Shown here one piece after another: positions 1 to 64,000 of a stretch of 64,000 nt of DNA (positions are counted from its first letter, which is position 1; the number at the start of each line of letters is the position of its first letter). Made by a program: the position numbers and the translations under genes. The notes beneath the pieces are model-generated. The model had not been told where the DNA came from. It saw only the letters and a program-made list of their open reading frames with translations, and did not search any database. The stretch comes from Pseudogymnoascus verrucosus (taxonomy: Eukaryota). The DNA is taken from assembly GCA_001662655.1 (NCBI GenBank), contig KV460210.1, one strand, 5' to 3'.

Positions 1-188
1 CAAGACCAAAGCACGATTAAAGCTTGGAAATAAATCTTGGATATAGCTCTGGATGCTTGCAAGATCTGCCCTAGAAAGTGCAATTTCATACTGAGTTCGT
101 CTATACTCTCTGCTGGGAACTGGGTCCAGGTTGATATCAAGGACGCCCATACATCTTCAGCACACAGAACACCCAAACACAGCTGACA

Positions 189-506
189 ATGTGCAACTAT
201 CACCTACTGCATTACCTTTGCGGCCACACCTCTCTCTGGGCCGGCAGCAACTGCTACGACCTCTACACACAGCTCCAGCGCATCAACGACCCGCTCTACT
301 ACACCTCGCCGTACGCCCACCAGGTCCCATTCGAGATGCTGAGGCAGTGCTTGCCGAGTAGGAATAATATCAGACAGCAGAGAGTTGGAGAGTGCTGTGG
401 GTTGGTCGAGTGTTCGAATGATATGGGGTCTCTGTATGCGAGGAGATATGGATGCGGGACGGAGGATGCGGCTTGGGGGAAGAGGATTGGCGTTGGGTGG
501 AGATAG
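189..506 (+). CDS. Small Cys-rich hypothetical protein (fungal MCxY...CGH N-terminal type)
   Basis: 105-aa ORF starting MCNYHLLHYLCGH with GC3-biased codons; no signal peptide. Confidence 0.6.
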   Translation: MCNYHLLHYLCGHTSLWAGSNCYDLYTQLQRINDPLYYTSPYAHQVPFEMLRQCLPSRNNIRQQRVGECCGLVECSNDMGSLYARRYGCGTEDAAWGKRIGVGWR

Positions 507-844
507 GGGGAGGTTTTGTTATTCGAGTTGGAATGCCAGAGCTGGTAGAAATTGGGGGCTCTCTTGTGGGCTCGGAAGGTGTGAAAATGGTTGGGTGTGG
601 CATCTGTATTCGTTATTGAAGATTTTCAAGCAGCTCATATTTATGGAGGCTTATTGACGGAGGAGTAGTATTTTCTCGCAGCCTTCTCCCTTGGCCCATG
701 ACAATACAATGACTTTGAAGGGTGATATATTCGATGATATATTCAAGGTTTAATAAATTTTACACGTTATCCCATATATTCCCCAGCGGAGACGTTAACG
801 GGCGGTCTCCTCTTGTTCGCATATCTTACAGTCGGACTCTCCAT

Positions 845-1642
845 TCAACGCTTCGCAGCTGTCGCCTTTCCAGACACAACACCAACACCATCTCTCCACC
901 CCAACGGCACTAAAGCGGCTGCCACACTACCCAGGCCCCTTTCAGTTGCCAGCAGGTTATACTGTGCAGCCGCATTCCTCGTGTCTTGTATCTCAACCTG
1001 GATTCCAAGTGAATTAATCGCCTTCCTCGTCGCCGGACTCAGCGGCATCATATTCGGTCCCAATCCTAGAATCAACAGATCTATGGCATGTCAGTCTCCC
1101 ATTATAGCTCTCAACACAAGTTTCGGTAACATACCAGGTTTCGGCCACACCATTCCCAGAACTCCCCAACTCTCGTCCCCAACCTCCCACAGCCCTTTAT
1201 CGTTCGCCAGTCTCTTATTCTCCTCTCCTTCCGCCCTATTCGCATTCCACGGCTTCCATGAAAACACCTCCCCATTCACCAGAAGTACACCAGCCCCATT
1301 CGTAATCTTCACTCCGTTATTAAGGTGGAACCCGTCCCAGAGACACGCGTCGATCGCGGTACTGGGCACGGGTGTGCCGCCGAGGACGTCAAGGTTGGAG
1401 AAGTCAGTCTGTGTGCTCTCTTCACTAACTGGGCCGCGGTCGCGGGATGGCGGTTTGTGCATTGAGACTAGTGTAGTAGATAGAGAGCGCGAAGGCGACG
1501 ATAGTGCTCGTGGGGTAAGGAGGGAGGTCGCGGGGCGGCGGGTAGAGTAACAGCGGGAGCTGGGAGAGAGGATCGAGCGGGCGATTTCATGGATGCTAGG
1601 ACGCGCAGAGGCGCGTTGAAGATGTCGGAGAGGCTGCATCAT
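845..1642 (-). CDS. NDUFAF3: NDUFAF3/Mth938-domain mitochondrial complex I assembly factor (2 exons, intron 1134-1081)
   Basis: Arg/Ser-rich mitochondrial presequence; IDAC..DGFHLNNG, WPKP|DLLILGLG, DTRNAAAQYNLLATERG motifs; GT..CTGAC..TAG intron joins the two ORFs in frame. Confidence 0.9.
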
Positions 1643-2212
1643 GTTGGTTGAGCCCGTACGACAGGAATTAATGGGTGAAAGGTCGTAGGTTCTTCGGTTA
1701 GTGTTGGCACTTCGGAGATGGAGCTGTCAAGTTGATATATTTTTAGCGGCGCGCGATAAGATTACAAGCGCCGACGTCACTAATTCCAAGGGTAAAATTC
1801 CAGGAACGGAAGGAACGATCTATCAATTTTGATAAGATGGCTTTGGAATACAAAACTATTAATCATGAGAAACTAATCTACGTAGCTATTGTTAAATTAT
1901 TGTTCCTCCTGAAATATTGTGGTTACATTGTTCACATAGTATATTTATTTTAAACGCTAATTATTTATATATTTATTCATTTTTATAACATCGTTGCACT
2001 GGGATATTTACAATACTCTACTCCTAACTGCCGGACAATTCCAACTATGTGTTGCCCTATAATTTAAACTACAAAAAACAATCCCTCTAGCGACCTCTAT
2101 AATAACATCAATTTACAAAGAAGAGTGCAGCTACCCGTCACCGATGGATTCGCCGAATAAATAAGCTGCTCCCTGCGACGAAATGACCCAGTGGCTTAAC
2201 CACCAGCCTTTC

Positions 2213-2340
2213 CGAGGAAGGCACGACTGGCCGAAGGGAAAGAAGGACCAGATACCGGAGGGAAGGCATGATTGGCTACTTAGGGAAGGAAGAACCATAT
2301 ACCAGAGGGAAGGCATGACTGGCTGCTAAGGGAAAGAGCG
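2213..2340. repeat. Degenerate tandem repeat, ~3 x 45 bp
   Basis: GAGG(G)AAGGCA(C/T)GA(C/T)TGGC...AGGGAA recurs at ~2214, ~2258 and ~2305. Confidence 0.6.
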
Positions 2341-4699
2341 AAGGGCAACCCGCTGTGGAAGGAAAGAGCGGCCAGCCAACGGGGAAAGAACGACCAGCCG
2401 AGGAGGGCATTGCGGACCGGCTTCATCTTCTAAACTCGTTGGTTTGGCTTCCGTCTACTTGCAGCTGTACGCGTACAGTAACGTCCCTACCAATTCCGCG
2501 GACAGGCTATCAAGAGCCCGCAAATATTCTCTTGGAGATACGGAACGTTTCGGGAGTCTCTACACACAATACGGACATCACGACCATCGGGAAACTGAAA
2601 CTAGACGCGACGAACAATTCCCAATACGATTATACGGGAAGCCATCATTAATGCAAACTTACGCATGACTGATGGGGTAATGCATCCATTGAGCCAAAAT
2701 GGATCGTCGCCTTCCCAGGCCGAAGCCGACTAATTCATCTGATATTCTGCCCTACACGATATACCCCGTATAATACTATACGTGCATCAGTGTCGAACTT
2801 ATCCTTTATTCCGAAGAGAAAACAGATAAAATTAAGATTACCAGTTTGTTATTGCAGAAGGAAGGGGATAGAAAATACGAAAAGAGATGTGGACCCTTTT
2901 TTTTCGCGCCCAGAACCCCGGAACCATGCAGGTCCATAAGCGGCGGCCTCTAAGCGGGTGGTGAGACAAGATTGCTGTCTCAGGTCCACTCGGTAGCGAC
3001 GTTGAGAGTTTGACAACCATCAAGGTGCAACGGGCGACCACCCAGACCGCCACCTGTTTCTGTTCACCGCTGGTGTACTACTCAATGCCACGTTCTGGGC
3101 TTCTGTGCGTTGTGGAAGCCAAGAACGGATGGATAGGATGGATAGGATGGATAAATGGGCGCAAATGGGCGCGAAGCCCGGGTGCATGCTTTGGGAAACT
3201 TGGGACGAAATTTGTCAGAAGCCAAAGGTTAGCTGGTACGCCGAAGCTGCCGGGCAGCTATCCTTCCGGACTCTTCTCATCTCGTTGCCCACTCAACCGG
3301 TCCAGTCCAGAGGAAGAAAGGAGGATCGCAGGATACTCATTAAATTTCTGACTGAATGCGTCGTTGGCGCGTGACGCCGGCTATTACCCTCTCAATCAGT
3401 GAGCGGCGGTTATGAAGCTGATGATATCAGGACTCGCGTGTTGCCAAGGACAGGCTCTACAGCAAGAATGATGCATCACGGAATAGGCGTGGGCCGAATG
3501 TTTTGGGGGAGCCTACAGGGCTATCTTGAGTCTGGTCGGATTAGTTCGCAATTGGGGTGTAAACAAGCTGATTCAAGCTCGATCTGTACAGGAAGTTCAC
3601 ACGGTCCATTGATCAATCATAATAGGCGGTAGGTGCAGAGTTGACATCTGTAGGGCTCTTTTAACCTCAGGGGTCTTTTTGCTCTTTTCGTTCGATCAGT
3701 GGGCGGTTGGTCCACCCTGAGCCCGTGCCCAGATGTTTCTTGTCTGGGGTGGCAGCTACCAATTTGATGCCAACTCCAACAAGCGAGTTTCAACATCGCG
3801 CCTCAAAATGCTCGGCGGGGTCGGGCTCAAAGAAAGACGCCTTTTGTCATAACCCATGATCCCGATTATAGCATCAATCGAAGAAGATCAGATCGTCTGT
3901 GATAGAGTACTTGATCCGTGGAGCCGCAGTGAGAACATCTCACATGGTGTGAATCTTCAGACAGGCCCCACGGTCGGCGTTTAATCCGATGACATTCTGT
4001 GGCTCGTGAAGACCGGGGTGCGGATTCTGAACACACTTGTAACATCAACGATACTCGCCCTCAAACACCAAACACGCATATGACGAAAGCCGCGCTCGCC
4101 AGCAAACGCCCGCACGGCCCCGGAAACACCGTAGGCCGCTCGTTCTGGCCTGATAAATCCCACATGGACTATGCTTCAAGCCCATGCATGATTAGAAACT
4201 GATCTTTGCCTCCAAGTTTTACCATCCTAATCATCGCTATGCGGATGACTAGAGCAGATCGTGCAGCTGCACGGACCGGGGCCCCGTTGAGGGTGGATGG
4301 TGGGAACGTGCATCTATATAGCTTCGTCGTCTCCCCGATTCAGGATCCTTTCTCCTGTTTCTTGCCTCTACAACCTGTTGACTACTCTCCTTAGCAGTCT
4401 CATTTCGTACTCTCTTTATTGCCCAACTGGCTTGGCTGCTTACGTTCTTTACATTTAATATTTTATCGGTGTGCTTTATTTACTTTTACAACCCACCATC
4501 CTCAGATATAACTTCCTTCGAAGTCCATCTTCAAAACCGCAATTTACATTCTTCAACAGCTCGGCCTGTTCCATTTTATAACTTTCGATTCTTCATCTCC
4601 CCGTTTTTTGGGAAACCTCTTTATCTACTTATCTTCATATCACTGTCGTCTACACCACCGAGTATAACTATCAAACAACCCACACGATCAACGGCCATT

Positions 4700-5627
4700 A
4701 TGTCTCCAACTCTGATGAACACCTCGATGCACATGGCATCCAGCCTACGCACGACCCCTCCCTCCGACTTTCTCGACCGTCATGAATATGGCGTAATTAA
4801 GAATCGCACGAAACCCGCCTCCACCGGCGGCGGCCGCGCATGGAGCGAAGAAGAAGTTCGTGTTCTTCACCACCCTATCTTCTCAACCACGCCCACTAAC
4901 CGCTCACTTGTAGGAAGTCTACCTGCTCCAAACACGCCTCCAAAAGATGCCTTATAAGCACATCGCTGCGCACCTCAAGAAGACCGAGCTCGCCTGCCGC
5001 CTGCACTACCACCAGCTCTCGCACGGCTCCAACCGCCGCAAGCGCACAGCCTCCATGTCCTCTGCAGCTTCGACAGCTTGTCTCTCCCCACCGCCCCCAA
5101 CAATCCCTTCCCCTATCCGCGAACGCCCTATCTCGCCACCATCATACTCTACATCCCCCACCCCAACTACGCCCCTCATCACCCTTCCCCGCCTCCTCCC
5201 TCCCGTCGCCATCCTCCCCAAACCATCCCCCGCCACCACCACTCCACTCACCCAGCACGCACCCCCACCCCAGGCTGCACTCCGCCTCAACTGCTCCGTC
5301 GCTGCCTCCGCAATGACGCCGAATGACATCGACAAAGAACGTCTGCGCCGCATCTACGACAACCATCGCGCGGCCTTCTGGTACGCCATTGCGGCCGAGT
5401 ACGGCGCACAGGCACCGCCCGCGCTGCTCGAGGAAGTGTGGCGTAGGGGTGGATGGTGTGCGCCGCCTACACCATGTGGGAGCCCTGAGGGGGACGTCCG
5501 CGATACGACAGAGAAGAGGAGGTCCAGCATTAGTGATTTGTTGGGCATCGATGCGAGTCCCAGAAGTCCAAGGGAAAGGGAGCTGATTAAGCGGTTGGAG
5601 GAGGAGGGAAGGATGGAGATGGTTTAG
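4700..5627 (+). CDS. Myb-like DNA-binding protein (intron 4856-4913)
   Basis: Spliced GRAWSEEE|EVYLLQTRLQKMPYKHIAAHLKKTELACRLHYHQL Myb/SANT repeat; Pro/Ser/Thr-rich middle. Confidence 0.85.
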
Positions 5628-6193
5628 TGGATGGGTGCTGGTCTTGTGGGGACGGGGAGGAAGGCGTTGGTGTTGGTGGTGTTGTTTTCTTCTTCTTCAT
5701 GTTTGTTGGGTCCGAGATGGGGTTGGGAGTTGGTGGTGGGATGACGTTCAACGAAGGGAATGACTACGGTGGATTCAAGGATTTATTCTCTTCTATCTGA
5801 TGACAAGGTTTTTGGCGGGTGGTTTGGTGCGCTGTTACCGGTATCTGCGTCGGAGTTGTTGGCGCTGATGATGGACGGTGGGGGGGGGAGAGTAGATTTC
5901 GTGGTGGTTTCTTATTCATGGTAGCCTTTTTTGTCGTGGGGTTCGTTGGGGTTATATTGTGCTGTGTTTATGTCAATGATTGGAGTTATGGCGTATTCTT
6001 CTGTGCTGTTGTTTCTACTTGATGTGCTCTGTGACTACCACCACCATCGCCATCACCGTAAAACCCATTGGAGTAGGTATACTCTACCTACAACGTAGAA
6101 ACGAGCTTTCATAGACTCAAGGGAAGCGGGTACCTATGGACACTTGTTTGGGGGGGTAAGGCTGTAGCAGCGACAATGTAATATTATTGTTTT

Positions 6194-7363
6194 CTAGAAG
6201 TATCTCTGCCACTCTTTCGAAGAAACCTTTCTTGCCTCTAGAGAATGGCGACCCAACCCACTGGAGACTGAGATCTGCCGATCATGCAAGGATGATGGAA
6301 CGTTTAATCCCATTGGAACTTGCTCAGTTATTGTTTGCGACCTAGGAGAGTGCCGCTGGTCATCCAAAAACTGCAAATTGGCTTCCCCGAGGTACGAATC
6401 GTACACTCTCCCATCTCCTTCTCTAGCCTCACCCGTACGTTGTTGTGATGATCTATTCGTCCAGGCATTCACTACTGGAGTCCTTTGGGGCGTTTCAAGC
6501 GTTGGCGACGTATAATTAGGGCCAACTTGCAAGCTTTCATTGTCATGCATCACCGGCTGGTAGTCGGCTTGAATCACCTCCTGGTTTCCTTGTGCGTTTT
6601 CACTGTGGGCAAGGGACTGCCTTCGTGGATCAAGCTGCTCTTCGTTATGCCGAGCAAACAGAGTCGGAGGCGATCCCGGCCATGGATGTTCTGTTTCCTG
6701 AGATCCGGGCGACTCCGAGATAGAGTCATTCCGATAGTCCGTTCTGCTTGCGACGTGAAGTTTCTCTTGTAACCATGCCTTCTGCTGGTCTTCAAACGTT
6801 AACGGAAGGCGCTTCCATTCCTCCACTTTAGCTTGTTTGGATAGTGCCGTGCTGTGATTTGTGAATGCATCGTGGTATTGAGATGGTTCAAATTGTGTAT
6901 TGCCACCCTGGTGAAAATGGGTATTGATGAAGGACAACGCCTCGAAGAGGGCGATCTCTGTTTCTATAAGCCTTTCCTCTAGGCTAGAGATATATCCTGA
7001 TGGAATGCCTCTATTGAAAGTCAAACTATCAGTAAGAAAAGAACATTGAAGACAAGCGTACTGACCTCTTGTTGCTTTGGGGATATTGACAAGTAGTCCC
7101 TGCAGAACTACATGACGAGCAGGTTGGTCTGCAAAATTAGACACGGCGCAATTAATTTAATATCAATGTAACCTGAAGTCTTCTCACATCTTGCGATCAC
7201 ACTACGCGTCGGACTCATCATTAGCATAGTTTCTAGCATTCTGTCGGTTAAATCTCACCTTGCATTTCTTCGTCCGACAGTGCTCACAGGCGATAGGGTT
7301 TAGTTGGCTTTCCTAATTTAGCATCAGCATTGGTCCATGTGAGATCATTAAGAGACTCACCAT
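6194..7363 (-). CDS. Zn2Cys6 zinc-cluster protein, multi-exon, with no recognisable middle-homology domain
   Basis: Micro-exons encode ACEHCRTKKCK / CDRK / PTCSSC..CQYP, followed by the KRGIPSGYISSLEERL coiled coil and a low-complexity tail; start at 7363 uncertain. Confidence 0.75.
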
Positions 7364-7995
7364 AGTTATGAGGGAGTATCTTTTTCTCCTGCAGGATGGA
7401 CAATTATAGTCCGGAGACTCCTGTGCGGGGTAACGAACATCCTAGGGTAACAGGGGTACTTGACGCCCCACAAAAAGCTCGATGGACAAAACCATCGTCA
7501 TTGCTTCTCGGTCAACTTCAGTTAGCTGTGAAAAATGGAAACAATGAATTCCTGTTACCCCGCATCCGAGCACACGAAAAAGTCCGAGTGGTAGGCCTTG
7601 AAGTCGGCATTTTCCATCGCTGATGAATTATCAGCGGGAAACTGGGCCGCTTGGTGAGGAGTACCCACATGACTCGATGTCCATTGTGGAAGAAAATGCC
7701 ACTAGTTCGCGGGCCATCCCCATACATTGCTGTAACTATTGGATTAGCGTAGGTTCCATGCGGGGAAAGGCTTCTGGGACCATTTTCAGGACGTCGTTGG
7801 CTGAGATTGGCTTCAATGGCAAGTCTTTAAGCCTCAAATATTGACAGACACGCGTTTACCAATTCCCCGAGTGTGTCGATCATCCAACTCTGCCTTTAAA
7901 CCTCTCTAGACGTTTGGTCGGCAAGATGTTAACATAATAAAACAGCGCATGCTGATCTATCCCGCCAACAAGAAGCCAGAGAGACGAGGAAGCAT

Positions 7996-10289
7996 CATGG
8001 CGCCGGAACACTCCCCTAACAATCGGCTGATGCGGGAAGACCAGTCAGAGGACACCGTTGGAATCACGGACGACAGCAATATGACAGTTGAACCTTCTGC
8101 CAAAAGGAGGAGGGTATTTTTGCAGACTATGGGCCAGCAGCTCCGAGAGGTGGGCGTGTTGCAAACAAGCCCAAGAGAAGTCGCCTCGGATTTTGTTAGT
8201 GGTGCAAGAGACGCATCGCATGTCCAGCCTCTGGACGGGACGCCTAGAACAGGTGGCTCACAGCATGTAAATGTGCAGACCCAAACGCCGGACAGCGATG
8301 CTGTCCCGGGAATGGATGACCAGCCTCTAACTGGGGCTTTAATGAGCGCGTCCAAGAGCCTCTGGCTGCCTGGCGAGATCTTGACTGTGCCTATCGAAGA
8401 AGGGGGCGATACCTTCACGTTTGAAGACCTTCTGTCCTGGACGTGTAGCTACTTTGATAACTGGCATCCGGCGTATCCCTTCCTCCACGCCCCCTCTGTT
8501 CTCGAACATTTCGGCCATGTGATAGACCACGGAGTATTAGACTCCACGGATTCATTAAAGCACAAGCTTACAATCCTTCGATCCATCATGTCAGTGTCAC
8601 TTATAGATCGGAGACAAACGGCGACAACGATGAGGCCTGTGCCATCACAACTGGTTTTTGCTTCCCTCAACGATGCTATTCAGAGCGTTCAATGCATGCT
8701 GACGGACGAGAGTTCGATCGTTGCATTGCAAGCAATCGTTAGTGTGCAACTTCTCTTCATTTCTATGCTGCGATATAATGCAGCTTCTCGGCTGCAAGGC
8801 CTTGCAGTCCGTATGGCTTTCCACTTGGGGCTTCATCGCTGCCCAATGAAATTCTCGGATTTTCCAAGGAAAGAAGCGCGGCTGAGGCAGCGATTATTCT
8901 GGTCAATCTATTGTATTGATCGTTATATCTCCATTCGACTTGGTGTTCCCCTCGCCATTCGAGATATAGACATTGAAGCTTGTTTCCCTACTTTAGAACG
9001 ACATCTGGAGGGGGTCCAGTCACAATCAGGTTCGCCTCTATTTCTCTTAGCCTGTTCTATCAGCTAACCTCTACAGATACTGATGGACGACTGGACTTGT
9101 TCGGATTTCTTGCAAGACATGCCGAGATCAGAGGGTCGATTACGGAGCTGCGCAACAAATCTGTCTTGTATAAGCAGACTGAAGTCGACGACGCCACAGT
9201 CATCGATGCGAAGCTTAGTAAATGGTGGAATGAAGTCGATGAATACCTTGAATCGAATAGCCATGAGTCGCTACCAATAAGCCAATACCACCAAGTGACT
9301 CTTGTTGTTCTCAGATATGAGTCAATCATCGCCCTCAATAAGTATACTGTGGCGACATCAAAAAAGGGTTCAGTTTATGATGCGGCGCTACAAAATTGTA
9401 TTACTGCGGCAAGATGTATTATTAGCACATTGCACAAGGCATTGGAGCCTCAAGATGTTGGCTTCTCTACAACACACGAAGTTGCCGGAAGCTGTGGCCT
9501 CCTATGGCCATCATTTACATGGGCTGTATGGATGAGCGCATTTCTTATGGTATACGCAGCAAGGGAAGGCCAGGTTCCCCAAATTGTATCTACTCGGTAT
9601 GCTTTGTTTAATCTTTGCCATTTTAGCACAATCGAATATCTCTAACTGTATATAGACTCGTAGACAGGGCCTTTAAAGTTCTAGAACACCTTGCACTACG
9701 AGGAAGCATATGGCCTAATGCATGCGCTATAGCAATCCGAGACTTGCGCGCACAACTTGTTAACCAAAGAATACACTCGAAACAAACATATACTCGCAGC
9801 AACCACTCGTATAAAAATGATCAGAGTAGAAACATCCTCCGCACTTCCTCGGGTTTCATTCCTCCTCGATCTAATAGTGGCAACGACTTCAGCGTTGGCA
9901 CTAGCAACTCGACTAGATGGCAGAATCCGGAAACCTCTGGCGCTGGATCGAACCTTTCCCGTGGCAATCACGATATGGAGAGCAACCAGAATATGCCGAG
10001 CATCCAAGAGGATTCCGAGCCGCCGTCCACAAACCGACTGTCATCGGTGAACTTCTCTGGCGTGCCGCAGTCTCCCATGAACTCCCATAACCGGATGTTT
10101 TCGGAGCTTTCGGGTCTTATGCCGAGTTTTAGAGACGCTGAGGGGAATGGATATGTGTATAGGATGGGAGGGGAGTTGGGACTGGATCTACAGATGCCAA
10201 ATCAGGACGGAGTAGAGCTGTTTTACGGGCTAGATACCCCGTTTTGGCTTAATGGCGATCAGTGGAGAGGTTTAGGCGATAATCCTTAA
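7996..10289 (+). CDS. Fungal-specific transcription factor domain protein (introns ~9030-9076 and ~9597-9656)
   Basis: YFDNWHPAYPFLH, AVRMAFHLGLHR and RQRLFWSIYCIDR motifs of the fungal TF middle-homology region; start uncertain. Confidence 0.8.
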
Positions 10290-10500
10290 GCGCAATGTAT
10301 GGTGAAAAGAATTAGCTAATATGGTAAGAGAATGTGTAATTTAAATGGATGGGGCAGGGCTATATGGTATTATGGAATGAATGTTAATTTAAGTAGGCAA
10401 CTTGAGCACCATGGGTTACTACGCAAGTCAAGAGTAAGGTGCATAGATTGAAACAAGTTATATAAATTCATTATCTCTGCAAGCCGTCTTCAATGCCAAC

Positions 10501-12080
10501 TCAGTAGGCGTAAAAGATGGTGCTATATGGATCCTGCTCCTTAAGCCTCTTATTAATGCGCCCCAGCCAGATCTTCATGCCCCAAGCCGCGGCGATTGTC
10601 ATAAATGAGAAGCACGCATTGCTCGTCATGGCGGTGACGTATTTTGGCGCATCGCTATTAGGATACAGGTAAGGTGTGTATATGAAGGATGCCATTGACA
10701 CCACGTTCACCAAGGATAGTGACACAGCTTTCTTCTCGGGTGTCTGCCCAAGAGTCGCAGAGACCCAGCCTAAGATAACAGAGTTGACACTGTACACGCC
10801 CGAAGCGAAGAGAAAACAAGAGATATAGCGTGCCGCCACATTGAGTGTAACACAGCTTATGACGAAACCAACCATTGCAACCCCCATGCAAATGGTGATG
10901 TGCCAGGTCCGCTCATTGTAGCGACCAGACGACCAGCCGATGAAAACTCCAAACGCCCCAGCAAAAATAGTGGGTGGAGACGTGAGGAGCAGGGTGATTA
11001 TGGGGTCATATTTGAGAGCCTTGACAACCGACGGAAAGAACTGGTTGAAAGATGTAGCGCTGAGATGCATATTCTGCATGAAGGCGAAAAGGTAAATCCT
11101 CGGGTCTCGAATCGCCTCGAGAAAGCCTGCGCGGACTCCCTTGCTCTCCTCCAGCCCGGCGGTATCCCTACGAATTCGGCTTTCGGCAAGCTCGCGCTCT
11201 TCGACTGTCAACCATCGAGTATTATTTGGGTAGTCCGGAAGCATGTATATTGTAAAAAAAGCGACACCGAAGGTTACGGCGCCCTCGACAATAAAGAGCC
11301 ACCGCCATCCAGCAAGACCGTGGGCGCCATCAAGAGTGCTAAACGTTGCTGCGGCAATAAGGCCTGCGAAAGCGACGGCGACAATGTTCCCAGCGTAGAG
11401 TATGGAAACGCGGGTGGCGATCTCTTTGCGGGTGTAAAAGAGGGAAAGTATGTAAAGAGCCCCGGGGTAGAAGGGAGCTTCAACGGCACCTGTATTATAT
11501 GTTAGTCTTGCGGCCTAGAAATGGCATCAAAGTAGCAAAAAGGATTGTGGGAATAGCTTACCAAGGAAGAAACGAACAAGGACAAGGCCAATGTAATTTT
11601 GAACTCCCGCAGTGGCTGCTGCAACTGCTGACCATGCCATCATACAGACGCCCATATACACTGATGGTCGGACTTTGCGGGATGACAATAACATGTTGGA
11701 AGGGATTTGCATGAACAGGTAGCCAACATAAAGGATACTTATGGCAGTATTGTACTGTGTGCCATGTAACTTGAGGTCTTTTTCGAGAGTATTCAGCTTC
11801 GCATTAGCAAGAGCATTTTGATCAAGTTTGTTCCTAGTTGGAATGCATTAGCTTCCTATCTTTAAGATTGTTATATTCTGCGATGAACTTACAAAAAGTA
11901 CATGCAGAACAGAGCGGGCATGATTCGCATGTCAAGCTTGCGAACAAGGGCAATCTCTGCAGCGTCCGTCTTCTGGACGGCTCCAGAATAATCACTTCGT
12001 TTGTTTTTCTCATCTTTGTTCATGGTAGTTTCCTCCATGTGCGCTGCAGTTGCAGCTTCTTTCTCCGCCTTAACTGACAT
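10501..12080 (-). CDS. MFS transporter, Dal5/allantoate (anion:cation symporter) type, multi-exon
   Basis: ALVRKLDMRIMP, NAKL, QIPSNM, RFFLG, LPDYPNNTRWLT.EE motifs; 12-TM-type hydrophobicity. Confidence 0.9.
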
Positions 12081-12795
12081 TATCAGCGTAGAGCTTCGAA
12101 ATTGTAAGAATTTTTTGAGTGAATCGATGCCAATTGAGCAAGGTAGAGTAAATCTCTGCCCAGAAACTCTAGAAATATTAAAGAGAAAAGACAACTCTTA
12201 AGAGGGCATCTCTACTTCTTGTACACAACCAGATAGGGCGTCTTACCTCCTTACTTATGAGTCCCCCGTAAATCCCCAGACTCCGAACCTGGAGAAGTTG
12301 GGGAAATAGTGGGGCAGAGTGAGAATACCAGAGTTGCTCGGATAGATGCCGTGTTGAAGGGGCGGCTAGCACAAACGTTTGTCCGGGTGCCACTTGTGGT
12401 TTCGTAGAGGCGAGGTATACAGCGTCCGCACATGTCTTTGTCCGACCGGCCGAGTAGTATGATAACAAGAAAGTATCATGTCGCAGTTTTATTTGTCCGT
12501 TCGATGAGCGGCAGTCGTCCGAAGGCTCACACATTCACCAGAATCATCAGTTAATATTGTATGTGACACGCTATGAAAGATGCTCGCCCCACTCATCTCG
12601 AACCATCATAGCCGGATTGTACAGTACAATATCTTTATATAAGGACATGCTGCGCTGATGCTGAACTTATCTTGTTCCATTAACTCACATCTATCATTTA
12701 CATCAACTGAGCAAGAATCGAAATTAACAACATAGACGTCTTCTCCAATCGTCTTATACGCACCATTACCTACAGTCAAAACGACAACGATCAAC

Positions 12796-13755
12796 ATGGG
12801 TTCAGCATCTACTACAGCTTTGGATCTTCGTGGTCTCACCCCTGCTCCAGTTACTCCATTCACGCCCAACGGAGACATCGATTACCCCGCCATCCAGCGC
12901 ATCGGCTCTTGGCTAGGCAGCATTGAGGGTGTCAAGGGCTTGGTTGTCCTTGGCCACGCCGGCGAAGGCACCTTTTTAACTCAAGATGAGCAAGCCGATG
13001 TCATTCGCGCCTTTGTCAAGTCAACCAATGGCCGTGTTCCCGTCATTGCGGGAATTACAGCCGAGGGAACCAAGGTAGCGGCTCTTGAGGCTCAGCGTGC
13101 CAAAGCCGCAGGCGCCGCAGCTGGTCTCCTCTACCCATCCCACGGCTGGCTACGCTTTGGTTACCAGGAAGGCGCACCACAGGACCGCTATAAGGTCGTT
13201 TATGAGGAGAGCGGCCTCCCCTTGATTCTATTCCAATACCCGGACGTCACGAAGGCAACTTATAACCTTCAGACCATGCTCGATATCAGCGCACAGCCAG
13301 GCGTCTTTGCCATGAAGAACGGTGTCCGCAACATGCGCCGCTGGGACGTCGAGATCCCTATCATCCGCCGGGAGCGTCCGGAGCTCCAGATCCTCTCTTG
13401 CCACGACGAATATCTCCTCCATACTGCCTTTGACGTGGATGGTTTCCTCGTTGGCTACGGAACTATTGCCCCAGAGCCCCTACTTGAAATGATTGCGGCT
13501 GGCAAAGCGAAAGATTACAAGAAGGCCCGCGAAGTCCATGACCGCCTTTTACCGTTAACCAGGGCTGTCTACCACCGTGGCTCGCATATGGAGGGCACTG
13601 TAGCATTAAAGCACTCGTTAATTGCTCGTGGTATTCTAGAGCATGCTACTGTGCGGTCATCGCTACTGCCTCTTGAAAAGGGTGCAGACAAGGAAATATA
13701 TGATGCAATGAGCTCAACGGGACTACCAAAGGCTCCTAAAGCATACCAGGCATAG
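12796..13755 (+). CDS. DHDPS/DapA-family class I aldolase/lyase, intronless
   Basis: APVTPF..GDID, LGHAGEG, conserved Tyr in LFQY, Schiff-base Lys in AMKNG. Confidence 0.88.
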   Translation: MGSASTTALDLRGLTPAPVTPFTPNGDIDYPAIQRIGSWLGSIEGVKGLVVLGHAGEGTFLTQDEQADVIRAFVKSTNGRVPVIAGITAEGTKVAALEAQRAKAAGAAAGLLYPSHGWLRFGYQEGAPQDRYKVVYEESGLPLILFQYPDVTKATYNLQTMLDISAQPGVFAMKNGVRNMRRWDVEIPIIRRERPELQILSCHDEYLLHTAFDVDGFLVGYGTIAPEPLLEMIAAGKAKDYKKAREVHDRLLPLTRAVYHRGSHMEGTVALKHSLIARGILEHATVRSSLLPLEKGADKEIYDAMSSTGLPKAPKAYQA

Positions 13756-13909
13756 ATATAAGGGACCCTTCCAATTCAAGGGGTAGAACGAGTGGGGATG
13801 GATAAGATTGTAAAATGTGGACACACATAATATAGCAATATAGAAAATTACTCTGCTGCATGTTTTTGGGACCTTTTTCCCGCTTTTATTTGTTGGTATT
13901 TTGTCTTCG

Positions 13910-14988
13910 TTACAAGGCAAACATAAATGCTAGAAGAGCTACCGAGCCTAGGAAGCCCCCCCGAATCTTGGATGCAGCACTAGTGTCCTCGGGCGGCTTC
14001 ACTTGCTTGAGGGTGACGCTTCCCTTCTTTGAATTACACGTTACACCAAGACCATCGTAGTTAGTCGCGTTCACAACGCTGGCTGCAAAAGCATTGCAAT
14101 CGAGATTTCCAGTCGAGTTGACACTAATTGAATAGCCCGTTCTATTCTCATACGGGAGATCAAAACTGGAATGTCGGATTAGTATCATCCGCTTGACAGC
14201 GAGGGGGTTATAGTATAGATGGCACTCACGCCTTGGCTTCAATCCAAATCCCCGTACTGTTTAGAGCGGGGAGATCAAGACTGGAATATGGGATTAGTAT
14301 CATTTGCTTGATAGCGAGGGGGGCATAGATGGCACTCACGCGTCGATTTCGCCATGAAGTTGGATGCCGACACCGACATCGATCAGACTCGGAAAAGACA
14401 AATTCAGAGCTGGCCCTCCTGTAAAGTTGAGCTGTAGGATGGTTGCGACATGTTTGAGCTTCGGTACGTTCAAGCTTGAGATCGAAGCTGTATTGTCGAT
14501 CACGAACCCCCACCTGGTGATATTAACAAGATCTGGTAGATCGATGGTGCTAATTCTGGTGGCTTCTATTGTAAATTCGCCGGTCGATTCGTCTTTGACA
14601 TAACCACCCCGGAAAGCAATCGAAGTTAGTTCGGTTAAGCCAGGCATCGCCAGCGGCCCACTGAAGGCGGCTGCGGTCTGTAGGTTATATAAGTCTTTTT
14701 TGCAATCGGCAGGAACAGGTTCGTTTGTGCTATTGATTTTGAACCATTTTCCACCGTGGATAGTGCTATTGCACTCGTAGGTGGTTTCTGCACAGCGGAC
14801 AAAGACGTCCTCAGGTATAAGTTCATTGAACTGTATGCTACCAGCAGCGCTACACTCCTTCGAATCTGGTATCCATAATTTAGTGGCGGAAATGGAAATA
14901 GGGTAAATAAGGGTAACACACCATAGGGAGTGAGCGCCGCCGCGAGGGTCACGATGGACACGTTGACGAGAAAGCCGGGGAGCCTCAT
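13910..14988 (-). CDS. GPI-anchored cell-wall protein with Ecm33/receptor-L-like repeats, multi-exon
   Basis: N-terminal signal; IDLPDL.NI, LNVPKL, LSFPSL, LDLPAL repeats; SINSTGNLDC; hydrophobic C-terminal GPI signal. Confidence 0.75.
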
Positions 14989-16229
14989 TTTTCCAGACCT
15001 GTAAGCCGTCCTTAAAGATCAACCGCTCTGACGTGATATGTTATCTAAAGTCCCACAAAGTGTGAAGGGGATCACCCCACCTTTATCCCGTTGCGTCCAT
15101 CGATAGGTAACAGAGTTAACCTAAGTATATTAATTCCAAACATGCTATAGTGGTTGGGTATGGGGAAGTTAGCGTCCCATGTAATCTGGGCAAGGCTGGG
15201 CGTTGGGGGCCGTTTGTAGTAGGGGATGGGAAACTCTTGGAATATTGGGATCAGACGACCGAAAGAGGCAACTAGTCCTTTGAGCTTGGCGGGAGCCTAT
15301 TCTCTCCAGCGCTCATCACCTAGCTCAATTGCCGACCATAAAATATCTTTGTGCTGTTTCCGCTTCATTTTTACCTAATACTACCAGGACCCTGTTCAGG
15401 CAAGGGTTCCTCTGAGAGCCGCAATACCAATGTCGCGGTGAAGCGCAACGTCAAAAACGGACCCACTTTTTAGATGGCGGAGGTGATCGAGGTGGTCGCA
15501 TCTCAAAATATGGGAAAAGGCAGCAACGTGCCCCACCACTGTATTTATGCTCACAGGCACAACACCATTTACAACACCATTCACAATATACCGTAAACCA
15601 CAACTCATACCAGATGCCATGCTTTATTTCCCGCAAATTTGTTCATGAGACACCTAAGCGGAACTGGCAGAGGTCCCAAGTCTTTGTACTCGTTGTAGCT
15701 GACTTAAAACACTTGCGCAGTCTTATTGAGTTCACCAAGTTAGGTTTTGAGGGTATGCGACTTTGGTGGTACCGTTGGTAACAATGTCATCCGAGCTGGT
15801 CGGTGCGAGAAAGTTGTTAACTGCCAGCCGTGCATTATCGGAGATCTTTACTTGCTTTACTAACAAATTCTAAGACATTAACAGACCTGCGGGAACTTTA
15901 CATTCATGTCAGGTTTATACTAGTGCTACCTCATTAGACACCGTATAATGTTAGTTACACGTCAGAGTCGATAGTTTTTCCCAACTGTCTCACTTTAATT
16001 GGAAGCGTAAATCAACCCCTCTATAGCTCATATCTACATATATAATGGCGAGTGTCAATACAGAAAATGCTTCCATTTTTTCGATACAGTTTCACAGCAC
16101 AGAAACCCCATATAACACTCTCTACCAGCTCTTGTAAGCCACAAACCGCTCCCATCCTTACATGATAATTTATTATATTCTAACAAATCATCCATTCAGC
16201 CACCCTACCTCGATCAAACTTACACTACA

Positions 16230-16745
16230 ATGCTATTCCTCAACTTAGCAGTGCTTGTCCAAGCAGCAACAGTGGCGTTGCAGGGGTTTCCTGACAAGGG
16301 AGCTCTATGCACTAACAACAGGGACTGTGGTCTGAGGTGCTACGAAGGCATATTCAATGTACAGCTAAATGAGGGCGAAGTCTCCTTTGTCTGTGCAGCA
16401 CACAACCCTAAGAATACTGCGATATATTTTATAGGAAAATGCGAAAACCTTGTATCTGGGGGAGGTCCTGGAGATGCCTGTGACAGTGTGGAGGGTCAAA
16501 GCTGCCCGGAATCGACTGGCTGTCTTCTAGATCAGGGCAATGGTAACCTTGAGACCTTAAACAGCAGATAGTATAAGGAGTGCGATAGAATGGGAGGGGA
16601 TGCAGTGAAAATAGAGGGATCTACCATTGGTTATAATGAGGGAATGGAGCAGATAGGGATAGGCTGCGAGAATTGGCAAGCTGGATCATCAAGTGACACG
16701 AGTTTACATTCACTTCACCTATCCTCATCTATCAGAATTTATTAG
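16230..16745 (+). pseudogene. Small secreted Cys-rich protein with an in-frame TAG at 16569-16571
   Basis: Signal peptide and multiple Cys; frame stays open ~57 codons past the TAG with two more Cys; could instead be an intact 113-aa protein. Confidence 0.5.
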
Positions 16746-16824
16746 CCGTGAATCATATATCAAGGTCTACGTCCTCACTTCTCTCAAACTCCATCCCCAG
16801 CAACATCACATCCGACGGATCCCT

Positions 16825-17760
16825 CTAGAAATGGAGCATGATTAGAGCAAAATCAGTTGAGGGGGAGAGGGAGGAGAACATACAGAGCAACATTATCAGC
16901 TCCCATTCCACCCATACAATCATCATCCACCATCCTCGTAAACACCTTCTCCGCAATCCTCTGAAACCTCGTCTCTGGCCCTGCCTCGCCAAGCCACTTA
17001 TCCAACAATAAGTCCCATTCCACGACGAAGCGCTCGCAGCGGGCGTCGGAGGAGAAATCGGTGCAGAAGAGAAGGAAGCCGAAATCTTCGTACTCAGTAT
17101 CATCGATGAACTTCACTAGGAGTGTTCTGTTTCTATTAAGAAACGTGTGTATTGTTCTGTCTAAATATTGCTGCCTAAAGTTACAAGAAGTGAAGCTAAG
17201 GTCGTGTGACCATATTATAACACAACCCCTACCTCTTCCGCTAGCGGTGCCAAGGCCGAATATGGAAAAAGCAGACCTCATCTGCAAATAATTGATTCTG
17301 CATCGGATGATGAGCGTACCTTTTCCTATTAGGATTATTGCCGTGAAACATGTGCTTGTCCTCGAAAAGATCCCAGATTTAATTTGCATAAGCAAATGTA
17401 CTATAACATCAACCTCCCTAAATAGCACCTATCAGCCACCACAACGAGCTAGCACTCCGCTAGTTCCTCCTCTAGATTCTCATCAAGATACTAGATCTCC
17501 TCCAGTTCCTTCCTATCAACTATGCTCGCTTCTAGCCTATCTGGGTAATCGCAGAAGGCCTCTCGAACATACGGGGGAGTGACTCTAGTGAAGGTCTCGG
17601 ACTCACCAGAGCGGTCTGCAAACCTGCTCTCATTCTCAACCACCCATGGTTGATCGACATGCCCTTATGTCTCCCCCTCCATCACACCCTCGCACAAGCA
17701 CGCATACGCACTATCAGCATCCTCCGTGCTAACCTCCTCATTACCTAACCGTATCCTAAT
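16825..17760 (-). pseudogene. Degraded multi-exon hypothetical gene
   Basis: Coding-like segment DDTEYEDFGFLLFCTDFSSDARCERF..W; splice-like signals and stops upstream; boundaries uncertain. Confidence 0.35.
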
Positions 17761-18289
17761 CTAGAACAGACTCGAGACCCAGCTTAGCGCCTGGAGGTGC
17801 AGCGGGCCGAGCATATCCTGCGGCACACCCCGTGGTACCTTAGCGAGGCCATCGGGTGGACAATCCGCCATGCGCTAACGGAACGGCTAGAATTCTTATT
17901 TCGATTATCAAAGCGACGAGTAGGCCAGATGGAGCTTACGATCCTCCCACGTCACCAAGTGCGAGATATTCGCGCATGAGATCCTTCTTTTAGTCATCAC
18001 GAGGTTTCCTGATGTGGGGTCTAAGTTTTCTTGCATGATTAACCGTTTATGTTCTGTATATGCCTGCTGCTTTTTTTACTTTGCTTTCTGGTATCATAGT
18101 TGTTTAGGCGAGTTTACAGGCAAGTTTTCACGATGGGATAGAAAGTCACTAGATGGAAGGAGTTCTTATGAATTTTGAAAGGCGCATCGTTTTTGACTTT
18201 TTTGTTTTAGGGAGGTCTATTAGCGTTTAAAACGAAAAGTTAGGCGTGTATGGATTTGTGGAGTTGGAAGATAATGAGTGATGGGTGTG

Positions 18290-18492
18290 AATCCTTCGCG
18301 GGGGCGAGATCTTTCTAGGGGCGGGATCTTTCGTAAGGCCGAGATCTTTCGCGGGGCCGAGATCTTTCGTGGGGGCGAGATCCTTCGCGGGGGCGAGACT
18401 CTTCGTGGAAGAAAGATCCTTCGCGAAAGCAAGATTAACAAGTGCATGTATCATTAAATACTATGGACTGTAAATCTTTCGCGGGGCGAGAT
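18290..18492. repeat. 18-bp minisatellite (consensus ~ATCTTTCGCGGGGGCGAG), ~8 tandem copies plus one detached copy
   Basis: Units visible at 18290-18436 and again at 18473-18492. Confidence 0.85.
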
Positions 18493-19051
18493 TGCTTCCA
18501 TAACGCCATGTCTTCCCGAGTTAATCAGCCGTGCCGCTTCTCATCGCTCTATTTGCCAACTTACATATATCCTCTACATATCTAACGCATAACATTCATA
18601 TGTAAGCCCTGGCTTAGGTTTGCTAGCTAATGACTATGCTTCAAAATAGTAAGCACTATATTATATAAATAGTTAGTTGTTAAGCACGGCGCAGAAGAGT
18701 ATGATGGGCCTTAGTAAGAGAGCAAAAGGGGGAATGGTAGGTTACGTAACAGCCCAAAATTAACCCCTGTAAATGGATGCGATGGACGAGGCGCATATGC
18801 AACAGAGTTGCATCTGTAGAAAGGGAGTCTGTTAACTAGGCTATTTTGACCTCTACTATCATGCCACCATACCATCAAAAGTCCTTCCAGAGAATCCTTC
18901 GAGCTATACGCACGTATAATTAACAAGGTGCTAGTATCCCCCGTCATCTGTTTAACTATAAGAGCAGCGGATTTCGCTCAACTCATCACACATCTAAGAA
19001 CAACAACCTCAGAGAACAGTTCTTCTTCCATTTCCTCACCTTTAGAACATC

Positions 19052-19711
19052 ATGAAGCTTCTCGATCTCCTCTTTGTTGCTTTTGCACTTAGCGGTGTCT
19101 CTTCCGCTATTCCTACGACTCAGGAGAATACACTAGAACCTATCACCGGAACTATTATTTCTACAGGTGTCACTGAGAATGGTGAGCCCTACACTATCAC
19201 GGAAGACTTCGTTGATTTGACCGATGCGGAGTGTAAGTTGCCTATTACTTGTTCCACTAAGACAGAGCCTCCAACCAGTTTTGAATCTAATGACTCTCAT
19301 ATAGTGGCACTTTTCGAGAACTACCCTGGAAATAGCACCTCTTCCCTCGACAAACGGGCAAACGGCACCAATGGGAACTGCAACCAATGGCATAGCGGTA
19401 AATATTGCTACTGCGGCGGCGAAATTTCGAACCGTGGGGATTCCTACCATGGTAGCCAGGATTTCTGCAAGAAGATTAAGTTTCAGAAATTCCGGAACGG
19501 ATCACTCCACCATGTCAAGTGGCTACCGACGGTCAAGATCGAGTATTGGGTTACGAACAGTTGTAACGAGGATAGATCTGTTGGAGACAACTGTGGGGAT
19601 ATCTTTCTTGCCCTCATCGATTGGTGCGATTGGGGCTGGATGACTACTAAGGGAGGACATCACAAATATAACACCTGTCTTCAGTTCAGGTTCGACGTGA
19701 ATAGTCGTTAG
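19052..19711 (+). CDS. Secreted Kex2-processed Cys-rich protein, mature domain resembling Y3/fungal-lectin-2 glycan-binding proteins
   Basis: Signal peptide, acidic pro-region, LDKR site, then CYCGG..FC...C..C..LIDWCD..KGG...C pattern; family assignment by eye. Confidence 0.75.
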   Translation: MKLLDLLFVAFALSGVSSAIPTTQENTLEPITGTIISTGVTENGEPYTITEDFVDLTDAECKLPITCSTKTEPPTSFESNDSHIVALFENYPGNSTSSLDKRANGTNGNCNQWHSGKYCYCGGEISNRGDSYHGSQDFCKKIKFQKFRNGSLHHVKWLPTVKIEYWVTNSCNEDRSVGDNCGDIFLALIDWCDWGWMTTKGGHHKYNTCLQFRFDVNSR

Positions 19712-20945
19712 AGTAGAGCCGGAGACGACTGAAGGAAAAGAGTGCCTTATTATCCAGGAGCTTAGATAGCACAATAGCATACATTTCCAGTCGCCTGCCG
19801 CATAACATCTATCCCTAAGTGGCGAAAAAACCACGGTGCCGAAAAAAATGATGGATACTTCTTCAACTTTGGGAATCTTATATTCTACACACTTATCGAT
19901 ATCCCTTACATTGCTGCATAAATTGTATTCTATAGCTACTCTTGAACACCCTAGACCGCTCTTTTAAGAAAATTATGTCTGCGTTGTCACTATCACACCT
20001 GATTTATAGAGGGCATGCTTTTATTGCGAAACAGGGTTTCCCTACTATAGCTCTACTACTTAGCTCTTACTACTCCCAAAACATATTAAGGGATTGTACC
20101 TGACTATACCAACATCTTCAACGCTCACAGCCGAGCGGGAGATCGTCGTCATGCATGTGGTGCCAGCGCGGGGCAAATTCATGCATGGTTGCCATAGAAA
20201 TAAGGGCAAGAGATCTAAATACCCTGCACAACCTAAGGTGTGACAGTCCAAAATTATGTCATCAGCTTTCCTGCTCCTTCCGCTTTCCCTCAGCGACAAG
20301 TACAAACATGGCTCATTTAAGCATAAATTTTGAATATCTCATGCCCACTATGACCTTCAGAATTCTTGGGATGGGCTCGAGCAGTAGGAGGGTGCCACAT
20401 CAGTCAAGCACTCATCTTAACCCAGTTAGGCAGGAGCACAGACGATTTTCGCGCCTGGAAGCCGACACATCCGTATAACTCTCAAGCCAGAGAGGTTCTG
20501 TGATAATCACAGTCACTGGTGGGAAATCCGCAAACTTGTGCACCAAGGCATTGAATTCCAGAGCGTTGTCTCAACATGAAGCGGTAGAGTTACTCGGAGC
20601 CATTGAAAGGGGGCACTGTTCCAACGACGGAACATTAGCATTGGCAGAGAACATTGAGTACTCGAGAACATTCGGCATGACAGCTGACGTATACAGATGT
20701 GGAATTGAATAAGCTCATATACACCCTAAGTCTCATCCAACCCTTGTTTCTGCCAATCCTACAGTATGTCCCTGTCAATTTGAACATATAAAGTAAGCCC
20801 AACTTTCTAGGGCTTACTCATCCCCCTCATTGTAGTCCTACAAAAGTCCTCAGCCGCAATATTACTCTCCCCCGCAGTTAAAAGCACCCCACCTCCCCCC
20901 AAACAAACCATCACTCTCTCCTCAACCCCCCCCTGGAACCCAACA

Positions 20946-21839
20946 ATGGCCGCCCCCAAACCAACCCTCTTCCTCGTCCCCGGCGCCTGGCACCCAAACA
21001 CCTGCTTCGCCCCCATCACCACCTACCTCTCTATCGCCGAATTCCCCATCCACCTCGCCACCCTCCCCTCCCTCAACCCCGCCTCCCCCACCATCTCCGC
21101 GACCTGCACCGCCGACGCCCTAGCCCTGCGCGTGCAGCTGCTCCCCCTCATCGAGGCGGGCAAGGACGTCGTCGTCGTGTGCCACTCGTACGGCGGAATC
21201 CCAGCCGGCGGCGCGGCTTCCGGTCTAGCAAAGACAGAGCGTGCAGCGCGTGGCGAGGAGGGGGGAGTGCTGGGGCTTATCTATCTGGCTAGCTTTGTGG
21301 TTCCTGAAGGGGTGAGCCTTGTTGAGTTTCTCGGGGGGCAGCATGCGCCGTACGTGCAGCAGAATCAGGTACGTGGTTTTTCAAAAATTCGTTCTTCCTT
21401 CTTTGAATTACTACTCTCTTCCTTACCATCTATCAACCCACTCCCTTCCTACTATCAAACTACCACCCGACTAACCCCTGCACCCCAGCCCTCCCCCGGT
21501 CTCTGCGAAGTCTCCCCCGTAATCCCCGTCCTCTACGCCGACGTCCCCACCCCTCTAGCCAGCACACTCGCGGCGTCGCTCCTCCCACACTCGCTTTCGG
21601 CGTTCGATTCCGCGGCGCCAGCGCCGGCGTGGGCTGAGCCGGCGTTCGCGGGGAAAATTGCGTTTCTGAAGTGCCTCGCGGATGCAGCGCTGCCGACTTT
21701 CTTGCAGGATCTGTTCATCAGTAAGAGCGGCGTGCAGTGGTTGGTGACGGAGGTGGAGGCGGGTCATAGTCCCTGGGCAAGTAGGCCGGAGGAGGTGGCG
21801 GGGATTATTGGGGGGTGGGTAGAGGTGTTTGCTAGGTAG
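20946..21839 (+). CDS. Alpha/beta hydrolase (Abhydrolase_6, methylesterase-like; intron ~21369-21489)
   Basis: LVPGAWH, CHSYGG nucleophile elbow, LIYLASF, AGHSPW catalytic His. Confidence 0.88.
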   Translation: MAAPKPTLFLVPGAWHPNTCFAPITTYLSIAEFPIHLATLPSLNPASPTISATCTADALALRVQLLPLIEAGKDVVVVCHSYGGIPAGGAASGLAKTERAARGEEGGVLGLIYLASFVVPEGVSLVEFLGGQHAPYVQQNQVRGFSKIRSSFFELLLSSLPSINPLPSYYQTTTRLTPAPQPSPGLCEVSPVIPVLYADVPTPLASTLAASLLPHSLSAFDSAAPAPAWAEPAFAGKIAFLKCLADAALPTFLQDLFISKSGVQWLVTEVEAGHSPWASRPEEVAGIIGGWVEVFAR

Positions 21840-22397
21840 AGGTACAGAGTGTGAGAGATTGAAGTTGAGGGAGCAAATTGGGCAGGCGGAGCTTAACGCT
21901 CTCATTGCTTCCATACCTACAGCATGGCAGCTGTAATTGCTGCAAATGGCTTACACGCAGAATATTAAGCATCTAGTATGGATTTATATAATCAATTAGG
22001 TACCTACTTGACTCTCTATTCTACTAAATTTATTGCTCTCATCCTCGAGTGATCGCAACGCGTGAGAAATAGTACTTTGGTCAATAATTGCCAGGCCAGC
22101 CTAGTTGTTTTCATACTCCATAAATCGGAACTCTGATGTCCGAGCCCATAACAAGTGATGTTGTTTCGGCTGAATATAGTAGGGGACGTGAAAGATGCCG
22201 GGAAGTAAGTGCAGGGCTATCAAATGGCCCTTTATTACTTTTCTTCTATTTCGCAGCTATAATAACGCTCTATTGCTAGCTCATTAACCCCGCAATTTAC
22301 ACACTTGCTTATAAGAAGTAGGTTGAGACGCCCCTGAGCTGATTTCTTTTTCTTGGTACTACAAGTAGTTTCTTAGACAGGCCTCTCATTTAGCAAC

Positions 22398-24733
22398 ATG
22401 TTTTTCCAAGCTCTACTGTTATTCCTCCTCGAGCAGCTCCTGTCCGCAGCATCGTCAAGCGAGATAGCACACGGTTTGACGGCTGCATTTTCAAGTGCCT
22501 GTATGAGTCTAGCTACTTCTTTAAAACTGCCAAATGTGATAGTCAATTTCGCGCATTTGTAAGTTTTGTTCTGAAATCTACCATTGTATTACAGTTAACG
22601 CAACTAGCGTGCCGGCTGGGACTGTTCTCCAATTTCAGCAAGATGAAAACTGTATGTGTATTCACGGCCTGTAATAATACCGTTGGCTGCTTGTAGTTAC
22701 TGAGATAAAACTTAGTGGTCACCTGCAATCGCCCGAACCAGACTATCGCGTCTGATATCTGCCGAGTGGCCATGTATGTGTCGACATCAAGTCGGTCAGG
22801 AATTACTTTAGAAGCATGGCTGCCTTCTACTTGGACAGGTATGATTGACTACCTACCTGCTATGGTTCGGTATGCTTATTAGTACCAGGTCGGTTTTTAA
22901 GCACCGGAAACGGTGGCCAATCCGGCTGCATCCAATATGAGGATTTAGGATATACCTCCAGTTTAGGATTTGCAGCTGTTGGTATGTAAAGACAGCTGAG
23001 ATATATCTACGGAGTAATTTCATGCTGATCAAGAAACAGGAGTTAACCATGGTCATAACGGAACTAGGTAAATTCTAAGATATAACCTTATGTACAGTAC
23101 TCACCATTATCAGTGGCTTGTCATTTTATCACAACCCAGACGTTTTAATCGACTTCTATCGCTCGTAAAGACATCCCATTTGCAATTCTTCCTACGCTCA
23201 CTCTACTATGGACCACAGTCTCAAGGCTTCAAACCGGCGTCACAGTTGGAAAAGCGCTGACTCAGATCTTCTATAAACGCGCACACACGAAAAGCTATTA
23301 CCTAGGCTGCTCAACTGGTAGTAGACAAGGCTTAGAATCGGCACAGGTATTTCCCGAGACCTTCGACGGCATTTTAGCCGGCGCACCGGCAATTGACCGC
23401 AATCGTTTAGTTGCGTGGTCAGTTTTTCTGGTATTCGCAAATTGCACGAAGAATAACTGGTTTTAGGAACGGTCACTTCTTCGGCATTATCGGCACTGCG
23501 AACTTGTCGGATTTCATCTCGGCTGCGCTCTGGAATACTATCCATATCGAGGTCTTGCGGCAATGCGATGGACTTGATGGCGTTGTCGACGGCATCATAG
23601 AAGATCCGAGCCTATGCAGTAATTATCTCCATCTCTATATCTTTTGCATTCTATGGAATTGACCACGAGCTCGTAGATCCGAGACCAGAGGCACTACTGT
23701 GTAAACCCCGGAACTCTATTAATTGCTTGACTCCAAATCAAGCGCAGATTGTCCGGAATGTATTTTCGGATTATATTGCAGAGGATCGATCATTAATATT
23801 CCCGCGCTTGCAACCGGGTGCAGAGTTGACGTCTGTGTCTGATCAATTCTCAGGTAGGAGATCCATGCAAGTTATATGATAATCGTACGACACTGATATG
23901 ATAATCAAGGAATGCCTTCAAAATATATAGGGGTCAGTAACATCGATATCTCCATGATAACAAACAGAAACTAACTAGTGGTAGGATTGGTTTAAATACG
24001 TAGTGTGAGTACAAGTACCGCCTGCTTTTAATAGATTAACTAAGAAAATATCACTAACCAACTCTTACGTCTGGATACGAAAATATCACCTGGGACCCCT
24101 CCAGCTTCAACATCAAAGACGCCACCTACTCCATCGCCCTCAACCCCGCCAACGTCGAGTCCTTCAAAGGTCCATCTCCCCACCCTCCCCCAATCCACCC
24201 CGCCAAATCCAAACTAACCCCTCCTCCCAGGCAATCTCTCCGCCTTCCGCGCCCACGGCGGCAAAGCCCTCATCTACCACGGCCAACAAGACTCGACCGT
24301 GACCTCGCCCAACACAGCGCGCTACTACGACCACGTCTCACGCACGATGGACCTCGACTCGTCATCGCTCGACGATTTCTTCCGCTACTTCCGCATCGGC
24401 GGCATGAGCCATTGCTCTGGGGGACCGGGGGCCTGGCGTATTGGTCAGACGGCGTTGGGTGCGTTGGGGGGGGAGGGGGGAGCTGGGTCAAATGTCTTGG
24501 CTGCGCTGGTGGAGTGGGTTGAGAAGGGGGTGGCGCCGGAGACGGTTAGGGGGGTGGGGTTTGTGAATGTAAGCTGCTGGGTGCGTGTGGTTCTGGTAGT
24601 GCAGGGGCTAATTGTGTAGGGTACGGTGGCGCTGGGAGTGGATTTCGTGAGAGAGCATTGTAGATATCCGTTGAGGAATGTTTGTGTGGACCCGAAGAGG
24701 TATAAACATCCGAAGAGTTGGAAATGTGTTTAA
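22398..24733 (+). CDS. Tannase/feruloyl esterase family protein, many introns
   Basis: Exons encode EAWLP..W.GRFLSTGNGG, SYYLGCSTG.RQG, FDGILAGAPA, CDGLDG..DGII, LIYHG.QD, GGMSHCSGG, WVEKGVAP, HCRYP; intactness of all splice frames not verified. Confidence 0.85.
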
Positions 24734-24832
24734 GGAGAAGAGATGCATTCATGTCAATGTTTGCATTCTTTAACGATGTTTACATTATTTCCCTCTATCC
24801 AACTACTCTAACCCCTATCACCTTATCACCAT

Positions 24833-26800
24833 CTACTGCGCCTTAAAAATAGCCGTAGAGTTAGCCAAAAAAGTGTCAAACGCTCCATCACCCGTAGTCG
24901 GGGTAATCGAGTTGGGGATGAACGTCCCATTATCACTGCTATCATTAACAGTCTTCGCCAACGTCTTATTAACCCACGCCTGCGCGACATCAAACTCCCT
25001 ACCAGCCTTCCCCTTATCCCCCTTATCAAGGGCATCAAGCATAGCGATCAAATGCTGACAAGCAGTCGCCCACTGCATCGCCACCGTCGACCAGGGCGCC
25101 ACATCCGCCGCGAACCCCTTCATCGCCATTCTTGGCAGAACACCGGGAAGCGTGGTCAGCAGCGCGAGACGGTTTCGCAGCGCCGCAGTACCATCCTTCT
25201 TCCCATTCCCCCGCTTCGACGACGCCTTGCGCGCGGTCCAAAACGCCGCAATATCCTTGTTAAGAAGCGGTGCATTGACAATGGCGTCGCGGTATGGCCA
25301 GTTCTGGTTAAGGTCCGCGAACGCGATGACCGCGTCGTGGACACCTCTCCCGCTGCCCGCGAGCTCCTGGAGGATGGCAGCCATAGAGGCGTCGGCGTCG
25401 TAGGCGGGGCCGTTCCAGGTGTAATCTGCGTAGTTGGCGAGGGCAGGCATGGACGCGTATGCTTCTTCCATGGGGTTGGATGTGAAACCGATGAGGTTCT
25501 TGTAGAGCTGTGGGTCACGGCCGGTGAGCGGGTTAAGGAAGAGGCGGTTCCTCCTGCCATCGTTGACGGGGAAGTTGTCCCAGATGTATAGGTTGTCAGT
25601 AACGTAAGTCTTGCCTGCCTGGACGACGCTGGCGACGGTGATTTGATCGCTAAAAACGCCTTCGCCGGTCCATTGGACGCGGATTTTCTTGTCGAGCATG
25701 GTTCCGAACTCGCCTTTGTAGGGGTCCGGTGCGCTTCCTGCGTAGTTGGTTGGGACGATTTGGAGGTCGTTGAGGGCGTTTGGCTCGATATACTCTTTCT
25801 GGATACGGTTCAGGTAGAAGGCTTGGGCGTCGGCTATCCAGTGCCAGTTGCCCGTATCGTTCCACCTCTGCTTGTCTGAGTCGCAGTGGAACTCCAGAGG
25901 GATGTCATCAAGTGCAATGTAGAAGCTGGTGACACCCAGCTCGCGGATCTGATCAAGCTTGGTGGTGGTTACGTTCAAGTCCGCGTCGGAGGAGTAACAC
26001 ACGTCCCAGCCTGGTGAAAGCGCAAACGTAAAGTCAACGTGGTTGGCGTTGGCCGTCTCAATAAGCTCCTGGAGCTGGGAAAGCGCGTCGCCGCTGTAAA
26101 GCGTGCGCCAATTAGCACGGAGTAGGGGGTCGTCTTTAGGAGTGTAGATGTAGGTATTCATCTTATGCTTCCCATAGAAGACGAACTGGTCCAGCCGCGC
26201 CTGGTGAGACCAAGGAAGGCCATAAAACCCCTCAATCGAACCACGGATCGACATGAGCGGCCAATCCCGCACTTTGACGCCTGGAATACAGTGCCCGGTA
26301 ACAAGCTGACGCAGCGTCTGCGACGCGTAGAAAGCGCCGCGCGCGTCTACACCGTTCAGGACAATTGTCGGCTGGCGCTTGTAATTTCCAGATGCGAGGA
26401 CATAGCCATCGGCGACGAGTCCATCCGCCGAGTTCCCCGTGAGCGCCTTCGCAATAGCGGCAGCATCTCCGTCGTCCGCCTCGGTCCCAATGAAGATTTG
26501 CGTACCATGATTAGACGGCTTAGACGCGATGACGGGTTTACCACCAGCGGAAACCACAGCAGCCTTGACTGCGTCGATTGTAGCGGAGTCCGTGGCATTG
26601 CCGGTCACGATTGTTACAGGGCCGTTGAGCGCGATGTTCGATCCGGTCGATGATATCTGTTGTGGTGGGGGCCAGATTGCGGGGAGAGCTTGCCGAGTAC
26701 CCCTGTCGACGCGGCCGGCATTTGCAGCATCAACCGGGCCAAGAGTGAGGAGGCCGACGAGAAGCGCCCGGAGGCACGTGATTTGATGGAGATGAACCAT
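24833..26800 (-). CDS. Secreted GH84 beta-N-acetylglucosaminidase (O-GlcNAcase/NagJ-like) with N-terminal GH20b-like domain, intronless
   Basis: RGSIEGFYG.PW, YIYTPKDDP, FALSPG, catalytic ALDDI, WTG, IWDNFPVND, SNPM motifs; signal peptide. Confidence 0.92.
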   Translation of the reverse strand: MVHLHQITCLRALLVGLLTLGPVDAANAGRVDRGTRQALPAIWPPPQQISSTGSNIALNGPVTIVTGNATDSATIDAVKAAVVSAGGKPVIASKPSNHGTQIFIGTEADDGDAAAIAKALTGNSADGLVADGYVLASGNYKRQPTIVLNGVDARGAFYASQTLRQLVTGHCIPGVKVRDWPLMSIRGSIEGFYGLPWSHQARLDQFVFYGKHKMNTYIYTPKDDPLLRANWRTLYSGDALSQLQELIETANANHVDFTFALSPGWDVCYSSDADLNVTTTKLDQIRELGVTSFYIALDDIPLEFHCDSDKQRWNDTGNWHWIADAQAFYLNRIQKEYIEPNALNDLQIVPTNYAGSAPDPYKGEFGTMLDKKIRVQWTGEGVFSDQITVASVVQAGKTYVTDNLYIWDNFPVNDGRRNRLFLNPLTGRDPQLYKNLIGFTSNPMEEAYASMPALANYADYTWNGPAYDADASMAAILQELAGSGRGVHDAVIAFADLNQNWPYRDAIVNAPLLNKDIAAFWTARKASSKRGNGKKDGTAALRNRLALLTTLPGVLPRMAMKGFAADVAPWSTVAMQWATACQHLIAMLDALDKGDKGKAGREFDVAQAWVNKTLAKTVNDSSDNGTFIPNSITPTTGDGAFDTFLANSTAIFKAQ

Positions 26801-28269
26801 GGTGGTGTTGGAGGCTTGGAGAGTCGGAATAAAACATCATTACAGACATGTGCTATATATACTAAAAGTAAGTAGGCAGGTTGAGATTTACAACCCCGCA
26901 TCCGACAGTTGACGGGAGTGCCTGTGGGAGCGGCCAGACCACTACTACCCCGCTACGGGAATAATCTAAGCATTTCTTTAACTCTCTCTCCTACTGTAAA
27001 AGGTATAAATAACAGTTCACGTTGCATCCATTACCCTCCCTACCTACAACGTTGCAATCTCAGTCAAGCTTGAAAGCTCATAGACAGCAGCTATTGCAGT
27101 GCTAGCAAGGGTAATAGTGAGGATCTTCAACTTTACTAACTAGATTTATTCCTCCGTACGTCATTCAAGCCGTCCGAACTGCCCAAACTAAATTCCCCCG
27201 AAGGCCCTAATTAAGAAAACCAATAGCTCTAAGGTCCAAATATATGCAAGTGTTATAGCATAACTATCACTTCGGTTTTATGTTGTATTTATCATGAGCC
27301 GAAGGCCTGATAAAAACCCGGAAACTCGGCTCCGCTGTCCCCGCCGGGCTGTTGGAGGACCCCACTTACAACCTCATGTCCCGTTGATAGATAAAATGCC
27401 CACAGCATTAGGAAGTACTGATAAAGCAGTCAGACCTTGAATAAATCATGTCCTTCGAAGATATACCAGCAGCTAACATGCATATTCACTAGACATGACT
27501 CAGTGAAACGTTATTCCAACTACCCCTCTTTTCCCACGTCTAAATCACCAACATCCTCTATCTTCCATCACTTCAATGCAACAAACGAAGTGTTAGCATG
27601 TTAGCATTGAGATAACTAACACTCAATACCCGAAGCCGTAACCGTAAACATCAAACTATTAGCTAAACAGCTTTCCAAAACGCAACGTTATGGCAAGCTA
27701 GACTAGTTGTCTGCCGTCCGCAGGAAATATTCTTCCTCCAATTATCCAGGCTCGGTGCTAGAATCGCTGCCCGAATCTAGGCATAGCTGATCGCTACCAT
27801 TGACAGATGCCACTTGATAGTAGCAACGTATGTTTTTCCCCTCCCGTTCGCGGCCCGTGGAGACGACGTTGGCGTAGGCTATCGAGTGGGAAGGCGGCGT
27901 AGAACAGCAGGCCGGCCTCGACCCCCTTTGTTTTAGCCACTCCCACCTACCCGTGTCTGCCCCCGCTGCGCCCCCTCTCTGCGAACCCCTCACGACATGC
28001 AACGTACAAGAACCAAGAACAATACTCACGGGGGAAAAAAAAGAATACTAATATTACCCCATCCTATCCTATCCTATCCCTATCCCCATCCCAAACAACG
28101 CACGCATTAAACAAAAATGCATATAGCATACTCTCAAAAAACCCCACAACTGCTCCTGTCATTACCCCCCTCATTTTTCAAACCCCGACCCCCACCCCCT
28201 CTCCCACATCCCCTCTCCCCCAACAAAAAAAAATATTGTATGTATACCATCCTCTTTCTCACTCTCCCC

Positions 28270-29713
28270 TCACAGCAACCCCATCCCCAAAACCACCCCC
28301 CCAGCAACCACCGCCGCCACGACACTCCACGTCTTCCCCGCAACAGCGCCACTCGGGTTCGTCTCCAGTCCCTGACTAAACCCCGTCTCCGTGCTATCCG
28401 CCGCATCCGCCGCCGTCCCCGACCCATCCTGCCCATCCCCGGACGAAGTCGTTGATCCACTCGCATCCGGATGTCCATCCGTCCCCGGTCCCGCGCCATC
28501 CAGGCCTGGGATGACCGCCACGCCCGAGCTGGCGGACGGGTCGGCGCTGCTGCTCCCCGAGTCTGCGTAGTTGGCGTTCATGTCTGTGCCGGTGCCGAGG
28601 AGGGATTTGAGGATCGTGGGCTTGTCGCCGTCGACGACGGTGTCGTTGGTGCCGGCCTTGTTGTTGTAGGTGTACGATGTCTTCTTGTTGGTGCCGGGCG
28701 CGTTGTCGGCGTTGAAGCACTCGACGCTCACGCTCTCGAATTGGGCGTAGTAGTACCCGTTGGCCTGGATGTCCGGGCCGGACCAGTCGATCACGCCGCC
28801 GGCCCAGTCGATGGTGCCTTGGGCGTTGGAGGCGAGACCGCCAGGCCAGATGGAGATTTGCACACGCGCGGGGGTCTGGGGGAAGGCCCATTGGTTGGAG
28901 GTTGCGTTCCAGGTGTCCTTGCGGAGCTTGGTGCGGCCGACTTGGCCGTCGACGAGCCAGGTGATGGAGTCGGGGGTCCAGCGGATCTCGTACTCGTGGT
29001 AGTTGTTGAAGGTGTCGGAGAGGGAGATGTTGCCTCCTTCTTTGTCTGGTGGGGGTTAGGATTAGGTCGAGTGTGGAGCGGTTTGTCGAAGGAGACTTAC
29101 AGTTCGTGATACCCTGGTAATAATAATTCGTCTGCGCCGTCTTGAGATCAACACCAACATACTCATAGTCAATCTCATCCTTAACATCCGACAGCAGAAT
29201 AAACGCCGTCACCACCCCCTTCCCCCTCCCCGTCTTAAACTTCGCCTTCACATTCCCATACCACATATACCTCGACGTCGCCAGCACCGTGCCCACCGTA
29301 CTCGGCGCCATCGTCAGCAGCAGCGAATTCTTATATGGCACCGCGCTCCCATCCATCACCCAGTCCGTCTTGGACGGGTCACCAAGGTACTTCGTTTTCG
29401 AGGTGATGCCGGTCATGTCCTTGAATGTGTATGTCTTGTCCTGGCACACCGGCGCCGGCACGCACGAGTCGAGGCCGAAGGAGGAGAGGGGGTCGCAGCC
29501 GCCGAGGCAGTAGGCGCCCTTGCCGCAGTCGCCGTATTCTATGGGTGGTCAGCCAGTCGGTCATGGTTGGGTTATTCTAGGGAGTAAGTAAGAAAACTTA
29601 CGGGAGCAGCAGGGCTGGGATTCCGGGCAGTGGTTATCCAGATCGCACTTCGTCGCGGCATGTACCGTAGCGATGGCCGCGAAGGCGGCCAGGAGGAGTG
29701 AAGAGCGGACCAT
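28270..29713 (-). CDS. UTR2: GH16 Crh/Utr2-family chitin transglycosylase with CBM18-like N-terminus and GPI signal, multi-exon
   Basis: CP...PCCS.YG.CG.GAYCLGGC chitin-binding module; SDVKDEIDYE catalytic motif; WPGG..GTIDWAGG.IDW; Ser/Gly-rich tail. Confidence 0.9.
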
Positions 29714-32700
29714 GATGTATTATGTCGTATGGTTCCGCGGCGATTAGTTGTATATATGTATGTACGAGAAAAGTGTCGCTTCGTCCTTCGCAAAATCGAA
29801 TTCCGAAGCAGCAGCCCAATTTATCCGTCGTCAAAAAGACCGTCCTCAGACACGTCGAGCAGCAAACGGAGACCCTTGACCCTTGAGATATATGTGAACC
29901 CCCAAACAGCTTCAGACGCGAAATGTAGTGTTCGCGTTTTCGTGCCTTAGTCGTCGGGCTTTCGCAAGTATTATTCAATCCCTCTTCTTATCCCTTGTCC
30001 TTCTCTCTTTACACCTCTCTCCCTCTGTCTCTCTGAAATCCAAAAATTAAGGCGTATAAAACGAACAAGGCGCTAACGAGTGTCGAGCCACAAACGAGTG
30101 TATTGGCGTATTAGTATATATAAAAACGAGAGACGCAGGCGACGATGCCGGGGAGAATATCTCGTCGTCGTCGGAATGTTGTGGGATGGAGAGAAGGAGG
30201 AGGAGAGGAGAGGAGAGAGATTCGGGGTAGAGGTGGGAGGGTGAAAGAGGAAGGCGCACCACCCACCCGCTGTAATAGTAATGGGTAATCCAATCCGTGC
30301 ACGCTGGGTCGCACTTGCACCAGCGATTTACAGTAGCACGGTAGCACGGTAGCACGAGAAATAGTTAATTTGCCTAGAGAAGAGACGCGATACCAAGAGA
30401 GGTGCGATGTGACGAGAAGGGCTTGGGGGGGCTTGGGGGGTGGGAATTAGGTATTGGATACGGGCAAATGCACCTTCGTATAAGCCGGCACGAGGCGTAC
30501 ATTCTACCCTCTCTCTCATCTCCCTAATTCTGCCTTACGAAGACGAAGAAAAAAGAATCTCATCTCCCCCCCCCATCGCGTGTGTAACTGCTTCACTTTC
30601 CCCTTCCCCTCCCCCATGCCCTCACCGCTGAACTTTCCACTTGTGCTCCGTACCACACGATAAACACCAGATGAAGATCCCCATATCCCCCTTCTCCATC
30701 ATCCACCCCCTCCCCTCCTTCCTCACTAAACATAATTTACTACACTAACCACAGCTCTAGCGCGTTCATACTAAAAGGACCCTTCACTCTACCCCAAACC
30801 CCCCCACATCTTGACATTCGACAAGCCGAAGCCGTCCAACCAGCGGCCACCTATGCCAGCTATGCCCACCTTTCTGTTCCGCCCTAAAAATGGCATCGAC
30901 CCGGCCGCCCGTAATTCCGACAAATTTTGTTACTGGTGCACTGTACTGCTATTAGGTTAGTTAGCGGATACGAGGTGCTGGGTGGGGTGGTCATGGCGTA
31001 TGTACGGGAGGGAGGCCCAAGTCACGGCACGAAGTCAAAGTCACGACACCTGGTAAGCACGGGACTGGTACGAGGTACGAGGGATTTGCTGTACTGTCTG
31101 TGGGTTGGTGGTACTAGCACTAATAAAGTAGAGTAGGGCACAGAGACAAGCAGACCAGCAGGACAAGAACACGATGCCATAGGACAACACCGACGACGAC
31201 AACAACAAAGACACCACGCCTGTCTGCCCGCCTACCTGCACAATAGCCTAGCCTTCATGCAAGTCATCGCCCTGCATCCATCCATCTCACCACCCGGTAT
31301 TCCCAATTCCCCAAGACACGATCGTCGGGTTAGTAGTAGTTGGTAGTCTGTTGTGCTTGCTCCTCGCTCCAAAAGTAAAAGTGCGTAGTAACACAGAAGC
31401 TAGGGCTTAGATCAGATCATCCCCAGCCCGGTTCGGTCGTTTGTGAGTGCGTCGTTTGTCTCTCTGCTGTGCTCCCAACGAATTTATCGGTATGTAATCA
31501 ATCATACGACCCAACGCAGCGAGGAAGAGATGGGGGGAGAGAGAGACAGGCAGGCTGGATGCACACTCAACGCACTGCATTCCAGCCTCACAACAGGAAA
31601 GTCAACTTCCCCAGTCCAGTCCCAGTCCAGTCCCAGTCCCTCCTCCCACCAATCCACCAATCCACCATCTCCTCCCTCGCCGCCTCGCGCCGCGCCCGTC
31701 GCCCCGCGGTGAATTGCAGCAGTATGTACGGTACAAATACCCATCCTTCACAAGTACAGTGAAGGTGCAGTACTCACCCCCTTCTCCATATGTACGTACA
31801 GTACCACCCAGCGCCTGTGCGTGCATCATCGTCGGCAAAGGTACAGTACAGACAGGCGCTGTACAATACCTCCCCATCGGCGGCTAGTGCTTTGGAAGGG
31901 TAGCTGGTAGTGGTAGTAGTGGTGGTGGCCCATGTACTCTGCGTTACAGCGCGGGTACAAAGCTAGTGGGCGACAGGTACTGGGGAGTTACTCGGGGAAA
32001 GGCACTTTACAACACTATAGCTGTGGGTTGGCTGGTAATACTACTAACGCTGGTGCGTGTACTTGCGGTTGATCGACCATGTCCAAGCTCCTCTTATAGC
32101 TCGAGAGAAGCTTGAGGATGTATAGAGGGGAGATGTGTGAATTGAAGAGGGAACCCCTCGTGAGGATGGGAAGGGTGTGTACCCCGCCATCGACGGCGAC
32201 GACACCTCAAATCTCCCCAACTTCACATAAATGCCTCCTGTTGACGCCGAGATCCCCAGGGCAGGAGGGAGTTCACGTTACTTCATTATAGAGGGAAAGC
32301 GCGAATGACATAACACAACTCCTCCATAGCGCCTTCCCGACAAACTTTAATCCCCTCGTCGTCCTCCCTTCACGCCACGTCCGTCCGTCAGTTCTGGAAG
32401 GCGCCGATGAGACAACCTCCCCATAGCGCCTTCCCGATAAACCTTAATCCATCCCATCCCAATCCCATCCCGTCGTTCCTTCCCTTTGGTCTTTGGTCAA
32501 AGTATAATAACCCCCCGCGCCTTCCCCTCCACCTCACCCTTCCAATCGTTTCGCGGCTTCCTTCCCCCCCTCCACACGCCCTCATCCCCGCCCTTTCACG
32601 TCTCGCCCCCCCCCCTTCCCCTTGCGTCATCCGCCCCAATAGAAAAGGAGTTTCGAGTAGCCTCAAAAAACGGCCCAAGAAGGTACATCATATAATATAG

Positions 32701-33824
32701 GGTATACATCATGGGACCAGTATAGTAACTTCACGCCGCTTCACGCATCTCTATCACTCTTACGACTTTCGGCAGCCTCAATGAGTCCCATCTTGCTATT
32801 TCACCATTCTTTCGTTTTACGGCCTACTTTCAATCCACCTGATCCAATCAAAAAAAAATCAAAAATCTACGAGCACCACGATCTTCTCTTCTTCTGCCGT
32901 CCTACTTTCATATCCTTCCCATACAACAGCAGCTTCACCTTCAATCCCATTCACTATCCTCCTCTCATCATCCTCCTCAAGTGGTAAATAAACACGCGTC
33001 GTCCGTACTTTCGTCGGAAAAAATAAAACAAAAATAACAGCATGCATTAAAAAAATAAAATACTCGAATACAAAATAAATAGATTTTACTCTCAATAAAA
33101 ACGGAGGGAAAATAAATAAATCACATCATTAAAAACGTCCACCACCGCACCGCCATCATCAGAAAAAATAGGTTCAAAGTAGGCACACAGAAAGGGTTAG
33201 TAAAAAAAGACCACACATCTCTCAAAAGAAGAAAGTTTTTGTTTTTCTCAAAATTCTCCCATTTGGATTCCGCATTTCCCATATCAAAATCCCCCATCAT
33301 CCCCCCCCAGCCTATCCCTAACCACCCAACTAACTCAAATCGTTTCAACAAAAGCATAATGAATCCCCATGCCCCCATCAATTCCGCCTGCCTTCCTCCA
33401 TTCCTCCCATCCATTGAACGAGAACTAACTGCCAACACGAAAAAAAGCAAATAAACGAAAACAAAAGTTAAAAATCAAAAAGACCTCCCTCCCTTCCATC
33501 CCATCCTCCCCAATTTTTGCGAAGTGTTGTTGATCGTTCGTTCCTCAGAAACCAATGAAAAAAAGGGGCGAGAAAAATAAAATAGAACAATGGAAAAAAA
33601 CCAAATTTCCGGCGCCGAGAAGAACAATTTCCGAGTAGACGTGAAGTGACGTGTGTTTGTCAATCGAGGGGTCCAAGTCGAAAAGGACAAAAACAAAATA
33701 GGAAAAAAACGGTTGATTACAACGGGATGGTCCTTTGGACACGCCGGGAATGAAAAAGGGGGCGCGTGACTTTGGAGGGCGTGGGCAAGATGTGTGTATA
33801 TATAGCGTCTGACGAAGGGGAACT

Positions 33825-34578
33825 TTAAGTCTTGTTCCCGAAATGCTCCTTCGCGTATTGCTCGCATGCCTGAGAGGGGATGTTAGACTCTGGTTTCTGT
33901 TCCCCTGCTGGTGATGGGGGTATTGAGGGGCGGGAAGAGTCGAGTGACATCCACAGGGACAAACAACATACCTTTGCGGGCTTCCCGACCTTCTGTCCGA
34001 TGACCTTCCACTTGTTGGTCTCGTATTCCTTGATTGCATTCAAGAGCGCGGCGCTCTGCTATTAAGTCAGCGCCAGGGTTACGTGTGGGTGGGGGGATGT
34101 GGGCATCTACCTCATCTTCGGCAAACTCCGCATAATGCATGTCCTGGAAATCGACGTCAGTTCTGGGGGTTCTCTAAAAACACACACTCTCGGGAGCGTG
34201 CAGGGGCAAACGCGGGGATGACAAACCTTGTACCAATGCTTCTTGACACTACCCTCTGTCCTGCTGGGGAAGGTCTTTGCAATCTCAGCCCAGCTGTTGC
34301 CCGCCTCGCGCATGTTCTTGAGACGCTGCTCCTCGGCGGCGGTCCAGGGGGTGTTGGTGCGGCTCTTCTTGGCCGGGGGCTGCATGGGCGGCGGGGCAGC
34401 GTTAATGGGCTGCTGCTCCTCCATCACGGCGGTTGGCGGGGGTTGGAGGGGCATGTTGGGGCTCTGCTGCGGCGGGATGAGCGGGGCCTGGAGGCGGCGC
34501 TTGCGGGCAGCCGAGGCGGACAGGTGCTCAGGCGGGGGGAGGAGCTGCTGCTGTTGCTGGGCCGCCTGTTGTTGTTGT

Positions 34579-34610
<32 letters not shown>

Positions 34611-35028
34611 CTGATGCTGCTGCTGCTGCTGATATGGGTTGCCCATGCCCTGGGGCTGCGGGTAGCCCATCTGACCCGTCGGGTCGAAGTCCATACGCTT
34701 CGACATCGAATGGCTGTAGGCGTCCGGTATGGTGTACTGGGGGAGTATCGGGTAGGTGTGTTGCGGCACACCGGACGTGCGGTGAGGACGCGTCGGTGTC
34801 TGGCGCGCGAGGTTTGGTTGAGTCTATACAAACACATCGTGTAAGTACATTGAATACCAAATACTCAAGATGCCATATACCATCTACCATATGGCGAGGT
34901 ACAAAGGTACCAGGCCATAAGGTGAGGTCAATGGGGGGATGAGGGTGAGGAGGAAAGGTACTTACGACTTCGTGTTGTCGATGTTTGGAGGATGCGTTAT
35001 TCGGCAGAGCCAAGCCGATGTTGCTCAT
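33825..35028 (-). CDS. Myb-domain transcription factor with polyQ tract, multi-exon (start uncertain)
   Basis: PWTAAEEQRL..W.EIAKTFPSRTEGSVKKHWYK|DMHYAEFAEDE|SAALLNAIKEYETNKWKVIGQKVGKPAK|ACEQYAKEHF. Confidence 0.88.
34544..34632 (-). repeat. CAG/CAA trinucleotide repeat encoding polyQ
   Basis: TGC/TGT runs on the + strand. Confidence 0.9.
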
Positions 35029-37092
35029 ATCTCTCTATTGTTTCTGTTACCATCCGAGTTTGAAAGAAGGAAGAGTTTGACGTTTTGTCAAACGCGACAG
35101 TCGGCCGAGTCAATTGTGACGCGGGCCTTGGTGACTTGAAGCTGAGAGTTGCGTGCGGCCGACTTCCACTCTCTTGTATGGCAAAAGAGCGACGCGACTG
35201 CAGCGACGAGGAGGTACAGCGTGTGGGGGGAGGGGCTGGAAGTGAAGTTCCAGAATGAATATGAAGAGAGGCACGTACGGTTGTTAAAGGTGAATGGAGG
35301 TACTTGACCGGTTATAAAGATGGAAAAGAAGCCAAAGGTCACTTTGGCGCGTGGCGGAGGTTGAGTGACAAGGAGTGAGTTGTTAAGTGCAAACAAGAGG
35401 ATTGTTCGTTGGATAGAGCGCGTAGAGTGTTGTTAGAGTGTGTCGAGGTGTGTTGAGATGTATAGTAGTAACAAGAGTAGTATAGTAGTAGAGTAGTAGA
35501 AGTAAAGAAGTAGAGGATGTAGAGATGTAGAGATTGTAGAGTTGCAGGAGCAGGAGAGAGGTATACTGGTAGTATATTTGGGTGGATCAGGTGGTACCGT
35601 GTCGTGGTCTGTGAGTGGGAGTACAGGAGGATCAGGGCCTGTATGTTTGGTGTGGTGTAGTGTGTAGTAGTGGTGTAGTAGTGGTGGTGAAATGCAGATG
35701 CCTGTATCTCTGTATGGGTGATGCGCGGTATGCCTGTTTGTGTTTTTGTATACTGCAGAAGGAGTATAGAACGGTGCGGATAACGACTTTTGGAGCTTTG
35801 ACGCAAGCTTAGGAGGGTAGAAGGATAGAAGGGATGATGGAACGAAGATGAATTAATCCGTGGCTGGTGGATTGTAGATGGATGACTGGATTGATTGATT
35901 GATTGATTGATGGATCTTGATTTGGGGATGGGGGATGGTGGATGGGGGAAGGGGGAGAAGAGTGGGAAGTATTGTATTGTATGGATGTAAGTATGTGCAA
36001 GGTCAAGAAAGGTAGAGTAGAGTAGAAGGTGGGTGCACTAAAAGTAAAGGAGGTTAGTAAGAATTGGGACTAGTGTGGAAAATGGATTTGAGAGGGAGGG
36101 GAGAGGGGATGGATTGGGATTGGGAGGGATTGGATTGGATTAGAAGGGGGATGGGGATAGGGATAGAGTGGGAAAGGATGATGGGTCGGAAGGGAAAGGA
36201 TGGGTGGTGGTGGTGGGAAGAGAGAAGAGAGGAGAGAGAGAAGAGTACGGTACGGAAAGTACGGAGGAGGTACGGGGGGTACATATTGTTGAGAAACGGG
36301 TAGCACGAAGAACGCAGGGTTAAAGGAGGGCTGGATGAGGGTGGAGGAAGTAGAGGTACAAAAAATCAGGTTGAGGGAAATAGTGAAGCGTGGTGCAATA
36401 GTAGAGAGGCGGCAAGCGGTAGTGGTGCCTCTCCCTCGATGGAGTCGGTGGAGACCGGCGGATCGATGGATGGCCGGTGGATTCTCTGGTCTGTTGATGG
36501 ACAACGCTCGGCGGGCACTTGGTGGTGGACTGGATTGCTTGGATTGCTTGGATTGGCGTTAGATTGGGCAGAACGGTGGAGTCGGTGGATGCGGACCACC
36601 ATCAACTACACTCGGTGGAGCGAGAGAAACGCGAAAAAAATCCCCAAAACAGGCGGGGCGGGCGCTAGTGCGGCAGGTGGTCATGTACTGCGCCGTACTG
36701 GGTTGTACTGTGCGGTACATGTAAGCGACGATCGGGGAGAGGCGACCATGGTGGGAGGTGACCAGAGTCAGTCAGCGACAGGCAACTAGAGTCAACCACA
36801 GTCAGCCATATAATGGATTATACAGATACAGATATAAGAGGGGATATAAAAGTAACGCGACCAGGGACGAGGGGCAGACGCAGCGATAAGTACGGTACAC
36901 TACACCACAGTACTGTAGAGTACAATACAATAAGAAAGCTTCACTCTTTCCCTCTTCTCCATCAAATTGACTCTAGAGCTTACTTGCACAGCACAACAGC
37001 ATGGCAGATACATCCCCAACACCACACTCAGTCAGCATGCCGCAAGTACCCTCTGTGTTCCCTCTCTGCCTTCCTGTCCCTCCACACTACAC

Positions 37093-37290
37093 ACACGCAT
37101 ACTCTACTCGACTGCCATACAAGCATCCTCTGATCTCTCTACTACACGCATATCTGGTCTACCCGACTGCCATACACGCAACTCTAGTCTACTCAACTGC
37201 CTCACACGCATATCTGGTCTACTCTACTGCCGCCACACACTCATATACTCCAGTCTCCTCTGCTCACCACACACGCAATTCTACTTCTCC
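37093..37290. repeat. Degenerate ~30-bp tandem repeat (ACACGCATATCTGGTCTAC..CTGCC)
   Basis: ACACGCATATCTGGTCTAC is exact at ~37144 and ~37204, with variants around. Confidence 0.6.
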
Positions 37291-39394
37291 TCACCACAGA
37301 CACACACATCTACCTCTCCATTCCCCTCCCTCCTCCCATCCCTCCTCCCATCCAAGTCCCCAAAAAGTACCTCACCGTACCACACCATCCCCCAACCAGC
37401 CCCCCCTACGACCCACTCCCCCCTCCCTTGGCCGTACCACCCACCGTACCATCCATCCACACTCTACCACCCACCCACCGCACGCTCATCTGCTTGGTGG
37501 GTGTATCTGCCGGCAGAGAGATACGTGGGTACTACTTCCCTTCCCCTTCCCAGCCCAGCCCCCGTCGTCCGCGGCGGATGTTGGCGATGTTATCGTCGCG
37601 GTACATGCCGGGGTGAGTAATCGTGATCGCTAGAGAAAAGGTAAGGTAAGGTAGGTAAGTATACCTCATCACCGTCAGCACGCGTGGACAGACACGCGAT
37701 ATCAATTATAAACCCACTCAACGTCAACAGCCCTCAACACACACCGAACTCACAGAAAACTTACGCCACAGAACAAGAAACGCGCCCAGACGAAAGAGGC
37801 GACGAAGAAACACGGCAGACCGGACACGACAAACCCGCCACCACTACACCTCCTCCTCCTCTCCACCGGGAGGCGACCTTCCCGAGCCAGCAAGCACGCA
37901 CTTGACCTTCCCTTCCCATCTCCACCCACCACACACACACACAAACCCATGTCCGGCGTCCCCCTCCTCTCTCTTCCTAGCCATAGCTACAGTACAACTA
38001 CGTCAACACCAACCCCCTCCCCTTCCCCATGCAGCCGCGTGCGCTGATCTAATCTCCCCCCCCCCAGCCATCTCGGCGTGAAAAGAGCATGGGAGTGGTG
38101 GTCGTGGTTGTGGCTATTTCGAGATGGTGCCTAGGCTGGTCGGAAATGTCGGAGGGAAGGGTGGTGGTGAGGGTGCTGGGCGGCGTCTCGGCGGGGGGGA
38201 GGGATGGGAGGCAGGAGGGATCCGGCGTGTGTGGTTGTGGTGGTGGTGTTGGGTTTGTTGTTGTGGCTGGTTTGGTGGTGGTGCAGATACGGAGGCGCAA
38301 GGAGGAGCGGGTGGTGGTGTTGGGGAACGGCTCATACGAAACGGCTCGTACGGATGGGCATACATTCCTTCCTACCTTCCTGTTCCCTCTATCCCATTCC
38401 AACCGACCGTTGGGGATGGGTTGATTAAAGACTGATAACTGACTGAATTGATATAACCACAATCACCAGAGTAGCCATTTCAGCCAAGCTTACGTGCATG
38501 GCTACGTATGAATTTGTACCATCCACCCACAACCATAGTATACAGAAAGTACACACCTGTACAGCGCTGTACACTATCGCTACATCCCCGACCACTACAA
38601 AAGGCTGTATCCCCCGAGTACCAGCTAGGAACGCACTGGACGCCGTCTCTGTCGCGATGGGTGGACGATCACTTTTAGCTGATTGCGGGGTAGCGGCGGT
38701 GGGAGGGAGTCGCGGTCGGTACTTTGAGTTTTGCTGGTGATGCTGCATTATAGTATAGTATATTCCGTGTCATCGTGTGTATGTGTGTATGCAAGCACGA
38801 CCGAGACGAAACATCAACATCAACATCACCCATCCATCTGCCATCTCCCATATCCCATATCCCAGTTCCTCAGCCACAATCACAATCACTATCACACACA
38901 TAATCACTCAAAATCCCAACACCCATCTCATCCCGCTACTATCCCCAACCATCTGCCTAATCCCCCAAAATAGACTTCCAGCCCCGGCCTTCCTCCTCTC
39001 CCCCCCCTAACCCCCTTGCTGCCACACACAGCGCACGCGAGCATACATACTCGCATATCTGGTTCGTCATGTGTTTGTGCCTGTGCTTCTGCTTCTGCTT
39101 TTCTCCGTCTGCGCCGGCCCTTGAGTCGCTCTCCCTTTTCGTAGACGGGGAATATGGACACACCCACGCACGGAGGAAGGGGGTTGCCAAGGCTAGTCCA
39201 GTACAGTTTGTTTCTTGTCCCGGATCTGCCCGTCTACGTACATGCGTCGTTCCTGATGGCCCCCCGGACGGACGCCTTTGGTCGCAGCACCCTTGGAAGT
39301 GCTACTTCAAGGGGCAGGGATATAAAAAAAACACCGGGCTGCGCGGCTGGGTGATATATATATCTAGACATGTAAAAAAAAAAACGGCAAAAAA

Positions 39395-39457
39395 ACATAC
39401 AACAGTGGGTATTCGCTGGTGGTCACCTACCCAACTACTAATCTACCGATCTCAAGC
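39395..39457 (-). rRNA. 5S rRNA: 5S rRNA, 3' half (nt ~57-119) of split copy 1
   Basis: Minus strand GCTTGAGATCGGTAGATTAGTAGTTGGGTAGGTGACCACCAGCGAATACCCACTGTTGTATGT followed by a T-run Pol III terminator. Confidence 0.92.
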
Positions 39458-40617
39458 AATCCTCTGGCTAATAGTTAAATCGGTGCCATCCGGCCTAGTG
39501 GGTGAGCCTCGCCGCCCTTACCCCTTGTTTTGTGATCGCAACCATCTCAACCACCCCTAAGTCTGTGGACTTGCACAGCTTCATTACATATCCCATATAT
39601 AATGGCTACCTTCCTGTAATGGGCACAGTACCGCAGTAGGTGTTACAGTAGGCGAAAGAGCAATGTGCAGTAAAAGACAGCACCGTGATATATAGAGTAC
39701 CGTATCGCTAGCAGCACAGAAACCATGTACTGTAATAAAGTTTGGTTACTGTAGAAGTTAAAAGACACCACACAGTAATATTTACAGTACTACATTCAAA
39801 GATGTAAGCGGCGATTACTATGAATTCGCGTGATTTCAGCCACTCACAGATCTACGGCTCCTGCGCTTAAAATTCGATCCGATATAACTAAAGCAACACG
39901 GATAAACAGCGACGCAGCCAAAATCGTGTGAGAATCCCCGGCTACCGTAATCTTTCCCTTAGCACACGGAACAGGAAGCTTTACAGTAACCGCAGTATAT
40001 AGGACTAATTAAATTACTACACTATTCTACAGGGCTTCGTACAGTATATGTAGAGCTTAAGGGGGGCCACAGAACCCTGAGTAATCGCCAGCTAAGCTGC
40101 TTAGAGCTCAGCTGTGATTGTGGCTACATCTTGGGCAGCACCACAGCCGCACCGAGCCATCCTGGGAGGTGGACGCTGTGGCTGGGGAAAACCTTCGGTT
40201 ACAGGGTTAATAACCCACCGAATCCCAGTCCGCATGTCCGCCTTCCTCCAACAGCAACCTAGATCCTTCAGAGGGAATGCGCCTTTAAATCTCAAAAATT
40301 CACGTAATTGTCATGAATGTAGTGACCAGTGTGCTGTTGCCGCTAAAGTAGCCACTTATATTGGAACGCGACAGTACAAACAACAGTAGCCCGTCCTGGA
40401 GACTTGCATGAGCTCAGCCTCGTTCTGTTGGCATCGCGCAGTCCACATTCATTTAATCCGCCATGTCAGCTTTTTCGTCACCTAGGCTTCGGAGTGCTTT
40501 ATTTTCTGACAGCTTGCTTCATCCTCTAACGTAAGGTCATCCCGCACAACCATTTTCCACTTCCATTTCGGATGCTGATGATTTTGACAGATTGTATCGT
40601 TCCACAACTATTGTAAC

Positions 40618-43600
40618 ATGGAGGCCATAGGACTAGCGGTCGGAATCGCAGGATTGGCGGGCCTGTTCAGTACCTGCCTTGATCTTATTGACAAGGCTAA
40701 CTCTTACAGAGACTACGGTCCTGAGTCACGCTCTGTTGTCGCACAGTTTGAAGCTAACAAGCTTCTGTTTAGAAGGTGGGCTCAAAGTGTTAGGATAGAA
40801 GAAGGCAATCCCAAGAACAATCATCATAGTGCTCTAGACAATCCCGCGACTGCTTTAGTGGTATTGAAAATTTTGTCGAGCATACAGGAAACCTTCAACA
40901 AGACCGAGAATGCCCTGTTAAACATGCAGCATGTGTCGACAGCCGATCCGAGCTCTAAGAGCTTTGACTATACGCAAGGCTCGAATCAGAATGTGGAGTC
41001 CAAGGTATCGACGTCGAAGCGCCATAAGATCGGATGGGCCTTGATGGGAAAGGCGAAATTCATCCAGCAAGTCCTTTAGTTTGGGGCTCTAGTCCAGAGA
41101 CTGAATAGCTTAACGTCTGTAGATCACTTAAAAGGTATTTCTTCTCCTCTTAGCCATTGGGTTTAAGTCACTCACTGATTGTAGAAAGTGATGTTGCCAA
41201 CCCTCGAGATTTTTCCAAATCGTAAAGCCTTCTGACTGAAGCACTAAAGTTGATCGAAGGTCAGATTGCGGTAGAGATCAAAATCGAAATCGAAACCTAG
41301 CTCGGTGCTACCTGGACCAATGGACTTTATGACAACTTTACTCGAAGTAGGCTAGACGGAACTTGTGACTAGATCTTAAGTAGCCCTTCATTTTTGGAAT
41401 GGGTCTCCTCCGAATTCCCGTCAGACTCTTCAAAGGTGCTGTGGGTCAACGGGCCAGCAGGATATGGGAAGACGACTATCTGTGCCAGGGTCGTCGAACA
41501 TCTGTCAACGATACTAAAATCTCCCCTCGCATATTATTTCTTTTCAGCCGACTTTGAAAGCCGAGGCGACCCCTTTGTCGTTATTCGATCCTGGATAGCA
41601 CAATTAGTAGCGTGTAATCGAACTGCCTTTGAAATCGCCCATGAAGAGTGGCAAGCAAAAGATGGCCATGTTGCATCTCGGACTGCCATCATGAACCTCT
41701 TTAAGCTCATCGTTAGCAGTCTACCAAACTGCACATTTGTCCTTGATGGGCTCGATGAATGCGCTTGGTTAGAGGCGAACCCAATGGCTACGGATGGAGA
41801 TGGCCGCACTAGTTTCCTTACATCTCTGATCGATACCATTGCAAAAACCACCACCCGAATTATGGTTGTTAGCCGTGATGAAGCTGATATTCGCTCGGGG
41901 ATATATAGCATACACCCCAGTCAGGGCGTGTACGAGCACAAGATTTCTCCCGTAGATGTTCAATCTGACGTTTCACTGTTCTCGAAGAGCATTGTCAACA
42001 AGAAGCTAAAGAACAAAGATGAAATGGTTAGAAATAATTTATCACAGAGAATAGTCGACCGCAGCAATGGGATGTTCTTATGGGTGAAAATGCAGGAGGG
42101 TAACTTGCGCGGGGGTAAAAGCATATTGCAACTGCAAGAAACAATTGATGAAACCCCGACAGGCCTAAGCCATCTTTACGATCGAAATTGGAAGAAAATT
42201 ATAGGCCTTCAACAGAGTGATAGAACTCGGGCGCTCTTAATTTTACGTTGGGCAGCGTTTGCGATGCGGCCTCTCACTGTCCTGGAAATCACAGAAGCCC
42301 TCCTTGTTATGGATGATGACGGCTATGACAACATCCTGGTAAACGGTCTCCTAGATGAGATTGATGAAGAGTACGTTAATAGTGAGATCAAGGGTCTCTG
42401 TGAGTCGCTTGTAGAGACTCGAGGAGCATCCACTAAGGGGAGTTTCGCATCAATGACCGTTCACCTAGCACACTTCTCAGTCAAGCAATATCTCCTACAC
42501 AACATGCCAACGTCTAGCCTACTAGGAAACAATATATCTTTACAGAGTAGCGAGGCCATTCAGTGCAATGAGCTAGCTAAAACTTGCCTGCGCTACATCA
42601 ATTTCCGAGATATTTGGCAGCAGCGCGTTTGTTCTAAGGACAGCGTTGATAGCCGGCCCTTCCGAGACTACGCAGCTACTTCATGGCATCGGCATCTTTT
42701 TCCTGCAGGAAAAAACTACACCGATGTACTTTCCCTGGTAAATCGACTGTTTCATCCTGAAAATATCAATTGGCAATCATGGGCAGCATGGTTTGATTCT
42801 GTTGAACCATTAGTGCCTACTAAGGATTTAAATGAAACAAGGTCGATGAGCCCACTGTACTATGTGTCACTTCTTGGCATCTATGATGCTGTTGTGTACC
42901 TAACAAAGGAGTTGAAACTTGACCTGAATTACGTTGGTGTAGGGCATAGAACACCATTATATGCAGCCTCATGGAAAGGCAACATCGATGTGGTTAAGGT
43001 GCTACTGGAGCTTGGAGCCGATGTTATAGTTGCGGATAGTAACGGAGCAACACCGTTAAAGCGTGCGTCACAACACGGGCACGTCAAGGTAGTCAAGGTG
43101 CTACTTGAGCACGGGGCCAATGTCACTGTTGCTGAAGAAGGAGAAACACCGTTATATATTGCGTCATACAATGGGCACGTTGACGTAGTTAAGGTGCTAC
43201 TTGACTATAGAGCCGATGTCACAATTGCTCTTAGAGGATGGACACCGCTAAGTGCAGCTTCTAGCGGTGGACACGTTGATGTGGTTAGGGTGCTTCTTGA
43301 ACGTGGAGCTAACACAACAATTACAAACAGCGATGGAATGACACCACTATATTTAGCATCAATTTATGGATATGTTGATGTGGTCAAGGTGCTACTTGAG
43401 CATGGAGCTGATGTTACAGTTGCAAACATTACTGGATGGACACTGCTAAATGGAGCATCAAGCAGAGGACACGTTGATGTGGTTAGGGTGCTTCTTGAAC
43501 ATGGAGCTAACACAACAATTACAAACAGCAATGGAATGACACCACTATATTCAGCATCAATTTATGGATATGTTGATGTGGTTAAGGTGCTACTTAAGCA

Positions 43601-45152
43601 TGGAGCTGATGTTACAGTTGCAGACATTAACGGATGGACACTACTATATTTAGCATTAAGCAGAGGACACATCAATGTGGTTAGGGTGCTTCTTGAACAT
43701 GGAGCTAACATAACAATTACAAACAGCAATGGAATGACACCACTATATTTAGCATCACTTAATGGATATGTTGATATAGTTAAGGTGCTACTTGAGCATG
43801 GAGCTGATGTTACAGTTGTAAACATTAACGGATGGACACCGCTAAATGCAGCTTCTAACAATGGACACGTTGATGTGGTTAGGGCGCTTCTTGAGTATGG
43901 AGCTGATGTAACAGTTGCAAACAGCGATGGACTGACACCGCTAAATGCAGCATTAATTTATGGATATGTTGATGTGGTCAAGGTGCTACTTAAGCATGGA
44001 GCTGATGTAACAGTTGCAAACAGCGATGGACTGACACCGCTACATGCAGCATTAGTTAATGGATATGTTGATGTGGTCAAGGTGCTGCTTGAGCATAGAG
44101 CTGATGTTACAGTTGTAATGGATAATGGATGGACACTGATAAATTAGGAATATGGAAATATTTTGGGATATGCCGTACATAATGCTAAGGCATCATTGGT
44201 ACAGCTTCTGCTTGAAGTGGATACAGACACAAACCTTAGCAGCGACGATTATGGACAAGCCTTACAACTTGGATGCATTAATGGTAATGTACCTATTGTC
44301 GACGCACTAATATGTGCCGGAGCAGATCCCAATAGGGTAGATGAGCATGGATGGACTTCACTATGGTGTGCTTCACAATTTGAGCAAGATGTTATTATGG
44401 AGCGGCTTGTTGCATGTGGAGGAGATCCATCTTTGGCCACACGAAATTCGACACTCGCACTAACGTCGTGGAGTTTAGTAGATAAGTCTCCTCGCCTAGT
44501 TTTAAACGAGGATGCTATTACCATTAAATATGCTAGTAAGTATTCCCTACGCCCTGAGAAATTCGCGTTACTGATCAAAGTAATCGCGAAGGCATAGAGG
44601 GGAACGGAAAGGCGAATGCGGCAGCAGCTCGAGCGAACCACCCAATTTCTCTCTAGAATGCTCCTTTTTACTTTGAGATTACAGTCCTGGATAGTGGTGA
44701 TACAGGGTAATCCGTCTCTCAAATCTTTGCTGCGTGTGCTAACATCTTTTTCTCCTAGAGAGATTGGGTTAGGTCTCTGTAGTGGGTATGCACCCATTAA
44801 CGCTATGCCTGGGTGGAACCTTTCATCGTGGGGATATCATGGAGATGACGGCTACATCTATAACTCATTAGATACAGGGAAACCTTACGCTGATGTATTT
44901 GGGACTGGGGACGTCATTGGGTGTTGCCTCACCTGTGATAATGAAATTACTTTTACTAAAAATGGGATTTCCCTTGGTAAGTTAGTTAATATCTTTTGTT
45001 GGCTATAGACAAGCTAATACTACAATCTAGGAAGTGCAATGAAGGCCACAGAAGGCAAACTATACCCTGTTATTGGCATGAAAAGTTGTGGTGCTTGCAT
45101 TCGAGTAAATTTTGGCAATGAGCCTTTCCAATGTGATTTCGCGCTAATCTAA
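40618..45152 (+). pseudogene. NLR-like HeLo-NACHT-ankyrin-SPRY gene with RIP-type nonsense mutations
   Basis: HeLo-type N-terminus (GLAVGIAGLAGLFSTCLD); Walker A GPAGYGKT; Walker B VLDGLDE; more than 10 ankyrin repeats; SPRY motifs MPGW..SWGYHGDDG, GDVIGC, LYPVIG; in-frame stops at 41077, 41223, 41298, 41370 and 44145. Confidence 0.9.
43150..44140 (+). repeat. Array of highly similar 99-bp ankyrin-coding repeats
   Basis: GGATATGTTGATGTGGT(C/T)AAGGTGCTACTT and GGACACGTTGATGTGGTTAGGGTGCTTCTTGA unit types alternate. Confidence 0.9.
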
Positions 45153-45391
45153 GGGGCGACCATTTTACTAGAGTGGAAAGCTTGCAAGAATTGGAAAGGA
45201 TGTCTGTTAACAGGGTGCGAGCTGGGGTGCCTGTTGACGAGTTCCCTAGATCTATTGTTGGGGCGAAATCGCTTTCTAGGGCTTACGTTTAGATGGAGAT
45301 ATGCTAGATTTCAATGCAAGTCCACAGGTCCCATGCCCCGATTCCGCGCTATGCCTATTGGCACGATTGAGACTATTAGCCAGAGGATACG

Positions 45392-45452
45392 CAAGCTTGT
45401 GTATGGCAGAGCGGACGGGATGCCCAATTCCCTTAAGTCTATGGTCGTATGT
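45392..45452 (-). rRNA. 5S rRNA: 5S rRNA, 5' half (nt 1-61) of split copy 1
   Basis: Minus strand ACATACGACCATAGACTTAAGGGAATTGGGCATCCCGTCCGCTCTGCCATACACAAGCTTG; TATA-like element ~25-30 nt upstream. Confidence 0.92.
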
Positions 45453-45754
45453 GGGAGTTGTGCAGTTGTTAGTGGTGATATATACTATCCCCCCTCCCCC
45501 ACCCGATATAGAGAAAAAAGGCGTAAATAGTTCCCCTACCTAGATCTGCCTGTCTATGTACATATATATAATAGTAGGTATTCGTAGGAGGAATATAAAG
45601 ATTTAGATGGGTAGATTACGATTTCTAGAGATTCGTTGTGTGATTCCGTAAGCGTGAACTAAAATGTAGAATTATATAGTACGATGGCATTTACTTACAT
45701 AGTAGCTCTAGAGGCTATTCCGCATGTTACAACTAAACAACTAGTGCATCGAAC

Positions 45755-47371
45755 TTAGCAGGGTCTTCCTAGGATAACTCTAAATAAACCCCTAAGTAAT
45801 AGGACCAGCGCCGCCGCCACCACTGCCGCCGACTCCGACGCAGACCGCACGGCTGTCGCTTACGCCAAGACCAGAATACACCCCTGTGTCACAGTTAGTC
45901 CCGATCCAGGGGTTCCAGGATGTTAGTTGAGCAGGCGTGATATCGAAGTCCTCAGCGATGTCAGAGCAGAGCTGTAGTCCGACAGACCGGCCATCGACGG
46001 CCGTAAAGCAGGTACATGTTGATATTATTCCCGGATGCGGGTGGTCGGCGTAGTATTCAAGGAAATCGTCTTCTATGATTAGGGCTGAGTTTTTAATAAC
46101 TCATGTTAGCTTTGCGAGGTGGTTTAGTGTGTCTAAATCGTGCTCACGGACGGCATGGGGTCCGACTTACGGGGCAGAAACGAAGTGCCGTTTAAACCGC
46201 AGTACCTGTATCCCTCCTGTAGCATGCACGGATCTACAGATGCTAGGCTCGGGTTCCATGAGAGGAAGTCGGCAAGCGGAACCTCAAAGACCGTCGTGGT
46301 GTAGTCGCAGGTATTAGCATTATTGATGATGGCGACTGTATCCGGGTGTACACTCTAGTCGGTGATTGCGGGGATGGAGAAGTGGTCGATGTAGCCGTCG
46401 CAGTCGGATGGGGTTCCAGGGGCGATTGGGAGTTCGACTATGGGCGTTATGATCGGTTCTGTAGTTGAGAGAGGTTGCGTCGTAGTAGTGATAGTGCCGT
46501 CGCCTAGGTCGTCTCTAGGAGGACTGACGCAGATTAGAGTCTCGGCGAGGGGATCAAGATTCGTGCAGAGCTGGTTGATATTAGGGTTCCAGTTCAGGAG
46601 ACTAATGTCGTTCATGTAGCTGTGCTGTGCCAGGATACTCTCGCAAGTCTCATTATACTTCACATGGTATAGATCACAAGGACTTGCAAATTCAGGGTCG
46701 TAGCCAAACGGCTAGTTTAGCTGGGTTTGCACGACCCCAAGTATGCAATCAGAGAAAGTTTGAGCTAATGACAATGGGCCGGATCCCAACCAAGAGACAA
46801 AGATCTCATCGCAAAACTGGCCTATAGAGCTGCCGTTATATAATCAGCGTTAATGACTGATCGGAAGCGGTTTCGACAGAGGGGGGGGAATCAACAAGAC
46901 CTACGTGTCTTTTCTACACGAAAGATCGTATGTGTATAAGAAACGATCAACTACATAAGTAGCTGTATACCAAATATAATTAGCTATAGATACTTATTAG
47001 GCAGAAACAGACCGAAGATGATCGAGCTATAGATGTCTAGACGGACCAGGCTAAATGACGCCGTCAAACTCAACAACATCAGTGTCTAAATTGCAGCCCA
47101 AGGCAATGGTTTGACGGACGTTTGTTAAAGCTGTACAGCAAGCTGGAGTGCATAATGCCGTGAACTGCTCTAAGTCGAGGCGCGGATTAGTAGCGGAGAC
47201 GCCTATCAGAAAGCTAGGGCAGTTGGGGGCAGTCGTGTTGAGAGCTTCCATGCAGTTTTCGCTAACTCCTAGATAGTCTAACTCCATCGCCGTATCTTTA
47301 AACTGTTAAGCGTTAGCGCTACTGGCTAGATGTGCTAGTAGTAAAAGTGATAATGAACAGGTGAGTGTCAT
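45755..47371 (-). pseudogene. Secreted LysM-domain protein pseudogene
   Basis: Signal peptide followed by TAA; C..ALNTT..C N-terminal domain; YHVKYNETCESIL...LLNWNPNINQLCTNL...ICVSPP LysM; PIAPGTPSDC; stops and frame breaks. Confidence 0.8.
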
Positions 47372-48173
47372 GGTGCCGAACGAACGAATTCTTTATCAAA
47401 ACTGCCATTCTGACCGTCTAGGACAATATTACATCTAATTCCAATATCTTTAGCTCAAAATGGTCTAGTTAGCGGGATTCTCCTCGCGATTTAAATTGAA
47501 GCTTGGCGAAGTGTTAATATCCATGGGTTGTCCTGCTGCCGAGCCTTAGTCTAAGCTGAGATAGCTGCCAAAAGAAAAATGAGGATTCTATTTCCTATTT
47601 CCTGTTTCAAGTGTTCAATATTTAGGATCCATAAACCCGTAGGACAATTAGCAGTTAATACCGAGGTTAGTGCGCTCTATATATGTACGGATTTAGTAAT
47701 GTAAGGTATGCCGTATCTTCCGCATTGCCTTGGTTTTTTACAGCTACCAGATTGTTCCATGGTCAGAATTTACCACATATCATCTCCAATCTAAGGATTG
47801 GATTTTCTAATTCCTAATATGAATTTCCTCTTTAACGGACCGCTGGCGCATGCTTAGCTACCATTTCTAGGTCTCCGAGTTGTTATCATCCTTAGTCCGA
47901 GCCTTCAGGTTCTGCTTCACCTTCCTTGAGGACGGCATACAATTCATCTGATCTTGTTAAATATAGTGCAGTTAGGGCCTTTAACGATTCCAAACCACCA
48001 TCAGTTTCATCTCTCTCTTCTTTGTCTGTTGTTCCCCTACCCGGATCTGCCTGCCTACGTACATACATCCTTCCTGATCCTCCGGACCCTTCCGCGCCTA
48101 TTCGGAACGTCAACCTTTAGAGCTGGCCGGGCCGAGTTTATGTATTAGAACGGCAATACAAAAGAGGCAAAAA

Positions 48174-48230
48174 ACATACAACAGGGGGTATGTATTCGCT
48201 AGTGGTCATCTACCTAACTACTACTACTAA
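48174..48230 (-). rRNA. 5S rRNA: Degraded 5S rRNA 3' fragment (split copy 2)
   Basis: + strand ACATACAACAG..TATTCGCTAGTGGTCATCTACCTAACTACTACTACTAA aligns to 39395-39441 with small duplications and transitions; preceded by the same GGCAAAAAA terminator flank. Confidence 0.8.
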
Positions 48231-48408
48231 AAAATGAGCTTGCTCCTGTTAATTAAGTCCCGTGGTTTATATTCGTTTGTGATAAATGTACTATGGGACA
48301 ATAGTAAATGTTATGAAACAAAACAGCACTTGGGACATAGAACTTCTTGATGGTGATAAAAGAGTGTATTGGGTATATTATCTTTCTAGCTTTACAGACC
48401 AGCTCTAT

Positions 48409-50215
48409 CTATATAAGAAGCCAGTCATAGCCCAAATGGCCGACACTAAATATCCACTGCGGCGAGGATAGCTCCCCATAATCCTCCCGTGTCCAGTATT
48501 CCTGCAAGATCTTAGAGGCATTGACCGCATTCAAGCAACTTGTTTCCGCCCAAAATTGCGCCAAGCAACTGGTTAGAAAATCCCTTTGGGCTTGCGACTG
48601 ACACTCTAGGCCGGCAATGAAGATAGGCCAGAGGATACACTTGAACAAGATTTGGTCGTCCTTTAGTGCCTCGATAACACCTAGTAATGCACAAACCAAA
48701 TCATCCTGCGACGTGACATTACCCGTGAGAGCATCAAGTACACGCCTGCCATATATGAGAGAGCCAAGCTGGAACGATTGTGACAACTTGCAAAGCTTAT
48801 CTATACCCTGCATCGAAGGCGACGGTAGTTGCGGGAGCAGGCCCGATGCCCACATGTAGGAATCGAAATCCCGTACAGACTCAAGCATGGTAGTGATGTG
48901 TCGGGTGTGGGAGAGGATGGCGGTGTCGTCTGATGGCGCCTGGTCTGCGATGATGTCTCGCTGGAGCGAGAAAAATTGTATGGCGTGGAGGAGATGATCC
49001 GGACATCCGAGAAAGGATTGCTGGACCGATTCCTGGGGCGGCGTGCCAGACTGGTCTAAAGAGATCGGCTGGGATAGTAGCCTAGGGCGTGCAAAGGTTG
49101 CTCCGAGTGTTTCAATCCTAGTATTGTATTAGCAATTCATCTACAATCTATGCGAATTGATAGTTCTGTGCGGATATACATACAGATAGATCTGTCTGGT
49201 GATGAAACTACGTATCGCCTGGACAGTTCGCCCGGGATCCAGCTCGTTGGCAGTTTCCAACCCAGATGATGGCCAAATGGACGCAATTAAGTTCTTAGCA
49301 CCTTCGAGATGAAAATTCCATCTATCACAGCCGGACTCCAAGAGGTCTAGAAACACCAGGAGGAATATACTAGCCGCTATGGTGTCTTGCCTACGTGATA
49401 CTGCATCGTTTAACGCAAGTGATAGCGCTTGAATGGCTTGACATTTGTATAAAAGCGCATCCTTGTCGGAGGTGCTTGAGGCAGGAGGTGTCGCTAGCAG
49501 AGGCTGCTGGCGGAAGAGATAATGTCTATTGGCGTTATGCCGTGCTGCAAGGGCTAGAATTGCCTTGAGTAGAGTTGAGTCACCCAGAGCAAGAGATATT
49601 AGGTTCCGAAAAGGATTCTGGTCACTGTCGTACACAATGAATAACTTGCATATGCATCTATTGTCTGCATATTGATGTTAAATCCCTTCTGGGAAATTTG
49701 CTAGTGGGATTGAAAACTTCTATACTTACAGTAATCTAGGTAATATCCGGAGGCTCTGTCCAAGCTTGAAACAGAAGGATCTTTTAGAGATAATGGTAAG
49801 CTTGATAGGGGGCCGCTGATATTATTGGTATCTGATTTTATTAGTAATTAAGTCCATTTAAATATGATACCGAGGAAGGATTTTTCTCGAGTAACATCAA
49901 GATCAGCTATAGTATTACAGATTTCTCACCATTGTACTTAAAACCATTCGTCACCGGCAGCTTTGGGCGTGTAGCAGAGGACTTGATTAAATCACACCTC
50001 GTGCCTGTTGATGTCCCATTGAAGTTTGCTGCTGCAATCGAGGCGTCCTGGACTGATAGTCCTCGCATCTTGCCTCGAACGGACATGCCTTTTACCCATC
50101 TGATGGGCCTCTTCTCGGAACATTCCAACCCCGCCTTTTCACATTTCGCACAGGGCATTCGGGATCTGTCGCATTCAATGTGCCGACGGCGGCACGTGTA
50201 GCAGGGAGTATACAT
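48409..50215 (-). CDS. Zn2Cys6 transcription factor with Fungal_trans_2 domain (Acr-2-like), multi-exon
   Basis: CYTCRRRHIECDRSRMPCAKCEKAGLEC; QNPFR, HLEGA, LWPIFIAGLEC motifs. Confidence 0.88.
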
Positions 50216-50624
50216 TGCGATTTATACCAGAGAAATCAACAATGGAAGGGTAGCCATGTACAGCAGCTGCAACGCAGGCACTATGACGTATTCACGCGGA
50301 ATCCTAAGAGCTGGGTTGCTATTGTAGCAGAAAATAATACAAGAAATGTAAAATGGGAAATCAAGAGGACAGACAGGTATCAAAGAGTGGTCTGCCGTTC
50401 GCCTTCGTTGTCAGATGGGATTTTCAGTGGCGAGAATAACTGATGGTACCAAGTCCCGATTACTAAGCAATTCTTGTACATTTATCGGGACCCGCCAAAC
50501 TTTAATAGTTGAGTCACATAGTTCACAACCTATGCAAGATCGTGGCAATTTCAGATTGTGGAGGACTTGCTATCTTAAAAGTTTATATGACAATCGCCGT
50601 GGGCCCTGGGACAACGGCATCAAG

Positions 50625-51404
50625 TCATCCCCGTTTATGAGAGTCTTTCAGCTGGCCACGTTCCCCAACCGTCTTTGCGATTCCCTCACCAACCTCCGTC
50701 CCCAAATTCTCAAAGCCGTTGATGACTCCCTCCCGATCTCCCTTGCTAAGCTCCTGACTCATTTTAAATTTCCCCCCCAAACGATCAATCCTGATCTCGA
50801 TTCCGATGATATTCTTCTTCATAATCTCAATATAGGGAGACGGCGCGTCGGACACCTCCCATGGCGACGACTTATCTCCTCCAGTATAGCCCATGATCAG
50901 CGACTCGGATTGCTGAGTCAGGTCTCCGAGTTGCTTCCGTAAGAAGGAACTCGTCTCGTCCGACTGGGAATTGCAGTAGACCCTGACCTTGCCGTACACC
51001 TCTACCGCAGAATAGTTCCAGGTAGGAACCACCTTCCCGGAGTCTGGTTTGGTTTCAACGTAGAATTTAGGCGTGACATAGTGGTGGTGTGGTCCATTGA
51101 AGAGAACCAAGACTTCATCCAAGAGCTCAAGTGTATCGTGACCCTGCTCCTTTCTAGCTGCTACCGCCTCCATCAACACCTTCGCTTGCGGATTTTGCTT
51201 TGCAATATGACCCCGCAGTATTCCATTTGACAATGTTCCGTCCGCGGTCTCGGGAACATCTAATACAAAAGGAATATGACTCGCTAGGATCAAGGGATGC
51301 TGTGGTGATCTGATTGCCGTCGTCAGAATGCCCAGGGGATTCTCCCGGATCAGTTGTTGTAGAGCGGGAATATGTGCCTCCGCGTGGATCCCTCGGAGAT
51401 ACAT
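50625..51404 (-). CDS. PaiB / FMN-binding split-barrel family protein (PAI 2-type)
   Basis: MYL..H, SHIPF, GHIAKQNPQ, YVTPKFY, VPTWNY, GKFKMSQ motifs; intronless. Confidence 0.9.
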   Translation of the reverse strand: MYLRGIHAEAHIPALQQLIRENPLGILTTAIRSPQHPLILASHIPFVLDVPETADGTLSNGILRGHIAKQNPQAKVLMEAVAARKEQGHDTLELLDEVLVLFNGPHHHYVTPKFYVETKPDSGKVVPTWNYSAVEVYGKVRVYCNSQSDETSSFLRKQLGDLTQQSESLIMGYTGGDKSSPWEVSDAPSPYIEIMKKNIIGIEIRIDRLGGKFKMSQELSKGDREGVINGFENLGTEVGEGIAKTVGERGQLKDSHKRG

Positions 51405-51829
51405 TGTGAGTGTTAAAGAAATAGATAAAATTTGCGAACACTGTCCGCAGTCTAAATGTGATGCTCTGCTTCCCGAGAAGTATATTTATTCATCAAGTAT
51501 ATCACGGGACTTGCAACTTCAACTGGGTATACCTCGGGAAATACGTTAGTGTGGTTACTTTTTTAGGAAGTTAATGGGAGTGGAGCTGTCAAAGCGATGA
51601 CGCCAACTCCTACAAGGATAAAGTCTGTTTTGGGCAGTTAACTGGAGTGGGGCGAAACTATGGAGATCACCACTAACGAAATCGACACCAAGGTAATCGA
51701 AAGACTAAGTAAATAGGCTATCTGAATATAAATATCAGTATTGATGCGTAAAGAGAGCAGTAAGATTCATTTCTCCCTCTATTTTCTAATTTTTTTCTCT
51801 TGAAGCACTTTCTATTCTATGACCTCAAA

Positions 51830-53087
51830 ATGCCAGTACAAGAGCATAACCACCCCGCTACCCGAGCATTGCATGCGGATGATCCGTTAAATCTAGTAAC
51901 TGATGTCGCACCGCCAATGCATTTGTCAACGACATTCAGGTATCCCAGCGAGCTCGAGAAGCTTATCCCGTCAGAAGATCCAGTCGTGGGTTCCCATCCT
52001 TACCTGGGCTTCTTGCCCTATGGTTTAAACAAGAAACTGATAATGTGCCATCTAGGCAGAATTTGATGGGAAAAATTATGTCTACTCCCGGGAATTTGCA
52101 CCGAATGCAACGCGATTTGAAGCCATTCTATCCTCTCTTCTCCAGGGCCACGCCGTGTGCTATGCCACTGGATTGGCCGCCCTTCACGCTGCACTATTAC
52201 TCCTGAATCCTCGTCGCGTATCAGTAGGCGAAGGATACCATGGAAGTCATGAAGTAATATCAGTTATTTCCCGTCTCTCGGGGTTGCAGAAATTGGGTCT
52301 TGACTGCCCGGCAAGCGACTTAGAAAAGGGAGATGTAATCCTACTTGAAACCCCAATCAACCCACTAGGGACTGCTTTCAGTATTGAGGAATATGCTAAG
52401 AAGGCTCATGAGAGAGGTGCCTATCTTGTTGTAGACAGTACGTTCGGTCCACCTGGCTTGCAAGACCCATTCTTGTGGGGGGCTGATATAGTCATGCATT
52501 CGGGGTCGAAGTATCTTGGGGGCCACAGCGATATGTTATGTGGCGTCCTCGCAACGCAGCGTCAGGACTGGACAAAGCAGCTCTTCGAGGATCGCTTTGC
52601 CCTTGGGCATGTTATGGGAAATTTGGAGAGTTGGCTGGGTGTTCGGAGCTTGCGGACGTTGTCAATCCGTGTGCAACATGCCAGCCGGAGCTCTGCAAAG
52701 CTGATTGCGTGGCTCCACGGTTCTCTCAATGAACCGAATCCGATTCCTAACAGTGAAGCGCATGTTGTACAGGCGGTTCTTCAGAAGATTTTTCATGCGA
52801 GTCTCCAAGATGAGCCTTGGGTACGGAGGCAGATGCCGAACGGCTTTGGCCCGGTCTTTGCTCTCGTTCTGCGCAACGAGGAATTCGCTCGCGGATTGCC
52901 AAGAAAATTAGCCTTCTTCCATCATGCAACAAGTTTAGGTGGAGTGGAATCTCTCATTGAGTGGCGCGCAATGTCTGATGCCAGGGTGGATCGAAAGTTG
53001 CTGAGAGTTAGTATTGGATTGGAGGATTGGGAAGATTTGAAGAACGATCTACTGCAGGCATTCCGGTCGCTAGTGGAAGAGCAGTGA
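51830..53087 (+). CDS. PLP-dependent Cys/Met-metabolism enzyme (cystathionine gamma-synthase/lyase, YHR112C-like; intron ~51986-52055)
   Basis: DVAPPMHLSTTF, YSR, LETP.NP, VDSTF, HSGSKYLGGHSD PLP lysine, ATSLGGVESL, LRVSIGLE. Confidence 0.92.
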
Positions 53088-54080
53088 TTGTTTTTTGCTT
53101 ACTATATCGAAATCCAAAAATATGCAAGATGAACTCTCATCGCAATATAGTTATCTCAATCTTCTTATGCACCACCATACATATCTATCCACGGTCGCTA
53201 CGTAGATAAATACGCCAATTCAGCTCAACTACGGATGGGCCATATGTATAAGCTGGTCACTTGTTGGTTAATATATACCATCACCACCCCCCAATGATTA
53301 TGGCTTCATTGACTATTTTTATGCCGGCAAAGCTAAGATTCTCATCACGACCAACAACCTCCTCCGTGGTCTCAGCTTTGAGTCAGTATCGCTAGTCATC
53401 TTAGACCATATTCCAACGAATGGCCGGGTCAAAACAGATCCTGACTACGATACCTACCTGTATCATATTAGTCGTTTATTTTGTCTTGGATCAGAGGGGA
53501 AAACATCGTCTAACCAGACCGATGGACCTGACATGAACGCAGTTCGAGCCACAGGAAGACTCAAGCCAGAGATGGAACTATAAAACAAATAGCCGCAAAC
53601 CCCTGCCAGCCCCCAATCCTTTTTCCCAACTAACCATCCCATGCGCCCTAGTTCCTGAAACAGGTGATCTTGCTTCAATTGCCGACAAAAGGACACTGAA
53701 AGCTTAGAGAGATAACCCATAAGAATACTTTCTACTAAACCCCCCACAAGACCCCGTAGAAAGCCGTTGAAAGGACTATAATAGAGATCAGGGAACACTA
53801 GATATGGACTATATATGGACTTTCGGGAGACATAACAGAAGAGAAGGAAGTAAAATCATCTGGTAGACTAGTGCCCTTCAGGTTTAGAGCCGGGCGAATA
53901 GACCTCATTCATTCCATCCACTTATAACTCAGATGTAACATGATTAAACATTTCCAAGCGTATTGCATAGATCTATAAGTGACTGCACTTCACTCGGCTC
54001 AATTTCGTACTAAAAGTAGGTGCAGACTTAGTCCCTGTTCTTTCGGGGAGGTTTCAGGAGGCTAGGGGAGAAATAATATC

Positions 54081-55496
54081 TTAGAAGCACTTGCTCTTAA
54101 GGCAGTCAGGAAGAGGAAATCAGTGGCATCTCAGACGTACCACAAAATTAGGCGTGGGGCTCCAATACCAAAGGCTGACCATCGCGTTGTCGGAGTAGCC
54201 ATCAATGTACGTATCCGCGCAAGCAACAGTAAGTTGATTATTCTCGACATAGTCAGTGTATGCGATCGCAACGCCGTCTATGACGCCAGAAGTGTCATAA
54301 TTCAGTTTTTCATAATCAAGCCTGCACGAGGATTAGACCAAACTCTAGATAGCAGACATTTCGTTTACTTACTCAGACTCATCTACATCGCCCCAGTAAA
54401 TATATGCGGACCAATCAATTTCCCCATCACTTCCGTCCCGCTCTTATGTTCAGAGAGTATTAGCACTTGCGTGTTTATCAGTAATTTGAGAGTTGAGAAA
54501 ACAAGGGTCAAAACACTTACCATTGAAGTCTCCCTGATCTTGCCGTTTATTCTTTGAGGACGCGTGCGAAAGTGTAACATTTCATGTAAATTTCAACCCG
54601 CGAAGATTGCTAGCGCTGTGGCGGAAATAGTGCAAGTGGTAGAAGTTACCTGGTGTTGTAATGTTGCTAATAGCAGTAAATTCTGAAATGGGAATTAGTC
54701 TTGTTTATCAAAACTATAAAGGGAAAGAGCGAGTGCACAGGCAAAGAATCAGCACGCCACATCCAGAAAATTCCTTAGTGGGAGATGGTATGTTCTTAGA
54801 GATATATGGTAGTTGTGGACTTACTATCATGGGGAGCAGTAGCTGCCAATGTGCTTCTCAAGCTGCTGTTGACAGTTGGGATGTACCTAAAGAGCAGAAA
54901 ATCAGTAAATGCCGATTTGAGGGTAAAGTGTGGGCATAAGAGCATTGGAAACTAGAAATAGTTTGACCACAAAGTGCTTAACTCATCAAGATCAGGGATT
55001 GAAAAAAGGAGAGCTAATATTCTTACTGGGGGTCTAGAGACCACACGACTTCATCAATAGCCCGTTTTGTAGCTTCCTAGGCAAAGTAGTTTGCTGCTGC
55101 AAATGTAAAGAAGAAAAGGGCCAAATTAAGAGCACAAGCCCCTCCAGCGGTAAGGACTCCACCGATATAGCATGAACCTACCAAACTCTTTGCGAAGCCT
55201 GCAGCAATACCAGCCCAAACGGCAGCAAGGACGCCATTGTTAACACGCTTTTCGTGTTCTAGGTAGGTTGAAACGCCGGTTGGACCACGTGGTGCAATGT
55301 CAAGGTCACGAGTAGTTGCTGAAGATGGTGCGTCCCATCGGGTGATATTAGTCAATCTCAATGGAGATTCGATCTGGTCGAAAGCGAGAGATCGGAACTT
55401 CAGGTTTGGTGACATGACTTGGACATCCACAGAGGCTTGGGTAAGAGCGACGAGGGCGAAGGCCCCGACTGCTAGCAAAGGCAAGTAAGTCTGCAT
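54081..55496 (-). pseudogene. Secreted preproprotein with Kex2 sites, hydrophobic Gly/Ala helices and acidic C-terminal domain; in-frame TAG at 55079-55077
   Basis: Signal MQTYLPLLAVG..; EKR|VNNGVLAAVWAGIAAG..C..C; frame continues EATKRAIDEV after the stop; downstream exons with GT-AG signals; 3' end approximate. Confidence 0.55.
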
Positions 55497-56119
55497 GTTG
55501 ACGTGAATAATGTGAACAGGAAGTTGGAATTTTGTCTCCAAGAGAGATGCTGTCCTAAAAATGGAACCATGCTGCGTTTATATCTTCGAGGCTTCAAGGT
55601 TGAGGAATTTAATTGTTGCTTCCCTTCAATCCATGTTGGTTTCGCCGATTGGGTTGCAACTTGCAAAATGCCATTGCTGCATGAGACTGCTCGTATAAGG
55701 TCGCAAGGTTCTCATCCTTCGATAACATCCTAACAACGTACTTTGTCCCATGTGCGCAGGGGACTTGACGCTCGTTCTCTTCGGACTTAGACCGCACTTG
55801 CTGACTCTTGGCCTGGCTTCGAAATGGGTTGAACAACTTTGAATCCTAGCATAGCTGGTACTCGAGATTTCTAAAAGTATTTGCGTATATTTCACCCATG
55901 CCTATATATCCGCAACTAGCTCAGGCTCATAACTCGGCGAATTGAATGTAGTGCAATCTCGTTATCTGTACTAGGGTTATTTTGCCGGTGGTCGCCCCCA
56001 AATCCAGGGGCCTTGCATTGCGCACGGACATTCCGTCCATCAAGCTTTCTGCGAAAGCTTGATGACCCGTCAAACCAGTCTCCCACTTTCTTTGTCAACG
56101 ATTTTTCACGTCTTCAGCG

Positions 56120-56680
56120 ATGTCCAGAACCATAGAGACTACAACAGCGACGCCGCCGCAGCGAGATCCATCGCAGTCTCATGTCGTGGTATCAAGATCA
56201 CCTCGGCAGTCAGCGTTCTGTGCCATTTTCACCATGCTCATCGCCGTCCTTCTCTTCAACCTCGCCGCTTACACCGTCACCGCCATATACACTTCTCTCA
56301 CGAGCACGCCCACTGTCTTAAGCTCTACCAAACTCCGAGCAAGTGATTGCGAGTGTCCTCTCCCTCAACAGCAACAAGACTGGCTCGTCCCCGCACCAGC
56401 AATCACCAAACTCTGCTTTATAGCCAACCTGATGCTAGGCATGGCGAGCGGAGCTCTGCTGGTGGTTGCGTTCCTCTGGTGGATGACAAGTGCGTCAGAG
56501 GTGTCTATCTCTGTGAGGAATTATGCACTAAGATGGGGAATTGGGGCTGGAATCGTGGGACTTGTGTTAGTGCATATTCTGTTTATGAAGAGGTTAGTGG
56601 AGGGCGGTGGATTGGTGATGGCTGTTAATACTATTCTGGGCTTGGCTTTGACTGGATTGGTATTTGGTACAATGGAGTGA
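56120..56680 (+). CDS. Hypothetical integral membrane protein (~4 TM)
   Basis: 186-aa ORF with four hydrophobic segments and coding-like codon bias. Confidence 0.6.
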   Translation: MSRTIETTTATPPQRDPSQSHVVVSRSPRQSAFCAIFTMLIAVLLFNLAAYTVTAIYTSLTSTPTVLSSTKLRASDCECPLPQQQQDWLVPAPAITKLCFIANLMLGMASGALLVVAFLWWMTSASEVSISVRNYALRWGIGAGIVGLVLVHILFMKRLVEGGGLVMAVNTILGLALTGLVFGTME

Positions 56681-58970
56681 TCTACATTTAGGAGCTTGGA
56701 CTCGATCTAGAATTCTCTAGAGAAAAGGAGGTGTTGAGATGGCTCTTCGGGTACGATAAAACTGGCTTATTTAGACAAGCATCTAAAACCCAAAGAATCT
56801 GCATTATCCTCAACAAACCCACTCATTAGTGTATTGAACCTTTGCCACTCCCCAAACATCACCTCAGTATGTAGATTAAGCGGATTGGAACAGACAGCAC
56901 ACAATGTATGTTCCTGCCCATGAGTGGGAATAACTCATGGCTGGGCCGCAACATATATTAATTCTACAATGCCCAACTGCATTGCAGATGCGTAATAAAC
57001 CCTGACCCTAAAATCCAACTGCATCATAGGTGCCTGATAGACCCTAGCCCTGAATAATATTATCCCAATACCTGTGAATTTGCCATGGCTGTCTCGGTGC
57101 TTAGTAAGATGGATCACCATTGCGGCAACACATAGCTTTTATACCCAATGATATGAAAGCTGAAAGGACGGCAGGCGTTCTGCTAAAAATGGATTTGGAA
57201 CAGCCGCAGCCGCTGGGGGGTTTGCCATCTATGGCCATATTTGACGGCAGATTCTCCAATCAGTTAACCAGCACTTTATCCAGTGGTCCAGTGTGACTAG
57301 ACCATCGAATGGACCCTCATGGTGGGGCATTATGGTGCAATATGAACAGGGCCTACCCCGCTCCTAACAATGTGGCAGCTACAAGTAATATTTTCCCGGG
57401 CTACATCCATTAGACTAAATTGGTTCTGCTGTTGGAAATCCATGTCCCGAAGCCCAACAACATCGTGAGCATATCATACCTCTGTCTGATTCTAGTTCTG
57501 AAATCCAACACCTTTTTGAGCATCTCATACCTTGATCTGATCATAACTCTGAAATGCAACCTGCATCTCTAACAATACAGGATCTAGCCGGTATTGGTTT
57601 CAAAATCCTACTGCATGGTGAGTACCAAAATAATTTCAAGGTGTAGATCCAAAATAAAGCAGATCATCTAATGATAGTTCCGAAATCGACCAGGATAACA
57701 AACCTAACTAGATGGCTACTGGGCATAAACGACAATTATATATAGGTTAGCTGCAAAGGTCATATAATAGTAGATGGCGGTTTGAGGTAGAAATACTCAA
57801 CGCTGCCTTATGCCTCAATTGCTCACGGTTTAGGTCAATAGATTCGTACAAATAAACATACAAACCATTCTTAAGTATTACAAAACGCCCCTGTTACTAC
57901 AGACTCTGCTCGATTGGCCAGTATATAGCGCCCCTTACACAGTGCATACGGAAAAGGCTGGGGGCGTGGACACCGACCGAGATTAGGGGCCCATGAGGTT
58001 GTTGGCGATGTTGGTTGCAAGGGTGCTAACTCTGCCTAAGCAGGTATTAGGTTGAACAGGTGAAACCTCTGAGAGAATAGACCCGATATGACTTTGTTGG
58101 TAAAAACTGCAGGCCTAAATGTGATTTTTAACCGTGTATGCATGCGCGACGCGGTGCTGGATAATATCTTGCAACTCTCTAGTACGGGATACGGGACAGG
58201 GGTAAGCAGCGTTTAATCATACCAGACTACGGAGGAACACCCTGCACCTTTCTCATTGTGAATGCTCTCCGACCATTTACCCCAAACCACCAAACACCCA
58301 CCATCCACCCCTGCCATTCTTTCGGCCATAAGCCCCCACACTGTTTCGAAGATTCAGGATCGATCATGACATATGCATTTCCTTAGTATCCTAGCCAGAT
58401 CTCAACTAGGCGGGCAACTGGCGTTCGACGGGAGCTAATGGTAGTAAATCTCCGTGTTGCCCTGTGATGGAAAAGGTGGTAGAGCTTTCTGAAAGATCGT
58501 GTAAAAAACTCGTGCCCAGTGGGACAAAGACCATAATGAGATTAAGATTGACGACTAGAAGAAGTTGACAAGTCCGTGAGAAGCTCGAACGTCGTCAAAA
58601 ACTCCAAGTTACGTGAGATTCATAAATGTATGTAGTCACCGCTGCTTTATATTCTGCCACTAACTTGAACTTTTGTGTTTTTGATGTGGTAATTAAATAC
58701 TTTCGGGCATAACGTGCCTCAAACTTATGGCTCACAAATGATTAAATTGACTGGAAAATAAGATCAGGACACCCTTAACATGGTATGTAAGCTACAAAAG
58801 CCAAACTTCGGTGCTGATACAAAAAAATGGCACGAAAGTGACGCCAAATTGACACGAAAATGTTGCTTCGCCTCACCCACACTCGCTCTGGTCACCCCCC
58901 GCGTCACCCTTCAGGCTGAAAAGGGCCTCGATTCTGTTAGCACGATTGAGACCATTAATCTGATGTTACA

Positions 58971-59031
58971 CAAGCTTATGTATGGCAGAGCGGACGAGAT
59001 GCCTAATTCTCTTGAGTCTATGGTCGCATGC
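58971..59031 (-). rRNA. 5S rRNA: 5S rRNA 5' half (split copy 2)
   Basis: + strand CAAGCTTATGTATGGCAGAGCGGACGAGATGCCTAATTCTCTTGAGTCTATGGTCGCATGC aligns ungapped to 45392-45452. Confidence 0.9.
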
Positions 59032-59182
59032 GGGAGTGTGAGGGAATGTTATATTATGGTGATATGACTTATAAAAGTTGTGTGTAGAGGAGGTACTTGT
59101 AACATTACTAACAGCAGCTGGCTATCTTTATATTCAACATCGTCGTTATTCTTTGACATACGAACGCGTCCCATAATTAAAT

Positions 59183-60308
59183 TTACCTCATAGACGCAAT
59201 AATTTCTTCCGCCTGAGCAAAGCTCAACTCTCCTAGTGTCTCTTCCCAGATCTGGTCTTGGGCTATGCTCCCTTCGGCGGTGTAGAAGAAACTTGCAAGT
59301 CTACCAATAGTTGCCAGCATTAGCGGTTTTCCCAAAGCTTGTCAGAAACCTTAGGGTTTAAATTTGTTTTGGAATAGGGATTACTCACGGTGAGATTTCC
59401 GTGTTCATGAGAAAGCACCCGTGCGATTCCTTGCCATGGCCCAACAACGCATCAACATATGTAGCAGCCCCTCTGTCAACGGGTCTGCCGGTAATGGCAA
59501 GGAATGCTTTCATGGCTACTAACAACGCACCCTTTGCATCGCGAAACAGACCTGTGCCTTTAGTAAGGCCCGGGTCGACCATGTTGATCACCACATCTTC
59601 AGGTTTGATATGCTCTGCGAGCTTGACCAGAAACAGTTGAGCCAGAAGCTTCGACACGCCATATCGGTTATTGGAATCCCATGGGGTTATAGTGGTATTA
59701 TCGAAAGAAGGCAGGAGAGGGCGCTGGTGTTGATTTGAGAAGTTGCAGAGATGTGCGGTGAGAGAGTTGACGACGGTTAACCGTGCTGGATTGTCTCGGG
59801 TCGATTTAGCCTTGAGAATGGGCAGCAGGAGAATAGTAAGTAGAATTGTGCTGGTGTGGTTGACCTGAATGGTGGTCTCGTGTCCGGTGGATTGAGTTGT
59901 GCTGAAATTTGCTGGAGCGAGTCCAGAATTCAAGATCGTGTAGTCGATGCGTGAGAGCTCGGTATTGCATTTGTGGACAAAGGTCTGGATAGAGTCATAC
60001 GACTCCATGTCCAAGGGCCAGACATCGATGGTTGCGGAAGGATTGGCCAAGGTAAGTTGTGAAGCTGCATCTTTACCTTTCTTGGTGGACCGCACGGCCA
60101 CTATGAGATGGGACAGACCGAGAGTCAGGAGCTGCTTTGACGACTCGAAGCCGAGGCCAGTGTTGGAACCAGTGATGATTGCGACTTTGCCCTTTAGGCT
60201 GGGGAATTCGCTTCGAGTCGGAAGCTCAATTTTGACCTTGAACTGATTATTCCAGAAAATCTTGCCGGAATTCTTAGGCAAAGGGTGCATGTCCTTGGAG
60301 GCAACCAT
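59183..60308 (-). CDS. Short-chain dehydrogenase/reductase (retinol-dehydrogenase-like; intron ~59388-59301)
   Basis: TGSNTGLG, LDMESY, NSG, YGVSK catalytic motif, DPGL. Confidence 0.9.
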
Positions 60309-60905
60309 GTTTTCGAAATAGGGAGGGTGAGGTTTTTTATATGGATCAAACACAAGTCAATGGATAAGACAAGTTGCTGTAGGCCTGTTTATATTTGCCA
60401 GATGACAGTTATAGCTATCACAAAAATAGGGAATCTATACTACTACTTATATTTGAAAGTTTTGGTTCACCTTCGCAATTTGATTTCAAAAGTTGCGCAA
60501 GCCAGCATCACCTCAGTCCCAAAGAGGAAACCCCACGTATCTTGGCATCAACTGCACTAGCCTCAAATAGGACACCCCACAGTCTTGGCAAAGCTTCTCC
60601 AACAACTCCGCCACTTGATATCGGTGATATCGGCTTTTGTCACTCTCCATCCGTGACCTCCTGCAATCGATGCTACAAAATGGTTATTCCGATAGTATTG
60701 CCAAGTTTCTTTGACTTCCTGATTTAGTTAATCAATAGATGAATTGACTTCCTCCGGATTACGAGCGCCGATGTCAGACAGTGCCATGTCAAAACCTCAG
60801 TGTGAGTAATCCACGTCTCATTACGTGCCCTCTGCCGCCTATGACAATAGTCGTCATACTTTGCACTCTTTGCCGTGTATCTTTCGGAGTTGGGCTGAGT
60901 TGATC

Positions 60906-62510
60906 ATGATAGATGCCGTCGGATTTCATTTCGTCGTTAGCACGCCCACCCAGACCCAGGACAAGCACGTTCGGAGAGCCATTAGGAGTCATGCGACAAA
61001 GGCCGGTGGTGGAGCACGCCGACAGGACGCAAAACTGCGATCTTGGATATCTCCTAATCGGGAGCTTGGATCGCTCAAGCTAGCTATGCCTGGGGAGGCA
61101 CCAACCCCAGCTCCCACCTTATCTGTATCGAGTCCACGGCGGATTGGCTCAGATTTCTCGGGACTACAACTACCGCTAGGAATAGAATCTCACATGATTC
61201 AAGAGCTAGTAAAGTGTATGTAGAGTCTCCGTGTGCCTTGTACTCCCTAACATATCAAATTGAATGACAGATATATCGAAGAGGACCTAGCTAAGTTAAC
61301 TCTTAGTGATTGATATCAATAGTCATGGAGTTTATCCCTACGAGATTTGCCTTGACGTTCACCCAGTGGAGAGGGGCTGGTTTCCATATATGATCAGCGA
61401 CCTGTGCTGCCTTCATTCAATGATGTTCTCGATTCAGGCTTTTACCGATGGGGGTTCGTATAACCAGCTGAGTCGCCGTGCCTGTCTCCATTATGCCAAA
61501 ACCCTTCAGCTTCTTCAGGCTCGTCTTAATGAGATTGATCAGACAGTTGCGACATCTGATACTACGATTATGGTTGTGTTCTTTCTGGCCTCAGCTGCAG
61601 AGCTTATGGAGGATTATGCTACAGTGGAAAATCATGTCAAAGGGTTAGAAAAAATCGTTAACCTAAGAGGTGGAGTTCAGGCGCTGAATACGCACAATAA
61701 TATGCAAGCCAAGGTCTGTCGGTGGGTTTTCCATCTATATTTACCAATTACTGTGATTTGGGTATAATATTGATATGACATAGCGCCGATTTGTCGTATG
61801 CCTTACTGTCTGGGAAACAACCACGTCTCTTCAGGGACGAAATTCAATGGAGCTGCTTCATTGCGGATCGCAACTTAACTCAATGCAGCCACCAGCCACA
61901 TGATATTTATGTACATGCATTTCTCGGGGCTACAGTGGACAAGAGATTACATAACGCCTTGAGAGACCTCCACGCTTTCTCTTGTATCAGCAATCTCGCA
62001 TACCAGACTACTCGAAAGCTCTCACCAGAAATCTATAATGAGATAATGATTTCCATCCTCTATCGACTCACAAACCTGTCATTTGAGAGCGACCCATTCC
62101 AGGAGGCGCTTCGAGTCGGCTTGCTAGCAGTTTCTTCGACCCTCTTTATGCAGCGGCAATTTATGGAAAATCCTTACGATCACCTATTGAATCTGCACCG
62201 CAATTCATTATGGAAACTGCGCGAATCTACTGACATTGGTATTCCCGTACCTATCGTGCTTTGGTTGACAATGTTGCTACACGTGGTGGAGAATAGGGAG
62301 CCTTCTTCTTCGCCGGACTGGCTTAGTGTTTGGCTTGACGAGGTTATTTTTCGCGCTGGCATTGATTCATGGCACCAAGCGCACGAGATACTGCGATCTA
62401 TGGTGTGGGTAAATTTTGTCCATGAAAGTTGCGGGATGCTAGCCTTTGAAGCGGCTATGCTTCGGCTGGAAAGAGGAGCGGGATCTGAAGTCGAAAAAGC
62501 TTCTTCATAA
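60906..62510 (+). CDS. Fungal_trans_2-like putative regulator without Zn cluster, 3 exons, divergent from the SDR
   Basis: FHFV...VRRAIRSHA N-terminus; HY.KTL.LLQ.RL; HVKGL.KIV.LRGG; KVCRADL. Confidence 0.8.
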
Positions 62511-63118
62511 CAGCATGCTTAATTTTAACTCCATGCCTAGATAGAAATGTAGCATAGCTAGTCGAAGTTTAGGCCCCATCAAGATTCTGCACAATTCTAG
62601 TATTTTCTCCAGAGCTGTGCGGTGGCCTGGGGTCCAGGCACAGCTGGGGCATGCTGGCGGGTTCTTGCGGGTTGGGGATAGGGGTAGGCTTCGCAGCAGC
62701 CAGCAGAGGCTAATCCGCCATTAAAAGGGACCATTAACAACGAAAAACATATATTTCAAAAATAGCAATGGGGTTTGACGATTCCATTTAGATTTTCTAC
62801 AGCTAGGAAGAGAAAGACTTGTCAAAGCCAGAAGGGGCCGAGCAGAGAATCCATGCCCTACACCTAATAAGCCGCCTGTATCAACGGCCCCACTGTCTCG
62901 ACTCCATATAACCCCTCCCGTACCAACACGTCAATCCACCAACCTTTCAACTTTAACCTCCCAGCCTAGGTTCCTCATCTCGCTATCCCAGATACCTGCG
63001 CTTCATCTCCCCTGCTTATGTTTTATCTTTTAGGTGCTGAAAACATCTCGATGCGTTTTAAATTATTTCTTCTCAACCTTGGGTCCTTCGCGTGGATTTA
63101 TGCAGGTTCGACTTCTCT

Positions 63119-63556
63119 CTACATGTTGCCATCATTCAGAACACACTGCCATTGTCCCTTGAACGACTCTCCAGCAATGCAGGCATTGTTTCCCGGAGCC
63201 CAATAGCAGTCCCCGACATTGTCAAGTCCATTCCTCATGATCCATAGACCATCGCCTCCACAGCCTTGCATGCTGTACTGGAAGTCGGTGTCGGGCACAG
63301 AGAAGCGGATATTGCAAGGATTTTGGTCGCCTGGCAGGCTTTGTCCTGTCGGTCCTGGGATGTAGGTCTTTCTCTTACATGGATCGACGCCGTTTGTCCA
63401 GGCTACCCAGAGGTTGTTGTAAGTTCCGAGGTTGATTTTGTTGGGGATTCGAGCCTGTCTTTTTGACAGGTTGGCGGAAGCAGGAAGTGTTGCTGCGGTG
63501 GCTAGGGATAGGCAGAGAAGTATTGCCTGCAGGCTGGTTGAAAAGTTGAGTTGCAT
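63119..63556 (-). CDS. Small secreted Cys-rich protein with Kex2 site
   Basis: Signal MQLNFSTSLQAILL.., LSKR, six Cys in the mature region (WT.G.DPC, NPC, QGCGG, C.W, C, W.C). Confidence 0.75.
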   Translation of the reverse strand: MQLNFSTSLQAILLCLSLATAATLPASANLSKRQARIPNKINLGTYNNLWVAWTNGVDPCKRKTYIPGPTGQSLPGDQNPCNIRFSVPDTDFQYSMQGCGGDGLWIMRNGLDNVGDCYWAPGNNACIAGESFKGQWQCVLNDGNM

Positions 63557-64000
63557 GATGGTAAATATATTTTTATATGTTCTGATAGTTGAGGCGGGCA
63601 CACGGGTAGCAAGTTGGATGTAGGCGGGTACGGATGTATGGAGAAATTATAGTAGCGGGATCCTTGATATATATTCTTTTGAGGCCAAGTGGGTAGAGAG
63701 GCTATGACAACCTTATTATCTGTTGCCCGTCCGAAGTAGAGATTGGAGGTATCCATTCTCGTTTCCCATTACAGCGTCTTGAATTGACGATCTGAGAACT
63801 TTTGAAGCTACGATGATCCTTTCTGCTCGAATAGTATGTTCTTCAAGAAGACCTGCCTAATGGAACGACTCGGTGAGAAATATGCGGCACATGTTCCCAG
63901 ACCTCTGTGACCAGATTCTCGTATTCATCCCGTCCGCACTTTACTTGGAACGGGGCTGGTTTTAAATGCTATCGTTTCAAAGCAATCAACCCTTGGCCAA

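What the first reader, a model, noticed from the sequence alone, without database searches (positions are those of the whole stretch)
39395..45452. A 5S rRNA gene split by a 5.9-kb captain-less 'mini-Starship' carrying one NLR gene
Seen: the 3' half of a 5S gene (39395-39457) and its 5' half (45392-45452) lie in the same orientation 5.9 kb apart and overlap by CAAGC. Removing 39458-45391 plus one CAAGC rebuilds a 119-nt 5S. The insert ends carry a perfect 17-bp inverted repeat (ATCCTCTGGCTAATAGT; imperfect to ~30 bp), set 1 nt from the left DR and 3 nt from the right. Established: Starships are tyrosine-recombinase (DUF3435 captain) elements with short DRs and asymmetric TIRs; some target 5S rDNA; they often carry NLR genes and are normally tens to hundreds of kb. 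Inference: this is a very small non-autonomous derivative, mobilised in trans or reduced by internal deletion, that shuttles a single immune-receptor gene between 5S loci.
Basis: partly seen in the sequence, partly recalled or inferred. Interest (0 to 1): 0.93.

Follow-up and report, generated by a model that had tools for sequence, protein, structure and literature searches.

The report
Recombinase-less gene cassette splitting 5S gene
A 5.9-kb piece of mobile DNA with matching inverted ends, carrying one now-broken fungal immune-receptor gene and no enzyme for its own movement, sits inside a 5S ribosomal RNA gene of a Pseudogymnoascus fungus, and a related end interrupts a second 5S gene nearby.

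Summary
A minus-strand 5S gene is split into a 3' half (39395-39457) and a 5' half (45392-45452). Each half carries CAAGC at the break. The 5,934-nt insert has perfect 17-nt inverted ends, 1 and 3 nt from the repeats.

The organism is a Pseudogymnoascus. The insert's only gene is a HeLo-NACHT-ankyrin-SPRY NLR. It is a pseudogene here, with six premature stops where an intact relative has Q or W. No DUF3435 captain or transposase domain was found in the insert or elsewhere in the window.

New evidence: a second 5S 5' half (58971-59031) is interrupted at the same nucleotide, in the same orientation, by a diverged copy of the same right terminus. So the termini are not unique and the element is site-specific. 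How far this second insertion extends is unclear.

The best reading is a captain-less element of the Starship (tyrosine-recombinase) type. It is either a deletion relic or a cassette moved in trans. It fails the defining Starship test because it has no captain, so membership is not claimed. A target-specific DDE transposon (Dada-like) remains a rival.

Empty-site and copy-number tests could not be run, because no fungal DNA collection was available. Interest is moderate.

The parts
39395..39457 (-). 5S rRNA gene, 3' half (RNA positions 57-119), ending in the left copy of the direct repeat
   Evidence: Rfam 5S_rRNA 23.5 bits, E 0.008. Pairs with the 5' half in a 9-bp helix I.
39453..39457 (.). 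Left direct repeat CAAGC
   Evidence: Read. It is part of the 8-bp palindrome CAAGCTTG in the rebuilt 5S.
39459..39498 (+). Left terminal inverted repeat: 17 nt perfect (39459-39475), imperfect to 40 nt. It starts 1 nt (A, 39458) after the direct repeat.
39563..39575 (+). Sub-terminal 13-mer CTGTGGACTTGCA, left copy
   Evidence: 2 matches in the window against 0.10 expected. The other copy is inverted near the right end.
39476..40617 (.). 1.1 kb with no recognisable coding sequence, between the left end and the NLR start (presumably the NLR promoter region)
   Evidence: The ORFs of at least 30 aa here were part of a 42-ORF Pfam scan at E<=5. No recombinase or transposase family appeared, only three chance-level hits.
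40618..45152 (+). NLR pseudogene (HeLo, NACHT/NPHP3_N, ankyrin repeats, SPRY). Exons: 40618-41134, 41185-44535, 44598-44706, 44759-44976, 45031-45152. Length 1438 codons.
   Evidence: Pfam domains. Gene model fitted to the 1163-aa relative P0001 from Pseudogymnoascus sp. 24MN13: 1103 of 1159 aligned columns identical.
41077..41079 (+). Premature stop 1 (TAG; Q in P0001, P0003, P0005)
41223..41225 (+). Premature stop 2 (TAA; Q in the relatives)
41298..41300 (+). Premature stop 3 (TAG; W in the relatives)
41370..41372 (+). Premature stop 4 (TAG; W of the conserved GTCDW motif in the relatives)
44145..44147 (+). Premature stop 5 (TAG; Q in P0001)
44654..44656 (+). Premature stop 6 (TAG; Q in P0001), inside the SPRY domain
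42945..44223 (+). Ankyrin-repeat array with a 99-nt period. Alternate units are up to 91% identical. The array is about 279 residues longer than in P0001.
45315..45327 (-). Sub-terminal 13-mer, right (inverted) copy
45349..45388 (-). Right terminal inverted repeat: 17 nt perfect (45372-45388). It is followed by ACG (45389-45391) before the direct repeat.
45392..45452 (-). 5S rRNA gene, 5' half (RNA positions 1-61), beginning on the + strand with the right direct repeat CAAGC (45392-45396)
   Evidence: Rfam 5S_rRNA model positions 1-67, 12.5 bits, E 2.1. Helix I.
58934..58970 (+). Second, diverged copy of the element's right terminus, directly abutting CAAGC
   Evidence: 104-nt repeat at 85%. 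Anchored comparison: 24 of 31 nt identical, binomial 1.4e-9; the next-best of 147 CAAGC sites scores 14 of 31. Alignment.
58971..59031 (-). Second 5S 5' half, interrupted at the same nucleotide and in the same orientation
   Evidence: 54 of 61 nt identical to 45392-45452, and all 7 differences are transitions. blastn 91% over 56 nt.
48175..48223 (-). Second 5S 3' fragment, a possible partner of the 58971 half. The junction and left terminus are not recognisable.
   Evidence: blastn 90.6% over 32 nt and alignment. The search for a left terminus next to it was not significant: 190, 79 and 314 of 500 shuffles reached the score.

Best explanation
This is a non-autonomous, site-specific mobile insertion of the Starship (tyrosine-recombinase) type that has no recombinase gene of its own.

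Proposed mechanism (inferred):
- A recombinase encoded elsewhere recognises the two inverted arms.
- It exchanges strands inside the short core CAAGC. This core is shared between the element and a palindromic site (CAAGCTTG) at positions 54-61 of the 5S gene.
- The element therefore enters 5S genes at one nucleotide and in one orientation. It leaves the core repeated on both sides.
- If the ends were joined, they would read: 17-nt arm, 9-nt spacer containing the core, 17-nt arm. That is the geometry of a tyrosine-recombinase core site.

Shown:
- The split 5S gene, the direct repeat and the inverted ends.
- The absence of any recombinase or transposase domain.
- The single, decayed NLR cargo gene.
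- A second 5S gene cut at the same nucleotide by a homologous terminus.

Inferred:
- The enzyme class.
- Whether the 5.9-kb form ever moved as such (helped in trans), or is what remains of a larger captain-bearing element after internal deletion.

In this genome the cargo gene is dead.
For: Structure:
- Split 5S with a 5-bp direct repeat and perfect 17-nt inverted ends, offset 1 and 3 nt from the repeat.
- A second inverted 13-mer module lies near both ends.
- The asymmetric offset fits a crossover within a spacer better than a staggered cut at the element tips.

Second junction:
- A second 5S junction has a homologous right terminus at the same nucleotide and in the same orientation.

No enzyme:
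- No DUF3435, integrase or transposase family appeared in any Pfam scan. The scans covered 117 ORFs of at least 110 aa across the window and 42 small ORFs of the insert. They also covered 68 of the 84 ORFs of at least 55 aa in 45.4-59.1 kb and 112 ORFs of at least 32 aa in 53.1-59.0 kb.

Literature (passages read):
- 23% of 222 curated Starship insertion sites lie in 5S rDNA, at 5 or more distinct internal sites, and insertion is strand-specific (PMC11162782).
- NLRs are recurrent Starship genes, and captain-less 'degraded Starships' exist (PMC9156397).
- Enterprise has a 6-bp repeat within a palindromic target, and a 5.5-kb degraded copy is reported (PMC8092012).
- Starships move through a circular intermediate joined at the repeat (bioRxiv 10.64898/2026.09.21.753150). 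By my own reading of the junction 40-mer printed there, its joined ends also form short inverted arms around a spacer of about 10 nt.
Against: - The defining Starship feature, a captain gene, is absent. The size (5.9 kb, one gene) is far below described Starships, which start at 27 kb in PMC9156397. The engineered and natural 'mini' forms described still carry the captain.
- No empty site, no further full copy and no autonomous partner could be looked for.
- The 5-bp repeat is shorter than the 6-16 bp reported for 5S-targeting Starships.
- The left end of the second insertion is not detectable. One gene between the two second-copy 5S pieces, a Cys/Met enzyme, belongs to a 31-member Pseudogymnoascus cluster and so looks like an ordinary conserved gene. 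The second case may therefore be only a solo end.
- Sub-terminal inverted repeats next to a short duplication inside a small RNA gene also describe Dada DDE transposons.
Confidence: 0.5

Rival explanations
1. A non-autonomous derivative of a target-specific DDE transposon (Dada-like or an undescribed superfamily). A transposase made elsewhere binds the sub-terminal inverted repeats, cuts at the tips and inserts into the 5S site with a short target-site duplication.
For: - Dada elements insert at fixed sites inside multicopy small RNA genes, including 5S in fish.
- They have internally deleted derivatives, and relatives exist in a fungus, Laccaria (PMC3706591, two of four parts read; PMC8869645, passages).
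- Non-autonomous cargo-carrying DDE elements exist in fungi, such as the 14-kb ToxTA (PMC12506042, passages).
- The inverted repeat here is sub-terminal, 1 and 3 nt in from the repeat.
Against: - Dada makes 6-7-bp duplications, and the repeat here is 5 bp. The base before CAAGC at the right junction differs from the target in both junctions (G and A against T), so the duplication is not longer.
- Fish Dada-5S targets a different 5S sequence.
- The offsets at the two ends are unequal.
- Dada is not reported from Pezizomycotina in the papers read.
- Dada elements are not described as carrying host genes.
Confidence: 0.2
2. An immobile relic. A full-size, captain-bearing Starship inserted into this 5S gene long ago. 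It then lost its captain and nearly all cargo by internal deletion at this site. The 5.9-kb form never transposed.
For: - Degraded Starships without captains, solo ends, and a 5.5-kb degraded Enterprise copy polymorphic at one locus are all described.
- The NLR has decayed. It has six premature stops. Of 52 inferable non-synonymous changes, 30 are GC-to-AT transitions, 13 are AT-to-GC transitions and 9 are transversions.
- The second junction nearby is even more decayed.
Against: - Both 17-nt ends are still perfect and both repeats are intact.
- A deletion would have had to remove the captain while sparing at least 120 nt at each end and a complete gene with its flanks.
- None of this excludes the relic reading. 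It is a sub-case of the best explanation and differs only in history.
Confidence: 0.25
3. Not a mobile element. The arrangement is an assembly error or a chance rearrangement that placed an NLR gene between two 5S fragments.
For: - 5S fragments and pseudogene pieces do occur at this locus: 48175-48223, and possibly 45566-45591.
- Multicopy 5S genes can confuse assemblers.
Against: - The two halves fit to the nucleotide into a 119-nt gene with one shared CAAGC.
- Perfect 17-nt inverted repeats sit just inside both breaks (0.15 matches expected at up to 3 mismatches).
- A second junction has the same terminus at the same nucleotide.
- A misjoin would not create inverted ends and a direct repeat.
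Confidence: 0.03

Closest known systems
5S-targeting Starships (Voyager; Osiris and other Enterprise-, Arwing- and Voyager-family elements)
   Same: - Insertion inside the 5S coding sequence at a fixed internal site and in one orientation.
- A short direct repeat matching the target core, often with terminal inverted repeats.
- NLR genes among the usual passengers.
- Clustered 5S genes act as insertion hotspots.
   Different: - Those elements carry a DUF3435 captain at the 5' end and are tens to hundreds of kb. Here there is no captain, 5.9 kb and one gene.
- Their repeats in 5S are 6-16 bp, and here the repeat is 5 bp.
- Voyager inserts 20 bp from the 5S start, and here the break is at positions 57-61.
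Degraded Starships (Derelict regions; 5.5-kb Enterprise remnant in Podospora comata TD; solo ends 'bufo' and 'schoutedenella')
   Same: Captain-less remains of Starships, sometimes only a few kb, left at the original insertion site.
   Different: As described in the passages read, these are recognised by leftover cargo or single ends. They are not described as a compact unit with both ends and both repeats intact around one gene.
Mini-Starships (engineered mini-Hephaestus; natural mini-Sanctuary)
   Same: Small versions bounded by the normal ends. Mini-Hephaestus is experimentally mobile.
   Different: They keep the captain gene and are therefore autonomous. The element here has none.
Dada DNA transposons (Dada-U6, -U1, -tRNA, -5S)
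   Same: Strict insertion inside multicopy small RNA genes, sub-terminal inverted repeats close to a short duplication, and internally deleted derivatives.
   Different: DDE transposase; 6-7-bp duplication; another 5S site; animals, protists and one basidiomycete; no host-gene cargo described.
Bacterial cis-mobilisable elements derived from integrative conjugative elements (recalled from general knowledge, not from a call)
   Same: Islands that keep the attachment sites in a conserved RNA gene but have lost the integrase. They rely on a related element's enzymes.
   Different: Bacterial; attachment sites usually lie at tRNA 3' ends. This is an analogy only.

Membership tests
Starship | DUF3435 tyrosine-recombinase 'captain' gene at the 5' end, reading inward | tested here: not met
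   No DUF3435 or any recombinase family in any Pfam scan. The scans covered 117 ORFs of at least 110 aa across the window and 42 small ORFs of the insert at E<=5. They also covered the 45.4-59.1 kb region.
Starship | Short direct repeats at both boundaries that match the target-site core | tested here: met
   CAAGC at 39453-39457 and 45392-45396, inside the 5S palindrome CAAGCTTG.
Starship | Terminal inverted repeats (frequent, not universal) | tested here: met
   17 nt perfect, about 40 nt imperfect.
Starship | Large size with multi-gene cargo (27-393 kb in PMC9156397; up to about 700 kb per the abstract of PMC12134995) | tested here: not met
   5,934 nt and one gene.
Starship | Insertion polymorphism: an empty site in related genomes | not testable with these tools
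Starship | Site- and strand-specific insertion shared by several copies | tested here: met
   A second 5S is interrupted at the same nucleotide and in the same orientation by a homologous right terminus. Only two junctions were seen.
Dada DNA transposons | 6-7-bp target-site duplication | tested here: not met
   The repeat is exactly 5 bp. The flanking bases differ on both sides.
Dada DNA transposons | Insertion at a fixed site in a multicopy small RNA gene, with sub-terminal (not terminal) inverted repeats | tested here: inconclusive
   The 5S target and the sub-terminal position of the repeat fit. However, the repeat is 17 nt rather than 7-9 nt, and the offsets are unequal at 1 and 3 nt.
Dada DNA transposons | Dada-type DDE transposase (in an autonomous copy) | not testable with these tools
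   No transposase is in the window. I do not know whether Pfam holds a Dada model, and the rest of the genome could not be searched.
Crypton | Element-encoded tyrosine recombinase | tested here: not met
5S rRNA (Rfam RF00001) | Match to the covariance model at the gathering score (38 bits) | tested here: inconclusive
   The halves score 23.5 bits and 12.5 bits (model positions 1-67). The joined 119-nt sequence forms helix I but could not be given to the Rfam tool.
Fungal NLR (HeLo-NACHT-ankyrin) | N-terminal HeLo, central NACHT NTPase and C-terminal repeats in one open reading frame | tested here: not met
   All domains are present, but six premature stops break the frame's coding capacity. 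It is a pseudogene of that family. The annotated 818-aa protein P0004 starts after the P-loop.

The most novel reading that the evidence does not exclude
Pseudogymnoascus harbours a family of captain-less 'cargo cassettes'. These would be small units bounded by Starship-type attachment ends that carry one or a few host genes. Here the cargo is an NLR. A captain encoded elsewhere would move them between 5S genes, making them a eukaryotic counterpart of bacterial integrase-less mobilisable islands. That would mean Starship recombinases can shuttle single genes, not only giant elements.
Probability: 0.25. Interest if true: 0.8.

Novelty: new variant of a known kind. Interest (0 to 1): 0.55.

Why it matters
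If small captain-less units with intact ends can be moved in trans, Starship-type recombinases would have a much larger reach than the giant elements catalogued so far. Current detection tools start from the captain gene, so they would miss such cassettes entirely.

It would also give a simple natural substrate for studying the recombination site: two 17-nt arms, a 9-nt spacer and a defined 5S target. The closest experimental parallel is the circular intermediate recently shown for Hephaestus.

If instead this is only a deletion relic, it is an ordinary example of Starship decay at a 5S hotspot in a genus where my one literature search found no Starship study.

Tried and rejected
- **Other 5S genes in the window.** Whole-window Rfam scans found no intact 5S at gathering. 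At E<=1 they found neither the known halves nor the second copy, only one unrelated weak hit. The second copy came from the repeat search instead.
- **Hidden captain or transposase.** Four Pfam scans of progressively smaller ORFs found nothing. In one search I passed 68 of the 84 ORFs listed. Of the 16 left out, 4 had been scanned and 4. The other 8 overlap the Cys/Met gene and were never scanned.
- **Left end of the second insertion.** Transition-tolerant local alignments were no better than shuffles: 190, 79 and 314 of 500 shuffles reached the score. I therefore do not claim a 10.7-kb 'element B'.
- **Internal homology.** The insert shares nothing else with the rest of the window at E<=0.01. 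Against 48.2-59.0 kb it shares only the terminal roughly 24 nt.
- **RIP as the cause of the six stops.**
  - Dinucleotide indices of the insert (TpA/ApT 0.88, (CpA+TpG)/(ApC+GpT) 1.27) are like the window as a whole (0.84, 1.19).
  - Transitions that create stops from Q or W codons are CpA-to-TpA by codon structure, so their context says nothing.
  - The 30:13 GC-to-AT excess (P = 0.014) fits ordinary mutation bias as well.
- **Vertical versus horizontal history of the NLR.** A flanking GH84 gene is 98% identical to a Pseudogymnoascus sp. VKM F-4519 cluster. The NLR is 98% identical over its first 500 residues to sp. 24MN13.
- **Literature for captain-less or non-autonomous Starships**.
  - No paper listed used 'captain-less', 'captainless', 'lacking a captain' or 'without a captain'.
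  - No paper listed used 'non-autonomous Starship'.
  - 'Mini-Starship' refers to captain-bearing forms.
  - These searches cover only the held library, and supplements were closed.
- **Other transposon superfamilies.** Judged by duplication length and termini from my own recollection, not from a call: Transib has a 5-bp duplication but CAC termini. hAT (8 bp), Mutator (9-10 bp), Tc1/mariner (TA), PIF (3 bp), Helitron (none) and LTR elements (5 bp but direct LTRs) do not fit. No long direct terminal repeats were found.
- **tRNA genes.** None in the window.


Full report
**1. The observation**

The sequence is as described. On the + strand, the window reads a 5S 3' half at 39395-39457, ending in CAAGC. 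Then come one A and the 17-mer ATCCTCTGGCTAATAGT (39459-39475). At the far end come the reverse complement of that 17-mer (45372-45388), then ACG, then CAAGC, then a 5S 5' half (45392-45452). The 5S gene is on the minus strand.

The 17-mer occurs only at these two places in 64 kb, even allowing 3 mismatches. Shuffles give 0.15 matches. The inverted repeat continues imperfectly to 40 nt at 75% (alignment). A separate 13-mer is inverted about 105 nt from the left end and about 65 nt from the right end. That is 2 matches against 0.10 expected.

Rfam recognises the 3' half at 23.5 bits, E 0.008. It recognises the 5' half more weakly, at 12.5 bits, model positions 1-67, E 2.1 in an 81-nt search. 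Neither reaches the gathering score alone, and whole-window scans missed them.

I joined the halves by coordinates with a single CAAGC. This gives 119 nt, and the two ends, 5.9 kb apart in the genome, form a 9-bp helix I. The total folding energy is unremarkable, z = -0.2. The break lies at RNA positions 57-61, inside an 8-bp palindrome, CAAGCTTG.

**2. What the insert contains**

The insert (39458-45391, 5,934 nt) holds one gene on the + strand. Pfam finds HeLo, NACHT/NPHP3_N, a long ankyrin array and a C-terminal SPRY domain.

The closest relatives are all Pseudogymnoascus proteins:
- a 1163-aa protein of sp. 24MN13 with the same four domains, 98% identical over the first 500 residues of the query;
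- P. australis, 90%;
- VKM F-4520, 86%;
- VKM F-4518, 79%.

The window is therefore from a Pseudogymnoascus. A flanking GH84 gene agrees, at 98% to a VKM F-4519 cluster.

I fitted a five-exon model to the 24MN13 protein. It gives 1438 codons with 1103 of 1159 aligned columns identical. It also has six premature in-frame stops. Four lie between the HeLo and NACHT domains, one in the ankyrin array and one in the SPRY domain. At each, the relatives have Q or W.

The gene is therefore a pseudogene here. The window's own annotated product (P0004, 818 aa) starts downstream of the P-loop. The ankyrin array is about 279 residues longer than in the relative. Among the 52 inferable non-synonymous differences, GC-to-AT transitions outnumber AT-to-GC by 30 to 13. 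Dinucleotide indices do not mark the insert as RIP-mutated.

**3. No enzyme for movement**

None of the Pfam scans gave a DUF3435, integrase or transposase family. The scans were:
- 117 ORFs of at least 110 aa across the window;
- 42 smaller ORFs of the insert's non-coding ends and antisense strand at E<=5;
- 68 of the 84 ORFs of at least 55 aa between 45.4 and 59.1 kb;
- 112 ORFs of at least 32 aa between 53.1 and 59.0 kb.

The 1.1 kb between the left end and the NLR start, and the 240 nt after its stop, have no recognisable coding remnant.

**4. A second junction**

A whole-window repeat search showed that 45355-45458 recurs at 58934-59037 at 85% over 104 nt. That stretch covers the right terminus, the repeat and the 5S 5' half. 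At 58971 a second 5S 5' half begins with CAAGC. It matches the first at 54 of 61 positions, and all 7 differences are transitions.

The 31 nt to its left match the first element's right terminus at 24 positions (binomial 1.4e-9). Among all 147 CAAGC sites in the window, the next-best score is 14 of 31 (alignment). Orientation relative to the 5S is the same.

A second 5S 3' fragment lies at 48175-48223, in the order and orientation expected for a partner. No repeat or left terminus can be recognised next to it. One gene between the two pieces, a Cys/Met-metabolism enzyme, belongs to a 31-member Pseudogymnoascus cluster. I therefore claim the second junction but not a second complete 10.7-kb element. 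It may be a solo end.

The two 5S copies also share a 39-nt block about 100-140 nt downstream (87%). A 21-nt piece of that block recurs at 45543-45563, next to a degenerate 5S-like stretch. This suggests a local cluster of 5S units. Such clusters are described as Starship hotspots in Aspergillus fumigatus (PMC12153272, passages).

**5. Mechanism**

The anatomy fits site-specific recombination by a dimeric recombinase better than a cut-and-paste transposase:
- The inverted arms do not reach the element tips, and their offsets are unequal (1 and 3 nt).
- The repeat is a short core shared with a palindromic target.
- Joining the ends would give arm, 9-nt spacer (ACG, CAAGC, A), arm.
- Insertion is at one nucleotide and in one orientation in two different 5S genes.

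Starships are the known fungal elements that behave this way:
- 23% of 222 curated insertion sites are in 5S rDNA, at 5 or more independent internal sites, and insertion is strand-specific (PMC11162782).
- Enterprise has a 6-bp repeat within a palindromic target (PMC8092012).
- A circular intermediate joined at the repeat has now been shown for Hephaestus (2026 preprint).

The enzyme class here is nevertheless an inference.

**6. Rivals**

Dada DDE transposons also insert at fixed sites in small RNA genes. These include 5S in fish, and the elements have sub-terminal inverted repeats. However:
- they make 6-7-bp duplications;
- they use another 5S site;
- among fungi they are reported only from Laccaria in the papers read.

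ToxTA shows that non-autonomous DDE elements can carry fungal genes.

A pure relic history, meaning a full Starship reduced by deletion at this site, is fully compatible with the data. It differs from trans-mobilisation only in history. Degraded captain-less Starships and a 5.5-kb Enterprise remnant are on record. Assembly error is very unlikely given the exact fit, the inverted ends and the second junction.

**7. Comparison and novelty**

The element works like a Starship, but it cannot be filed as one. The captain is absent, and the size and cargo are far outside the family. The 'mini' Starships in print keep their captain. My searches found no description of a compact captain-less unit with both ends intact. 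Those searches cover only the held library, and supplements were closed.

I rate it a new variant of a known kind. The claim that it shuttles an immune receptor is weakened by the six stop codons.

**8. What stayed unchecked**

- No fungal genome DNA could be searched. The empty-site, copy-number and autonomous-partner tests that would decide the matter are all open.
- The joined 5S could not be scored with Rfam.

Noticed in passing
window 58934-59031 and 48175-48223: A second 5S gene is interrupted at the same nucleotide by a diverged copy of the same right terminus. A 5S 3' fragment 10.7 kb to the left may be its partner, but no left terminus is detectable there. Between them lie a Zn2Cys6 transcription factor, an FMN-binding protein, a Cys/Met PLP enzyme and about 6 kb without Pfam matches.
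   Followed up: yes
window 39219-39257, 48040-48078, 45543-45591: A conserved block lies about 100-140 nt downstream of both 5S copies (39 nt, 87%). A 21-nt piece of it recurs at 45543-45563. It is followed 2 nt later by a degenerate, transition-rich 5S 3'-like stretch (45566-45591, 77% to 39397-39422). This suggests a local cluster of at least three 5S units.
   Followed up: partly
window 46131-46143 (-): A 13-mer from the sub-terminal part of the element's right end (GCACGATTGAGAC) recurs here with 1 mismatch, in inverted orientation. The neighbouring bases loosely resemble the left end. It could be a third decayed end or chance: 5 matches at up to 2 mismatches against 1.29 expected.
   Followed up: no
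window 44400-45152: The NLR ends in a SPRY domain after the ankyrin repeats. Among the 120 listed homologues, only the 24MN13 protein also carries PF00622. The SPRY tail looks like a recent addition in this small lineage.
   Followed up: no
window 42945-44223: The ankyrin array has a 99-nt period, with alternate 198-nt units up to 91% identical. It is about 279 residues longer than in the closest relative. This is repeat-number change of the kind typical of fungal NLR sensor domains (that comparison is recalled, not from a call).
   Followed up: partly
window 35000-38500: A low-complexity stretch with extreme strand asymmetry: GC skew +0.52 and +0.42, then -0.45 per kb. It has many short tandem repeats and no Pfam-matching ORFs, and it lies just left of the first 5S copy.
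   Followed up: no
window 28270-29548 (-) and 24218-24619 (+): A GH16 domain is split across two overlapping ORFs in different frames (profile positions 4-97 and 104-175), which indicates an intron or a frameshift. An isolated tannase fragment (profile positions 356-448 of 490) stands alone in its ORF.
   Followed up: no

What the first reader, a model, noticed from the sequence alone, without database searches (positions are those of the whole stretch)
39395..45452. A 5S rRNA gene split by a 5.9-kb captain-less 'mini-Starship' carrying one NLR gene
Seen: the 3' half of a 5S gene (39395-39457) and its 5' half (45392-45452) lie in the same orientation 5.9 kb apart and overlap by CAAGC. Removing 39458-45391 plus one CAAGC rebuilds a 119-nt 5S. 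The insert ends carry a perfect 17-bp inverted repeat (ATCCTCTGGCTAATAGT; imperfect to ~30 bp), set 1 nt from the left DR and 3 nt from the right. Established: Starships are tyrosine-recombinase (DUF3435 captain) elements with short DRs and asymmetric TIRs; some target 5S rDNA; they often carry NLR genes and are normally tens to hundreds of kb. Inference: this is a very small non-autonomous derivative, mobilised in trans or reduced by internal deletion, that shuttles a single immune-receptor gene between 5S loci.
Basis: partly seen in the sequence, partly recalled or inferred. Interest (0 to 1): 0.93.

Follow-up and report, generated by a model that had tools for sequence, protein, structure and literature searches.

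The report
Shrunken Starship remnant splitting 5S gene
A fungal 5S ribosomal RNA gene is cut in two by a 5.9-kb leftover of a giant 'Starship' transposon that kept both of its ends but lost the enzyme gene that moves it and carries one broken immune-type receptor gene, so it is a real, unusually small and probably stationary form of a known kind of mobile element.

Summary
Observation confirmed: 5S halves, CAAGC direct repeat, 17/17 inverted repeat with 1/3-nt spacers, 119-nt rebuilt gene. Closest protein hits are Pseudogymnoascus. The ends are Starship ends: a metagenome contig has the same 5S junction and left terminus followed by a DUF3435 captain (L015), whose relatives map to the Enterprise family (mapping inferred). 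Five more loci have the right end at the same 5S position with unrelated flanks. No captain trace lies in the window. Against 'shuttling an immune receptor': the NLR has six RIP-type stops; the family's subterminal repeat arrays are gone; two other runs hold it with the same flank(s), and a third has the NLR on a contig that runs on 27 kb instead of ending. No empty allele and no second site were shown. A second, more decayed insertion splits another 5S gene 2.7 kb away. Best reading: a captain-less deletion derivative, now inherited vertically (0.7); movement in trans stays open (0.18). The scan reported similar captain-less 5S inserts on other DNA (unchecked).

The parts
39395..39457 (-). 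5S rRNA gene A, 3' half (nt 57-119), with the T-run terminator just beyond
   Evidence: weak RF00001 hit
39453..39457 (+). left direct repeat CAAGC (5S nt 57-61, antisense)
   Evidence: 5 shared letters at the intact junction
39458..39555 (+). left (captain-side) Starship terminus; core inverted repeat 39459-39475
   Evidence: 86% over 181 bp (39375-39555) to L015, where a DUF3435 gene follows
39563..39575 (+). left arm of an inner perfect 13-bp inverted repeat, just inside the point where likeness to the captain-bearing end stops
   Evidence: I6; 2 of 20,000 random pairs of 100-nt pieces reach 13
39556..40617 (.). non-coding stretch where the captain should be; no captain remnant; 10 ACAGTA motifs
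40618..45152 (+). HeLo-NACHT-ankyrin-SPRY NLR pseudogene; stops at 41077, 41223, 41298, 41370, 44145, 44654
   Evidence: open homologue P0001
45315..45327 (-). right arm of the inner 13-bp inverted repeat
45337..45391 (+). right Starship terminus, cut down to about 55 bp; core inverted repeat 45372-45388
   Evidence: alignment to L006, L009, L016, L017, L018 and element 2
45392..45452 (-). 5S rRNA gene A, 5' half (nt 1-61), including the right direct repeat 45392-45396
48174..48226 (-). 5S rRNA gene B, decayed 3' part
   Evidence: 84% over 50 columns to gene A
48230..58970 (.). element 2: about 10.7-kb captain-less insert of the same family; left end not recognisable, right end 58934-58970; carries Zn2Cys6/Fungal_trans_2, FMN_bind_2 and Cys/Met PLP-enzyme genes
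58971..59031 (-). 5S rRNA gene B, 5' half, broken at the same CAAGC
15427..15560 (-). solo remnant of the family's left subterminal region, with no 5S half beside it
   Evidence: 83% over 92 bp to L015 155-245

Best explanation
A captain-less deletion derivative of an Enterprise-family (fam06) Starship that targets 5S rDNA in Pseudogymnoascus. Shown: the ends, the target position and orientation, a captain behind a homologous left end, the absence of a captain here, the dead NLR. Inferred: a DUF3435 tyrosine recombinase bound the 17-bp core repeats, which in an excised circle would face each other across 9 nt (3+5+1), and recombined them into 5S nt 57-61, leaving the 5-bp overlap at both ends and killing that 5S copy. 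The element then lost the captain, its subterminal repeat arrays and downstream cargo, with breaks about 98 bp and 55 bp inside the ends. It has since been inherited in place, and in this lineage light RIP-type mutation killed the NLR.
For: L015 has the same 5S junction, 86% identity over 181 bp and a DUF3435 gene starting about 370 bp inside. 6 of 19 metagenome pattern hits are true relatives, all at the same 5S position, and the 1/3-nt spacing is kept; the seven right-end flanks compared are unrelated. A six-captain profile finds L015 at E 3e-142 and nothing in the window (best E 37). GTGAG/CTCAC arrays: 13 in the L015 left end and 7 in the L009 right end, 1 and 0 in this element. X2 holds insert and both flanks almost unchanged; X3 holds NLR, right terminus and the right flank at about 98%. 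In X7 the NLR lies on a 31,965-bp contig whose match stops at 45336, where the right terminus begins, and which runs on about 27 kb. Six stops, all of CpA/TpG type; 10 of 12 window-T/A differences from P0001 are at CpA/TpG, background 0.34, p 6e-4.
Against: Direct and inverted repeats are still perfect, and both core repeats carry the same variant base (C39468/G45379) where most relatives have A/T, which fits a recently active sub-family. Two deletions each stopping close to an end are needed, and both stop beside a 13-bp inverted repeat that this reading does not explain. X2 shows a single-copy-depth joint 40468 to 45267 (30 letters on the short side) that may be an NLR-less sibling. No contig shown links this element's own ends to a captain, and the 27 kb in X7 were not readable. 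7 of 24 differences from P0001 run the other way and the composite RIP index of the gene is negative, so RIP is light.
Confidence: 0.7

Rival explanations
1. A non-autonomous mini-Starship: it was already small and captain-less when a fam06 captain encoded elsewhere inserted it here, and such minis are a mobile class of their own.
For: Perfect ends and target. HhpA restores excision in trans in the laboratory (PMC10104507 passages). Family left ends stand in 13, 19, 9 and 16 contigs of four runs, whereas 8 Pseudogymnoascus genomes fully listed in one part of table S4 have 1-8 size-filtered fam06 recombinases; these are other genomes and unitigs can split. Possible NLR-less sibling in X2; contigs in X3 and X9 hold both ends (joint 39520 to 45346). 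RIP-type damage 1.9 kb from the ankyrin array could record a past second copy.
Against: Only one site is known for this interior in the runs laid; subterminal arrays lost; longer context in X7; many captain-less ends are also what decay in place leaves; RIP may have spread from the tandem ankyrin repeats (recalled). The laboratory mini-element kept 3.8 and 1.9 kb of ends.
Confidence: 0.18
2. Nested structure: a tiny pair of Starship ends (about 150 bp) into which a separate NLR cassette bounded by the inner 13-bp inverted repeat was inserted or swapped.
For: The inner repeat is perfect, rare by chance (2 of 20,000) and sits just inside both points where family likeness stops; GT stands directly outside both arms; the NLR has another right-hand context in X7.
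Against: The X7 match continues 9 bp past the right arm; a 2-bp duplication has a 1 in 16 chance; no transposase in the insert; the repeat was noticed after the fact; no known superfamily was matched to it.
Confidence: 0.08
3. Assembly artefact joining paralogous 5S copies, or a cut-and-paste (DDE) transposon with a 5-bp target duplication.
For: None of the contigs shown bridges this locus's own junctions; unitigs break in the 5S repeats (table 8, cut). Inverted repeat plus 5-bp repeat looks like a DDE element at first sight.
Against: A run of another study (X2) holds insert and both flanks; both junction types stand within single contigs of X2, X7 and six metagenome loci; the repeats are set back 1 and 3 nt; the homologous end leads to DUF3435, not a transposase.
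Confidence: 0.04

Closest known systems
Enterprise-family (fam06) Starships that target 5S rDNA, e.g. Osiris of Aspergillus fumigatus (PMC11162782 passages and tables S3, S4, S7, S9; bioRxiv 2024.06.28.601215 passages)
   Same: Insertion inside 5S rDNA, short direct repeat, inset inverted repeats, fixed orientation, fam06 captain behind the homologous end, several insertions in neighbouring 5S copies; target here includes a palindrome, as described for Enterprise itself.
   Different: No captain; 5.9 kb, below the 15-kb floor of the starfish catalogue; single dead cargo gene; Leotiomycete host. Whether the site equals one of the five mapped 5S sites was not checked (tables S11-S15 not held; figure not held).
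Derelict and other captain-less Starship remnants (Macrophomina phaseolina; bioRxiv 2021.12.13.472469 passages)
   Same: Starship cargo kept, DUF3435 lost, persisting in place.
   Different: Here both ends and the target are intact and the captain is cleanly gone; the passages read describe Derelicts by cargo, not by ends.
Voyager (family 10; same preprint)
   Same: Targets dispersed 5S genes and fragments them.
   Different: Other captain family and other site (20 bp from the 5' end versus nt 57-61); autonomous and about 90 kb (table S1).
miniHEPHAESTUS (engineered; PMC10104507 passages)
   Same: Shows that a captain can act in trans on an element with a broken captain.
   Different: Synthetic, other family and target, kept kilobases of each end.
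Fungal NACHT-ankyrin-SPRY NLRs (PMC12258605 passages)
   Same: C-terminal SPRY after ankyrin repeats, 46 cases in Sordariales.
   Different: Nothing new in the architecture; this copy is a pseudogene.

Membership tests
Starship (autonomous) | DUF3435 tyrosine recombinase as first gene inside the 5' end | tested here: not met
   No PF11917 in the insert's frames; tblastn and a six-captain profile find nothing in 64 kb, L015 as positive control
Starship (autonomous) | Short direct repeats at both boundaries that rebuild the target | tested here: met
   CAAGC twice, 119-nt gene; intact junction with 5 shared letters in other runs
Starship (autonomous) | Terminal inverted repeats set in from the direct repeats | tested here: met
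   17/17, spacers 1 and 3 nt, kept in relatives
Starship (autonomous) | Empty orthologous site | tested here: inconclusive
   No contig shown joins the two flanks across an intact 5S
Starship (autonomous) | Same element at two or more sites | tested here: inconclusive
   Ends at many loci, this interior at one known site; four runs only, output cut
Starship (autonomous) | Size of 15-700 kb with cargo | tested here: not met
   5,934 bp, one pseudogene; range from PMC13562431 passage, 15-kb filter
Enterprise family (fam06) lineage | Captain falls in fam06 | tested here: inconclusive
   Holds for relatives of the L015 captain (82% and 58% identical over one exon) by an inferred match to table rows; no tree built; this element has no captain to place
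Enterprise family (fam06) lineage | Ends homologous to a captain-bearing member | tested here: met
   Left end 86% over 181 bp to L015; right end matched only to loci whose captains could not be seen
Non-autonomous element moved in trans | Excision or new insertion when a captain is supplied | not testable with these tools
   Needs an assay or long-read population data
DDE cut-and-paste transposon | Inverted repeats flush with a target duplication; transposase in relatives | tested here: not met
   Repeats inset; relative encodes DUF3435
Functional fungal NLR | Open HeLo-NACHT-repeat reading frame | tested here: not met
   Six in-frame stops, four upstream of the NACHT P-loop

The most novel reading that the evidence does not exclude
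Pseudogymnoascus 5S genes are colonised by a class of small captain-less Starship derivatives, more numerous than their captains, which need only short ends and are moved between 5S copies by Enterprise-family recombinases in trans, carrying single NLRs or small gene sets: a natural non-autonomous tier of Starships that catalogues miss because they start from captains and drop elements under 15 kb.
Probability: 0.18. Interest if true: 0.7.

Novelty: new variant of a known kind. Interest (0 to 1): 0.4.

Why it matters
As a remnant it shows how a Starship decays: captain and subterminal arrays go, the core ends and one cargo gene stay, and neighbouring 5S genes record successive insertions. It supplies ends, target site and a candidate captain for a Starship lineage in a genus where the catalogue rows I saw (6 of about 21 genomes) list recombinases but no elements. 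It also makes an open question testable: how little end sequence a captain needs. If about 100 and 55 bp suffice, natural minis can be moved in trans and the pair would be a compact site-specific integration system for fungi.

Tried and rejected
No whole genome is held, so genome-wide counts of ends, 5S copies and captains could not be made; accession numbers and neighbouring locus tags of the NLR homologues could not be looked up. Empty allele: X9 holds the left flank (39123-39415) and right flank (45514-46807), has no cover over the NLR, and all its left ends at 39468 are of the A type; this fits an empty or differently filled site, but no contig joins the flanks and a hole proves nothing. 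X7 has no cover over the flanks; same caveat. Depth sums were not used as copy numbers. Only 4 of 12 listed runs were laid; small-share runs X5, X6, X8, X10-X12 and the best holder X1 were not. Pattern scans: viral contigs 0 hits; prokaryote genomes 2 hits, taken as chance and not examined; 13 of 19 metagenome hits have no 5S or further likeness. Captain exon against viral contigs: none. L006, L016 and L018 end within about 70 bp inside the element; L009 and L017 interiors gave no captain and no NLR. Likeness of element arms to 5S arms is weak (10/20 at the best of four offsets, 7/20) and is not counted. The Myb gene at 33.5-34.8 kb looks like host DNA. Literature: no paper held 'Starship' with any of five phrases for captain-less or miniature elements; 'captainless' occurred in none of 14 listed; Pseudogymnoascus with Starship gave one unrelated review; the repeat's 9-mers are not in the held part of the starfish supplement. 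Scan look-ups by place and sequence were empty.

Full report
Observation. The 5S gene is on the minus strand, with its 3' half at 39395-39457 and 5' half at 45392-45452; CAAGC stands at both joints, and removing the 5,934-bp insert with one copy gives 119 nt followed by a T-run. The inverted repeat is 17/17, inset 1 nt on the left and 3 nt on the right, and occurs nowhere else in the window with up to three mismatches. Rfam sees only the 3' half, below its cut-off. The uninterrupted junction exists in contigs of all four runs laid. The break at nt 57-61 lies in helix II and, from my own knowledge, in the box A region of the internal promoter, so this copy should be dead.

Host and cargo. The best of 402 hits to the NACHT part are Pseudogymnoascus proteins at 98, 89, 86 and 78%. 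P0001 is an open HeLo-NACHT-ankyrin-SPRY protein; that architecture is known (PMC12258605, passages). The window's gene has six stops (41077, 41223, 41298, 41370, 44145, 44654) where homologues have Q or W. Of 24 residue differences from P0001 scored outside the ankyrin array and the C-terminal part, 12 fit window T/A against C/G, 10 of them at CpA/TpG (background 0.34, p 6e-4); 7 run the other way and 5 are other changes. This fits light RIP; the composite index is not raised. P0001's model lacks 17 residues near 41300 and may hide a lesion of its own. X2 differs at only four places between 39494 and 43298, none a stop, so it shares the first four stops.

The ends are Starship ends. A pattern built from both repeats gave 19 metagenome loci, 6 of them true relatives. 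L015 has a 5S 3' half, the same joint, 86% identity over 181 bp to 39375-39555, and then a multi-exon DUF3435 gene from position 465. L006, L009, L016, L017 and L018 have the right end followed by a 5S 5' half at the same position; their flanks and those of the two window elements are unrelated. The 1/3-nt spacing and orientation are constant. Six full-length relatives of the captain came from Pseudogymnoascus and Venustampulla. This match is inferred and no tree was built. The same paper says that most Aspergillus members of this family target 5S and that Enterprise's own target is a palindrome; Osiris is an example. Here the empty site contains an 8-bp palindrome over nt 54-61.

What this copy lacks. 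Pfam scans of the insert's frames, tblastn with captain exons, and a six-captain profile over all six frames with stops read as X find no captain remnant in the window. Likeness to the family stops at 39555 and resumes at about 45337. The family's subterminal arrays (GTGAG 13 times in 300 nt of L015's left end; CTCAC 7 times in L009's right end, 3 in L017's) are absent (1 and 0). Just inside both break points lies a perfect 13-bp inverted repeat, reached by 2 of 20,000 random pairs; I cannot explain it.

Other genomes (four runs, contigs only, tables cut). X2 holds insert and both flanks. X3 holds the NLR through 45369 and the right flank from 45432 at about 98%, with fewer ankyrin repeats. 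X7 holds the NLR at about 96% on a 31,965-bp contig that stops matching at 45336 and runs on about 27 kb. Family left ends with A at 39468 stand in 13, 19, 9 and 16 contigs, and loose-end consensuses match the family's subterminal sequence. No contig shown joins the two flanks over an intact 5S, so the empty allele is not demonstrated, and no second site for this interior was seen. X2 has a joint from 40468 to 45267 with 9 letters between and 30 letters on the short side, perhaps an NLR-less sibling; X3 and X9 have contigs with both ends.

A second element. Another 5S gene is split at the same CAAGC, same strand: decayed 3' part 48174-48226, 5' half 58971-59031, right end 85% alike over 104 bp including the 5S half. 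Its 10.7-kb insert carries a transcription factor, an FMN_bind_2 gene and a Cys/Met PLP enzyme, no captain and no recognisable left end. X2, X3 and X9 cover it, and X7 has the three-gene set in another context. It is more decayed than element 1. Clustering of insertions in neighbouring 5S copies is described for A. fumigatus.

Mechanism. Shown: target, orientation, ends, captain behind a homologous end, loss of captain and arrays, dead cargo. Inferred: the captain binds the 17-bp cores, excises the element as a circle with the cores 9 nt apart, and recombines it into 5S, the 5-bp repeat being the overlap; the circle is a hypothesis in the PMC10104507 passages read. I put 0.7 on insertion as a larger captain-bearing element followed by deletion in place, 0.18 on insertion as a ready-made mini by a captain in trans, 0.08 on a nested cassette and 0.04 on artefact or DDE element. 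For the trans reading: perfect ends, a symmetric variant base in both cores, trans-complementation in the laboratory, and more ends per run than fam06 recombinases per listed genome (1-8 in 8 genomes), though these are other genomes and decay in place gives the same excess.

Comparison and novelty. It works like, and descends from, a 5S-targeting Enterprise-family Starship, but fails the captain and size tests for membership. Captain-less remnants are in print (Derelict; 'remnant Starships ... are common'). Elements under 15 kb were removed from the catalogue, and searches found no description of natural captain-less minis with intact ends; subscription papers, bioRxiv supplements and tables S11-S15 were not visible and may bear on this. 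Of each paper I read passages found by term, plus for PMC11162782 supplement searches and parts 1 and 206; PMC12506042, PMC13486527 and PMC13562431 added only background. The scan's own notes report similar inserts in other genomes; I did not check them and do not count them as support. Verdict: new variant of a known kind, interest 0.4.

Noticed in passing
window 48174-59031: Second split 5S gene with a 10.7-kb captain-less insert of the same family carrying a transcription factor, FMN_bind_2 and Cys/Met PLP-enzyme genes; the three-gene set lies in another context in X7.
   Followed up: partly
window 15427-15560 (-): Solo remnant of the family's left subterminal region with no 5S half beside it.
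   Followed up: partly
window 39556-40618: ACAGTA occurs 10 times on both strands (9.4 per kb against 0.55 for the window); unexplained. Part of this stretch (40008-40248) also stands on other contigs of X2, X3 and X7.
   Followed up: partly
window 39219-39269, 45530-45567, 48031-48087: A short flank motif is shared downstream of both 5S genes and upstream of gene A (82-87%); the two 5S loci may come from a local duplication.
   Followed up: no
L006, L009, L016, L018 right ends: The five letters at the right joint are the same in all four although the pairing strand of helix II differs in L009 and L018: a hint that part of the repeat is brought by the element, but later C-to-T change explains it as well.
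   Followed up: partly
L015 1740-1745; P0124: The captain has HAIC where four relatives have HAIR, the presumed catalytic H-x-x-R motif (recalled); it may be inactive.
   Followed up: no
L015 3680-4731: A metallo-beta-lactamase-fold gene follows the captain; the fam06 element aspnid3_s01917 also carries a Lactamase_B_2 gene.
   Followed up: no
window 58393-58798 and 40323-40327: X3 and X9 lack 406 bp of element 2 with 5 letters shared at the joint; X3 has about 220 extra bp at 40323-40327 with a 5-bp overlap: small insertions.
   Followed up: no
window 45795-46711 (-): LysM-domain gene between the two split 5S genes (weak Pfam hits).
   Followed up: no
beyond window 59119 in X2: The same X2 contig meets another 5S 5' half further on, and other contigs place right ends within about 30-40 nt of 5S 3' ends: 5S copies and element ends are clustered.
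   Followed up: no
window 53272-53580 and 14154-14341: Weak Helicase_C fragment in element 2; a 78-bp direct repeat at 14154/14269.
   Followed up: no

Follow-up and report, generated by a model that had tools for sequence, protein, structure and literature searches.

Two 5S genes split at one nucleotide in Pseudogymnoascus verrucosus hold elements resembling small, dependent versions of giant Starships

Why should two 5S rRNA genes of one fungal contig be broken at the same nucleotide, with kilobases of other DNA between the two parts of each? The window, meaning the whole 64,000-nucleotide stretch of contig KV460210.1 that was analysed (Pseudogymnoascus verrucosus, GenBank assembly GCA_001662655.1), holds two such genes, called A and B here, which enclose elements 1 and 2, respectively. 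An earlier note, made from the letters of the DNA, had read them as two independent, diverged members of one site-specific family, with conserved ends and exchangeable cargo like gene cassettes. It did not name the known match: cargo elements of the Starship type that target 5S.

Two 5S genes with a common break

We read the window as nuclear DNA; all 5S genes of its small cluster lie on the minus strand. Scanning the window with Rfam at the gathering cut-off gave zero matches; the 5S fragments score 16.8, 20.6, 21.1 and 23.5 bits, all short of the RF00001 gathering threshold of 38 bits. The two 5' halves (gene A, 45392-45452, 16.8 bits; gene B, 58971-59031, 20.6 bits) each match model positions 1-61 of 120 and are cut on the 3' side. 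Both genes are interrupted after position 61, at a CAAGC within the palindrome CAAGCTTG (45392-45399 in gene A). The 28-mer starting at this CAAGC has two sites in the window, an exact one at 58971 and one with two mismatches at 45392 (0.00 expected), bearing out the earlier claim that a second 5' half begins at 58971.

The 3' part of gene A (39394-39457), which includes the left copy of CAAGC at 39453-39457, is a truncated Rfam match to model positions 59-120 (21.1 bits), with a weak match of 23.5 bits in the full-window scan. The degraded 3' fragment reported for gene B was also found, on the minus strand at 48174-48223. Rfam does not recognise it, but comparison with gene A does: it has three mismatches in 32 nt against 39409-39440 and 83% identity over 65 nt by blastn (E=6e-11). 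It lacks the 17 nt beside the break, the repeat among them, and is followed by ACT repeats and an A-run up to 48231. Between the two gene B fragments, the Rfam scan of the window found no other 5S piece at E<=10.

On the downstream side, the similarity of the two genes extends into the flanks, which are homologous at about 82% (39207-39269 and 48021-48087; score 70, reached by 0/1000 shuffles). Upstream, 258/1000 shuffles score as well as the true pair, and homology ends 6 nt past the 5S start. A 38-nt motif in the downstream flank of gene A (39210-39247, plus strand) recurs at 45530-45567 and 48031-48068 (0/1000 shuffles in all three pairwise comparisons), and these copies are, on sequence similarity, the mark of a local duplication of 5S plus flank. 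The locus has several such 5S-plus-flank copies, among them a possible third relic.

An insertion in gene A

Element 1 (39458-45391, 5,934 bp) lies between perfect 5-bp direct repeats of CAAGC, at 39453-39457 and 45392-45396. Removing it in silico gives a 120-nt 5S sequence in which helix I is restored on folding. Its ends are inverted repeats (39459-39498 on the plus strand and 45349-45391 on the minus strand) with 40-nt arms that are 75% complementary (score 43, with 0/2000 shuffles as high). Their perfect 16-nt core, ATCCTCTGGCTAATAG, has exactly two matches in the window, inverted to each other: 39459-39474 and 45373-45388, the latter followed by ACG. The left inverted end is thus 1 nt away from its copy of the direct repeat, and the right one 3 nt. 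Element 1 is almost certainly a true insertion.

Its cargo is an NLR-type gene (40618-45005, plus strand), identified by Pfam and translation. A HeLo domain (40618-41079) is followed by NACHT/NPHP3_N and ankyrin repeats (41373-44144), the latter also visible as 99-nt repeat families. Further ankyrin sequence lies past an in-frame TAG (44145-44147), and a SPRY piece (44598-45005) completes the gene. Given the in-frame stop, element 1 need not be recent or active.

A homologous end beside gene B

The 34 nt preceding each CAAGC are identical at 26 positions without gaps, as the earlier note had counted, and 28/37 positions agree when the comparison is extended to 37 nt. Random pairs of 34-mers from the window average 8.5 matches, and the binomial probability of at least 26/34 is 1.1e-9. 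With blastn, terminus and 5S half form a single 104-nt match (84.6% identity, E=1e-26). A subterminal block, GCACGATTGAGAC, is identical in both elements (45361-45373 and 58940-58952). The sequence GCC(C/T)CGATTC, noted previously upstream of both termini, indeed occurs at 45335-45344 in element 1 and at 58925-58934 in element 2 (GCCTCGATTC), with an 11-nt insertion between it and the terminus in element 1 relative to element 2.

This terminus of element 2 (58925-58970, minus strand) resembles the right end of element 1 (score 33, 0/2000 shuffles) and not the left (score 14, 593/2000), and hence both elements face the same way relative to 5S. The second junction very probably marks a second insertion, by a relative of element 1.

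No left end was found to go with it. Comparisons of known termini with 48224-48330 gave no significant match (380, 652 and 1893 of 2000 shuffles do no worse), and a profile built from the three termini found only its three training sites in the window. This agrees with the earlier view that the second copy lacks its left inverted end and direct repeat as well as part of the 5S gene, although the loss from the 5S gene is 17 nt (12 plus the 5-nt repeat) rather than about 16. Element 2 is therefore presumed to be the 10,739 bp between the two parts of gene B (48232-58970), with its left end deleted. With that end gone, we lean only slightly towards the view that the whole 10.7 kb is cargo.

Cargo of element 2 and its neighbours in relatives

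The span holds a Zn2Cys6 transcription factor gene in three ORF pieces (48412-50221, minus strand; Pfam Zn_clus and Fungal_trans_2), a gene for a PaiB-like FMN-binding protein of 259 aa (50625-51404, minus strand; Pfam FMN_bind_2, E=3e-50) and the main exon of a PLP enzyme of Cys/Met metabolism (52056-53087, plus strand; Pfam, E=2e-55), of the cystathionine gamma-synthase/beta-lyase family. Both the PaiB-like protein and the PLP enzyme have homologues in other fungi, and small unknown ORFs also lie within the span. Ankyrin repeats aside, a blastn comparison of 38-60 kb with the window gave four homologous pairs only, one each for the downstream flank and the 5S 3' part, one at the right junction and one for the 38-nt flank motif. 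The interiors of the elements show no other similarity by blastn and their Pfam contents differ, so the description of the cargo as unrelated stands.

Some or all of these genes may instead be residents of the locus. The right junction (58934-59031) would then be the only relic of an element, and the fragment at 48174 would come from another truncated 5S gene. The lack of a left inverted end and repeat at 48232 fits this reading, as do the several 5S-plus-flank copies at the locus, including the possible third relic. We nevertheless find it improbable, as the order and orientation of the gene B fragments are exactly those in element 1, with no other 5S piece between them at E<=10.

The gene neighbourhoods of relatives bear on the same question. 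The SDR protein of the right flank is 100% identical to V499_07303 of Pseudogymnoascus sp. VKM F-103. In Pseudogymnoascus sp. 23342-1-I1, the homologue of the PLP enzyme (VE03_02551, 94%, contig of 498,112) and that of the flank SDR (VE03_07045, 85%, contig of 217,835) have distant locus tags and different contig sizes, the latter known at cluster level. Cargo and flank are thus apparently unlinked in that strain, which speaks against resident genes. In a JGI relative, by contrast, a 93% PaiB homologue and a 93% SDR homologue fall in clusters that share a longest contig of 29,477 nt, which points to linkage of cargo and right flank in that genome as well and favours residence. PaiB and the PLP enzyme are also adjacent in other fungi (FQN54_007830/31, FE257_001553/54 and Plec18167_000949/50), where they are an old neighbouring pair; this, too, is in keeping with resident genes.

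One family, one or two insertions

The common break nucleotide, the homologous termini, the single orientation, the unrelated interiors, and the ends and repeat of element 1 together fit a single site-specific family, of which these are two diverged members that differ in cargo. To this extent the earlier interpretation is supported, but its independence of the two insertions is unsupported, as the downstream flank is also common to the two genes and has diverged to a similar degree as the termini and 5S halves. Identity is 88% in the 5S 5' halves, 83% in the 5S 3' part, about 82% in the downstream flank and 76% in the termini.

This similar divergence, together with the homology of the downstream flanks, therefore leaves room for a single ancient insertion in one 5S gene. 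Flank, split gene and element would then have been duplicated locally, and complementary deletions would have left only the ends in common. However, this requires two such deletions, one of which spared about 57 nt of the right end. The upstream homology, ending 6 nt past the 5S start, better fits separate 5S copies, and shared ends with variable cargo are documented behaviour of Starship haplotypes. We regard a single insertion as very unlikely.

The comparison with gene cassettes is not supported: no integrase was found in the ORFs scanned, nor is there an attC-like site or array. Cassettes of the integron type are promoterless, stand in an array next to an integrase and have an attachment site each; what an element carries here is whole eukaryotic genes, on both strands, and the elements sit in two separate 5S sites and form no array.

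What moved the elements

Pfam searches found no DUF3435 protein, other recombinase or transposase in 74/74 ORFs of at least 80 aa to the right of 37.6 kb, nor in 133 of the 156 such ORFs to the left of 38 kb (23 were unscanned). Another 150 ORFs of 30-79 aa, taken from the spacer and from non-coding regions of the two elements, yielded no recombinase or transposase, only seven weak, unrelated matches. Starships are recognised by their captain, a DUF3435 gene that comes first at one end, and among the ORFs scanned neither element has one. They also have direct repeats matching the target, which element 1 shows on both sides and element 2 on the right only, and frequently, though not universally, terminal inverted repeats, which are present in element 1 and lack their left arm in element 2. 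At 5,934 bp and 10,739 bp, both elements are smaller than Starships (about 15-700 kb; the published range is given as 15-700 kb in PMC13728883).

The mover might instead be a DDE transposase, with both elements being non-autonomous 'Pack' elements. They would have inverted ends, their 5-bp duplication would come from staggered cuts, their preference for this 5S site would be chance, and an autonomous partner elsewhere in the genome would mobilise them. The anatomy is classical for such elements (captured host genes in a small element, inverted ends and a short duplication on either side), and no tyrosine recombinase occurs in the elements or the window ORFs scanned. Yet these ORFs hold no transposase either, nor a partner with a DDE transposase and the same ends, and the inverted ends begin 1 and 3 nt away from the repeat instead of next to it. 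We know of no familiar fungal DDE superfamily that pairs a 5-bp duplication with such ends. A precedent does exist in ToxhAT/ToxTA of wheat pathogens, described as a 14-kb non-autonomous cargo transposon (PMC12506042).

The choice of site points the other way. Insertion at an identical nucleotide and in one orientation within a palindrome is typical both of site-specific recombinases and of Starships, whose repeats are described as strand-specific. Among 222 curated Starship sites, 23% are in 5S rDNA, with at least five target sites that are strand-specific, and Enterprise's own repeat is given as 5-6 bp within a palindrome (PMC11162782). The repeats tabulated for the Starship Osiris (ttaagccac, aagcc, aagccacacg and aagccaca; Tables S3/S4 of PMC12153272) map, in an ungapped alignment, to sense positions 53-64 of the 5S sequence here. 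The repeat in our elements, GCTTG in the sense direction, occupies positions 57-61 with the break after 61, inside the stretch of the Osiris repeats as tabulated. A DDE transposase acting on Pack elements is thus an unlikely explanation. That the mover is a tyrosine recombinase and not a DDE transposase is a reading on which our belief and doubt are evenly matched.

Our best explanation, held with the same balance, is that both elements are related to Starship-type elements that target 5S, have no captain of their own and were moved in trans, and that element 2 is immobile now. One family of site-specific cargo elements would have inserted once in each of two 5S genes. A captain, the Starship-type tyrosine recombinase, would be supplied from elsewhere in the genome; its binding site in the element ends would be their conserved subterminal block, AATCG(G)TGC. 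Strand exchange in the 5-bp core CAAGC of the palindrome (5S positions 54-61) would then leave this core on both sides, and a later deletion of the left end and of 17 nt of 5S would have immobilised element 2. As for captains in the genus, Pseudogymnoascus sp. VKM F-103 has 12 predicted Starship recombinases, listed by contig, and 0 elements annotated by starfish (Table S8 of PMC11162782). More specifically, and more doubtfully, element 1 could be a non-autonomous 'mini-Starship' of 5.9 kb, consisting of ends of about 40 nt and one NLR gene, with an Enterprise-like captain acting in trans on the CAAGCTTG core target.

Since Starship annotation begins from the captain gene, captain-less elements are invisible to it. 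If derivatives with intact ends exist and move, the mobilisation of cargo in fungi is under-counted, the ends described here offer a compact substrate for tests of a captain's cis requirements, and split 5S genes provide a simple genome-wide marker for such elements. If the mini-Starship reading is true, element 1 defines the minimal cis-acting requirements of Starship transposition, and genes resembling immune receptors and small metabolic sets travel on captain-less vehicles unseen by captain-based tools. Should both elements be dead relics only, the locus would still be a clear case outside Aspergillus of a 5S cluster as a landing pad.

Comparison with known systems

A broad likeness, drawn in the Starship papers themselves, is to bacterial integrative and mobilisable elements at tRNA genes: the specific site is a small RNA gene that is conserved and present in many copies, a short core repeat stands on both sides, and some members are described as using a recombinase in trans. 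The tRNA gene is usually restored on integration, whereas the 5S genes here are split and unrestored. Closer to home, truncated 5S pseudogenes of Aspergillus nidulans, from the literature of the 1980s, reportedly have 5' halves that end at a common point and are followed by a conserved non-5S block, and are said not to have been read as a mobile element then.

ToxhAT/ToxTA, at about 14 kb, has inverted ends and host-relevant genes without a transposase of its own and is moved in trans, according to the proposal in the source cited above; it differs from the elements here in that its duplication is TA and its ends are Tc1/mariner-like, and it is not known to be specific for rRNA genes. The Starship Voyager of Macrophomina phaseolina inserts into 5S (PMC9156397). 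It is a cargo element with inverted ends and target-site repeats, reported to lie within a copy of 5S rDNA in every case, but it sits 20 bp from the 5S start, has a repeat of about 12 bp, is about 91 kb long and has a captain.

Among the closest counterparts are the Osiris elements, Enterprise-family Starships of Aspergillus fumigatus. Their inverted ends show no significant similarity to the termini here, and their host belongs to a different class from ours (Leotiomycetes). They are also described as longer, with mean lengths of 37-138 kb and individual predicted copies of about 12 to 184 kb (PMC12153272), against 5.9 and 10.7 kb, and as having the DUF3435 captain first, where no captain was found in our elements. 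In the same account, however, Osiris fragments the 5S rDNA coding sequence, with direct repeats in the matching stretch of 5S, one haplotype having a 5-bp repeat (aagcc). It has inverted ends and cargo that varies between haplotypes, and it accumulates at a 5S-rich locus, a hotspot of 6-8 5S copies with several insertions (PMC12153272). By this analogy, the split-5S elements of P. verrucosus resemble small, dependent versions of the giant fungal Starships.

Genomic setting of the broken 5S genes

Coding density in the window is low, and the domains recognised in its ORFs are fungal: Zn2Cys6 factors, HeLo, NACHT, ankyrin, tannase, GH16 and GH84. The short-chain dehydrogenase encoded at 59385-60308 (minus strand) matches V499_07303 of Pseudogymnoascus sp. 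VKM F-103 at 100% identity, and two other proteins likewise have their best named relatives in Pseudogymnoascus species. Judged by these matches, the window is nuclear DNA of a Leotiomycete, either VKM F-103 or a strain nearly identical to it. A tRNA scan found no tRNA genes, and no RNA family reached its Rfam gathering score anywhere in the window; the 5S pieces described below surface only in truncated Rfam searches of short stretches.

Several features of the window lie away from the 5S genes. GC skew is strongly positive (up to +0.47) across about 3 kb at 34000-37000, a stretch in which TGC/TGT triplet repeats (34546-34635) and a minus-strand ORF with a Myb domain also lie. At 18283-18425, an 18-nt unit resembling GGGGCGAGATCTTTCGCG is repeated about six times in tandem. 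The stretches 23149-24616 and 28273-29548 contain tannase/feruloyl esterase domains divided between two separate ORFs and a GH16 domain divided between two overlapping frames, which may reflect introns or frameshifts.

Two 5S genes cut at the same position

Every 5S piece in the window lies on the minus strand. The two 5' halves, at 45392-45452 (16.8 bits) and 58971-59031 (20.6 bits), both score below the gathering score of 38, and both align to positions 1-61 of the 120-position Rfam model, with an identical cut point. The 28-mer at the start of the second half (58971) occurs elsewhere only at 45392, with two mismatches, where 0.00 occurrences are expected by chance. The 3' part of the first gene (39394-39457) matches model positions 59-120 at 21.1 bits. 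That of the second gene (48174-48223) was recognised by its similarity to the first (83% identity over 65 nt, E=6e-11, blastn); it is too decayed for Rfam to recognise, and 17 nt of 5S are absent on this left side of the second copy.

All seven differences between the two 5' halves are transitions. In a 32-nt stretch of the 3' part, the two copies differ at three positions, each of them G-to-A or C-to-T in the second copy. Either repeat-induced point mutation or an ordinary bias towards transitions is compatible with this pattern.

Element 1, very probably an insertion, with both ends present

The first 5S gene is split by element 1, a 5,934-bp insertion with inverted-repeat ends, bounded by the direct repeat CAAGC at 39453-39457 and 45392-45396. 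A 16-nt perfect core of its ends has exactly two copies in the window, oppositely oriented, and lies inside 40-nt arms that are 75% complementary (score 43; none of 2000 shuffles scored as high). Excising the element together with one CAAGC in silico yields a sequence of 120 nt, as long as the Rfam model, and the predicted fold of this restored 5S pairs nucleotides 1-9 with 111-119, forming helix I. The repeated CAAGC belongs to an 8-bp palindrome of the 5S, CAAGCTTG.

The cargo is a single NLR-type gene, running from HeLo through NACHT and many near-identical 99-nt ankyrin repeats to a SPRY piece. At 42945-44223 there are about nine of these repeats, with mutual identity of up to 91%. Because an in-frame TAG (44145-44147) breaks the ankyrin region, the predicted gene may be truncated there; past it, ankyrin and SPRY coding sequence resumes with the frame unchanged. 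An intron of 45 or 62 nt, starting at 44536, is likely.

A second right terminus with different cargo

The 34 nt preceding each CAAGC are identical at 26 positions without gaps (28/37 over a longer stretch; binomial P 1.1e-9), and the second terminus is homologous to the right end of element 1 as far as the last base before CAAGC. Both termini contain the identical 13-nt block GCACGATTGAGAC and, immediately inside, the motif GCC(C/T)CGATTC. Against the right end of element 1, the terminus of element 2 (the presumed second insertion, 48232-58970) scored 33, reached by none of 2000 shuffles; against the left end it scored 14, reached by 593 of 2000. Since it resembles the right and not the left end, both elements have the same orientation relative to the 5S. 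We found no left inverted end or repeat of element 2 by local (Smith-Waterman) alignment over 48224-48330, where scores were no better than those of shuffles. An nhmmer profile of the three termini recovered only its training sites in the window, the next match having E=13.

One further stretch, 46123-46150 (plus strand), was considered as a terminus and judged a chance match. It agrees at 23/27 positions with the reverse complement of element 2's right end and includes GTCTAAATCGTGC, one mismatch from the conserved terminus block. Local shuffles scored as well in 1/2000 and 2/1000 cases, the next tile window-wide scored 30 against its 31, and no 5S adjoins it. It sits between two ORF pieces of a minus-strand LysM-like gene, possibly within an intron.

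The 10,739-bp span of element 2 holds a Zn2Cys6 transcription factor, a PaiB-like FMN-binding protein, a Cys/Met-metabolism PLP enzyme and several ORFs without a family, for two of which the protein atlas gave no usable lead. An earlier note, made from the sequence alone, had described the 5S halves, the termini with their motif and the 3' fragment, and all are present where it placed them. It had also taken the termini to be homologous and the cargoes to be unrelated; the alignment bears out the former, and blastn found no similarity between the two interiors. The left parts of the second copy are indeed missing, with the loss from the 5S amounting to 17 nt rather than the suggested 16 or so. 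We regard the feature as real.

The PaiB-like and PLP enzyme genes are divergent neighbours (50625-53087) whose homologues bear adjacent locus tags in Arachnomyces, Aspergillus nanangensis and Paecilomyces lecythidis. Their relatives comprise a few Leotiomycetes at 87-94% identity, then Lipomyces (77-81%) and many Eurotiales (about 70-80%), a distribution that, on these sequence matches, is patchy. With the left end of element 2 absent, it could be argued that 48232-58970 is only partly cargo. We think this somewhat less likely than the whole span being cargo, on evidence that points both ways when linkage of cargo to flank in relatives is inferred from locus tags and the contig sizes of 90% clusters. 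In a JGI relative, 93% homologues of PaiB and of the flanking dehydrogenase share the longest-contig value of 29,477 nt, whereas in Pseudogymnoascus sp. 23342-1-I1 the PLP homologue VE03_02551 (94%) is far from the flank homologue VE03_07045 (85%).

A cluster of 5S-plus-flank units

The two 5S copies share a downstream flank with about 82% identity. A repeat search found a 38-nt flank motif (GTTCCCCTACC..GATCTGCCTG.CTA.GTACAT) in three copies of one orientation: those at 39210-39247 and 48031-48068 lie downstream of the two 5S 3' ends, at 105-146 nt, and the third, at 45530-45567, is just upstream of the first 5S. This arrangement suggests that 5S-plus-flank units were locally duplicated before the insertions; without the elements, a small cluster of such units, all oriented alike, would remain at the locus. 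Adjoining the middle motif copy, 45565-45620 is a possible third, heavily decayed 5S relic, judging from two adjacent stretches of mixed orientation: 26 nt resembling the antisense 5S 3' end (21/26; 8/1000 shuffles) and 27 nt resembling sense positions 48-75 (22/27; 4/1000 shuffles).

The shared flank, and the similar degree to which flank, 5S pieces and termini have diverged, would also fit a single old insertion followed by duplication of the whole unit. This history requires two complementary deletions, however, and it is disfavoured because the upstream homology of the two copies ends at the 5S start; we rate it as very improbable. Two separate insertions into already duplicated units remain our preferred reading.

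Search for a mobility enzyme and a proposed mechanism

In none of the 74 ORFs of at least 80 aa right of 37.6 kb did the scan detect a tyrosine recombinase, DUF3435 or transposase domain. Left of 38 kb, 133 of the 156 ORFs of this size were covered (23 were left out), again with no mobility-enzyme domain. The 150 ORFs of 30-79 aa in the non-coding parts of both elements and the spacer gave seven weak, unrelated matches and included no degraded captain (the DUF3435 tyrosine recombinase of Starships).

What the two copies show directly is a site-specific, oriented insertion with a short core repeat. We propose that a Starship-type recombinase supplied in trans would bind the conserved subterminal block of the ends, and that strand exchange within the CAAGC of the palindromic core would place the core on both sides of the integrated element. 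Candidate enzymes would be the 12 predicted Starship recombinases that Table S8 of PMC11162782 lists for VKM F-103, with no annotated element; across 21 Pseudogymnoascus genomes, the same table lists only one. A single deletion would then have removed the left end of element 2 and the 17 nt of 5S, and the element would now be fixed in place.

A cut-and-paste Pack-type element making a 5-bp duplication would fit the bare anatomy, and ToxhAT/ToxTA provide a precedent (PMC12506042). It accounts less well for two insertions sharing both site and orientation, and for their coincidence with the target region of Osiris, an Enterprise-family Starship of Aspergillus fumigatus, and we think it rather improbable.

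Comparison with 5S-targeting Starships

The earlier note likened the elements to gene cassettes. We find this the wrong frame: the match is to cargo elements that insert into 5S genes, which are already known. Starships, the giant transposons that carry cargo in filamentous ascomycetes, depend on a DUF3435 tyrosine recombinase for their movement; direct repeats bound them, often together with inverted ends (PMC11162782). The 5S makes up 23% of 222 curated Starship sites, with at least five distinct internal targets and strand-specific insertion (PMC11162782). Voyager is invariably located in a 5S copy (PMC9156397), and Osiris fragments 5S genes in A. fumigatus, where a hotspot of 6-8 5S copies has received several independent insertions (PMC12153272).

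What stands out here is the small, captain-less form with clean ends. We found no description of such a form in the literature searched for Starships together with wordings for a missing captain, and in the passages of PMC12506042 and PMC13728883 that use the term "non-autonomous", it is not applied to Starships. The terminus motifs were likewise not found in the PMC11162782 supplement outside Tables S11-S13. It also stands out that captain-based tools annotated next to nothing in the host genus. We do not claim Starship membership, because the captain that defines the group is missing and neither element is large enough for the published range of 15-700 kb (PMC13728883).

The inverted ends published for Osiris have no detectable similarity to those of the window elements, whose termini scored no better against them than 11-100% of window tiles. 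A match to the Osiris h3 inverted end at 48516-48532 (minus strand; 14/17, all three mismatches transitions) was rejected, as 6/100 shuffles gave at least one such match; it falls within the ORF of the transcription factor, about 290 bp away from the left break.

The target stretch, by contrast, is shared. When an A. fumigatus empty-site string tabulated in PMC12153272 was aligned without gaps to the first 5S half of the window, the Osiris repeats listed in its Tables S3 and S4 (ttaagccac, aagcc, aagccacacg and aagccaca) mapped to 5S positions 53-61, 55-59, 55-64 and 55-62. The window repeat (GCTTG in the sense direction) occupies positions 57-61, with the break after 61, and both elements hence use the 5S stretch spanned by the Osiris repeats. 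At 5 bp, the window repeat has a length seen in one Osiris haplotype, and the palindromic core at the break resembles that reported for the Enterprise type element, where a 5-6-bp repeat lies within a 10-12-bp palindrome (PMC11162782). By analogy with these systems, we propose that the two elements work like dependent derivatives of the Starship kind.
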